Assembly (NCBI RefSeq): GCF_963921235.1
Contig: NC_086108.1
Coordinates: forward strand, 45,200,001-45,264,000
DNA length: 64,000 nucleotides
Source: Mobula hypostoma
Taxonomy: Eukaryota
Direction: 5' to 3'
The first letter of the stretch is position 1. Each line of letters begins with the position of its first letter. Below the pieces are notes generated by a model, which worked only from the letters and a program-made list of their open reading frames with translations, ran no database searches and was not told the DNA's origin. Below are positions 1-64,000 of the stretch, piece after piece. A program made the translations under genes and the position numbers.

Positions 1-170
1 TCTCTCTCTCTCTCTCTCTCTCTCTCCCTCTCCCACTTCCCTCTCCCTCTCCCTCTCTCCCTCTCCCACTTCCCTCTCCCTCTCCCCCTCTCCCTCTCCC
101 ACTTCCCTCTCCCTCTCCCACTCTCCCTCTCCCACTTCCCTCTCCCTCTCCCTCTCTCCCTCTCCCACTT

Positions 171-205
<35 letters not shown>

Positions 206-355
206 TCTCCCTCTCCCACTTCCCTCTCCCTCTCCCTCTCTCCCTCTCCCACTTCCCTCTCCCTCTCCCTCTCTCCCTCTCCCACTTCCTTCTCTCTCTC
301 TCTCTCTCTCCCTCTCCCTCTCTCCCTCTCCCACTTCCCTCTCTCTCTCCCACTT

Positions 356-429
<74 letters not shown>

Positions 430-430
430 A
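1..430. repeat. (TC)n / (CTCTCC, CTCCCACTTCC)n polypyrimidine compound microsatellite
   Basis: Directly visible. It grades into TCTA units at ~417-430. Confidence 0.95.
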
Positions 431-897
431 TCCATCCCATAGGATGATGATGGTTCCTTTCATTCCTTTCAGTCAGTTAGTGGGGTTGACCCCACTCCTC
501 AGAAAGGAACAGCGTGTGCGTGAGTGGATTTTAGGTGAGTAGGGGGTTGCACAGGTCCAGACCCACCCTCTCGACATCCCCTCCCGGATCCAGCAGCATG
601 GTGGGGTTCAAGACGGCTGGGGGATGTTTTGTTGCAGTGAATGGCTAGACCAAGCTTCGATGCAAGGGATGCCCTTTCCGCGCTTCACGGCACGTGTTTG
701 CTAGATGGCCATTGACCCTCCGAGAGGGTTCATCCGCCCGTTGACAGGTCTTGTTTCTCGTCCTGCAGGGTGTCTAGCCACCCTCCTCACCAGGCAAGCC
801 TGGTGGGGGAGTCGGTTTAGTCACCGACCACCCGACCATGCGACAGGTAGTACTAGGTTACATGGTACCAGTAGCACTCAGACCAGTGACCTGACCT
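431..897 (-). mobile_element. Probable non-autonomous retroelement (RTE-derived or SINE-like) whose 3' tail is the (GA)n microsatellite
   Basis: GC-rich island with several hairpins and no credible ORF. On the minus strand it runs directly into GATA/GA repeats. The family assignment is inference. Confidence 0.45.
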
Positions 898-1244
898 AAC
901 CTTATTCACTTGGGGTCAACATGTCCGCATGTACAGAGGCTATTGAACACTGACCAAGTAGAAATCTGAACTGATTATATTCCTTCTTACCATGTTCATT
1001 GTGACTGACTGATCATTATATATCGTATGCTTATTGGAGTGATTATTAGCCCTAAATTATTCCTTGGGTAATTTACTGTCAGCTCACCATATCCCACATA
1101 TGTCCCACCTACAGCTTCCCAATATCCTTTCGTGCTTCCAGCTTTCCTATCTCATTGCCGTCTTGCTTTGATCCTCCATGCATTTCACAGCTAATTTTGC
1201 ATTATTCCATCGCACTGCCAACTTGTCAATATCCTCCATATACA

Positions 1245-1860
1245 AGTTCAGAGTAACTTTATTATCAGAGTAAGTATTTGTCACCATGCATTAACTACCT
1301 TGAGATTCATTTTCTTACAGAAAAATAAACAAACACAGTAGAATTTATGAAAACCAATAAATAACAAAGAATGACAAAATCAATGTGCAAAGGAGGACAA
1401 ATTGAGCAAATAATAAAAAATAAGTGAATAAATAATGCTGAGTTGTAAAGTCCTTGAATGTGAGTCTATGAATTGTGGAGTCAGTTTAGTGTTGAGGTGG
1501 GTGCAGTTCTCCTTGTTGGTTCAGGAGCCTGATGATTGTAGGATAATAACTGTTCCTGAACCTATTGATGTGGGACCCACGGCTCTTGTACCTTCTGCTC
1601 GATGGTGGTAGTACGGAGAGAAGAGAGCATGGTCTGGATGGTGGATTCCTTGATGATGGATGCTGCTTTCTTGTGGCAGCGCTCCTGGTAACTGTGCTCA
1701 GTGATGGGGAGGGCTTTGCCTGTGATGGGCTGGATTGTATCCACCACTCTTTGTAGATGTTCCTGTTCGTGGGTCTTGGTGTTTTCATATCAGGCCATGA
1801 TGCAGCCAGTCAGAATATCCTCCACTATTCATCTATAGAAGTTTGTCAAAGTTTTATGTG
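1245..1860 (-). mobile_element. Rex1/Babar-type LINE 3' fragment
   Basis: Minus-strand peptide remnants (ITGKALPITEH, KKAASIIKE, LPPSSRRYKS, RFRNSYYPTIIRLLN) match the C-terminus of the longer Rex1-type copy at 32.3-34.3 kb. Confidence 0.7.
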
Positions 1861-4259
1861 ATTTATATGGCTATTAGTTAAGTTTTATTCTGTTCTACTG
1901 ACATTTGTCTTTATCCTTTATGCATATCATTGTCAGCTCACCATAATTTTCTATACTACAACTTTATGCTCAGCTTTAACCTCTATCTGACTACCACTTG
2001 CTATATCCCCCTGTATATCTTAGTGTCACCTCACCATTATTCTCCCACTATATTACCAACAGCTCTGCTTTCTCCTGCATCACAATCAGATCACCTTTAT
2101 TCTTTACATAAATCACTTGGTTCACCGTTGTTCCCTGTCTCACTGCCAATCTGCCATTATCCTCCATTACATCAATGCCAGCTCAGCATTATCTTCTGTC
2201 GCACTGCCAATTCACCATTATCCGTATATATTACTGCCAGGTCTTTGTAATCCTCTGTGTAACTCTCTGGGATCTCTTTTATTCCCAGAGCAATTAATTG
2301 CTAGCCCTTCATTCCGTTCTGTTTACCTCACTGCCAGCTCCATTTTACCCTCAATATGGATCATTGTCAGGCTTACATTCTGTATGTGACTAATTCCTGC
2401 ACCTATAAAGGGAGATATTCCTGGGTCTGCAGCTTCCAGCCTTGAAAGCCAAGATGCAGTGAATTTCAGAAAAAATAACTGTAATTCACAGTGCACACCT
2501 ATAAAAGAACCCGTGCAATTTTCTTCCATTTATTTCAGTGGAGGATAATTACGTAGGTTCCTCTCCAGGCATGTGTTTTGCTGCTGACTTGGGAAACTTC
2601 CCTTATAGTATCCTCTTTGTTCCTTTTTAGTAAATCACTGCCATCTGTTCATATCTTAAGCGCTCCGCACTGACAACACCGCTTGATGAATTAGGTTACT
2701 GTAACGTACCTACTATGTAATTTATTGTTGGTCCTGCTATATTCTGTATGCTTCTTGAAGATTACTATATTGCACACAGTCTCTGCCAGGTTTCTGTTTT
2801 ATTCCACATAACATCTAGACATTTAAGGACATGATCCTGCAGCCAGCATTGTAATATCACAAATTATTCTGTCTTATTAATTCTGTATTGCTTCTTATGT
2901 AACTCAATGACAGCTGTATCGATTACTCAGTATACTAGCTCTATCACCGGTCACTTCTATTCTCCTGTCTTCATTAGCCACAAATAAGGTGTCAGAAGAC
3001 TGGAGGATAACCGATGTTGTCAACTCTTTATTAATGTGTTTTATGATAGACAGCTTAAAAATGGATTAAAAGATCAATTAACTGGATAAAGCGATGCTAT
3101 TATTTGGGATTGTATATACATTTGTAAAATGATAGAATTCAATCCTGGACAAATCAATGTGGAAAAGAATGGTTTGGTTTCTTGCCTTGCTACTAATTCA
3201 TTAATTATAATGAGATTTTCAACTTGCACATCACCATTAATCTAGAAGAGAGAAAAGGGAATGATTTATCAAAACTGTGTTAGATGTAATTCATGAAATG
3301 GTGCTAAAAAGATGGGTTTGAAGGAAGGAAGGAAATGAGACTTAGAATAGGGATCCTGAAGCATTAGACTCAAGCAGCTGAAGGAGTCAAAATTCATCTT
3401 CAGCTGTTCACATTATCCTCATTGTTGGCTGAACTCCCCATCTAAAGATCAGACTCGTTGACTACTAACTGCCCCATTAAACTGCAAAGATGGGATGGAG
3501 TTGATTCAGAAACCAGAGCTTGTTGAATTGTAGAGTTGAAGTAGTTGACTGAAATGGAGAAGGGAAAGGCCATAGAATGATTTCAACACAGGGATGAGCA
3601 TAATAAAATGAGTTGATGGATTAGAAGCCAAGTAGCTCATTGTGTGGAAGTGTGGTGAACCCTTTATCGAGTCGCAGAATTTGATAAAAGCTGAAATTCA
3701 TGGGTGATGGAGCACTATAGGTCACCTAGGAGGGCGTTGAAATTATTGAGCTGGAGGTGACAACTCAGAACTAGGGCTTGATCATGTTAATTTTATCTGA
3801 AATTAAAAAACAATACATCAAACACACATGCATTCACCAATGAAAGCTGATGTATGATTGAACAAATGCAGAAGATGTCAGAAACACTCGTAGGTCAGCT
3901 AGCATCCATGGAGAAAGGAGCAGTTACTGCTTCATCAAAAAAGAGGGGGGGAGAGAGAGAGCACGCAGGAGAGAGAGCAAGAGAGTGCGCGGGAGACTGG
4001 GGGGGGGCGGAGAGAGAGAGAGCAAGAGAGAGAGAGAGAGTGAGACACTTCCCTCACAATGATGGTTTTATCCTGTGGCATCATGTGAATCTTATTGTGA
4101 CAAAATACAAAATGGACTATTGAACATGCCAGTGGACATTGTTAGATAACAGTGAATCTACATGGAGAATGATGGACTGAAGTTCATAATGAAAATAGAC
4201 TGCTAGGAATGTTTTCCAATGGAATTACAGTTTACACTTCATTGCTTAATTTTATGAAC

Positions 4260-4650
4260 TGATTAATGAGGAAGAGGTGTTAGCTGTCATGGAATGCATA
4301 AGAGTTGATGAAACGACAGGGCCAGACAAGATCTATCCATGGAGAGAGAGGTGTTTGTCAGGTTTCACTGGGAAGCAAGGGAGGACACAGTTAGACCCTG
4401 ATAGAGATTTCTGTATCTCATTGACCACAGATTAAAGTGCTAGAAGACTGGAAGATAACTTATGTTGTTACTTTCTTTAAGAAGGGCAGCAGGGATAAGC
4501 CAGGTAACTATAGGACAGCAAGCCTTATGTCACTAGTAGAGAAATTATTGGAGATAATTCCAAGGGATAGAATTTATGTACATTTGGAAAGGCAAGGGTT
4601 AACCAGGGGTAGTTAGCATGACTTTGTGTGGGGCAAGTCCAGTCTCATTA
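4260..4650 (+). mobile_element. Degraded CR1 ORF2 fragment
   Basis: Resembles the GPDKIYP...EDWK.....FKKG.RDKPGNYR..SL.S region of the CR1 copy at 45360-45815. Confidence 0.65.
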
Positions 4651-5349
4651 ATAAAGGGCACAAGACTTTGCAATGGAGGGAAGTTCAGAAATGAGGAAAA
4701 GAGGATTTCGGAGACAATAAACGTAATCTTGAAAATGTTTGCAAAGTGCTGAAGGGTCCTGAACACAGTAGCTGTAAATATTGATCAGATTTAATGTTAT
4801 TGAAATCTAAGAGTTATTGAGGGAAAAATAAACATTTGGTATGATGCTGAAAATGGCTTCTAGAAACTAAAGGTAGGAATTCATGCTGTTGAGTCTTTGT
4901 AAATCGTTAATTTTAGCACTTGTGAATGAATTGTATAGTTCCTGTTATTTGGTAGATTCTGTCTTCATAAATGCCAAAGTAAATAGCTCAAACATCCTGG
5001 TGGTGTTGCCAGCAGCCAATCTTTAAGTCATTAAGTAGAACTCTAGATTGTACATGTTAATAAGTTTGACTTCCCACTGGGTTGTGATTTAAATTTTCTC
5101 TGAAATTTCCTAGTTGGCTCAAATTGGGGAACGAGATGTGATTTTAGGAACATTTTGGATGTCCTAAGTGTATTGTTGGATATATGTGCAAGCTTTATTT
5201 TATTAAATGAAAAATGTACTTGTAAATCTAAGCTGTCATATAGTAAACTTGGAATTATATTTTGGACAAATCAACTGCATAGTTCACTGTGTGAAGAGTT
5301 GTATCTACATTTATGATTTCTATTTTGCCATATTACTAATTATAAAAAT

Positions 5350-5970
5350 AAAAAGTCTTGGTAAAATTGGTTTATTATTGTCACATGTACTGAAGTACAG
5401 TGAAAAACATGTCATGCATACTGTCCACACAGATCAATTCATTCCAACAGTGCGCTGAGGTAGTACAAGGTAAAGCAATAACAGTCTGCAGAATGAAGTG
5501 CAACTGTACAGGAGAAAGTGCAGTACAAGTAGATAGTACAGTACAAGGTCACAACAAGTAAACTGTGAGGTTAAGGTCCATCTTATTGTACCAGGGGACC
5601 ACTCAGTAACCTTATAATAATGAGACAGAAGCTGTCCTTGAGCCTAGTGGTATGTATTTTGTTGCTTTTGTATCTTCTGTCTGATGGGGGGAGGAGAAGA
5701 GTGAGTAGCCAGGTTGAGTGCGATCTTTGATTCTGCCGGCTGATTTACCCAGGCAGCAAAAGTGCAGACAGAGGCCATGAGAGGGGAGGCTGGTTACTGT
5801 GATGTGCTGACCTCTGTTCACTACTCCCTGCGGTTTCTTGGTGTCATGGGAGGAGCAGTTTCCATACCATGCCATATGCATCTGGACTGGATTCTTTCTA
5901 TGGTGCATTGATAAAAATTGGTGAGGGTCAAAGGGGCCATGTCATATTTCTTCAGTGTCCTGAAGAAACT
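5350..5970 (-). mobile_element. Rex1/Babar-type LINE 3' fragment
   Basis: Peptide remnants AWYGNCS and QHITVTSLP, followed by a 3' UTR carrying AATAAA on the minus strand. Confidence 0.65.
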
Positions 5971-7482
5971 TGCTAGCTTAATGGCTTCAGATAACATTCA
6001 AATTAAATTGCAATAACGCAATTCATGTATTACTGATGAAAGACAAAATTGCAGAATTGGATTTCCTGTCCATATATCTTTGTCAAGTATAGTATACTCT
6101 TACATTATGGCAGTTTGGGTGCAGAAATTTGCCCTTTTGGAATTAATAAATCATTACCAACAATTTTTGAGATACAACATTCTCTCTGATGGAATTTATA
6201 TTGGAAAATATAACGGAATAAATACAAAATGTGAAGGAATCAATACATTTTGTCAATTTTTTTTGTCAAGAGATCTTGTTAGGGAAAATTTTGAAAAATG
6301 CACCAGCCTGTAATGTGGGTCTGTACTTAGGTCCAGAATGTGAAACACATATAAAACTATTTAAATTTATGGATAATGTGGCCTTTGAAATTCAAAATCT
6401 GTACAACTTCAGATAGGAAGATTAATAATCTGAATACTGTATACTCAATGATGTCTTCATCATTCTCTCTCAGAATTTCCTTATAATGTGAGGAGTCAGT
6501 TAAGGTATACTTCAGTGGTATCATGAAAGGCATAGTCACTATGGCCCAAAGAAAATCCCCATATCTTCAAAGATCTTTCTCACCATGGCTCCCTGTAAGC
6601 CAATACGTTTCTCTCTCTAGCCCCATTTTGTTTTGCAGAGCAATGAGCTATCTACACCTGCCTCTTTTAATATTAAGTTTTGCTGCTGCCCAGACATTTA
6701 TTCAGCTCCTTTTCCATCCCAGAGCCTGCCTTGTGTACTTCCCGTGAGTGTCATTGACAAATACCTGGCGAAAGGCCAGCAGTTCATCCTCTTGGCCTTA
6801 GGAAGGTTGTGGTCTAGAGAGACTGAAAGAGCCAGAGAGAAAATAGATTTTTAATTCCTGAAAAAAATAACTGCCAAATAATACATTACTCCTGTATACA
6901 GGGAAGAATTGAATTACTTATAATTGCAATAGCATTCTCTGCAGAACCCAGCCTTTTCTGTTTTACACTCTCAATACTTAGTCAATTCAAGAAAAATATA
7001 ACTGTTACAGCCAGACTTCTCTCATGTTTCAAGTATTGTTGGAGCAAATTCAGCAATTTCTTCCGAAGTATTTTTATCTCATTCTGTAACACCTAATACC
7101 CAGTAACAGAAACAGCTTGTGGACCATGTAATAAATAGCCATCTTGGCCTCAATCTGTGCACATCTGAACTTTTTTAAAACAACAGGCCTCTGCCCTCTC
7201 TTTTATGAAACATCTCATTTTATCCTTGCACAACAAAATGGTAACTAAATAATTAGAATTCTTAATATCAAACTTCCTTTCAAAAGAGAAATTGACTTAA
7301 AAATACTATTAAGAACCAGAGAATCAAGCAATAAGAGAAGAAATCTGCATTTTTATAGTATCTTTCACAATAGTGAGATAATTTAATATATTTGCATCTT
7401 CTGAAGTCTCAGTTTTGGAGTGTTGTCTCTTTCTTAGGCTGCCCCTAGGAACTGAGAGTGGCTTCCTTCTACTTTGAACAGA

Positions 7483-9665
7483 GATTCATAGAGTCATAGA
7501 ACACCACAGCATGGAAGCAGGCCATTCAGCCTGTCTAATCTGTGCTGAACCATTAATCCTCCTAGTCCCATTGACCTGCACCAGGACCATAGCCCTCCAT
7601 GCGCCTTGCATCCATGTATCTATCCAAATTTCTTTTAAATGTTGAAGTCAAACCCACATCTACTACTTTTACTGGAAGCTCTTTCCACACTCTCACCTGT
7701 CTCTGAGTGAAGAAGTTTCACCTCAGGTTCTCGTTAAACATTTTACCTTTCATCTTTAAACTATGACCTCGAGTTGTAGTCTCATTCCACCTCAGTGGAA
7801 AATGTCTGCTTGCGTTTCTCCTATCTATACCCTTCATAATTTTTGCAGCTCAGTCTTCTACACTCCAGGGAATGAAGTCCAAACCTACTCAACCTTTTCC
7901 TATAACTCAGTCCTCAAGTCCTGGCAACATCCTTGTAAATTTTCTGTGCACTCTTTCAATCTTATTTACATCTTTCCAGTTGGTAGGTGACCAAAACTGC
8001 ATAGAATACTCCAAATTAGGCCCCATCAATACCTTATACAATTTCAACATAACATCCCAACTCCCTGTACTCTTAACATTGATTTATTAAGGACAATGTA
8101 CCAAAAACTTTCTTTAAGACCCTATTTACCTGTGATGCCATTTTTAAAGAATTGTAGGTCTATATTCACAGATCCCTCAGTTCTACTGCACTGCACAGTG
8201 CCCTACCTTTTACCGTATAAGACCTACCCTGGTTGGTCCTCCCACAGTGCAACACTTCACACTTGTCCGCATTAAATTCCTTCTGCATTTTTCAAGCTGG
8301 ACTGGAGCCCATTCCGAGCTTTAACAATCTTTCTCGCTGTCCACTAACCCCCTCCCCCCAATTTTGGTGTCATTCGCAAATAAACTGATCCAGATTACCA
8401 CATTATTAACCAGATCATTGATATAGATGACAAAAAAACAACAATCCCAGCATCGATCCCTTTGGTACTCCACTAATCACAGGCCACCAGTCAGAGAGGC
8501 AACCGTCTATAACGTTGCTCTGGTTTCTAATGTGAAGCCAATGTCTAATCCATTTTACTACCTCATCTTGAATGCCATGCAACTGAACCTTCTTGACCAA
8601 CCTCCTATGCATGACCTGGTCAGGGGCCTTGCTAAAGTTCATGTTGATGAAGGCAAGGCAGTGGATAGTCATACTTTATTAAGTATGGGATCAATAAAGT
8701 ATGACTATCCACTGCCTTGCCTTCATCAACTCCATAAGATCGATTAGACACAACTAACCATGCAAAAAGCCATGTCGATATTCCCTAATCAGTTCCTGTC
8801 TGTCCAAATGCTTATATATCCGGTCCCTTAGAATACCTCCCAGTTACATTTCCACTACTGATGTCAGGCTCACCGGCCTATAATTTCCCTGCTTATTCTT
8901 AGAGCCTTTCTTAAACAACAGAAGAACATTAGCTATTCTCCATCACATCATCCTCGGATAAGGATGTGTTAAATATCTCTGCAAGGGCCCCTGCAATTTC
9001 TACACTAGCCTCCCACAGGGTCCACACTTTGTTTGTTCTTAGAGATTTATTTTTCACTCTTAATTTGTCTCAAGACAGCAAACACCTCCTCCCCTATAAT
9101 CTGTATAGGGTCCATAACCTTGCTTCTGCATTTCCTCATATGTATTGACTTTGTATCCATTTCCCAAGTAAATGCAGATGCAAAAAATCTATTTACGATC
9201 TCCCCCATCTCTTTTGGCTCCATGCATAGACTATCACTCTGATCTTCCAGAGGTCCAATTTCATCTCTTGCTATCGTTTTGTTCTGTAGAGACCCTTGGG
9301 ATTTCCCTTTGCCTTGTCTGCGAAAACAAACTCATGTCTTCTTATAGCTGTACTAATTTCCTTCTTAAGTGTTCTCTTGCATTTGTTATACTCCTCAAGT
9401 ACCTCATTTGTTCCTGCCTACACCTGCTGTGCAATTTTTTAACCAGGCTCTCAATATCTCTTGAAAACATAGGCTCTCTGAACCTCTTACCTTTGCCTTT
9501 TATTCTGACAGAAAAATACAAAGTCTGTACTCTCAAAATATCACTTTTGAAGGCCTTCCACTTACCAAGTACAACTTTGCCAGAAAACAACGTATCCTAA
9601 TCCACACTTGCCAGATCCTTTCTGATATCATCAAAATGGCTTTTCTTCAATTAGAGTTTCAACCC
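7483..9665 (-). mobile_element. CR1 LINE, 5'-truncated and internally deleted
   Basis: Remnants NFSKAPDQVMHRRLVKKV..HGIQ, SGVPKGSMLG and LFSGKVVLGKWKAFK. The 3' end lies near 7483. Colinear with the CR1 at 44.2-48.6 kb. Confidence 0.85.
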
Positions 9666-9669
9666 GAGG

Positions 9670-10607
9670 ACAAAACCTCCAATACGAATCATCACCTAGC
9701 AACTTCGGTGATACGGTGTACGTGTCTGAAAGTCAACAACTTGGAGCTTAGTGCTACCAAGACAACATTACTTCCAGGACAACCCCCTACCTACTGTCTC
9801 CCCTTGGAAATTAATGGTCAGGCTGGGTCTGTGGTTGAGTCATTCAAATGCCTGGCGATTATCTTTACCATATATTGAAATAGGACAAGCACATTATATT
9901 CATCACTAGAAAAGCCCAACAGAGATTATCGTTCCTACGCCAGCTTAGAAAACTTAACATCTCAGGGCATATCCTGATGAATTTTTACACGGCCATCATT
10001 GAGAGGGTTATGACCACTTCTATCACAGTTTGGTTTTTCACGTCACCTCCCTCTCCAAGTCCACATTGCAGTGAGTGGTCCACTCAGCGGAGAAGATAAT
10101 TGGCTGTCAGCTACCAATATTAAAAGATGTGTTCAATGCCAGACTGAAGAGAAGGGTTTTCTTCCCTACCACCCTCCCTAGGTCACCTATTCACCAAATT
10201 GCCATCAGGAGGAAGCTGCAAGTCCATCACCACCAGGACTACGCATTATCTCCAAAGCTTCTTTCCTGTAGCTATCCAACTTCTGAAAAAAGCTCACTCA
10301 GGTGTAATGCCCTAATTGTTGAGCACGTCATCTGTTAAACAGTTTTCTTGCTCCCCTTATTCTGATGATAATTATTTAATCTGTTTATTTGTTCACATTT
10401 ACTTAAGTTCGATTATTGACATTTGTGCATGTGACCATTCTGCTAATTGCTGATTTCTCATGGCTCTTTGCATTATTGTCTTCTAACTTGTTGGTTCCTA
10501 TTGTGTTCTGTGTTATGGTATCGTCCTGTGTCTTATGCTTGGCACTGAACCACAATCAATTCTGGTATAGTTTACATATTAACAATAAAGTGATTCTAAT
10601 TCTGATT
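9670..10607 (+). mobile_element. Rex1/Babar-type LINE 3' fragment
   Basis: KAQQRLSFLRQLRKL motif at ~9912. It ends in AATAAAGTGATTCTAATTCTGATT. Confidence 0.65.
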
Positions 10608-10989
10608 AAGAAAGAATTAGGCTTGCCTGGCATCTTTCCCCTCAAGCCAAGTAACCACTGGTTAAACCTGAACACCACTTCCAGGGAAGCTCTAAAAGGT
10701 GGCTGCCAGTTTTGGAATCATAAATTAATTTAATGAATAAAAGTAATTGCAAGCTGAACAATAAGTGGGATGACTGTTTTTTATTGCACTAGCCTTTCTT
10801 GTTCTCTTAAGGTAACCTCATAACATTTTTGTTTTGTGAAAAGAAATTTTTGAAGAGTTGCCTGTGTACTTAGAGCTCAGTTTTAAAGTGGTAGAGACTG
10901 CAGGCTCACATAGTTCGAGAAGGGTTCAACGTTACTGGAATGTTTATCATATCATGATGTCTGGAATCAAATACATTCATTTCTTGTCA

Positions 10990-11395
10990 TCAGAATCAGA
11001 ATGAGGTTTATTACCACTGACATATGACGTGAAATTTGTTCTTTTGTGACAGCGGTACAGCTCAATGCATTAAAAAATTATTAGAAATTGCAATAAGAAA
11101 TATATAAAAATAAACAAAGGGAACTAGAAGTGAGGTAGTGTTCATGGATTCATGGTCCTTTCAAAAATCTGATGGCAAAGTGTTGTGACTTCAGGCTCCT
11201 GTACCTCCTCCTTGATGCTAGCAATAAGGAGAGGGCATATCCTATGATGGCAAGGGTCCTTCATGATGGATGCTGCCTTCTTGAGCCATCGCCTTTTGAG
11301 GATGACATTGATGGTGGGAAGGCTAGTGCCCACGATGGAGCTAGCAAAATTTACAACTTCCTGCAGCTTTATTCAGTCCTGTGCATTGGTGCCTT
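10990..11395 (-). mobile_element. Rex1/Babar-type LINE 3' fragment
   Basis: MGTSLPTI...KKAASIMKDPCH remnant, with a (TCTGAT)-type tail at ~10990. Confidence 0.65.
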
Positions 11396-14300
11396 CATAA
11401 ATGAGACTGCCAGCCATATCATCTTTAATTTGTTATTGATTGGAAGACTTTCATTACCAGAATGGTGGTTGTGAATTTGGAGTGTTAAATTGCTCTGAAC
11501 AGTGACCTTAATCTGAATTGAGTAATGATGGTTTAGTTAACATGTACAGAGTAATGCTTAATATAACTTTTCAGGACTGTATGTAACTACTATGCTATTT
11601 TATTTAAGTCATCAAACTAAAAAGCTAGAGCCTCTGGTGTAGGACACTTGGAGTATTTGTAAGAGGAGACAAGGAATTAGAAACGTTAACATACATTAAA
11701 ACAGTTTAACATAGAGGAATTAAACTTGTGCAACTTTCTTCCAGAAGCCCAGGGGAGTGATTTTCTTCCGTGTATGATATTCCGCGAGTCCTGTATTTAA
11801 AGTAGAACGTATCTCAGGACATAATTCAATTCTACATATTAACCACGGATAACTTCAAGAGTCATATTAGAACTGTCCATTTATCCGTGCAGTTTTATTT
11901 TACCATGGCTAAAGGCAGCTGGTTGTGGAGCTGAACTAAACAACATGAGAAAGAGCTGCGGGTGGACACCCCATTTCTCAAATACATTATTGGTTATCTT
12001 GCTATAGAGATGGACAGCTGGGGCAAGGAACTGAGCAGTTATCCCCTGCTTCTCCCTCCCAAATCCCTCTACTCCTTTTGTGAAAGGAAGTGGAAGGCTC
12101 TATATAAAATATATGGTGGTAACTGAGCTGTCAGGGAAAACTCCAAAGTTGCTGCTTGTGATGGAATCCTCAATAATGAACCAAGAAAGGACTTAGCCTT
12201 TAATACTCTAGCAGGTCTTCATCCTGCTGCAAGACTTGTTTGTTTTTACATCTTGAATGTGCACCACTATAAGTGAATTTTCATGCTGATAGATGTCACA
12301 CTAGGAACTACCAGTAGAATTTAGTAATGATTCAATTCAGTCATGTAGAGCAAATAAATAGATGTTTTATGATTATATTCCCTGCCCAAGATAAAACTGG
12401 AAGTAATTTCAAAATAAAATTGTAGAATCCAAGCAAAATAGGGGTCCAGAAGAATTCTACAGTTTAAGGAATTGAGAAAGGATTTGTTTTTGCAGTGAAG
12501 AGATGAGACAGCTCTTGGTTGATGGAGGAGAAAGAAAATATATTGAAACTAATTTGAACTATGGTGGAAACAAGAAGAGGCTTTGGTAGAGCAGTAAATA
12601 AAGAAGGTTCACTAAATAGAGAAACTGCAAGAGGAAAAGTAAATGAGAGTTTGGGTTGTGAGGTGAGAGCATCCCCTATCAAATCAAAGCAGAGGTGTCA
12701 GTAATAACAATTACTCAAATATCAGAGCAGAGAATACTTTGCCTTGACTTTCTATGGCAAATATCACATGAAACGAACTTTTTTTAGACCACTTTCTCTG
12801 ACCAGGTGCTGTCAAAGTAAAACAAGAATTTAGTTTATAAAAATGATTAAAACAATGTTAAGTTCTCGGTAAATCACTAATCAAAACCTGGCATACTATT
12901 CTGTAGTTGTAGAGTTTTCAGTATGAAACTAAGAAAAAATGTTTTGGATTGAAAATCTTAAGATTTTCCATGTGTAGTCTGTCTCCAATGTCAGTAGTCT
13001 ATGACCTGCTCTTTCCTTTCTGTTGTATAAAGGCCATTTTGTTTATTTGACCTGACAGCAACCACCATGGATATTAGCAAGGTTGTTGAGCAGCACACTG
13101 CTGCTATTTAGCTCCATAATGGTAAAAAAAGTTTCACTTATTCCATCACAGCTCATTTCCCCCAGAAATGTTACTCAGAGCTACAATTGATATTCATTAA
13201 GACAACCTCTGTTTTCCCAGCCTTACTGTCTTTCATTTGCTATAGATTAAAGTTAAAAATGTGCTGAATTTTGCATTTTCCCAGAAGTGGACATTTGAGT
13301 TGCCAGTTGCAGAGTAATTCCAGAATGATCCACGACCTTGGTACTAGTGATACCATTGGCAATTTTGTGGTTTCCTTAATTGTAAGGGATAACAATTTAA
13401 AACCAGTGTTGATAAGGGACTTTTCTTCCAGGACTTTAGTAAAAGTAAATCTGGTTTCTTTCATAAATCATTCAATCAGATTGGATGGATGACTGTTTAG
13501 GGATTAGATCAAGACTGTGTCTCTAACGTCAATGCAGCTTGGTGAACTAATAAATGGGAGAAATATATTTTTGGAAATTATATATCTTGGGATCATCGTA
13601 ATTTGCTATTCTTAAAGAGTTGAAATCAATTGTCAATAAAATAAACATTTCTATATCTTATAGCTAATTATCAGTTGATAAAAACTTGTTTTGAATGCTA
13701 ATGCTAAAAGGGTATTGGAATATTGTATGCATCTGGTTTACTCCCCTTCATGTTTGATTCCATGAATTCAATGAAAATGACTTTTAGTTTGAGAGTACAA
13801 CTGGCAGCCAGTATTTTGTTCCTAGGAGCTAAGGCAAGTTCCATGATAAAAGCTATTTCATTTCAAGGCTACGGCATTCTTTTTTTCTTAACTTCTATAT
13901 TTGTTGTGTGTCCCTCTGAGATGTGGAGGACCAGCGCCATTCCTTCTCTAAGGAATGGCAGTGCCATGTGAGTGGTTCACTCAGCTTCATCTACCCATTC
14001 TTAAAAATTAGTGGTGGTGGAGAGAGAGCATGAGATGTGGTTGTGGTGTTGGGGTGGAGGAAAGGGATACTAGGGGAACTGTAGTGACAGAGAATGGAAT
14101 TGAACCTCAGAGTAGATAGCTGGTGCCAAAGAGGACATCAGCATCATATGGTACTAATTCAATGCAGTAGCAACATTATATATTTATATCACACTGTGAC
14201 ATTGGAAGGTGTCCCAAAATTTGATCAAGCCACAAAATGGAAATATCGAGATAAATCAAGTAAAATTTTGGTTACGTAAACGGTAGGTATCTTAAGGGAG

Positions 14301-14767
14301 GAAAGGCACACAGACAGGTAGAATATTTTAAGAAGGGAATTCCAGAGTCCTAGGGCCTCTGGAATTGAAAGCATAACCTCAAATTTTAAATTACATTCTC
14401 AGACCTGGAAACAGACAGGTATCAAAAGAGAGTTGAAGCACGGGAGGAATTTGCAGAGGTAGGAGACTTAGGGAAAAATTTGAATGCAAGCGTGAGGATT
14501 GTAAAATTGGTATGCTTTATTGAAGGAAACCAGTATAAAGGTGAGCAATCAGCAAAGGTGCAATGCAAATTAGAACAAGGGTACCAAGTTTTAGGATACT
14601 GGAAGGCTTGTTTCCTGAAGAACAGAACAAGGGACAAAGAGTGCAATAGAATAGTTACGCCTTGAGGTAAACAAAGTTATGGATAAATGTCTAAGGAGCT
14701 GAAGCTGGAGCAGAGCTAGGTGTTGTTAGGAAGGTAACAATAGGCTAATGTAAGACTAGACACATAT

Positions 14768-15330
14768 CAGAATCAGGATTATTGTCACTGATGTAAGTCA
14801 TGAAACGTGTTTTATAGCAGCAGTACAGTGCAGGCAGAACAAATTGCTATAAGTTATAATATAAATAAATAGCACAGAAGAGGAATAGAAAAATAATGCT
14901 CATGAGTTCATGAACTATTCACAAATCTGAAGGCAGATGGGAAGAAGCTGTTCCTAAAATGTTGAGAATGGGTCTTTAGGTTCTCATACTACCCCCTCCC
15001 TGATGATAGGAGTGAGAAGAGGGCATGTCCCAGATGGTGGTGGTCTTTCACAGTCTTGAACCTGTGATGGAGCTGGCTGAGTCTACAACCATCTCAAGCT
15101 TCCTGAAAACCCGTGCATCAGTATCTCCACACCAGACGGTGATGACACCAGTCAGAATGCTCTCCACAGTACATCTGTAGAATTTGCTAGAGCTTTTGGT
15201 GACATACCAGATCTCCCTGAACTCTTAATGAAGTAGAGTTGTTGGCGTGTCTTTGTCATGATTGTATCAATATGTTGGACTCAGGTTTGACCCTTTGAGA
15301 TGTTGATGCTCAGGAACTTGAAACTACTTA
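14768..15330 (-). mobile_element. Rex1/Babar-type LINE 3' fragment
   Basis: ATCAGAATCAGG tail, and a body similar to other copies (SILTGVITVWCG on the minus strand). Confidence 0.6.
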
Positions 15331-16550
15331 CCCTATTTGATCCGAGTTCATGTTGGGATCAAATATTACACCAAGCTGTGAATAGCTTGGTCAGCCTCGC
15401 GCAATTCCCAAGAAGAAGAATGGTGTCAGTGGTTATGGTAAGAAATTGTGTGTAGAGGTCTAAGACAGTGACTCATGTCTCCACAATATTTAGTTTAAGG
15501 AAGTTTACAGCTGCTAAAAAGCTAGATTATGGACAAACTGGATGATATTTAAACACAGAGGAGGAGTTGTGAGGGATGGTGATAAAGTACAGCTGGATCT
15601 CATCACCACCACATGTGAAAGATTTTCCACTGTAAGTGGCTGGGCCCTGGGGAGTGTTGTAGAACAGAGGGACCTCAGAGTACAAGTACATAGTGTAGTT
15701 CTCTGAAACTGTTGTCACATGAGTGAAGGGGAGCGGGGAAGGGCAGCAAGGAAGGCCATTGCCATGTTGACTTTCATTGGTCAGGGCATTAGAGAAGTTG
15801 GATTGTTATGTAGCAGTTGTACAAGAAGATGATGAGACCGCATTTGGAATTTTGTGTTTGTTTTGGTCACCATACCCAAAGAAAGATGCCATCAGTTGGA
15901 ATGAATGTAAAGGAGATTTACAGGGATGTTTCCTGGAGGGCCTGTTTCTGTGCTGTATGATTCTGTGACTCTATGATTCTGTCGAGTATAAGAAGTAGTA
16001 GGGAATTAAATGTAGATCCTTAGGAAACACCAGCAATAATGGTGCTGGAGCAGAAAGAGAATCCTTTTGCAAATTGTTCTCTGGCTATAATCAGATGAGA
16101 AGGTGTTATATTATGTGATTGCAACCCAGGTTGACTACTGGTTTGAGGATGATGAGGTCTATCGTGACTGCAGGCAAATCAAAAAAGGTAAGCTAGAATA
16201 GATTGCGTTTGTCACAGCCATAAAATGTCTTGTTCACCCCTAATGAGAGGTGTTTCACAGGGATGAAAGTTTGATTTATGAGATTCAGCGATGTAGTTCC
16301 AGGCAAGATAGGCATGATTCTGAGGTGCTACTAAAGCCATAACCTCGAAAGTGTGGAGTTTGGAGATGTTTGCGAGGATGAAGCTTTTTGAGGAGAGATG
16401 AGAGATGATGCAGAGTAAATTCTCTCCATGCTCGAGACAAACAGGGGCATCCTTTTTGTACCAGAATGACTTGTTGACATTTGTCCTTTTTCCACATTAA
16501 TCATTTGCAAATTGAGAGAAGTTTTGTGTGGCAAAGGTAAATTGGATATG

Positions 16551-17481
16551 CAGTTGGCCCTCCTTATCCGCGAGTTCCGCATGCGCGAATTCAACCAACC
16601 GCGAATCGAGAAAACCCGGAAGTGCTCTTCCAGCACTTGTTGTTCGAACATGTACAGACTTTTTTTTCTTGTCATTATTCCCTAAACAATGCAGTATGAT
16701 AACTATTTTACACAGCATTTACATTGTATTAGGTATTATAAGTAATCTAGAGATGATTTAAAGTATACGGGAGAATGTGCATAGTTTATCGTGAATCAGG
16801 ATCGAAAGAAAAACAGAAGTTCTCTTACTAAGTAAGTTGGAACAGGTACATCCGGTATTATTTAGCGTTAGTTAGTCAAATGTTTTTCTTAGTATATAGT
16901 ATATATTTTACCTTTCTATGCACATAAACCACTTAAGAAAAGTATGTTTCAGCACTGGGCTCGGGAACAGAAGTTCCCGAGTTCGATCCAGTCACAAAGT
17001 GCTCCCGAGCGTGCTCTCCAACTGTGCCGGGTTGATGTGAAGGATCAAAAACCCAAAACCCCAAAACCCAATAATTAAACCACTGCGTTGCTTAGTAATA
17101 ATTGTAGCTTTAACCGGGCAGGGCCTTTCTCATTTTATCCTTTAAAATTGTTCCGATTGTTGACCAACTGTAGCCTAACGCTTTTCCAATGACCGATGGC
17201 TTTTCACCTCTTTCTGATCGCTTTATTATTTCCACTTTATTTAAAATCGTGATCGTGATTATTTTCGTGAACAGAAACATTGCGGATTCGGAGCTTCGCC
17301 GCCGGGTCCTAATGCCCACCGCACTGAGACGGGTTAAATAAGGTCCGGAGTTCCGCTGGGTCCTAAGGTCGTAAGGTCCACCGCATTGAGACAGGTTGAA
17401 TAAGGGACTTGAGCATCTGCATTTTTTGGTATCCACGAGGGGTCCCAGAACCAATCCTTCGTGGATAAGGAGGGCTGACTG
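16551..17481 (-). mobile_element. Tigger/pogo-family DNA transposon, internally deleted
   Basis: TIRs CAGTTGGCCCTCCTTATCCGCG / CGTGGATAAGGAGGGCTGACTG, flanked by TG/TA. The minus-strand ORF 17110-17454 retains a CENP-B-like N-terminal HTH (KVEIIKRSERGEKPSVIGKALGYSWSTIGTILKDK). Confidence 0.85.
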
Positions 17482-17775
17482 TAATTTTTCCTTACCTCCA
17501 AGAAAACTCAGATATTCATTATTTCAATCTGAATACAAGTCCCAAATATGGAGTTAGTGAGCCAGAATTTGCTGAAAAAATATCAGTGTGGAATGATGAA
17601 CTTCATTATTAATTTGTAAGCAGGCCAGATAATAAAGAAAAAAAGATTTCGTATGAAGTGCAAATTGCCATGAGCTGCTAACTTATTTCCTTTGCTTTAT
17701 TGTTAATATTTCACAAATGCCATCCACTCAGCAGCCTCACCTTGAAGTTCTGATACATTAATTGCCAATTCAAAG

Positions 17776-18170
17776 TTAAAGGAAATTTATTATTAAAGTT
17801 ACCATATACAACCCTGAGATTCCTTTTCCTGTGGACATTCACATTAAGTACAAGAAACACGATAGAATCAATGAAAGGGTCCACCCTTCAGGATGGACAG
17901 ACAATCAATGTGCAAAAGACAACAAACTGTGCAAATACAAAAAGAAGGATAAAAGATATAATAATAACAATAATAAATAAACTATAAATATCGAGAATAT
18001 GAGTCCTTGAAAGTGAGCCCATAGATTGTGGGAACCAATCAGTGATGGGGCAAGAGAAGTTGAGTGAAGTTATCCCCACTGGTTCAAGATCCTGATGGCT
18101 GAGGGGTACTAACTGTCCCTGAACCTGGTAGTGTGGGCCCTGAGGCTCCTTTACCTCCTTCCTGACAGCA
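17776..18170 (-). mobile_element. Rex1-type LINE 3' UTR fragment
   Basis: Similar to 60380-60750 and 58140-58380 (shared ATGTGCAAAAGA(C)AACAA, CCTTGAAAGTGAG). Confidence 0.6.
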
Positions 18171-18419
18171 CAGAGGTTAAATTTGGTAGTTAATATTGCA
18201 AGCTTTTTAATCGTGATAGCAGATAATTACTTCCGGTCAATGTCTTTCTTATCCTAAAAGTGAGTAATGAAAATATTTAGTCTTATTCTATCAGATAGTT
18301 AATGGATACTCTATGAATTTCAGATTTTACCCTTTGCTTACTTTTTTCTTTCTGAATGTCCCTTTTTCTCTTTCCTTTAAATTATCTTCTATTTATTTTT
18401 CTTACATTTAAGTATATAA

Positions 18420-18825
18420 ATTAGAAGCAGATGTAGACCACCTAGAACCTTGAACCTGCTCCACCATTCAATGAGGTCATGGCTGATCTGTTTGTAACCT
18501 CAACACTGCCTTTTATATTACCCCCAATAACCTTTCACTCACATTGCTTGTAAAGAATCTGTCTACTTGTGCCTCAACAATATTTTTCCATTTTCACACA
18601 GAATCTTCCAAGAGAAAAAATTTAAACCTCACCTGTGTCATAAATAGGTGACCCCTTATCGTTAGCAGCGATCCATAGTTCTAGAAACTTTCACAAGAAA
18701 CATTCTCTCCACCCTGTCAAGACCCCTCAGGATCTCAAGTGTTTATGTGTTTCAGTCGTCTCCTCTAATTCTTCTAAACTCCAGAAAATACAAACCTAAC
18801 CTGCCTATTTTTTCTCATAAGACAA
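18420..18825 (-). mobile_element. Old CR1 3' end fragment
   Basis: CCTGCTCCACCATTCAAT..ATCATGGCTGATCT is the reverse complement of the 3' UTR type seen at 50597-50630. Confidence 0.55.
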
Positions 18826-19591
18826 TATTTTGTGATGGATTTGATATTAAATTAACCCCCTTTAACCAGTCTCCTTTAGTCTTCAAACCTGCTGGTTAAG
18901 GAGAACCAAACTTTGTCCGATCACTCATTACGTTCCCAGATGTTCTTTTTTTTTGGCTGCACTGTTAATCAGTGTGCAGCTGCAACCAGCAAGACAAAGG
19001 AGCTGAACATAGTAGAAGAGGTTTAATTATTGGGCACATTGTGAGGTACCAACTTCAGCAAACCCAGGCCTGTATCTAAACCACCCAATTTCTCTTAAAG
19101 ATCCCATTTGACATTTTCACGGCAAAATTCAGAGCGTGGTTTGGAGTATGACTTATTAATTAGTATAAGCAGCAGATGGGCTAAATCAACTTGGACAGAT
19201 GTAACAGTCAGTTTTGAGACTACTGATTTAAATTAATCCCAAAAGGTTATTAATTTGTCTTTAGTGACATTCCAGAAAGATCATTTTGAGAATAAAATAC
19301 CCTCTATGTGTGTGATTTAAAACAGCTTAGGTAATGTATGTTTTTGAAAGAGTTGATGAAGCGTACTTCAACAAAAAAGAAATCAGTTCAATCTAATGCT
19401 GTTCTAGTACGTGTCAGTGTTGAAAGGTTAAATTAATAGCACAGGAGTTTTTTTTTCATCCCTGAGTTAGTACAGATGTTGAGCTGTAGTGATTTACTGG
19501 ATGAGCATTGTTGGTCTACACTGTAAGCATTGTAGCATAGCTGCCTTGTTCTTTTCATGGTAATATTTATATTTTTAATACTTTATTGCAG

Positions 19592-19753
19592 TTCGAAGGC
19601 TGTAATAAGGCATTTTCTAGACTAGAAAATCTCAAGATCCACCTGCGGAGCCATACTGGTGAGAAGCCTTACCTTTGTCAACACACCGGCTGCCAGAAGG
19701 CTTTCAGCAACTCCAGTGATCGTGCCAAACACCAGCGAACACACCTGGACACA
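19592..19753 (+). CDS. GLIS1: GLIS-family C2H2 zinc-finger transcription factor, internal coding exon (most of ZF3 plus ZF4)
   Basis: Acceptor ...ctttattgcag|TTC and donor ACA|gtaagc. The exon is 162 nt, phase 0/0, and encodes [54 protein letters not shown], nearly identical to GLIS1/GLIS3 as recalled. The paralog call rests on the next exon. Confidence 0.9.
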
Positions 19754-19894
19754 GTAAGCACGATACAGAATGTTTTGCATTATATTTAATTAGTGTTTAC
19801 TCAGTACTGCACCCTATCAATGCATTGAATTAGCTAATCGAGGCAATCAAGGAGAAACAGTAGGAACATTAAAATTCTGAAATAACCAGTAAAA

Positions 19895-20672
19895 TCAAAA
19901 TCAGGTTTATTATCACATGAAACTTATTGTTGTGTGGCAGATGTACAGTGCAAAGATATAAAATTACTATAAATTACAAAATAATTAAATAGCACATAAA
20001 AAGGAGAGGTGGCAGTGTTGACAGGTTCATGGACCATTCAGGGGTCTGGTGGTGGAGGGGAAGAGGCTATGCCTGAATTGTTGAGTGTAGGTCTTCAGAC
20101 TGCCATACTTTCTCCCTAATGGTTGTAACGAGAAGAGGACATGTCTTGGAGGGTGATGGTCCTTAGTGTTGGTGGGGCCTCCTTGTGGCACCATCTTTTG
20201 AAGGTCTCCTGAATGGTGGGGTAGGTTAATCCTGTGATTGAACTGGCTGAGTCTACAGCATCTTGCATGGAGCCTCTGTATAAGGCTGTGATGCAACCAG
20301 TCAGAATGCTCTTCACCACACATTTACTGAATCTGTAAGAGCCTTCGGTACCATACCAAATCTCCTCAAATTCCTAATGAATTACAGCCATTGGCATGAC
20401 TTCTTCATGATTGCAACAATGTGTTGTGCCCAGGGTAGTTCCTCCCAAGATTTTTGATGCCCGTGAAGTTGAAGCTGCTCATCCTTTCCTCTGCTGACTG
20501 CTCAGTGAGGTGGTGTGTGCTCTCCTGACTTCCCCTTCTTGAGTCCACAATTAATTCCTGATCTTGCTGATATTGAATGTGAGGTGGTTGTTGTGACACC
20601 ATTCAACCAGCTAGCTGATCTACGTCACTTCTGTCTACCTCCTTGTTGCTGTCTGAGATTTTACCAACAGCA
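19895..20672 (-). mobile_element. Rex1/Babar-type LINE 3' fragment
   Basis: Remnants SILTGCITA, HVLFSLQPLGRKYGSLKTYTQQFRHSLFP and ELIVDSRR. Confidence 0.7.
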
Positions 20673-23600
20673 GTGGTTTTTACCAACAAAAATGCTGCAA
20701 ATGCGCAATAGGTTGGTCATGATGTTAAAAGAAATATAAGCAGGTTAACTGTTTACTCCAGAACAGGACAAGTGGAGAGTAAGCGATGATTTGGGCAGCC
20801 AGCAAACAGACTACGCTACTACTACTGCATTTCTGAGGATAAATCCGACTCATAACGTCAGCTGGCTTTAATAACTACCTGATGTAGCTTTGGCATGCCC
20901 TATCGTGTGTATCATATTTCTTGTCCAATAGAATGAGGTAAACAGAACTGTATCCAATGTGCCTGATTCTATACAGCAGGAAGGAATGGTATACTTCAAT
21001 AGTGTCTAACAGGAAACTGGGATTCCAAGGCCAGTTATTGTCTATTCTTGTATTTAATGGGCTGAAACTGGTAGACCTGTGAGATCCACCCAAACACCGT
21101 CTGTGAGCCCATTTAACTGCAGCAGAACCAAGTCATCCTCAAATCTCAGTACAAAAAGATGTTGGCTGCCATGATCAATGAAGATGCAGGCTAGAGGTTT
21201 GCACTCCAATATTTGTAGAATTGATGTATTTCAGTGGATAAAGAAACTGATATTAGGTGGAGCAACCATTACTTTTAATGCCTGTGAACTGGGAGCAGAA
21301 CATACATGGAAAATTCCCACTGTGCATTGACAAAGCTGATGAGGGTGTCTGTATGGAGATTTGTGGAAATCCTTATTGGGTTTGGTTCTGACTTCCCAGC
21401 CAAATCTTACAATCAAAGTTCCCACTCACTCCAGTGCTTTCCCACTTTGATGTGGATGGTTATCTGTGTCTTTTCCAATTGAAAATCATTAGAAATAAAA
21501 AGTAGATGGGATCTGCAGCAGGTAATGAGGTTGTTTTACCAGTTTACTAGCCTCTGGTAAAAGAGAATATCACTACTTACTAGCTAGCCTCACACATTTA
21601 AGGTGAGTCATTTGAATGAGGTGCTAGTGGAGGTGAAATTGTTAAAGAGGCACACAATTTTAGTACAGCTGACTTATTCTCCATCTTCTTCTGAAATAAG
21701 GAATCTGCTTAGTTTTACGATCAGACCATATCAACTTCCAGAAATCTTTGCTAATGTGCTATATTGTGTCCAGTACAGCAGAGAGAGAGAGAGACCCGTT
21801 TTGAAATTCTAATAGCATAAATAACATTCAGCTATTTAATGACTTTCTTAAGCTGGTTCAGTTTACTTTAAGTCACTGTAGGCTTGTGTAGCAAAGATTG
21901 ATGGTTCATTACTGGAGTTTCTGCAGCACTGATTAACTGTTTTCTCAGGAGGTTATTTATTGACGTACTCATCATGCTGAATTTTCAATCCCCCTTTCTG
22001 GCACAGGACCACAAAAATAGCTTAGGCAACCTGTGTCCAGTTGTGGTTGTTCCTGATGTTGAAATAGAGCAGCCACTTGAAGATAACACAACACATATTT
22101 AAAAATTTAATTCCATGAGGTCCCTGTCCTAACTTTGGTTGAACTTGGATGAAATGCACCCAGTAAAGTTCATGCTTAATTATCATTCAACCATCCATAA
22201 ATACAGCCAAATGGAACGGCCTTCCTCTGGGGCACAGTACCAACTGTCATACACAGCATAAGGTACATATAGCCCATATATGTACCTTGTACATATAGCA
22301 CATAGGCGGTTTCAGAGGTGGAGGTGAAGCTGGAGCGAGCGTTTCGAAGAGGAGTCGGGGTGGAGAAGTTTTGGTGCCTGTCCACCTAATCTGGGTGCAA
22401 GGTTGGATCGCTTTTAGCGCCAAGCTGATTTGGTGAGGACAGGAATGGCTTTGGGCTAGGTGGCGAAGTCTAGGCCCTGTGGCTGGCACGACCCAGTATT
22501 TGGATGATTTAAACACTGGCCCAGATGGACTGGAAAGACCGGAGGTGAGGGTCGGGCTGATTTTCCTTGCTCTCCTGTGATGTTCACTCCTCTCTCCATG
22601 GCGCTGAGGCCGTGAGTCTGCTCCCGCTGCTACGCGTTTCGTGTCAGCGAGCTTCGCAGCGGCTTGCCCCACTATATGGTGAACGAGACCGAGGCTTTGG
22701 ACCATGTCTGGCTGCTCCAGGGATTCGGCTCTATGGACTCAATTTGGTTCAGAATGTTGTTGCTTGCTTCTTTTGTTTGCATTATTTGTGGGGTTTTTTT
22801 TCTCATTCACTGTGCATTGGGTTCATTGTATCTTTCATTTTTAAAAATTGTGTTCTTTTGGGTTTCTTGCTTTGTGCCTGCCAGTAAGCAGACAAATCTC
22901 AAGGTTGTATAATTTATACATACTTTGATAATAAATGTACTTTGAATCTTTGAATATTAGATGGCAAATAAATATACAGCCACACAAAAAATATATATAT
23001 ATCCCAAGTCCCTGAGTGACATGTCCTGTCTATTGATGGTGCATGGTTGTTATCACAAGAAGAAGCAGTTCTCAGCAGTACACAGACGAATGCACGCATG
23101 CACACACACAATCTAATTTGTCATTTCACCAGTCGAACACTGGAGGGCAGCACCTCTGGCGTATCCTCTACTGGACTGCTGCAACAGGCAAGCTCGCAGC
23201 TTGAGGCCTAGTCCTTGCTTCAGCTGAGGCCACGCAGCTGTCTCGCTCACCAATAAACAAGGGGAATGGACTTGCAGCATTTTTACATTATCAGTGTCCA
23301 ACAGGGTCTTGTGATGGTAAGAGAAACATCAAAGACAATCACTTGCAGTTAGACTGCACACTGCTTTCGCGCACTGACTACAACACCTTTCTGTAGCATG
23401 CAGTAACACTGTCCACACCGAGTCAAGCTTCTTCTCTTCCTGTACCAATGAGCAGCTTGCTGATAGGATAGATCTGTAGTACCCGAAATTCTTAATGTTA
23501 TGTTTGTTCTTTAACAAAGACAAACTTGCATGGGTAAAAACACTAGAACTATTTTATTTTCAAGTTTACAGAATGGCTTCAGCTCAACCACATTTTACTT

Positions 23601-24917
23601 GGGACCCTCTAGCCCGCCAAGAGCGTGTGTGTGATCCGTTTACCAATGTCACTCCTGGTTCTGGGTGAACCACCCTTGTTGCACACTGGGAACTGAAGTT
23701 CTTTATTACATGGACACATAATAACACATCTTCCCCCTTTAAAGAAAACAGACACAATAGTATGTCCTCATAAACCTGCAAGACACAATAAAGCTTTCCA
23801 ACAAAGATATTTACATTAACTTGAATTGTAATGAGCAAATACAGTCCCCCATTCACTCATCCACTCTCAAAGCATCTCTGTGGTAGTCCCTTTTGGACTG
23901 CTGTTTACTTTCATAGATGTCTTGCTTTCATTTGCTGCATTAATACCAGTGCCCTTTTGAGAACTCTGATCTATGTGTTCATTTCTTCTACATCCTCTGC
24001 CAAGATCTTATCTGTTTGTCTCTGTTCTTGTGCTTGCTCTGTAACCATAAATCACTCCACGTTCCTCATAATAGAGCCCTGGACTATATCCATGTGATCA
24101 GTGAGTCTTTGCTTAAGTTTCAATTGAGTCTGTCTCGATTCACAGAGCTCCTTCTGTTGGCTGCGTATCATAGATAGCAACTCCTCCTGTTGGTTTGTGT
24201 TGAACTATTGCGGTTGTTATGACCCTGGGTCTTTTGCGGGCTCCCAAACTTACTTTTTATTTTTCCTCTTCAACTTTGGTGAGGATTGTGGAGATAGTTT
24301 TGATTTCCAGTTTTTAATTGAAAGTTGATGAGAATGAGAACCAATGCTGCATGATGTGGAAGTAAGACCGATGACTTCTTCATCATCATCACTCTGTTCA
24401 ATACTGGCATCCTGACTGTCATGCTGGTGTAGCTGGTACGGATGTCTATGGAAAGTGGAGTTCTTGTGCTTCTCTTGCATAACCTTTCTGGAGCTCTCGT
24501 GGATGCTGTTTCGAGTTTCTCGAGTTACATCAGGTAAGCATCCGAGTTCCTCAAAGACATCTGGGTACTTTTTATTGAGTGCTACCTGGTCACCTTTGGT
24601 CTGTAAAGGCACTACAAAAACTCTTTCCACTATGTTGAGCCTTTCACATGCACTCAGATCCAATACAGTACTGGCTGTACTCACTTTTCGGCAATCTGTA
24701 GCTGTGCCTTTAGGTGCTGCCCTTTGTGTTTGAAGGTCACGATACAGACTCCTTTTACTGGAACATTCTCTCCAGTTTAGTCTGTCACTTTTAACTTCAC
24801 TGGGTAAATCTTGTTGTTTACTTTGAGAGTCTTGTAATCATCCATGGATAACAGATTCACCTGGGCCCTGGTGTCAAGCTCGAATGGAATTACTGTCTCA
24901 TTCATAGTCATTGGAAC

Positions 24918-26857
24918 GATCCAAAAAGAAGCGGAGAGCTTTGAGACCTTCCTGATGGGGGATGGAAGTATATAGGGACTAGACATCCATGGTGAAAATA
25001 TAGTGGTGGGGACCAGGGAACTTAAAATCATCGAAACGTTTAAGAGCGTGAGAAGTGTCACGAACATAGGTAGGAAGGGATTGAACAAGGGGATCTGCAT
25101 ACCTCAACACGGTCTCGTTTCTGCATACCTCGACACGGTTTTATCCCCCCGCTTCTTTTTGGATTCCAGACCTAATCAGTTCCCCTCTACCACCACTCTG
25201 CTCCGTCTAGCGGAATTAGTCCTTACTCTTAATAATTTCTCCTTTGGCTCCTCCCACTTCCTCCAACCTAAAGGTGTAGCTATGGGCACCCGTATGGGTC
25301 CTAGCTATGCCTGCCTTTTTGTTGGCTTTGTGGAACAATCTATGTTCCAAAACTATTCTGGTATCTGTCCCCCACTTTTCCTTTGCTGCATCGACGACTG
25401 CATTGGTGCTGCTTCCTGCTCGTACGCAGAACTCGTTGACTTCATTAACTTTGCCTCCAACTTTCACCCTGCTCTCAAGTTTACCTGGTCCATTTCCGAT
25501 ACCTCCCTCCCTTTTCTAGAGCTTTCTGTCTCTATCTCTGGAGACAGCTTATCTACTGATGTCTACTATAAGCCTACTGACTCTCACGGCTATCTGGACT
25601 ATTCTTCTTCTCACCCTGTCTCTTGCAAAATTGCCATCCCCTTCTCGCAATTCCTCCGTCTCCACCGCATCTGCTCTCAGGATGAGGCTTTTCATTCCAG
25701 GACGAGGGAGATGTCCTCCTTTTTTAAAGAAAGGGGCTTCCCTTCCTCCACCATCAACTCTGCTGTCAAACGCATCTCCCCCATTTCACGCACATCTGCA
25801 CTCCCTCCATCCTCCCGCCACCCCACTAGGAATAGGGTTCCCCTGGTCCTCACCTACCACCCCACCAGCCTCCGGGTCCAACATATTATTCTCCGTAACT
25901 TCCGCCACCTCCAACGGGATCCCACCACTAAGCACATCTTTCCCTCCCCCCCCCCGAGTTTCCACAGGGATTGCTCCCTACGCAACTCCCTTGTCCATTC
26001 GTCCCCCACATCCCTCCCCACTGATCTCCCTCCTGGCACTTATCCTTGTAAGCGGAACAAGTGCTACACATGCCCTTACACTTCCTCCTTACCACCATTC
26101 AGGGCCCCAGACAGTCCTTCCAGGTGAGGCGACACTTCACCTGTGAGTCGGCTGGGGTGATATAATGCGTCCGGTGCTCCCGATGTGGCCTTCTATATAT
26201 TGGCGAGACCCGACGCAGACTGGGAGATCGTTTTGCTGAACACCTACGCTCTGTCTGCCAGAGTAAGCAGGATCTCCCAGTGGCCACACATTTTAATTCC
26301 ACATCCCATTCCCCTTCTGACATGTCTATCCACGGCCTCCTCTACTGTAAAGATGAAGCCACATTCAGGTTGGAGGAACAACACCTTATATTCCATCTGG
26401 GTAGCCTCCAACCTGATGGCATGAACATTGACTTCTCTAACTTCTGCTAATGCCCCACCTCCCCCTCGTACCCCATCTGGTATTTACTGTATTTACATAC
26501 ACACATTCTTTCTCTCTCTCTCTCCTTTTTCTCCCTCTGTCCCTCTGACTATACCCCTTGCCCATCCTCTGGGTTTTTTCCCCTCCCTCCCTTTTCCTTC
26601 TCCCTGGGCCTCCTGTCCCATGATCCTGTCATATCCCCTTTGCCAATCACCTGTCCAGCTCTTGGCTCCATCCCTCCCCCTCTTGTCTTCTCCTATCATT
26701 TCGGATCTCCCCCTCCCCCTCCCACTTTCAAATCTTTTACTAGCTCTTCTTTCAGTTAGTCCTGACGAAGGGTCTCGGCCCGAAACGTCGACTGTACCTC
26801 TTCCTAGAGATGGTGCCTGGCCTGCTGCGTTCACCAGCAACTTTGATGTGTGTTGCT
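24918..26857 (+). mobile_element. Penelope-like element (RT + GIY-YIG), 5'-truncated and rearranged, inserted into the Gypsy element
   Basis: RT motifs GVAMGTRMGPSYACLF, (C)IDD, LPFLEL and YYKPTDSHGYL. After a frameshift, GIY-YIG GVI*CVRCSRCGLLYIGETRRRLGDRFAEH at ~26155-26245. The 3' pyrimidine-rich repeat carries a hammerhead motif. Confidence 0.92.
26757..26794 (+). ncRNA. Minimal type I hammerhead ribozyme (PLE-associated), core intact
   Basis: TAGTC-CTGACGA-A-GGGT(CTCG)GCCC-GAAAC-GTC^-GACTG. It has the CUGANGA and GAAA boxes, stem II, stem I TAGTC/GACTG, and palindromic ACGT in place of stem III. Predicted cleavage is after C26789. Confidence 0.8.
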
Positions 26858-28710
26858 ATGAAGACTTCCTTCATTTCCTCAGCCACTGTGTGCACCTTTC
26901 TCTTGGTAGCCCCAACTTTGAAGCACCTTGCAAAATGATTCTTCTTCCCACAATTATTGCAAGACTTTCCATAAGCAGGACACACCTTTGGCATGAACCT
27001 ACTTGCAAGTTTGCTGCATTTACTGTTTGATTGTACCTCTTTGCTATGCTGTTACTTGGCGAAACACCTTGTACTCTGCCCCTCTGTTTTCACAGCATGC
27101 ACGGTTGTTTCTGCCCTGTTCAGCTCTTCAGTTTGAATTTGTGTTGTCTCCAAAGCCCGGCACATATTCACAGCCTTTTGTAGCTTTAAATCTTTTTCAC
27201 AGTGCAACCTTTCTCTGAGAACAATAGTTTGGGATTCCACAAACTATCTTGTTTCTGACTAGTGAATCTCCCAAATCTCCAAACTCATTGGACTTACTCA
27301 GTGTGTGAAGTTCAGCTAAGTATTGGTCAAAGGAGACAGTTTGTTTCTGCTCACAGGAGAAGAACTTGGTATCCCTCAAATGTGATATTTTTACGTGGGA
27401 CAAAATACTCTTCCAATTTTGATCATCAGAGTGTCCATTTTAAAGTCTGCCTCCTCAGTTTGAAAGCTGTTGTAGATGTCCAAAGCATCTTCACCAATTA
27501 TGCGTAGAAAGATGGATGCTTTCAATTTTTCCTCTGCCCCACTGGCTCTGCTCGCCGCTAACCATATATTGAATCACTGTTTGAAGCTTTCCAAATTATC
27601 AGCTAGATTGCTAGTAAACTGCATAGATGTGGATGGACTTAGGTTATCCATAACAGAATTTTTCGGGCTTCTCCCACCTGAATCTCTTGGTAAGCTTTGA
27701 GAATGCATGCTCTCTTGCCAGCAGCTTCTCTCTGTCTGAACCTTGCATCCCTTTCTTAATTGCTTGCAGTATTCAGCTACGCTTCATACTTAGACCTCAC
27801 GCCGACTTCGGACACCATGTTCTGTTTGTTCTTTAACGAAGGCAAACTTGTGTGGGTAAAATGCTCGAACTATTTTATTTACAGATTTACAGAATGACTC
27901 CAGCTCAACCACATTTTACTCGGGACCTTCTAGCCCCCCAAGAAAGTGCGTGTGACCCGTTCATCAACGTCACTTCCATTTTTGAGTGAACCGCCCTCAT
28001 TGCGCACAGGGAACTGAAGTTCCTTTTTATGTAAACACATAATAACACACTTAATGCCCAGCATTGTCCTATGATCGTAAGAAAGATGTTTAAAAAAAAA
28101 CACAAAAAATCTTTAGTTGGCGCCCGAGAGGCAATCCAAATGCACTGCCATCATCCTGGAGTAAAAATTAACGAAAACTCAGTAAAAGAGGAGGTTAAAA
28201 TCAGACATTTGTTATTATTGTACGAACAGAAGGACTGGATGTGCTCCTCCATATTTTCCAAAACTATTCAGGACCAGAGTTACCAATAAAGGTTTTAGTG
28301 CATCTCACAATGAAAATTAGGTAGGCTTCATAGCACTCTAGGTTGAAACGGCTGGTTGCCTTGGGCAGTCAATCTTCAACCACACCCAGGTGCTGTGTCA
28401 TTAAATAGCTATGGTGAAGAGAAATTTAGTTCATTCTGTAAACCTCTTAACTTGACTGAATTAATACAAATCAAAAATAAATTACAGAAGTTGTTCATTA
28501 TCAGTAATATCAATAGGAGCATCAATATTTTTGTAAAGTAGATTCTTTTTAAGAAAGGATATACTGGCACTTGTGGCACTACAATAGAGACTCACTAGGC
28601 CCATTCCTGGGATGAAAGGGTTGTCCTATCAGTAGCAGCTAAAACAAATTATCTGTGTTCTTTGGAGTTTAGAAGAATGATCTTGCTAGAACACTTAAGA
28701 TGCTTGTAAA

Positions 28711-28801
28711 ACACACAAAATGCTGGAAGAACTCAGCAGGCCAGGCAGCATCTATGGAAAATTAAACAGTGGTCGTTTCGGGCCGAGACCCTTCGTCAGG
28801 A
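28711..28801 (-). mobile_element. PLE terminal fragment with degenerate hammerhead, inside an old CR1 remnant
   Basis: The minus strand reads TCCTGACGAAGGGTCTCGGCCCGAAACGACCACTG...GATGCTGCCTGGCCTGCTG. The cleavage triplet is mutated GTC>GAC. Confidence 0.8.
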
Positions 28802-31075
28802 TGCTTAGTGGTCATGTTGATGTTGAGTTATTTCCTCTAGTGGGAGAATATGGAATGAAGGGACAGAGTTACTAGGTTAGTAGGTAGTCGTTTTAAGCTG
28901 ACTTGCATAGGAATTCTTGCAGAATTTGGTGACTCTTTGGAACTCTTTACCTTGGTCTGTAGAGGCTACATCATTGGAGATTTTTAACATGGAAATAGAT
29001 ATATTTTTGAAAGATTAGGGAATTGTGAGATATGGAGGTCTGACACAGAGGAGGTAAAGGCAGGGAAGATCATTCATGACTGTATAGAATGGCTACAAAC
29101 AGCTGAGTGGCTTACTCCTGATTCCAGATTGTTTAATGTCATTTCCAGTACATAAGCGTAAAGGAGGATGAAATAATTGTTACTCTGGATCTGATGCATC
29201 ACAAAAATCACAATAAGTTAAATAACGTGATAATATAAAAAAATCAATAGATATAAATACATAATATAGTTTATATACATAGATTGATTATATGCCCATA
29301 GGTTCTTATAAATAATTGTAAGATGCTCATTGATTTTTTTCATATGTTTGAGTGGCTTTCTTTAATAGTGTTAATTATTTGAAAGCTTGGTATTCATCTC
29401 TTTTGGTGAATGTACATGTCATGCTCTTAGTTTACGCTCATGGTGTTGGATTGAGGCAGACTGTCCAAAAAGGACAGACACCTGATCAGTGATACAAATT
29501 ATTTAACAAATAAATTTACAGTTAGCTTTATTTTTCTCTTGAGAGAGTTTGCCAAAATATAGTCGCCAATAGCTACTGATCCTTCCAGAACTATCTTTAA
29601 TATAGGGAAGGAACAAGGACTTGCTGCACCATTTCTAATGGTACAGTAGCCAAACTAACCTTATCTGGGCACAGACATGGACAGCAACACTTAGGCCATT
29701 TGGAAGCATGGAGCTGTGCTCAACCCAAGAGCTGAAGTGAAAACTGAATGAAAGGTTTGCCAGCAAGACTGCGATGGTTTACATTTTGAGCCAGGTAATC
29801 TTGAAAACATATGTTTAGGATTGTCAGAGGAATTCTAATTAAATAAGATAAAACAGATGCTGAATCTGTTTGAATTTATGAAACTTTCGTCATGGGATAC
29901 AGAATAGGTTGCTCTGTCTTTCTGTTATATGACTCAAATATTGATGTACTGTATGTGATGTCTAAGCATAAAACTTAATTCTTTTCTTCTTTGTGCTTTC
30001 CTTCCTTTGCCAAGGAATCTCTACCTTCAGAGCTCAGGTACCACTCATTCAATCAATTCAGTCGATGATGGTCGAGACAAATTTCAATTGCAATGTTTTT
30101 TTTTGTCTATCACATGAGCAATAATTTGACAGAGATTGCTCAGCTGCATAAAACCTAACTGATTCAGTTCATTGAAATTATCAGTTGTCAATGATTTGAG
30201 ATTTATCTGCTCTGCCATGTTATTGTCCATGAAATAAAGGCAGCATTTGAACTCCCGTAAGCTATTATTTATACATGTCTGTGAAGTTTATGCATCTTAT
30301 GACCATGCCATAGACTTAAACGTGGCAGCTTAAGTAAACTTGTAAAGCTGCTATGCTCTTGGGTGTGTTACACAAAGAATACCAGATCAAGATCTACTGC
30401 CAGCTGTTGCAGGGCATTTTGTCCAGAGACATTGATTCCTATAGCAGTGCCATGTAGCTACTGTGCCAAAGGAGTAAGACGGTCAGGTAAAGTTTAAAGC
30501 ATTCCTAACAATTTATTCATTCTGTATTATGGGATTACCTATTGGAATGACTTTGCATACTTATCCAAAAGTGCTTTAGCAATTACATCCAACAATATAC
30601 ATGGTACCAAGTTAAAGGTTACACACAGCAACTAATCTTGAAACAAAAACATTGCTTGCATGTAACCCTGTAAAGTGCAGCATTTAAAATATGGCCTTTG
30701 ATAAATTATTGCTATGAAACATTCTTTGTTTGCAGCCTCTTAATAGTTTTACTTTGAGTACCGGTAATAATTATCAACAACTACAGTTGTGAAAACTATT
30801 TTCAGCCTTTTGAATCAAATCCAGGAGTAAGGCTATCATCTGACACCCCTGGTCAGCTGCCAGAGCTGAGCTGTTCGAGTGAAGTGTCTTAAAAAGAAGA
30901 ATTTCTACTTTTAGTAACTGCATTCCAGTTGAAAAGTGCTCATGCACAGGAACTAATAATTCACTATTCCATAGCAGAAGGAATCACATGGTATATAGTC
31001 AGGATAGAATTGTCTTAATGAGACTCAGCAGCGATTGTGAAGTGTAAAACTTCTTTCTCTCTCAAACATTTACAG

Positions 31076-31186
31076 AAACCATATGCTTGTCAGATCCCAG
31101 GGTGCACAAAGCGCTACACTGATCCAAGCTCATTGAGGAAGCATGTCAAAGCACACTCTGCCAAACAGCAACAGGTGCGTAAGAAG
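31076..31186 (+). CDS. GLIS1: GLIS-family exon encoding ZF5 and the downstream basic region
   Basis: Acceptor ...aacatttacag|AAA and donor AAG|gtaaga. The exon is 111 nt and in frame with the previous one. It encodes [46 protein letters not shown] fits GLIS1 (HSAKEQQVRKK) better than GLIS3 (HSSKEQQARKK), as recalled. It is absent from the ORF track. Confidence 0.88.
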
Positions 31187-31954
31187 GTAAGAAATAATCA
31201 TAGATAATCCAGTATGTGTCATGTACTGGACAATCACATGTTTTTGGGAAATACAGGTATTCATTTTCACATCACATTTTTGGGGAAATATTTATTTGTT
31301 TTAGAAAGATTATATTTTCTTTTCTCACATTTTTTTTCAATGGAGAATGTTGAACATGTCACAATTGTGAAAAAAAAGATAAATTAAACTAGAAGTCGTG
31401 GTTATGAAGGCCAGCCTAGGTTTTAGAAGCCAGCTATGAAGAAGAATGAAAGACTCAAGGGCTGAAGACGTCCATTATTTTTGCATCCTTGAAAAGTGTG
31501 ATTCAGAACATGATTAGTCTCGAAGAAGCGTGTCAAGAAATATTTGTTGAAACTATATTGATATAATATGGGAAGTTTGTGCTTATTCTTCCACTACAAG
31601 AAATTTTCTCTTTTATAGCAGTTAATATGAACTCTCAGAAATTTCAAGGAAGTATTGAAATAAACATACTTCTTTCAGGCTCAGTGGGAAAAAGTGAAAC
31701 TGAAATTGCTGGAAAAACTCAGCATGTTTGAGTTTCACTGATAAAGTGAGCCAATTTTGCTCAACACTTTATCAAGAAGGAAATGAAAACAATGCCTCAC
31801 CTTATCAGAAATATTCTCTTTGTCCTACCCCTCTCTCCCCACTCTTTCTGCAACTTAAAACCAACTTATTTTCTTTCTTCATGAACCTGAAATGTTAAAT
31901 CTGTTTCTCTTTCCACAGAAACTGCCTGACCTAGGAAAGCCAGCTACTAATCAG

Positions 31955-34900
31955 AAATAGCCAGCATGGCTTTGTCAATGACAAATCCTGTCTGATGAAC
32001 AGATTAAAATTTCTGAAGAAATAACAAAATGTATTGATGAGGGCAGCACAATAGATGTAGTTTACAAGGACTTTGACAAGGACTCACGTGGGAGACTGGT
32101 CCAAAAGGTTAGGGATCAAGGACAAGTTAATAAATTGGACCCAAAATTGGTTTTACCATAAGAATCAGACTATAATAATAGAGGGTTGCTTTTGTAAATA
32201 GATGTCTGTGACTTGTGGTATTTCACAGAGATCAGTGTGGAGACCTTTGTTGTTTGTAATAGACATGAATGATGTGGATGTAAGATTAGATTAGATTCAA
32301 CTTTATTGTCATTGTGCCGAGTACAGATACAAAGCCAATGAAATGCAGTTAGCATCTGACCAGAAATGCAAAGAATAGTGTTATTTACAAAATAACTGCG
32401 AATAAAAAGTGCTACAGCACACAAATATAGAAGTACTGAGACAGTACAGTACGGATGCAATAATGCTTAGCGCTGTGATGTGAGGTTCAGCAGTGTCACA
32501 GCCTCAGAAGAAGCTCTTCCTGTGCCTGCTGGTACGGGAGCGGAGGCTCCTGTAGCGCCTACCGGATGGGAGGAGAGTAAAAAGTCCATGGTCAGGGTGA
32601 GATGCATCCCTGATAATGCTTTTCACCCTGCCCAGGCAGCGTTTATTGTAGATGTTCTCAATGGTGGGCAATTGGGTGCCGATAATCCGCTGGGCAGTCC
32701 TCACCACCCGCTGAAGTGCTTTGCAGTCTGATACAGGACAATTGCCATACCACACTGAGATGCAGTTGGTGAGTATGCTCTCAATGGTACAGCGGAAAAA
32801 GTCCGTCAGTATCCTGGGACAGAGGTGAGCTTTCTTCATGCTCCGCAGGAAATAAAGGCACTGTTGCGCCTTTTTAATCAGGATGGAGGAGTTCAGGGAC
32901 CAGGTGAGATTCTCAGAAATGTGGACACCAAGGAATTTGAAGCTTGATACACGCTCCACTACAGCTCAGTTGATGTAGATGGGGACGTGAGTATGGCTGC
33001 TAGCATGCCTGAAGTCCACAATGATCTCCTTGGTCTTCTGGGTGTTAAGGGCCAGATTGTTGTCAGCACACCACGCGGCCAGGTGCTGAACCTTGTCCTT
33101 GTAGGCCGTCTCGTCATCCCCTCTGATCAGACCAACCACCGTGGTGGTGTCTGCGAACTTGATTATGGAGTTAGAACCATGTACAGGAACACAGTCATAG
33201 GTGAAAAGGGAGTACAGAAGAGGGCTCAGCACACAGCCTTGAGGCACGCTGGTGTTCAGGGTGAGAGTGGAGGAGGAGAAGTTGTCTAACTTAACAGATT
33301 GGGGTCTGTTAGTTAGAAAGTCCAAGGTCCAACTGCAGAGGGATACGCTGATACCAAGCTGGCGAAGTTTGGCATCAGCTTGGAGGGGATTGCAGTACTG
33401 AATGCCGAACTAAAGTCAATGAACAGCTTTCTGACGTAAGAGTTGGGGCTGTCCAGGTGGGTCAGGGCAGAGTGAAGTGCCGTGGAGATGGCATCCTCTG
33501 CTGACCTGTTGGTGCGATAGGCAAATTGATGGGGGTCCAAGGTAGAGGGTAGACAGGATTTCAGATGTGATGGAACCAGTCTCTCAAAGCACTTTGCAAC
33601 GATGGGGGTGAGTGCAACTGGGCGGAAGTCATTCAGGCCAGCGGCAGTGGAATGCTTCAGCACTGGCACGATGGTGGCGATCTTGAAGCTTGTGGGGGCA
33701 ACTGCCTGGGCCAGGGACAGATCAAAAATGTCTGTGAAGACCCCGGCCAACTGCCCTGCACAGACTCTGAGCACACGGCCAGGTATTCCATCCGGATCAG
33801 CTGCCTTCCATACATTCATCCTGCTCAGGGGGGCGTAAACATCGGAGGTGGAAAGTGAGAGAGGCGGTTCACCAGGTGGGAGATCCGCTTTGAGGGTGAC
33901 TTCCTTGTTCTCTCGGTCAAAGTGAACGTAGAAGTAATTGAGCTCATCAGGGAGGGAAGCAGAGCTGGAAGGGGCCACAGTACTAGGAGGTTTGAGGTCT
34001 GTAATGACCTGTATGCCATGCCACATGCGCTGGGGGTCTGAGGAGTTGAAATGCTCCTCGATTCTCTGTTTGTATATGTGTTTAGCCTGGGAGATTCCCC
34101 TCCTTAGGTTGGCCCTAGCTGAGCTGTAAGCCTCCCAGTCTCCAGACCTGAAGGCTGAATCTCTGGCTTTGAGCAGGAGGCGAACTTCTCTGTTCATCCA
34201 TAGTTCCTGATTGGGAAAAACTTTTATTTGTCTTTGTGGTGTCACTCTATCTACACACTTGTTGATGTGCTCAAGGACAGGTGAGAAGCATGATAGGTAA
34301 GTTCTCAGATGACACAATGATTGGTGGAGTTGTTGATGGTGTGGTGTGTGATATTGATGTATTGAGAAATGGCAGATGAAGTTTGATCCAGATAAATGTG
34401 AGGTGTTTTTTTTTGGAATACCAATGAGTAGGACATACACCATGAATGGTAACGACCTAGAGAGTATCAGTGGGGCCTTGGTGTACACTTTCAAAGATAA
34501 TTGAGGTTGACAGTTCAGGTAGAGAATGAGGTGAAGAAGGCAAGTGCAATAGACATTGAATGCAAAAGCAGAGATGTTATACTAAAACTGTAAAAAAGTA
34601 TTGGTTAGACCTCAAAAGCAGTACTACATACAGTTTCAAAACATACAAGATATGATAACAAGTGAAGGCCCAAAGGACATTCACCAGTATTTTACCTGGG
34701 ATAGTGCGTTTCAATAATGAAGAGGCTGGGTTTGTTTATCCTGCAACAGAGGAGGGTAAGAGGTGACATCATTGAAATATATAAAGTTATGAGCGGCATA
34801 GATAGGGAAGACTGCAGGAAGCTATTTCCCAAATCAGAGCTAAATAAAAATAGAGGACATAGATTTGGTGTAAGTTGTGGGGGATTTAGAGAAGATCTGT

Positions 34901-35085
34901 GAATCACAATTACCTGGAAGCAGAATCACTGAAAACAATTTGACAAATGTTGAGATGTGCAGTTGAATTGTCTGGCATAGAAGACAATGAGCCAAGTGCT
35001 GGAAGATAGAGTGAATACAAATGGATAACCACTGGCCAGCATTGATGTGATGGGCTGAATGCTCTGTTTCCATGCTATATAATTC
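31955..35085 (+). mobile_element. Old CR1 RT/3' fragment split by the Rex1 insertion
   Basis: SQHGFV..KSCL.N at ~31960. It resumes after 34280 with SMIGKFSDDTMIGG and LGLFILQQRRVRGDIIEIYK. Confidence 0.75.
32283..34280 (-). mobile_element. Rex1/Babar-clade LINE, 5'-truncated RT-containing copy
   Basis: [42 protein letters not shown] and KKAQQCLYFLR are spread over three frameshifted ORFs. The 3' end is AATAAAGTTG(AATCT)3. Confidence 0.92.
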
Positions 35086-36921
35086 AGTGGCTCCATGATC
35101 TGCTGACTGTCTCCAGGTTTTCTGACTTTTATTTCAAATTCTTGATTCTCAGGAAGAAAATAAATCACTTGTTAAGAAACAGAACTTATTATTAATCCAT
35201 AAATGCTGATTTACAGTAAGCTCTAAACTGGGCAGTCTGATTTTAATGAGGATGCACAAAACAAACATAAAGCTTTTGTTTGCCTTAGGAAAAAATCCAG
35301 TGCTTGATTGTGTTATAGTAAGTGATACCTGTAAAATTACTTCAAGTGTGCAATTTTTCAGATACTTAAGGCACTAATTCATAAAATTTACTGTCATTAT
35401 GCTCATAAAATAAGCAAAACAAATGTTGCTTTCTATTTTAAGACTTTCATGAAATAATGAGCTAATAATATCATGGTATGTGTCTAATACATTAAATTAC
35501 ATTGGAATATCTGTTTACATATTAACAGGCATTGAATCCTGAAGCTTAAAATGTCTTTGAGGTGCTTACAGTGTGCCCAAAAAAGCACTTGACTAGTTGC
35601 ACAAGTCATACGCTGTCAAGATCCTAGTCGGCATTTATGAGACTAACCTGCACTTTCTGGCTTAGGTGACTGTGGCTCCACTAGACAATGGTGAAGCCCA
35701 TGAATAGATGGGAAGCAAAAATAGAACAGAGTGTAAAATCAATGTCTGTCTAGGTACCATATCCGATGCTGCGTTGGTGACCATGGTTTTCCATATAGAT
35801 CTATCCCCCGTTCTTTGAATGACTTCCATTTCCTCGATGTGTGGCTATGCTTTTGATGTACATAAGCCGAGATCTTCCTCTAGGTTTACTCCCCTCGATC
35901 TTTCCAGAGAGTATGAGTTTTTCTAGCTCATCTTTCCGCATGATGTGTCCTAGGAATCTGAGTTGTCTTTCTCTTATTGTTGGTATGAGTGATCAAACTG
36001 CTTGGGCTCTTCTGAGAACTTCTTCATTTGATGTGTGTGTGGTCCATGATATTTTTAACATTCTCCTGTAGAACCATAATTCAGCTGCTTCTAGTCTCTT
36101 TTCCATTGCTGGGGAAATGGTCCAGCATTCACTTCCGTAAGTCAGGATAGAATAAATGTAGCACTGCAGTATTCTGTTTTTAGTGTACGTGCTCATCTTT
36201 CTGTCTGTTAATACGGTCTTCATTTTTTGGTAAGCTTCTTTCGCCATTGCTATTCTGTATTTAATATCTGTGTCGCACCTGCCATTACTTGTTATTAGGC
36301 TGCCAAGATATCTGAGTTTGTTGACTTGTTTGATGTTTGTATTTCCAATCTTGATCACACATTGTGGGGTGTTTGTCTTTCTGGAGATGACCATGCTTTC
36401 TGTCTTTCTGGTGTTGATTGAGAGGCCTTTGCGATCACTTTCTGCTGCCACTATAGTGAGTAGTTCTTGAAGTTTTGTGTCTGAGTCAGCTATTAGTACA
36501 ATGTCATCAGCATATCTGATGTTATTTATATTATGGCCTCCAATTGTGAATCCTTTGCTGTCTTTGATACTTCTCAAGATATTTTCACTATACAGGTTGA
36601 GTAAGTCTGGCAAAAAGACACAACCTTGCCTGACTTCTCTCATGATATTCACATACTCACTCACTTCTCCTATTATTCTGATGGATGCTGTCTGGTCCCC
36701 ATATAAGTTTCTTAAGAAATGTATATCTTTCCCATCTATGTCAAGATGGTTCCTGCTTCTCAGACGCTGAGCAGTAGATCCTTTTAATAGGACAATGGTC
36801 AGGGTCACCCATCTTGTAAAGACACTGCATTGGAAGCAAGCAAGGGGAAGCTGCTTGTATTTCATCCCTAGTACAACCATGGTTAATACATACACAAATG
36901 TAAAAGACAACAGTGTAAATG

Positions 36922-37057
36922 GTTAGTCCTGACGAAGGGTCTCGGCCTGAAACGTCGACTGCGCCTCTTCCTATAGATGCTGCCTGGCCTGCTGCGTTCA
37001 CCAGCAACTTTGATGTATGTTGCTTGAATTTCCAGCATCTGCAGAATTCCTGTTGTT
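36922..37057 (+). mobile_element. 136-bp PLE terminal-repeat insertion beginning with a hammerhead
   Basis: Near-identical to 26755-26857 over the shared part. Flanked by direct repeat AGTGTAAATG (36912-36921 and 37058-37067). Removing it restores the RTE N-terminal frame (MVNTYTNVKDNSVNGSPLP...). Confidence 0.9.
36924..36961 (+). ncRNA. Minimal type I hammerhead ribozyme, core intact
   Basis: TAGTC-CTGACGA-A-GGGTCTCGGCCT-GAAAC-GTC^-GACTG. One stem II pair has become G-U. Confidence 0.75.
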
Positions 37058-37367
37058 AGTGTAAATGGGAGCCCACTTCCAAATAGTGCAGACACCTCAC
37101 TCGGTACGGGATATCATGTAAACAGACAGGTGAACCCGGATCATCGTACCACTACTGTCTGCAAGAACAAGAGACTGCGAGTTGCCACTTGGAATGTTCG
37201 AACCCTGCACCAAGCTGTAAGCTAGAAAACGTAACATTAGAAATTAAGAGGCTAGAAGTCAGCATCCTAGGCCTAAGTGAAATAAGATGGAAAGGCACTG
37301 GAGTATTCCAATCAGACGACTACAGGATGATATACTCTGGTGGAGGTAAACATGAAAAGGGTTTTGC

Positions 37368-40300
37368 TGTGGCGACCCACTTCCCAGCGCACATGAACCG
37401 GCTCATGAAACAGCGCGTGCCGGCAGAGAGGCCGGCCCCAAAAAGGGTGCCAGGCCATCTTCACCAACAGGGGGAAAATCCCTCGCGCGGAAAGGGTCTG
37501 CAAATATGCATTCCCCACAGCAGTCCTGCCTGGGGAGGGCGGGAACAGGAAGCCTTTAAAGGAGGCTGCGAAGTTTGAATAAATCTCTTTTATCGCAACT
37601 CCAACTCACCGACTACGTGTCGTTATTCTAGCGCTGTGTGTAGCACACCGCTACACTTGGTGATCCCGACGGCCCAAACGATATTTGGACCAGAGATAAC
37701 CAACGCCGCATCTGTTCGCGCAGTTTTGTTAAAACTGCCAAGCTTCTGGACGCTGCGACCTCGTCTGTGGTTCGAACAAGCAGAACCCCAATTCCACATT
37801 CAGCAGATAACCTCGGATTCCATTCATTACTACTATGTGGTGAGCTCCCTCGACCAGGAGACAGCTGCACAAGTTGAGGAGTTTATACAGTCGCCCCGGG
37901 AGGACGGCAAATACACAGCATTCAAAGCCGTGCTCATAAGGACTTTTGAACTTTCACGGCGCGAGCAAGCTGCCTGCTTACTGCACCTGGATGGTTTGGG
38001 AGACAGGCCGCCGTCAGCATTAATGAACGAAATGCTGGCCCTGGCTGAAGGACACAAACCCTGCCTTATGTTTGAGCAGGCGTTCCTAGAGCAACTGCCC
38101 GAGGACATATGCCTACTGCTGTCCGACGCAGATTTCAGCAACCCCCGGAAGGTGGTGGCCTGGGCAGATGTGCTGTGGAATGCCAAGAAGGAGTGGGGTG
38201 CCCGTCGCACAGATCACCAAGCCACGTGCCCAACGACAGACCAGACCAGGCCCGGTAGCAGAGCCTACATAACCCGGCAATGGGAGTGAGGAGCCCAACG
38301 AACAATGGTGTTTCTACCACCAGTGGTGGGGCATGGAGGCCCGCCGCTGCAGACCGCCCTGCAAATTCCCGGGAAACGCCACGGCCAGCCGCCGCTGATG
38401 GCTACGGCGGCTGGCCATCAGGACAGCCTCCTGTATGTCTGGGACAAGCAGCTGGGACGCCGCATTTTGGTCGACACTGGAGCGGAGATCAGCGTCTTAC
38501 CTCCAACAAGTTACGACACCCGGAACAGAGAACCGGGACCCACGTTGAGGGCCGCTAATGGCAGCACAATACGAACCTACGGCACCCGCACGGTGCGGCT
38601 ACAGTTCAGCTCCAGCCGGTTCACATGGGACTTCACACTGGCCGCCGTGGCCCAACCACTCCTGGGGGCAGATTTTCTGCGAGCTCACAACCTGCTGGTC
38701 GACTTGCAAGGGAAGTGACTAGTCCATGCCAAGACTTTTCAAACGTTCTCCCTGGGTGAAGCCAAGTTGCCAACCCCACACCTGGACTCCATCACACTGT
38801 CCGATGACGAATTCACCAGGGTCCTGGCGGATTTCCCATCAGTTCTGACACCGCAGTTCACGGCAGCCATGCCCAGACACGGAGTACAGCACCACATCCC
38901 GACCCAGGGACCACCCCTCCACGCTCGTGCTCGAAGGCTTCCCCTGGACAAGCTCCGACTGACGAAAGAGGAGTTCAAGAAGATGGAGGAATTGGGGATC
39001 ATACAACGGTCCGACAGCCCATGGGCCTCCCCCTGCACATGGTGCCCAAGGCAACGAGGGGCTAGAGACCATGTGGCGACTACCACAGACTGAACGAGGC
39101 TACAACGCCAGACCGCTACCCTGTGCCGCACACTCAAGACTTTGCAGCAAACCTACATGGCGCAAGGATCTCTTCCAAGGTAGACCTCGTCCGAGGATAC
39201 CATCAAATCCAGGTACATCTGGACGACATCCCCAAAACAGCACTCATCACCCTGTTCGGCCTTTCGAATTCCTCTGAATGCCGCGCAGACGTTTCAGCGG
39301 CTAATGGACGCGGTGGGACGCGACCTGGACTTTGCATTCATCTATTTGGACGACATCCTCATAGCCAGCAGTAGTCGTCAGGAGCATCTGTCCCACCTCC
39401 GCCAGCTCTACTCCCGCCTGAGTGAATTTGGCCTTACAACCAACCCGGCCAAATGCCAGTTCAGACTCGACACCATCGACTTCCTGGGCCACAGGATTAC
39501 TAAAGACGGGGCAACCTCTCTGCCCACCAAGGTAGACAGGGTCCGCCACTTTCCCCGTCCCAACACAGTCAAAGGCCTGCAGGAATTCGTGGGTATGGTG
39601 AATTTCTACCACCACTTCCTCCCCTCAGCAGCCCGAATCATGCGCCCCCATTCACTCTGATGTCGGGTATGGGCAAGGACATTACCTGGGATGAAGAGGC
39701 CGTGGCCACTTTCGTTAAAACCAAACAAGCCTTGGCAAACGCCGTGATGCTAGTGCACCCCAGAACAGTCGCTCCTACTGCCCTCACGGTGGACGCATCC
39801 AACCCAGCAGTCGATGGAGTGCTGGAACAACTCATTGAGGGTCGCTGGCAACCCCTGGCGTTCTTCAGCAAACACCTACGACCACCTGAACTCAAATACA
39901 GTGCTTTCGACTGGGAGCTATTGACACTATACCTGGCAATCTGGCATTTCAGGTACTCCTTAGAAGGTAGGCCCTTCATCGCATTTACGGACCACAAACC
40001 GCTTACCTTTGCGTTCACTAAGGTGTCCGACCCCTGGTCGTCCCGCCAGCAGCGACATCTGTCCTACATCTCCAAATACACAACGGGCATCCGGCATGTC
40101 TTGGGAAAGGACAACGTCGTGATGGACGCACTATCCAGACCTACCATACAGGCCCTGTCCCAGGGGGTGGACTATGCAGCACTGGCGGAGGCACAGCAGG
40201 CAGACGATGAGATCCCTAGTTACAGGACTGCGGTCTCCGGTTTGCAGCTCCAAGACCTCCCCGTAGGCCTATGTGAGAGGACCCTACTGTGTGACATAGC

Positions 40301-41726
40301 TACCGGCCAACCTCGCCCCGTCGTCCCAGCAGCCTGGCGCCGGCGGGTTTTCGAGTCCATTCACAACTTAGCGCACCCCTCCATCAGGACAACCGTCCAG
40401 CTGGTCTCCAACAGATTAGTGTGGCATGGGCTGCGTAAACAGGTCAGTGAATGGGCCAAAACGTGCATGCAGTGCCAAACGGCCAAGGTGCAGTGGCACA
40501 CCAAGGCTCCGCTGCAGCAGTTCGAACCCACCCGCCGGAGGTTCGACCACATTCATGTGGATATCGTGGGGCCCCTGCCAGTGTCATGAGGAGCGTGGTA
40601 CCTCCTAACTATGATAGACCGGTTCACCAGATGGCCAGAGGCGGTCCCGCTCACCGACACCACCTCCGAATCCTGTGCCCGAGCACTGATCGCAACCTGG
40701 GTAGCCCACTTCAGGGTATCAGCCCACATTACATCTGACAAGGGCGCCCAGTTCACCTCCAGTCTGTGGTCGGCTATGGCCAGCCTTTTAGGATCGCAGC
40801 TACACCATACAACTGCCTGCCACCCACAGTCGAACAGACTAGTACAGAGTTTCCACCGTCACCTGAAGTCGGCTCTCATGGCCCGCCTGGAAGGGCCTAA
40901 CTGGGTGGACGAACTTCCCTGGGTCCTGCTCGGAATCCGCTCGGTGCCCAAGGAGGATCTGCGCACCTCGTCGGCCGAGTTGGTGTACGGCGCACCCCTG
41001 GTAGTCCCAGGACAGTTCATACCGGCCCCAAGGGGGCAAGAGGAGGAACCCGCAGCAGTCCTGGACAGACTACAGGAGAGGCTCGGTAACCTGGCCCCCA
41101 TACCCACTTCACAGCATGGACAGAGCCCAACCTGCGTACCCAAAGACCTGCAGAACTGTAAGTTTCTTTTTGTACGACAGGGCGGACACCGGGCACCGCT
41201 ACAGTGGCCCTACGAGGGGCCGTTTAAGGTGATCAGGAACAACGGGTCCACATTCGTGCTGGACGTTGCGGGGGGAGAGGAGGTTTTCACAGTGGACCGA
41301 CTCAAACCGGCCCATGTGGACTTGTCGCAGCCAGTCCGGTCTCAGGCACCGCGGCGCAGGGGCAGACCTCCCAAACAGAGGCCGATCCAGACTGTGGACA
41401 TTGGGGGAGGTATCACCTGTTCTTGGGGGGGGGGGTTATGTGGTGACCCACTTTCCAGCGCACTTGAACTGGCTCACGAAACAGCACGCGCCGGCAGAGA
41501 GGCCGGCCCCAAAAAGGGCGCCAGGCCATCTTCACCAGCAGGGGGAAAATCCCGCTTGCGGAAAGGGTCTGCGAATATGCATTCCCCACAGCAGTCCCGC
41601 CCGTGGAGGGTGGGAACGGGAAGGCTTTAAAGGAGGCTGCGAAGTTTGAATAAATCTCTTTTATCGCAACTCCAACTCACCGACTACGTGTCGTTATTCT
41701 AGCGCTGTGTGTAGCACACCGCTACA
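37368..41726 (+). mobile_element. Full-length, decayed Ty3/Gypsy LTR retrotransposon
   Basis: 288-bp LTRs at 37368-37655 and 41439-41726 (TGT...ACA, with AATAAA). PBS TGGTGATCCCGACG, tRNA-Trp-like, at 37658-37671. G-run PPT at 41425-41435. Domain order is gag (KLPSFW..RPRLWFEQAE), PR (LVDTGA), RT (YLDD), RNase H (VDAS, TDHKPL), INT (HNLAHP..C..C, HVDIVGPLP, GPF). Several frameshifts and stops. Confidence 0.96.
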
Positions 41727-42322
41727 TTTTAATCATTTTAGACAAAGAAACATTCAAGAGCCTGCTAGCATACTGGCATATCTCAAACAGAGTGATGCTA
41801 ATCAAACTAAAAGGACAACAAAACAACATCTCTATCATCCAAGTATACGCACCCCCAATGGGAAGCTCAGAGGAAGAAATTGATGCCTTCTACCACTCTC
41901 TAGACAAAGCACTAGAAGAATGCAAATCACAAGAAGCCATCATAGTCATGGGCGACTTCAATGCAAAAGTTGGTGAGGGAAGAGAAGACCATATTGTTGG
42001 AGACCAGGGACTGGGAGAAGGAAATGAAAGAGGAGAATAGCTTATGTCATGGTGTAAAACAAACAATCAGATAATCACCAACACTTGGTTTAAACAACAT
42101 CCAAGAAGGAAATGGACATGGAGAAGCCCAGATGGGAACAACAAAAATCAAATCGACTACATAACAATCAATAACAGTAAAATCAATAACCTGTAAAAAA
42201 AAGGGTTACCAAGCAATTTTAAGAAGTCCTTGTATTGCTTGTTTTCCTCCTCCTCTTAATCTTTGCTGTAACTTGGGTATCAGTAACGGCCAGAAAACAC
42301 TCGGAGCTACCCATAACAAAGA

Positions 42323-42700
42323 ATCAGGATCAGGTTTACGTATGGTGTGATGTTTGTTGTTTTGTAGCAGCAAGAAATTACTGTAAGTTACAGTAATAAG
42401 TATATTAAAAATAAATAGTGCAATAAGAGTGCAAAATAGTGAAATAATTTTGTAGGTTCATGGACCATTAAAAAATCTGATGGCAGAGGGGAAGAAGTTG
42501 TTCCTAAGATGTTAAGTGTGGCTCCTGCCTCCTCCCTGATAGTAGTAATGGGAAGAGGGCATGTCCTGGGTAATAAGGACCCAGCAAGATGGATGCGTCT
42601 TTTTGTGGCACCAACTTTTGAAAATATCATTGATCATGAGGAAGCTGATGACCATGGTGAAACTAGCTGAGCCTGCAGCTTTCTGCAGCTTTTTTTTATC
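42323..42700 (-). mobile_element. Rex1-type LINE 3' fragment
   Basis: AATCAGGATCAGGTTTA tail, and a body like other copies (DIFKSWCHKK). Confidence 0.6.
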
Positions 42701-42899
42701 ACACACATTGGCTACTAAGGCTACCGAGATTGCCAGCTGTTCAATAGTTGGCATCACATCCTTGTTGAAAGCCCATCTTTATAAGCAAACACGTATTTGC
42801 TAGAGTCAATGGATTACAAGGGGAATTCTGAGTAAATTATTTACTCCCTATTGAGAACAGGTGAGAGGCAGCTAAAGCCACTTGTCCCTTTGCGTACGT

Positions 42900-43404
42900 G
42901 CCAATTTTTTTTCCACAAATCGGTTTTGGCTTATTTTTCCTGACTACACTGTACATACATTATTTCTACTTTATAAAGGCTGTGTATTTATATCATTCCT
43001 GCTTTTACTATACGTTACTGTTATTTTAGGTTTTATGTGTTATTTGGTATGATTTGGTAGGTTATTTTTTGGGTCTGGGAACACTTAAAAATTTTTCCCA
43101 TATAAATTAATGGTAATTGCTTCTTCACTTTACGCCATTTTGGCACGAACGGTTTCATAGGAACGCCCTACCTTAGCGGGGGAAATACGGGACAAGGGCG
43201 GTCCCGTATGGGACAAACCAATTTAGTCCAATATACGGGATGTCCCGGCCAATACGGGACAGTTGGCAACCCTATGTTCAAGTTCAACAGTGCGTGAGAG
43301 GGAATGAGGAAAGCTGCAGCTGACTCATATCGTTTCCTCATGGCCCGATAGCACATACTTTGCAGCCCAGTACCAGTCCGTGGCCTGGTGGTTGGGGACC
43401 GTTG
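42900..43404. mobile_element. Chimeric DNA-transposon remnant (hAT-like ends)
   Basis: Contains GGGACAGTTGGCAACCCTA (reverse of a TAGGGTTGCCA-type hAT terminus) with repeated TACGGGA subterminal motifs. A Charlie-like end ...GGTTGGGGACCGTTG follows. No left end was found. Confidence 0.5.
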
Positions 43405-44246
43405 GTCTAGTTAATGAAGATTACTATCTGCTTTGCTGAACTGAGACTTTATTGGCATGGAATGCTATCCAAAGTGTCAGAAAGAGATGAATAATCTGGG
43501 TATGAATGAATAATCTGGGTATTGTGAGAGAAATGATTAGGATCTGAACAAGTCATTAACTTTGACTGAGTAAGCAAATTCTGATAAATGACAGAAGAAA
43601 AACAGGTATTTTGAGTGTTAAACTGTGAGGGTGAATAATATATTTTTAATTGTTTTGAATTATTACCAAATGGAAAGTGGAGTTATGACTGGCAGAAATG
43701 TAATGTAATGAAATGTAATATCACTTACAGCTTGACAACTTACTTTTCTTCATGTTTTCTTAGTTTGTTGTCTGGAGTCTGACCTGAGTCAAAAGCAAAG
43801 AAATTAGCAAAGAGAGTTCCTTTGTTTGAATGCAGCATTCTTCTAGTCATGAACAAAGGAAGAAAATATGCACCCAACACCATGGTTTAGGAGTGCATTT
43901 CCATAGATAATGAATTTAGTTGATGAAGCATATAGTGTACTAGTACAGAATACTGATGAGGTTGTATGTTGGAAGATTAACTGCATAAATATTTACAATT
44001 GAATGTGGATGCTTCTGCTGCCTATTAATAGGTTTATTCTTCTAGCGTTAAGGACTACTTGATTTGGATTTCTGCTTGCAGAGCACCAACTCCATTCTAT
44101 TTCCCTTACCTTTGGAGTTTCAATACATGGAATTGAATTTGCATTGAAAAAGAGACTGTATTTGCCACCTTCTCCCAGCACAAAGCCACTTTTTTTTATT
44201 AGGCAGATTCCAGAAATTTTTCTAATCAATATTGTGTATAGCGTAA

Positions 44247-47200
44247 GTAGAATCATAGAATCCTACAGAACAGAACCAGACCCTTCAGCCTATTTAATCC
44301 ATACTGAACCATTAATCTTCCTCGTCCCATTAACCTGCACCCAGACCATATCCCTCCATATCCCACTCATCCATGTATCTATCCAAATTTCTCTTGTATT
44401 GAAATCAAACCTGCATCCACCAATTGCACTAGCAACTCATTTAACACTCTGATCACCCTCTGAGTGAAGAAACTCTCCCTCGTGTTTCTCTTAAAGATTT
44501 CATCTTTCACCCTTAACCCATGACCTCTAGTTATAGTCCCGCCCAACCTCAATGGAAAAAGCCTGCTTGCATTTACCCTATCTATATCGCTCAAAATTTT
44601 GTGTACCTCTATCAAATCTTCCCTCAGTCTTCTGCATTCTAGGGAGTAAAGTCCTATTCTATTCAATCTTTCCCTGTAATTCAATCTTCAAATCCTGGCA
44701 ATATCCTTGTTAATATTCTCTGCATTCTATTAACCTTATTTGCATCTTTCCTGCAGTTTTGTAACCAAAACTGGACACGATACTCCAATTTAGGCCTCAC
44801 CAATATCATATACAATTTCAACATAACATCCCAACTTTTGTACTCAGTACATTGATTTATGAAGGCTAATGTGCCAAAAACTTTCTTTACAACCTTATCT
44901 ACCTGTGACACCACTTTCAAGGAACTATGGACCAATATTCCCAGACCCTCTGTTCTGCTACAATCCTCAGTGCCCTACTGCTCACTGTGTAAGACCAACC
45001 CTGGTTGATCCTCCCAGAGTACAACACCTCGTACTTGTCTGCATTAAATTCCTTCTGCCATTTTCCAGCCCAATTCACCAGCTGGTCCAGATCCTGCTGC
45101 AAGCATCAATAGTCTTCCTCGCTGTCCACTACACCTTTAATCTTGGTGTCAACTGTAAATTTGCTGAACTTGTTTACCACAATATCATCCAGATCGTTAA
45201 TATAAATGACATACAACAACGGACTCAGCACTGATCCCTGAAGTACATCACTAGTCACAGGCTTCCAGTCAAAGAGGCAACCACTCTCTCTGGCTTCAGC
45301 TGCAAAGCCAACATCTAATCTAATTTACTACCTCATCTTGAATGGCAAGTGACTGAACATTACTGACCACCCTCCCATGCCTTGCTAAAGTTCACGTAGA
45401 CAACATCCACTGCCTTGCCTTCATCAACTTTCCTGATAACTTCCTCGAAAAACTCTAAAAGATTTGTTAGACATGACTTGCCAATCACAAAGCCATGCTG
45501 ACTAACCCTAATCAGTCTTTGCCTGTCCAAATACTTATATATCCGGTCCCTTAGAATACCTCCCAATAACTTTCCCACTACTAATGTCAGGTACACTGGC
45601 CTATAACTTCTTGGCTTACTGTTGGAGCCTTTCTTAAACAATGGAACATTAGCTATCCTCCAATCCTTTGGCACCTTACCCGTGGCTAAAGATGTTTTAA
45701 ATATCTTTGCTAAGGGCCCCGTAATTTCTGAATTAGCCTCCCACAGGGTCCAAGGGAACACTTTGTCAGGCCCTGAGGATTTATCCACTCTAATTTGTTT
45801 CAAGACAACAAACACCTTCTCCTCTGTAATCTGTATAGGAGATCTAAAACCTCCTCCTCTTTAATGAGTATCTATGATCTTGCTGCTGTTTTGCCTGTCA
45901 TTTATAGACTCTGTGTTCATCTCCCCAGTTGTAAAAAATTCATTTAAGATCTCCCCCATCTCTTTCAGCTCCATACATAGATTGCCACCCTGATCTATCA
46001 GAGGACCTAATTTGCCACTTGCTATCCATTTGCTTTTCAAATACAGTACTGTGCAAATGTCTTAGGCATGTAAATAAAGTCAGGGTGCTAAGACTTTTGC
46101 ACAGTACAGTCAGAATTCTATGTATTGCACTGTTCTGCTTCTGTTTTTTAAAAAAACCCAAATTTCATGACATGTGAGTGATGATAAACCTGATTCTGAT
46201 ATGAGTATCTGTTGTGGACTGAGACTAGGAAGCGGGCAGGGAGAGGGAAATCATTGTTGGGAAAATGAGAAGGGAAAGGGGAGGGAATGGGAAGCACCTG
46301 AGAGACATTCTATAATGATCAATAAACCAATTGTTTGGAATCAAGGTGTCTCGGGCTGGGCGTGTTTGCACCCAGGCCACCCCTCCTTCTCTGGCACTCC
46401 TTCTTTGCCACATGTCCCACACCACTCCTGCAGCGCTCCACCCTCGCTATTCCCAACATCCTTTGTTCCCGCCAGATTTACAAACTTGATCTCTGCTCCA
46501 CATTGACATATATAGTATTGTGCATCCTAACTATAAATACATGCCTAAGACTTTTGCACAGTACTGTATCTGTAAGCATCTGCTTCTTTTTCTTAACCAG
46601 GGTCTCAATATTTTTGCAAACCAAAGTCCTTAAACCTGTTATCCTTGCCTTTTATTCTGAGAGAAACATACAAACTCTGTACTCTCAAAATTTCACTTTT
46701 GAAGGCTTCCTACTCACCAAGTACACTTTTACCAGAAAACAACCTGTCCCAATCTACACTTGCCAGATCCTTTCTGACACCATCAAAACTGGCCTTTCCC
46801 CATTTTAGAATCTCAACCCGAGAACCAGACCTATCCTTTTCCATAACTACCTTGAAACTAATGGCCTTATGATTACTAGATGCAAAGTGTTCCCCACACA
46901 AACTTCTATCACCTGCCCTATCTCATTAGCTAATAGATGTAATATCGCTCTCTCTCTATTTGAGACTTCCATGCATTGATTACAGAAACTTTCCTGAGCA
47001 CATTTGACAAACTCTTTCCCATCCAGCCCTTGTACAATATGGAAGTCCCAGTCCATATGTGGAAAGTTAAAATGATCAACTATCTCAACCTTAGGTTTCT
47101 TGTGACAATCTGCGATTTCTCTACAAATTTGCTCATGGACTACTGGGTATTCTATAATATAATACAATTAACGTGGTTATATCTTTCTTATTCCTCAGTT

Positions 47201-48640
47201 CTACCCGTAAAGCCTCACTAGGGGAGCTCTCTAGTCTGTTCTGACCAAGCACTGCTGTGAGGTTTTCCCTGACTAGTAATATTACCCCCCCCCCCACCTT
47301 AATCCCTTCCCTTCTATCACATCTAAAGTAACAGAACCCTGGAACACTGAGCTGCCAGTCCTGCCCCTCCTGCAAGCAAGTCTCCCTAATGGTTACAATG
47401 TTGTAATTCCACGTGCTGATCCATGCCTTAAGCTCATCTGTATTTCCTACAATATTGCCTGCATTGAAATATACTCAGCTCAGAACATTAGTCCCATCAC
47501 GCTCGACATTTTGATTCCTGACTTTGTACGTAGGCAGTTTTTCCACAACCATCTGCTCTGGTGCTCTGGTTCCCATCCCCCTGCAACTCTGCAGTAAATA
47601 CCCTGCCCATGTGCCGCACTAGCAAACGTTCCCAGTAGGATATTAGTTCTCCCTCCAGTTTGGATGCGAACCACCCCTTCTGTACAGGTTCCTCCTTCCC
47701 TGGAAGAGAGCCCAATGATCCAAAAAATCTGAAGTCCTCCCTCCTGGATCAACTCCTTAATCACATGTTAAACTGTATGATTTTTCTATGTCTGGCTTCA
47801 CCAGTATGTGGCATGGGTAGCAATCTTGAGATCACAACCCTGGATGTCCTGTCGTTTAACTTAGCACCTAACATCTTGAACTCACTTTGCAGGACCTCTT
47901 CACCCCTACTACCCATGTTGTTGCTACCGACGTGGACCATGACCGCTGACTGCTCACTCTCCCACTTAAGAATGCTGTGGAGTCGATCCAAGATGTGTGT
48001 GTCCCTGGTGCCCGGGACGTAACAAGCCATCTGGGAATCTTATTCTCGTCCACAGTACCTCCTTTCTGTTCCCCTAACCAAAGAATCCCCAATCACCATA
48101 GCTCACCCCTTCTCCCCCCTTCCCCGGAGCCAGACTCGACTGCTGTGGCTGTCCTCTGCTAAGTCATTCCCCCCAATAGTATCCAAAGCAGTATACCTGT
48201 TGTTGAGGGGAATGTCCACAGGGATACTCTGCACTGGCTGCCTACCTCCTCTCCCGCCCCCCCCCCCAACGGTCACCCAGTAACCTATGTCCTGTGCCTT
48301 GGGTGTAACTACCTACCTGTATGTCTTATCCATCAACCCCTCAGTCTCCCGAATGATCAGGAGTTCATCTGATTCTAGCTCCATCACTTTAACATGGTCT
48401 TTTAGAAGCTGCAGCTGGATGCACCTTGCAGGTATAGCCATCAGGAACACTGGAAGTCTCCCTACCTTCCCACATTTCACAAGAGGAGCATTCCAATATC
48501 CTGTCTCACATCCCCACTGATCTAAATATGCAATAAGAAATAAAGAAAGAATAAATAATGAGAAACAAATCCACCTGTGGCCTATGCTCTCCTCGCTGAA
48601 GCCTCAATGAGCCAAAGCCTCAACTTCCCACTCTAACACT
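44247..48640 (-). mobile_element. Near full-length degraded CR1 LINE (SGNH-esterase-type ORF1 + ORF2)
   Basis: ORF1 remnants CYVPGTR, VHVGSNNMG and VVISRLLP. Endonuclease remnants PGFCYFRCDR and HFNFPHMDW. RT remnants SQHGFVIGKSCLTNLLEFFEE and VRPKLEY. The 3' end lies near 44250. Confidence 0.9.
46044..46566. mobile_element. Tc1/mariner-type MITE with TA TSD, inserted in the CR1
   Basis: TA|CAGTACTGTGCAAATGTCTTAGGCATGTA ... TACATGCCTAAGACTTTTGCACAGTACTG|TA, a 29-bp TIR with 1 mismatch. Confidence 0.85.
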
Positions 48641-49327
48641 AGCCCACTGACACTTTGGCCACTCCCACAATGGCCACTCCACTTAAACCTGACTTCTTTT
48701 TATTGGTCCTTGTGTAGTGCCTAATTATGTGCAATCCAGTGCCTCCTCGGGTCTGTGGCACATAACATGAGCAGACTGCTTTTGCTCGCTTCTTTTAAAC
48801 TTTCTCCCTCTATGCAACCCAATGTCTCCTAAGGACTGTGAGGAGCAAACTATGCAACTGCCCTCACTCGCTTCCTTTAAATTCTCTCTCCCCCTAAGCA
48901 ATCCGGTATCTCCTGGGGACTGTGGCATGCAAAATTCATTACAAGTATTGCATGACCTTCCATGACGCATTTTTTCTTACGCAAGTATTTTAATTATCTC
49001 AAAGAAATTGCATCCAACCACCAGATGGGTCAGGTACTGATAGCTACCTGATATAGTACTGAGGCTAACACTCGAAGGATTCAATCTCCTACAGTCCTGT
49101 TAACTGTTGTAAAGCAGGACTATGGATAAGTGCTAAGCTGGCTGTTTATGTTTACGTGGGCAGAGAAATTTTATAAAAATCATTCTGGTTTTTGGACTTA
49201 CTCATTTAATTTATTTTAGTAATAAGAAGAATGAATGGTGACAATATTTAAATGTTTTATTTCTTAGGGCAGTGAGATAAGGAAGTGGTCTAAGTTTGCA
49301 GATACATAATGTGGGTGGCAGAAAAAA

Positions 49328-50676
49328 GTGGGAAAGATGCTGGAGTCAATTATAAAAGATGAAATTACAACACATCTGGATAGCAGTAACAGGATCGGTT
49401 CGAGTCAGCATGGATTTACGAAGGGGAAATCATGCTTGACTAATCTTCTGGAATGTTTTGAGGATGTAACTATGAAAATAGACAAGGGAGAGCCAGTGGA
49501 TGTAGTGTACCTGGACTTTCAGAAAACCTTTGATAAAGTCCCACATAGGAGATTAGTGGGCAAAATTAGGGCACATGATATTGGGGACAGAGTACTGACA
49601 TGGATTGAAAATTGGCTGGCTGACAGAAAACAAACAGTAGCGATTAATGGGTCCCTTTCGGAATGGCAGGCGGTGACCAGTGGGGCACCACAGGGTTCAG
49701 TGCTGGGACCGCAGCTGTTTACAATATATATTAATGATTTAGATGAGGGAATTAAAAGTAACATTAGCAAATTTTCCGATGACACAAAGCTGGGTGGCAG
49801 TGTGAAATGTGAGGAGGATGTTATGAGAATGCAGGGTGACTTGAACAGGCTGGGTGAGTGGACAGATGCATGGCAGATGCAGTTTAATGTGGATAAATGT
49901 GAGGTTATCCACTTTGGTGGTAAGAAAAGGAAGGCAGATTATTATCTAAATGGAGTCACATTAGGAAAAGGGGAAGCACAACAAGATCTAGGTGTTCTTG
50001 TACATCAGCCACTGAAAGCAAGCATGCAAATACAGCAGGCAGTGAAGAAAGCTAATGGCATGCTGGCCTTCATAACAATGGAATTGAGTATAGGAGCAAA
50101 GAGGTCCTTCTGCAGCTGTACAGGGCCCTGATGAGACCACACCTGCAGTTTTGGTCTCCAAATTTGAGGAAGGATATTCTTGCTATTGAGGGAGTGCAGC
50201 GTAGGTTCACAAGGTTAATTCCCGGGATGGTGGGACTGTCATATGTCGAAAGATTGGAGCGTCTGGGCTTGTATACTCTGGAATTTAGAAGGCTGAGAGG
50301 GGATCTTAATAAGGGATTGGACACGCTGGAGGCAGGAAGCATGTTCCCGTTGATGGCTGAGTCCAGAACCAGAGACCACAGTTTAAGAATAAGGGGTAGG
50401 CCATTTAGAATGGAGTTGAGGAAAAACTTTTTCACCCAGAGAGTCAGAGAGTGGTGGATATATGGAATGCTCTGCCCCAGAAGGCTGTGGAGGCCAAGTC
50501 TCTGGATGCTTTCAAGAAAGAGATGGATAGAGCTCTTAAAGATAGCAGAATCAAAGGTTATGGGGAGAAGGCAGGAACTGGATACTGATTGTGGATGATC
50601 AGCCATGATCACAGTGAATGGCGGTGCTGGCTCGAAGGGCCGAATGGCCTACTCCTGCATCTATTGTCTATTGTCA
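49328..50676 (+). mobile_element. CR1 LINE 3' portion (RT), relatively well preserved
   Basis: QHGFTKGKSCLTNLL, YLDFQKTFDKV, PQGSVLGP and KFSDD. The tail is (CTATTGT)2. Confidence 0.92.
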
Positions 50677-51029
50677 AATGATCTATTGCTAATTGCTATG
50701 GAAATAGATAAATTAAAAAGGGGTCATTACAGCCTTCTACAATATTTGTTTAGGTTCAGTCTTGGGCTCTATGCTTAAAGTAATAACAACTCTGGCGAAA
50801 TACAGCATGAATATATTGGGATAATTCAAGTGTTAAGAAAATTAAACTGAAAGGAAACTGGGGATACAATTTCTCAAACTGAAAAGATAAAATGCAGTTT
50901 TGAAAGTGGTATCATAAATGTACAAACTAATTAAGATTATTTGCAATGTCAATTAAATTAGAAGTTTGTGATTACAAACTAAAAAAGATGAGAACTAATG
51001 AGGGTTCAGTCTGAAGACATATTTCAATA

Positions 51030-51806
51030 TCAGCAAGACAAAAGGGCTGATTGTCAGCTTTAGGAAGGGTAAGACAAAGGAGCATATACCAATCCTCATA
51101 GAGGGAGCAGCTTCAAGTTCCTCAGTGTCAAGATCTCTGAGGATCTAACCTGGTTCCCTACATATCAATACTGTATAGTTATAAAGAAAGCAAGACAGCG
51201 GATATACCTTATTAGGAGTTTGAAGAGATTTGGCATGTCAACAAATACACTCAAAAACTTGTATAGTTGTACCATGGAGGGTATTCTGCCAGGCTGCATC
51301 ACTGTCTGGTATGGAGGGGCTACTGCACAGGACCGAAAGAAACTGCAGAAGGTTGTAAGTCTAGTCAGCTCCATCTTGGGCACTAGCCTACAAAGTACCC
51401 AGGACATCCTTACAGAGTGGTGTCTCAGAAAGGCAGCGTCCATTATTAAAGACTGTCGGCACCCAGGGCATGCCCTCTTCTCACTGTTACCATCAGGTAG
51501 GAGATTCAGAAGCCTGAAGGCACACACTCAGTGATTCAGGAACAGCTTCTTCCCCTCTGCCTTCTGATTCCCGAATGGACATTGAAGCTTTGGACACTAT
51601 CTCACCTTTTTTAATATACAGTATTTCTGTTTTTGCACATTTTCAAAAATCTATACAATATACATAATTGATTTACTTGTTTATTTATTATTATGTTTTT
51701 TTTCTCTCTCTCTGCTAGATTATGTATTATATTGAACTGCTGCTGCTAAGTTAACAAATTTCACATCACATGCCGGAGATAATAAACCTGATTCTGATTC
51801 TGATTC
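51030..51806 (+). mobile_element. Rex1/Babar-type LINE 3' fragment
   Basis: RKAASIIKDCRHPGHALFSLLPSGRRFRSL. The tail is AATAAACC(TGATTC)3. Confidence 0.85.
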
Positions 51807-52169
51807 GATACAGCTATTGTTATGAGGATTGTTCAACATAAAATCTTACTGGATACTTAAAGTATTTCAAAAGAATGTGATGTGAATTGAGGAAAAGGCT
51901 GATAAGTTTTGGGTGAAGGAAGGAAAATTGAACTTACTGTACTTAACCTCTTTCAATTCAAACAAAAATGTCCTGGAGAGCCCCCAGCTCAGCTGAAACA
52001 TTGAGGCATATGTGGGCATTATTAAGTCATACTTGTAGAAACCCTACATACATGAATGATTAGGCAAGGACAAGGTTGGGGGCTGTGATAATCTGAAAAA
52101 AGATTGCAAGTTTGGTCCTTACACAAAAAAAAGTGATCATTTGGGCAATATTCACTTAAGCATACTGTA

Positions 52170-53331
52170 GTAAGGTTCCCACGTGAGGCTCATTCAGGAA
52201 GTAAAGAGGCATGGGATCCAAGGGGTCCTTGTTTTGTGGGTCCAGAATTGGCTTACCCACAGAAGGCAAAGGGTGGTTGTAGCTGGTTTGCATTCTGCAT
52301 GGAGGATAGTGACCAGTGGTATTACACAGAGATCTGTTCTGGGATCCCTCCTCTTTGTGATTTTTATAAACGACCTGGATGAGGAAGTTGAAGGGTGGGT
52401 TAGTAAGTTTGCTGATGACACAAAAGTTGGGGGTGTTGTGGATAGTCTGGAGGTTTATCAGAGGTTACAGCCTGACATCAATAGGATGCAGAACTGGGTT
52501 GAGAAGTTGCAGATGGAGTTCAACCCAGATAAGCGTGAAGAGGTTCATTTCAGTAGGTCAAGTTTGAAGACAGAATATAATATTAACTGTAAGACTCTTG
52601 GCAGTGTGGAGGATCAGTGAGATCCTGGGGTCCATGTCCATAGGATACTCAAAGCTGCTGCACAGGTGGACAGTGTTGTTAAGAAAGTGAATGTTGTGTT
52701 GGCCTTCATCAACCGTGGGATTGAGCTCAAGAACCGTGAGGTAATATTACAGCTATATTAGACCTTGGTCAGGCCCCACTTGGAGTACTGTGTTCAGTTC
52801 TGGTCACCTCACTACAGGTAGGATGTGGATACCATAGAGAGAGTGCAGAGGAGATTTATAAGGATGCTAGCTGTATTGGAGAGCATGCCTTATGAGAATA
52901 GGTTGAGTGAACTTGGCCTTTTCTCCTTGGAGAGACAGAGGATGAGAGGTGACCTGATAGAGGTGTACAAGATAACGAGGAGCATTGATCATGTGGATAG
53001 CTAGAGGCTTTTTCCCAGGGATGAAATGACTAGCACGAGAGGACGTAGTTTTAAGGTGCTTGGAAATAGGTACAAGGGGGATGTCAGGAGCAAGTTTTTC
53101 ACACAGAGAGTGGTGGGTGCGTGGAATGCACTGCCAGCGAAGGTGATAGAGGCGGATATAACAGGGTCTTTTAAGAGACTCTTAGATAGGTACATGGAGC
53201 TTAGAAAAGTAGAGGGCTATGCGGTAGGGAAATTCTAAGCAGTTTCTGGAGTAGGTTGCATGGTCGGCACAATATTGTGGGCCAAAGGGCCTGGAATATG
53301 CTGTAGATCTCTACATTCTATGTTATGTTCT
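52170..53331 (+). mobile_element. CR1 LINE 3' portion
   Basis: FINDLDEEVEGWVSKFADDTK and FFTQRVVGAWNALP. The tail is ...TTCTATGTTATGTTCTA. Confidence 0.9.
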
Positions 53332-54459
53332 AATATTTAGTCACTGAAACTGAATGAATCACCAGTTTCAGGAAGGATAAGTGGGGGGAGAAGAAAGAGG
53401 CTGGAACAAAATTTGTTTTCTGTAAGACCATTGTAACCACACCATCTAAGGATTTACATAATACATTGATAAAATAAATTACATATATAAAATGACTTTG
53501 CAGATTTTTATAGATGTAGTAATGTGGTTTACTTTGAATTATCATGGAGTAAGCTGTGTGTTTATGTTAAGTTATTTCTGTGAACTGTATTATGCCTGGT
53601 AACAGTGTTGGCAGGGGTTCCTGAATCTAAAATTGAAGATTAGATTAATTCCGCTTTGTTGGGTTTGTTCCCCCTTCTGTTTTTAATCTTTTTCTCCATT
53701 TGTGTTAAGCACTATATGTCTCACACAGTATTGCCAAGAGCAATCATTCTGCTAGTTATAAGATAGATGTCAAGATGATTTGCTACAGTTAGTTGAATGG
53801 GCTGAACTTTGCTGGTTATGATCCAATCCCAGCAAGTGTTTTCTGTTACAAAAAAACCCTAAAATCATCAATTAAAAGAACTCAACTCATATGTTTCTCT
53901 TTCAAAAAGCTCACACAGTTTCAGCAACATTCTGTATATATTCTTGGATGTTTCTTTATCCTATTGGCTGGATGAGATAACTCCTTTTATAAATTAAATA
54001 CAACTGCATGTTAACTGGCCTTCCCAGTGCTCTAGGTATGTGTTTAGTCAAGTATGGTAACTCAGCTCTTGGATTATTGACTTGGTGGATGACATATGTA
54101 GCTCCTAGGAGACTGTGGACAGGATAATTTAACATGGTGTAAAGGTTCCAACTTCAGAATCATCATCATTACTCTGCTGTTGTTTGGAGTCATTATGCTG
54201 AGGTCATTTACAGATCGATTTGCCTTATTAACCAGAGGAAGGTGTGTCAGAGAAATCTGAGTTGCATTCCTGTATTACATAAATACATTAAGGGATTATT
54301 GTAATTTGTGCTGTCAGCCAGTGCTCTGGTAAGGTACATTGTGTCTAAGAGCAATTGGCATTTGGTTTCTTAGAATTTTGTGTGGACATTAAAAACAAAA
54401 TGTATGAATATAAATATAATTGCCCTGTTCAGAAATTAAAATATGTTCAGGTTCCAATA

Positions 54460-54701
54460 TAGACCATAAGACAAAGGAGCAGAAGTCGGCCATTCGGCCC
54501 ATCGAGTCTGCTCCGCCATTTTATCATGAGCTGATCCATTCTCCCATTTAGTCCCACTCCCCCGCCTTCTCACCATAACCTTTGATGCCCTGGCTCCTCA
54601 AATACTTATCAATCTCTGCCTTAAATACACCCAATGACTTGGCCTCCACTGCCGCCCGTGGCAACAAATTCCATAGATTCACCACCCTCTGGCTAAAAAA
54701 A
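54460..54701 (-). mobile_element. Short CR1 3' end
   Basis: FFSQRVVNLWNLLPRAAVEAKSLGVFKAEIDKYL followed by a CR1-type 3' UTR. Confidence 0.85.
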
Positions 54702-56151
54702 TTTATAACCAGAGCATGAAACAAGAAGATAGCATCAAGCTTTATTGTTAGCTTAGATGCCTGTACAGTTGCAGACAAGGCTGAATTAAATCCAGTCCAG
54801 CTTGGAAGGGTCGATAATGAAAAGAGTAAGAGTCTGCAGATGCATGATAAGGCAGGGAGAGTCTGTTCCATGTGAAGAGGTGGGAAATTATGGAAATATC
54901 AGGCTGTGGAGGAGTGACAAAATTATCCTGTAGAAAAACTATAGAAATTCTGGGAGTCAGGATTTATGTGATAAATGTGGTTGTGAGATATAAAAGGTTC
55001 ACATTGATCAGGTTTTCCCTGCATGTAGTACTCAAGAAGATGGTGGTAGCGAGCCTGTTATCCAGGGTGAACCTAGGACTGAGTTGCAGAACTGGTCCTA
55101 TGATATAGCCATGGCTAGGCAAGACATGTTCAGGAGACGCAAATGATGTAGAACGATAACACACCTAACAGAAGGCAATGTATCAGAGTTGAGGGCATCT
55201 GGAGTGCACACACATCTTGGATGGTAAGCACTCCATTACTGTTGAGTAGATCTCAGAAGTTAATGAAGTGTATAGACAATTTATAGCTGATAAGTCTAGT
55301 TAAATACATATATATTTAACCTGGTGCAAAATTGTCTGCATGTAAAAAAATATTGTGGGTAAGATTTTATATGTGTGATGGTGATGATGAGTGAGTCTCT
55401 TTACTTTCTGTTAAGGGGAAATGATGAATTATAACTGAATGTGAAAATACATTTAAGAACTACAATTCCAATTTTTGTGACTCTGATACATTTTTATACT
55501 AACCACTTCTCTTGAATGAGTCTTGATATTTTGTTGCTAATTCTTCTGAAGAGCAACTCCAATGAGCCAAAGAGCACAGGAGAGATTACATATTGATAGA
55601 TGAGGCTTGATAGTCAACTGGAGTCTTCTTTCACATTTTCTTATGTTGAAGTCTGAATGTTTTAAATTATGAACAGGAGAAATATATTTATGCTCAGATT
55701 TCCATTTGAAATTCTCAGTAACTTTGGTTGGGTCTCCAGTACCAATATTACTGCTGTCTTTTCCTGAACAGGTCGCTGCCCATTGCTGTCAGGTTAAAGA
55801 TAGGGACCTGGTCCTGGACAACAGTTTGTGGACTCAGCTCCCAGATATGTGAGAACCTGGGCCTTCTATCCAACTGTAAAAGTAACTCAAGTGGGTTTTC
55901 TGCCCACTCAATATGTAATTACTCCTTCTCTGTCAGTATCTGTTATGTCAAATCAGCCAAAAACATTTAGAACTTTTTTACCCTCACTTATTAAAAACAG
56001 GACCTCTGAACTTTTGCAGTTGTATCATTTAATCATTTCTGAACATCTGCGAGAGTGAGCATGGAAATACAGAGATTGAAACAAATGATAAACATGAGAA
56101 ATTAAATTCATATAAAAGTAAATAAACAGATAAAATTAATATTGTCTAAAG

Positions 56152-56231
56152 CAGGGGTTCCTGACCTAGGGTCCACAGACCCCTTGCTTAATGGTGTTGG
56201 TCCATGGCATAAAAAAGGTTGGGAACCCTTG
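56152..56231. mobile_element. 80-bp hAT (Charlie-like) MITE
   Basis: Termini CAGGGGTTCC / GGAACCCTTG. Perfect 8-bp TSD GTCTAAAG at 56144-56151 and 56232-56239. Confidence 0.9.
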
Positions 56232-57154
56232 GTCTAAAGCATGGAGCCTAATAAAGAAATGACAGTCATATTCTGATGTATGTTTCTTTGCAAAGCCTAA
56301 CCGGAATAAGTTCAAGAGAGTTTAATGATACTGATTAAAAATAAGTTAAATTTTGGGTAAGTTTTCCTTTTCCAGCATTCTCTACTTTCCTGAACACACT
56401 GGGCTAGAAATTGTGTGGTGCCCAGCAATGCATATTGGACACATGCCAATTTCTTGCAGCACAGTGAGGAAACTTTTTTTTTAATGTATGGAAAGGGCAA
56501 GAAATTCTGTGCATGAGTGACCCAATTTCCACAGGTTTATTATCCTAAATGGCCAACCGATCCCAAGTCCTAATAGAAGAAAAAGCAAGGCTTCTCTTGA
56601 TCATAATTTGTTGGAGATCAGTTTGCTGGCTTTGGTGGCGGACTTGTAGGCAGTGGTTCAGACAAGACAGGCTTTTAGACTTGTGCTTGAGCAGATGGTT
56701 ATTTTCGTTATTTAGACTCGCGGAATTTTTCTGTGCATGCATGATCCAGACATTCAGTAGTGTCAACAAACTCACATAGAATAGCTACCATGCCTAAAGT
56801 ATATCACGTGCACAAAAGCTGCCAAATCTATTTCACATACCATTTATGACAGAATTCAGTGACATGCTGACTAAAGTTTAAAATGGTTGGAAAACAAATG
56901 AACTTGAAGTTGGTCTGCTTAGAGTACAAAGTATATTGCTGATTTGCTATTTTACATTTCTGTCATTAACTACTTTGCATCTTTTGTAGCCTGGGGAAAA
57001 GTACGCACTCAGGGCAACAAATACTTTTTCGGGTTTTAATTCCTTTATCTGTTTTAGATGTTTACGTGCCAGAAGAGGGTCTCAAAACAAAATGAATGAA
57101 TTTACAACTAGTTCTTGCTGTTACAATCTCAGTTTAACTTTTGATCCACATCCT

Positions 57155-57870
57155 TGTGTAGCGGCAAATTGCGTATGCAGTATAAAAATACATAAAGCAA
57201 ACCGCACAAAACTAATACAGAACTAATACGGTCGTGGCAATTCTGAAGGAACACAATACAAACTATGTTAGAATCCCCCCAACCCTACATCTTATACATA
57301 GCAGCGAAAATGTAAGCGAATACATCTCACCTAAGACATACACACGTGCTGAACTTCCAAACAGAGACTAAACATTCACGTTACACGGTTACATTCACAA
57401 TCAGTCCTGATACAATAAAGTTAGATAAAAGGTACACTTTGGCACAAATTTTACAAGATATTGCCTGGTAGTTAAATTACAGGAAGCCTGACCTACTTGG
57501 CTGGTGAGGAACTTTGCACAAGCCATGCTATCCAGTGTCGATGCCTTCACTCGTGAAAATCTAAAGCATCCACATGTAAATCATGTCAAATTACCAATAT
57601 TCTGGATTCACCAACAAGCATAAATGAATTCACATGGATATCGTCAATTAATGCTCATCTTTCCTCACCATGCCCAGCATCTCTGGGAGGAACTCAATTC
57701 CAAAGCTTCTTCAGCAGAAACAAAATGGTCTCCCCACTATCCCGCGCATGTGTAGTGACATCACTGTCTCCCCTTAAAGGCACAGACAACTATTCTAGCA
57801 TTACCCGGATGGATGCCTAGGTACACTTTTAACGATACTGAATAAGATTCAACGGTCACCCGGTTACACA
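57155..57870. mobile_element. Candidate solo LTR
   Basis: Inverted termini TGTGTAGCGG / CCGGTTACACA. The flanks TCCT/TCTT could be a TSD with 1 mismatch. More CpG than the surroundings. Confidence 0.45.
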
Positions 57871-60379
57871 TCTTTTAAATTTGCTGAGTTATCCAACTAT
57901 GAATTATTCCAAAGTTATTCAATAGTGTCTTCACGGAGTACTGTACATATCATGAGCTCTTCCTGTTTCTGCTGAACTATTTGGAAATCTTCATCCCGAG
58001 ACCTTGGTATATGTTGATCAAAAATTATCTGTTTCTGCATCAGTAAAAGTTGGTCTATTAAGAGTGCATCAGTGATATTGGTGCTGAACCAAACTGTTGC
58101 AAGCAACGACTGCAATGCTGAAGGAATGTCGGTGAAGTACCAAAATGAAATGAGGATTGCATAAGTGTTGTTCTTGGGAAGCATGGCAAGAAATACAATA
58201 GAATCAATGAAACACTACACACAAACAGAGACTGAGAAGCAACCAATGTGCAAAAGAAGACAAGCTGTGCAAATAACAAAAAACAATATTATTAATAATA
58301 ATAAATAAATAATACTGAGAACATGAGTCGTAGCTTCCTTGAAAGTGAGTCCATAGGTTGTGGAATCAGTTCACAGCTGAGGAGACCTAGGAATTGTGTA
58401 AGGCAATGCTGGTTTCCAGATCACACATAATGATCTGTACTAATGATTACTTATTTCAATTTGTTATACAGCTCTGTATTGCTGCCTAGTTATGAAGCAT
58501 TCTATTAAATGTGTCACTTGCACATCAGACGAATGGTATTGCTTCAATGTACTAACTACAGGTTAGCTAACAAAATTGTACAAAATATATCAGGAAACTA
58601 AGCATTAGATAAATTCATTGCTGCATCAACCTGGCATTGTTCAAGTTAATTAACCAGTGTCAAACCACAAATGATCTGTAACTTCCATCTGATTCAGCAT
58701 TCCCAGTCTTTTCTATTAGAAACTGATGAATTTACTTTTGAGTATTTGTAATGGTGAAGTTAAAAAGAAGTCCAGGAAAGGTTCCTCCTCTCATGTAGCT
58801 TGAGTTAAACTGAAGGAAGCTCACAAGATAATATAAAGTCCCTTTCCATTTGGTTGAAGTTTCAGTAGTAGATTTACCAATGTTGTCCCAGCTGAGGACA
58901 CATGCTCCTGATAATTCCTATGTATATTTAATAGCTATACTTAGGAAGTAACCAGAAGTGCATGCACAAGATGTGGCTATGGAATTGGGACCTAAATGTG
59001 GCATTCATGAACATGCTTCATTAAAACTGTTATACTGTCGGTTCTTGCTTCCATTTAACCGGAGCTGACTTGATGGGCCCAATGGAATAATTCTGTTCAT
59101 ATGTCTTATAGTCTAATCATCAGTAAAAGCATGAGAAAAACTGTCACATAGCTATGTTAAAAGCCTTCTTAGATGTTTTTCTACCTTGTTTACTGGTCTA
59201 AATCTGCAATTAATTTAGCTAAAATATGATTAAATACAATTTTTATAAGTCTCACTGAGAACATTAAAACTGAAGCTAAATTCCTCTTCGATTGTAAAAA
59301 GGTTTTATGTCAGTAATTATAGTTAATGTTACAATTATATATGCCCTATATTTTTACTCATTTTCAACCTCCAATCATTCCTGATTACAAAAGTGCATAT
59401 TAAAATATGGAAATATTTGCCTTACTAATTGGGTCAGAGTAAAGAATGAAGTAGAAGTATATCCAATAAAAGAAAGAGAGAGTGTCGAGCCTTGTAGATA
59501 CTAAGTTGGAATTATAACCACTTTAGAGAGCATTGTTCCATTGACTTTTCATAAGAATTATGAGCATTAGTAAATATAGTCAAAAAGTATTAATATTAAA
59601 GATAGTTAATTTACTATTAATCAAGTTTCAACCTAAACAGAATGAAGGATAGCAAAACCCAAAGTGATAAAGGAAGTATAAAGTAAGAATTAGGTTGAAC
59701 AGAATTCTTTCATTTTAATATTGGAATATAAAGACAAAGGGTAAAAGGTGGGGAAAAGAATGAGGAACTAAGAGAAGATTGATTGGGAGAACTTAACAGC
59801 TGGAATAAACAAAAAATCATTAACCAGAAAGATTTTTTTAAACGTATTTAGTAAACAGAAATTGAAATAACATCTTTTTGCACTCAAGCCACAAAATGAA
59901 ACTTGAAGCAAAGGAGCAGCAGAACTATACATGGATATCGTGTAGAATTTTACTTTTCCAGTGGTCTTAGTTTACCTGTCTTAGTTTCAAAGGTTGTGCA
60001 TTGTATGAATTTAGATCAAAAGGCTGTCTTTTGTGACTGGAATGCTTGTTACCAATCACTATGCTAAAATAGCATTTGTGTTATTTGTTAGTCTTGCAAT
60101 TTAATTGGGTTCATTACCTGATTCAAGGGATACACGAAAGACATGAGGGCTTAGGTTAAAATGTACATCAATGTGATAACCATTGGGGGAAACTTTTTTG
60201 GATTGATTTTAAGAGACCTCTTTGACCTTTTTTTCAGCATAATTTGTCAATGAACCATCATCTTGAATTTAGAGAAAAAAGTTCAAGAACCAGGAATAGA
60301 ATTGCCATATCTGGGCATTTTACTGATGCTGATCTAGCTATGGAGATGCAAATTGCCCTGTTGCTTCAAGGGCTAAGTA

Positions 60380-61410
60380 CAAAGTAAATTTATTATCAAA
60401 GTACATATGTGTTATCATATACAACCCTGAGATTTATTTTCTTGTGGGCATACTCAGTAAATCCAAGAAATATGATAGAATCAATGAAAGACCACATCCA
60501 ACAGGATGGACAAACAACCAATGTGCAAAAGACAACAAACTGCAAATACAAAGGAAAATTAAAAAGTAATAATAAATAAACAATAAATATCCAGAACATT
60601 AGATGAAGAGTCCTTGAAAGTGAGTCCACAAGTTGTGAGAATAGTTCAGTGATGGGCCAAGTGAAGTTGCGTGAATTTATCCCACTGGTTGAAGAACCTG
60701 ATGGTTGAGGGGTGTGGGTCTTGAGGCTTCTGCACCTTCTACCTCATGACAGCAGCAAGAAGAGAGCATGACCCGGGTGGTGGGGGTCCCGATGATGGAT
60801 GCTGCTTTCCTGCGACAGTGCTCTGTGTAGATGTGCTCAATGGTGGGGAGGGCTTTACCCGTGATGGACTGGGCCGTATCCACACTTTCTGTAGGATTTT
60901 CCATTCAAGTGCATTTGTATTTTCGTACTAGGCCATCAGTATACTCTCCAACACACTTATAGAAGTTTGTCAAAGTTTTAGATATTATACTGAATCTTTA
61001 CAGACTTCTAAGGACATAGAGGTGCTGTTGTGCTTTTTACATAATTACTGGGCCCAGGACAGGTCCTCTGAAGTGATAAACTGAGGAATTTAAAGTTGCT
61101 GACCCTCTCCACTTCTCATCCCCCAATGAGGACTGGCTCATGGACCTCTGGTTTCCTCCTCCTGTTGTTAATAATCAGCTCCTTGGTCTTGCTGATGTTA
61201 AGTAAGAGGTTGTTGTTGTGGCAACACTCAGCCAGATTTTCAGTCTCTCTCCTATATGCTGATTTGTCACCACCTTTGGTTTGGCCAGTGACAGTAGTGT
61301 CATCAGCAAACTTAAATATGACATTGGAGCTGTGCTTAGCCACACAGTCATAAGTGTAAATCGAGTAGAGCTGGGGACTAAGTACACAGATTTGTGGTGC
61401 ACCTGTGCTA
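60380..61410 (-). mobile_element. Rex1/Babar-type LINE 3' fragment
   Basis: IFKFADDTTVTG, LLLNISKTKELII and ITGKALPTIEHIY..RKAASII. Confidence 0.8.
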
Positions 61411-61719
61411 GGTAATAAGTAAAACTATTCATGGTTTTACTGAGTCCTTGAATCAACAGACCAATATGCATCTCACCTCCTTCATTTAAATGCCTTCAGA
61501 AAGTTTAAAAGCACCCTTGTGTATTATTACTGATGCTCCAAGGACCAGTATGGTAGCATTAAGTACTATTTTTCTTTAAGAGCTTATTGTTCAGATTGAC
61601 CTTGGAAAACTCTCTAGAACTCCTGCCCAGTAAGCTGGCCAATTCCCTAATTTTGATGCAGTTATCTGAGCAGTGTTCTGATCAAATGTAAATGAAGCAT
61701 TTGAAATGTAGTGGTGCAT

Positions 61720-61955
61720 GCCTCACCCCCACCCCCCTTCCTCCTCACCTGGTTTCACTCATCACTTGCCAGCATGTACTCCTTCCCCTACCCCCACTTT
61801 CTTATTCTGGCTTTCCCCCTTCCTTTCCAGTCCTGATGAAGGGTCTCAGCCCAAAATGTCAACTGTTTATTCCCCTCCATAGATACTGCCTGACTGGCTG
61901 CGTTCCTCCAGTCTTTTGTGTTTGTTGCTCAGGATTTCCAGCATCTGTAGAATCT
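61720..61955 (+). mobile_element. PLE terminal fragment with degenerate hammerhead (61828-61865)
   Basis: CAGTC-CTGATGA-AGGGTCTCAGCCC-AAAAT-GTC-AACTG, followed by the same downstream repeat (GATACTGCCTG...TTTCCAGCATCTG). Confidence 0.75.
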
Positions 61956-64000
61956 TTTATGTCAGATTGATGATATTGTGGGCCTTTAGTCCTGTTTCTT
62001 CCTGGCAGTTCAAATCCTATTTCAGTTTCTCCCACTGTCAGTTACCTTAGTTTTGATCCAGTCTTGACTCCAAGAAGTCTAGAATATAGGACCAGGTGTA
62101 GGACATCTGTCCCCTCACCACCTCCATCATTTAATATTATCATGGCTGTTCTTTGCAAACCTCAACTCCTCTCCTGTGACAGTTCTCCAAAATCACCATT
62201 TCCTGATCTTCAAATATTTCTCTATCTCCTTCTTACTCTTGCATAACTGTATGTGGTGAGTGACATGAAAGTGTTTCACAGTGGCTCCCATGAGCTAGTG
62301 TAGTAGCTATTGTGAGTTGGTGTGCTGCCAATAGTGTTGAAATCAGTGATCATTTTAAAGGTATATTTGTCATCCAGAACTGAGAATGTCCTGTTTTCTT
62401 CCAGTGATATCATATGCTTTAAATTTAAATATAATCTTAAGTATAAGGCAAGTAGTGTTCAACGTAGAAAATGTCGCTGACTGGAACATCAGTGTCATGG
62501 GTCTGGTTGGCGTGAATTCACCACCAGCGCACTCAGCCAGGCTTAGTTGTATATATCATTCTTTCCATTGGGAAATGTGGCTCATTTCATCCAGTTAATT
62601 AGTTGTTTGAAAGTGAGATGTCTGAGGTTCCTCACCAGATTTTTATTTGCCTGTCATTAATTTTTTTGATCAAGAGTTGGGTGGTCAGCAGTTGAAATTC
62701 CTTCCCCCCTCCAGTGGTAATCTCGTTGAAGATTTCAAAGATACTTAAGATGTTAACAATTGAGAAAAGAAATGAGGCACAAATTAAAAACTAGGATATG
62801 AAAAATAGAAAAAGTTAGGTGGAATGTTTTCACCCAAATGATAGTCGACTTACAGAATAAATTACCAAAGAGTTGACAACATAAATGGACTCAAGATAAT
62901 CTGTGTTTTCCTGAAGAGAAACAGATGGAGAGATACGGTTAGACATCAGATAAATACGGGTTTGAGATCTCTGAAAAGCGTACAGTCTTATTTTGCTGGC
63001 TTTCTGTAGTTATTAAAATTCTGTTCTTTCGACATACAAACAAATGCAATTTCTAGCAGGAGTGATTGGATTGAAGTCAGCAGCAGTAAGTAAGATTTTA
63101 CTTCTCCCTACCCATCTATCCCCCTGTAACCTCAGGGGTTTGGTGGCCACCACTCCTATCATTCTCCAATAATCAAGCTCTGTACAACAGGGCTAAATTG
63201 GGATTAAATTTAGTTGCTTGTTAGGATTTTAGCATTTTGAAGCAACTCCTGCCTCTCTTTTCCTACCTTAATTTACCTAAAAAAAAATAGGCTTAAGAAG
63301 ATCTCCTCTTCCTTTATACTTGTACAAATTTGGGCACTTAACTTGAGTACTTAAATGTGCAGAATTGGAGCTCAGAACCTGCTAATAAAAAAACTTTAAC
63401 AGATTCCATTATATTGTCCAGTTGACTAAAAGTCTTTGAATTGGCTTTTGTTTTCATGCACATATGAAAGCTGTTTTTTTTTCATTCAGGAAAGGTTAAA
63501 GCTTTCCTGTGAGAAAAGTTATAAAAGAGGCTTTTTAAATACATTTTTTTTGCATTTGTTTTGGAGTGTTAGAATTCATTTTAGAATATTTATAAACTAG
63601 ATTTTGGAAACAAGCATGCTTCGCAGAATTCTCGCTTTTAAAAATAGATCTCTTTAAAAGATTCTAACCCCCCTCCCCCATGCCTGAATTTCTGCTAGAA
63701 GTTCTCACTTAGCAAAACTCCGTGATAAAGTTCAACCCTTTGGATCATAAAAGGAAGGGAGTTTTGAATTTATCATGGGATATTTATTACTATTCCGTCC
63801 CACTTCCTTGAAAATTCAGATGTGTGAGGTGTTAGTGTTAGCAGGGAAGGGTGGTGGTTCTGTTGCAAGGTTAATACAAAGGTAGTGTAGTAATGATTTA
63901 TCTCCGCATAACATCCTGTCACTTTCCGGGGTAGATCATTCACGATAGAAAATCAAATGGCAATAAAAATACTTGTGTTTCTCAACTGGTCACTTGTGTG

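Follow-up and report, generated by a model that had tools for sequence, protein, structure and literature searches.

Minimal hammerhead motifs of a Penelope-like retroelement family in GLIS1 introns of a cartilaginous fish, probably inert in the host pre-mRNA

Closest described hammerhead systems

Minimal hammerhead ribozymes, located in the pseudo-LTRs of metazoan Penelope-like elements, were defined by Cervera and De la Pena in 2014 by features that include an extra base, a G10.1-C11.1 pair and a palindrome (PMC4209133). According to the same report they number thousands per genome, mostly as single motifs tied to truncated elements, and are inactive as monomers, with low activity for dimers and trimers. 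Penelope-like elements of the Neptune and Nematis clades carry a CX2-5CxxC linker between reverse transcriptase (RT) and endonuclease (10.1101/2021.04.23.441226). Frangieh et al. (2024) studied PAc, a Poseidon element of the anole, and describe reverse transcription that begins inside the RNA downstream of the motif, insertion that does not need cleavage, and a hammerhead that cleaves only with the element's protein, no RNA-seq reads beginning or ending at the site (PMC11167929). Li et al. (2026) found retrozymes in tandem in a single chondrichthyan, and in Xenopus a modest deficit in introns (10.64898/2026.07.22.740005). A literature search on Penelope-like hammerheads in sharks returned no paper that, by its title, opening abstract or selected passages, deals with the family described here, which may nevertheless be included in the species list of the latter study.

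The four motifs discussed below were found in a 64-kb window, the whole stretch of DNA analysed. They resemble minimal hammerheads in structure (type I, CUGANGA plus one extra base, G10.1-C11.1, GAAA, a palindromic 15.2-16.2, no helix III and a U-rich 5′ flank) and in setting, with the site 3′ of an RT-endonuclease ORF and copies that are mostly single and truncated (PMC4209133). Stem II has 4 bp here and 7-8 bp in the Schistosoma families of that report. Its Acropora digitifera row in Fig. S3 shares CUGACGAA, a GGG-led stem II and the CGUC layout, and none of the Fig. S3 and Table S1 rows examined comes from a shark or ray (PMC4209133). The surrounding element follows the Neptune/Nematis plan in its RT with a C-terminal GIY-YIG domain and zinc-finger-like linker, in its truncation at the 5′ end beside an inverted 5′ piece, and in its variable 3′ tail and pseudo-LTR hammerhead (10.1101/2021.04.23.441226); it differs in that the copy in the window is truncated and broken. 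A hammerhead shortly upstream of genomic 3′ ends and a variable tail are also seen in PAc (PMC11167929), which belongs to a different clade, Penelope/Poseidon, without the linker finger (10.1101/2021.04.23.441226). Protein-assisted cleavage was shown for PAc (PMC11167929).

Type I hammerheads in vertebrate introns that are thought to be retroelement-derived are also known from amniote RECK, CTCL and DTNB, where they are conserved across animal classes and drawn with tertiary contacts (PMC6155905). The GLIS1 copies differ from this type in being minimal, multi-copy, decaying and still inside element sequence. A stable monomer fold with helix III is missing, the predicted folds pairing the core as GACG/CGUC, and a domesticated RECK-type ribozyme was rejected. 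Non-LTR retrozymes share the type I hammerhead, the short non-coding copies and the Penelope derivation, but are organised as tandem arrays (PMC7229834; 10.64898/2026.07.22.740005). With 0 of 8 tandem-repeat rows overlapping a copy here, a retrozyme array was rejected as well.

Four motifs on remains of a Penelope-like element

The first-pass annotation had placed the motifs in the introns of a GLIS gene, and the host is indeed a GLIS gene on the + strand, of GLIS1 type by its diagnostic residues. Two exons were recognised by translation and protein matches, one encoding zinc fingers 3-4 (19592..19753, +) and one encoding zinc finger 5 (31075..31187, +). They are 98% identical to a Stegostoma GLIS1-like protein, with 19 of 19 residues matching after finger 5. 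The diagnostic residues are those of GLIS1-labelled tetrapod proteins, unlike the six GLIS3-labelled tetrapod proteins compared, and a GLIS3 identity was accordingly rejected. A Chiloscyllium plagiosum protein labelled GLIS3 (P0152) carries GLIS1-type residues and may be misnamed. Among named proteins, those most similar to the gene and those most similar to the element both come from sharks, and the host can be recognised from these matches as a cartilaginous fish. No further GLIS exon was found in the 64-kb window, and copies 2 and 4 probably lie in one shared downstream intron.

All four motifs were read out at the positions and strands first proposed for them. Copy 1 (26757..26794, +) is a complete, fully intact minimal type I hammerhead motif, with stem I at 26757-61/26790-94, the core at 26762-68, an extra A at 26769 (between positions 9 and 10.1), stem II at 26770-73/26778-81, GAAA at 26782-85, the palindromic 15.2-16.2 at C26786-G26787 and a predicted cut after C26789. 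Copy 2 (36924-36961, +; predicted cut after C36956) shares with it CUGACGA and the extra A, the 4-bp stem II, GAAA, the palindromic ACGU, GUC and stem I UAGUC/GACUG, and both predicted cut sites had been placed correctly. Of the two cores originally taken as intact, copy 1 is perfect and copy 2 nearly so, its sole difference within the motif, T36948, turning G10.1-C11.1 into a G.U; copies 1, 3 and 4 keep the G-C pair. Copy 3 (core start 28799, −) is antisense to GLIS1, with GAC in place of GUC and stem I broken. Copy 4 (61828-61865, +) has lost G12 and the first stem I pair, and 5 of its 5 CpG positions are changed.

A minimal-hammerhead descriptor was passed by copies 1 and 2 and failed by copies 3 and 4. 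Its two matches in the window compare with 0.003 on average when the window is shuffled block-wise by a Markov model, and none of the shuffles (0/300) gave two. A chance motif was rejected. The loose pattern CTGANGA-gap-GAAA barely exceeds chance (12 occurrences vs 6.4 expected; 6/100 shuffles). An Rfam search of the window returned nine matches at E<=10 with no hammerhead among them; they comprise a hairpin at 8640-8735 and weak chance matches. The hairpin region holds a perfect 38-base inverted repeat with a 12-base spacer (8643-8730) and sub-threshold microRNA matches; it may be what is left of a small DNA transposon, or else a fold-back of very recent origin. Exact motif scans gave 0 matches in viral contigs and 0 in metagenome contigs, and a protein scan of the viral contigs gave 45 pattern matches with 0 relatives. 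No hammerhead position occurs among the 40 variants listed out of 523.

A link to Penelope-like elements had been suggested from general knowledge of minimal hammerheads, and RT plus GIY-YIG coding sequence does lie directly upstream of copy 1. The RT/thumb coding region (25132..26115, +) is 5′-truncated and was identified by protein matches and translation, its best named match being a Chiloscyllium punctatum protein at 67% identity, while most of the other relatives listed fall at 42-56%. There are 216 longer relatives at E<=0.001, many of them carrying PF00078 and some PF01541; proteins from marine invertebrates are among the others, and several are annotated as RT plus GIY-YIG. A Pfam search with the truncated RT piece itself gave no match. 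The GIY-YIG endonuclease region of the same element (26091..26450, +; PF01541 at E 0.0098, below the curated cut-off) is 47-49% identical to the C-termini of two of three relatives, the third ending before the domain. Between RT and endonuclease lies a C-x4-C-x2-C linker motif (26047-26073) that fits the Neptune/Nematis clades as defined by Craig et al., an assignment made by motif. An inverted 5′ piece of the element (24916..25125, −; tblastn frame −2) encodes RT from upstream of the truncation point, and is supported by an opposite-strand joint 25088/25150 in contigs.

The coding region has a frame break near 26086 and an in-frame stop near 26163, and the GIY-YIG region ends at a stop at 26448-26450. 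It is followed by the 3′ non-coding end, or pseudo-LTR (26451..26860, +), made up of a pyrimidine-rich tract, TTTCAG ending at 26755, the hammerhead and a tail of ~65 bases, so that the motif stands 312 bases past the stop and ~65 bases before the element 3′ end. An intact single ORF with two pseudo-LTRs is absent, given the frame break, the stop and the lack of a 5′ repeat: this is the usual form of a dead, 5′-truncated Penelope-like insertion. Copy 1 keeps all five CpGs of its motif beside a coding region broken in at least two places, a state that fits youth or chance, and also retention.

The description of the motifs as a dispersed family holds as regards the family; as regards free-standing motifs it does not, since each motif heads a 95-150-base repeat that is the Penelope-like element 3′ end. 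By BLAST and profile search, the copy 1 repeat shares 94% identity with that of copy 2, 81% with that of copy 3 and 74% with that of copy 4. The copy 2 insertion (36923..37057, +) comprises 135 bases, is 5′-truncated to the stem I edge and is flanked by an 11-base target duplication (36912-22 and 37058-68). An empty-site joint from 36914 to 37061, present in three of four contig runs, skips exactly 146 bases, that is, 135 + 11; because their depth far exceeds that of unique DNA, the contigs with this joint come from other copies of the host repeat. The copy 3 insertion (28706..28801, −) is truncated to ~95 bases and has a 7-base target duplication (28699-28705 and 28800-06). Contigs from a related organism (B) reach 30 and 24 bases into it from its two sides, below the 31-base rule, which is only a hint that the insertion is shared. 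Copy 4 sits in an older pseudo-LTR fragment (61715..61961, +; left edge approximate). A target duplication of at least 7 bases was not found at copy 1, and none at copy 4 was convincing.

The five CpGs of the copy 1 motif are kept in numbers of 5, 4, 4 and 0 by copies 1 to 4, respectively, although one of the five positions may be a subfamily state. The changes in copies 2-4 are decay after insertion, mostly at CpG. Joints between copies (for example 26767 to 36935) are present in a DNA run, where we take them for further members of the family rather than for a deletion or an RNA circle. Old tail-like relics without a hammerhead core occur at 31886-31932 (+) and 3890-3932 (−) as weaker profile matches.

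Copy 2 starts at the base after the one that corresponds to the end of copy 1's TTTCAG (36923 on the + strand vs 26755/26756), and copy 3 starts (28799-28801, −) at or within 2 bases of the point after copy 4's TTCCAG (61830/61831). In each case the longer copy of the same subfamily has an acceptor-like site there, a pyrimidine tract with CAG. What fixes the 5′ edge of mini-copies might be a splice acceptor and not the margin of stem I itself (n=2). Copy 2 adjoins a broken LINE RT region (35996-36922, −), in multi-copy sequence; this and a second such region (32504-34581, −) match PF00078. Downstream, a nearly full-length but broken LTR retrotransposon (~37500-41650, +) with DUF7041 gag-like, RNase H and integrase regions, and with terminal repeats visible in translation, is inserted in the endonuclease region of a LINE (37087-37578 and 41654-42040).

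Abundance and covariation of the family

Four of 24 contig runs (X1, X5, X12 and X17) were aligned to 24700-37300. They show no position at which molecule ends pile up, a signal that contigs are unable to reveal. Summed contig depth, which is not copy number, rises 5′ to 3′ along the element in X1 through 0.42, 1.0, 2.2, 3.6 and 5.1 million, and in X5 the same rise reaches 2.9 million at the 3′ end (again not copy number), compared with depths of 15-19 and 7-13 in unique intron bins of X1 and X5, respectively. This shows a very large family with heavy 5′ truncation. The family seems much more abundant than the 4,000-9,000 reported from coelacanth and Xenopus (PMC4209133), bearing in mind that depth is not copy number. 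The element 3′ end is also abundant in two presumed-RNA runs, which may be DNA. Runs from at least six organisms hold a quarter or more of the words of a 4-kb query, and in four of those organisms the shared words probably represent the Penelope-like element. With four motifs in 64 kb and a family so abundant, a pair of sense copies separated by 10 kb calls for no special account.

Related loci were scanned in metagenome contigs, taking the best 80 of 562. Of these, 39 had a mapped endonuclease end and 600 bases beyond it, and in 14 of the 39 the motif stands 83-300 bases after the endonuclease end, against 0/1950 shuffled windows. Strand counts among the best 80 were 22 sense vs 3 antisense, and a core-only search of the same loci found both stems in 22 of 33 sense matches. 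Across 25 distinct motifs, a set that includes window copy 1 and in which false matches were kept, 82% of stem cells pair, compared with 51% (maximum 66%) in 5000 permutations, none reaching the observed value, by a test that ignores relatedness. Position 2.3-1.3 occurs as four pair types, and G10.1-C11.1 is G-C in 19 of the 25 and G.U in none.

Covariation in stems I and II, which the first-pass annotation had asked for, is therefore found across related elements; among the four window copies compensatory change was seen in 0 of 10 pairs, a weak test at n=4. The covariation belongs to the retroelement lineage and not to the GLIS1 copies. Two related loci have a motif on both sides of the ORF, ~3.1 kb apart (L004 at 885 and 3951, L035 at 269 and 3421), and three others have an inverted second copy of it (L001, L008 and L037); all five are natural candidates for the element's own dimer.

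Fate of the copies in host pre-mRNA

We consider, at roughly 90% probability, that the motifs are the minimal hammerheads of Penelope-like terminal repeats, brought in by four separate insertions into GLIS1 introns and likely inert in the pre-mRNA. Selection on the motif would have acted within the RNA of the element itself, in which two terminal repeats (~3 kb apart, in a full-length or tandem copy) or the element's protein would permit folding and cutting. Nearly every insertion, however short, would retain the motif because reverse transcription would start shortly downstream of it, and copies would then decay, with CpG sites the most affected. The core of a lone copy is expected to pair as a GACG/CGUC helix and so be kept from its active shape: the best predicted monomer folds pair core GACG with CGUC, burying the active site, and in wider context the model gives this helix a probability of 0.31 in copy 1 (stem I ~0) and 0.91 in copy 2.

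The first-pass annotation had raised the possibility that copies 1 and 2 pair as a dimer and cut the host transcript, and the two do lie in sense on either side of the finger-5 exon, at a distance of 10,167 bases. In this reading they would form a double hammerhead across the exon, with swapped stem I arms and an ACGU/ACGU stem III, and would cut GLIS1 pre-mRNA after C26789 and/or C36956, thereby lowering GLIS1 output or releasing a 10-kb piece with the exon. A nested dimer of 22 base pairs can be drawn for these two sense copies and is about neutral against open-core monomers (−2.4 to +1.9 kcal/mol), yet under four parameter sets its energy exceeds that of the monomer ensembles, taken together, by 11.2, 7.2, 11.0 and 10.3 kcal/mol, and by a simple chain estimate the 10,167-base tether amounts to an effective concentration of 0.08-0.6 micromolar, a cost of 9-10 kcal/mol. 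The nearest-neighbour models, which omit the non-standard contacts of the hammerhead core and any protein, make the dimer improbable. Tandem dimers of minimal hammerheads do cleave in vitro, at a low level (PMC4209133), and an engineered fast hammerhead in a zebrafish intron reduces mRNA up to 20-fold (PMC11856399); but copy 2 has its G.U where 19 of 25 distinct core matches have G-C and none has G.U, independent insertions of the family are common enough for chance pairs (four motifs in 64 kb), and transcription leaves the intron of copy 1 5.8 kb before it reaches copy 2, so that splicing would presumably compete. On this evidence the cross-exon dimer is not supported, and is to be called extremely unlikely rather than refuted; inert monomers are better supported. 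In the two presumed-RNA runs depth is near zero in the unique intron bins and stands at 0 and 2.2 in the bin of the finger-5 exon; GLIS1 pre-mRNA is thus unsampled there and these contigs carry no evidence on cleavage.

Two other routes by which copy 1 might matter are very improbable in our judgement. Low-level cleavage of it could be assisted in trans by the element protein or by another of the many transcripts with the motif, with no selected host role. Its perfect motif, the abundance of the family 3′ end in the two presumed-RNA runs (possibly DNA) and the protein-assisted cleavage of the anole Penelope-like hammerhead (PMC11167929) speak for this; however, the protein-binding region of the anole element is downstream of the motif, within the initial 172 nt of the ORF (PMC11167929), whereas copy 1 retains only ~65 bases past the motif, an objection that presumes the anole layout carries over to this clade. 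No reads ended at the cut site in the anole study (PMC11167929). Alternatively copy 1, if it affects GLIS1 at all, may act through TTTCAG ending at 26755 as a cryptic splice acceptor and not as a ribozyme. Pyrimidines occupy 17 of the 20 positions before this CAG, compared with 13/20 and ~16/20 at two true acceptors, and in Drosophila virilis Penelope the 5′ arm of helix I marks the end of an intron (PMC4209133). On the other side, no splice joint to 26756 is found among the 15 joints listed (of which 2715 more exist, the upstream exon being outside the aligned stretch), and no strong donor is seen nearby by eye. A broader proposal, that intact sense intronic copies are latent cut sites genome-wide, activated by element protein or by a second copy, we hold to be very improbable.

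With the motifs read as inert relics of Penelope-like terminal repeats, the finding adds a cartilaginous-fish family to the motif class described in 2014 and otherwise matters little. In a family this abundant, whose intronic copies lie in both orientations and differ widely in age, host-RNA cutting can be tested: if minimal hammerheads cut host RNA, intact sense intronic copies would be depleted relative to antisense and broken ones. Were the cross-exon or the protein-assisted cut true, a dimer-type ribozyme of a transposon would be acting on a host developmental gene, and were intact copies latent cut sites, the output of host genes in cartilaginous fishes would be adjusted by how active the retrotransposon is.
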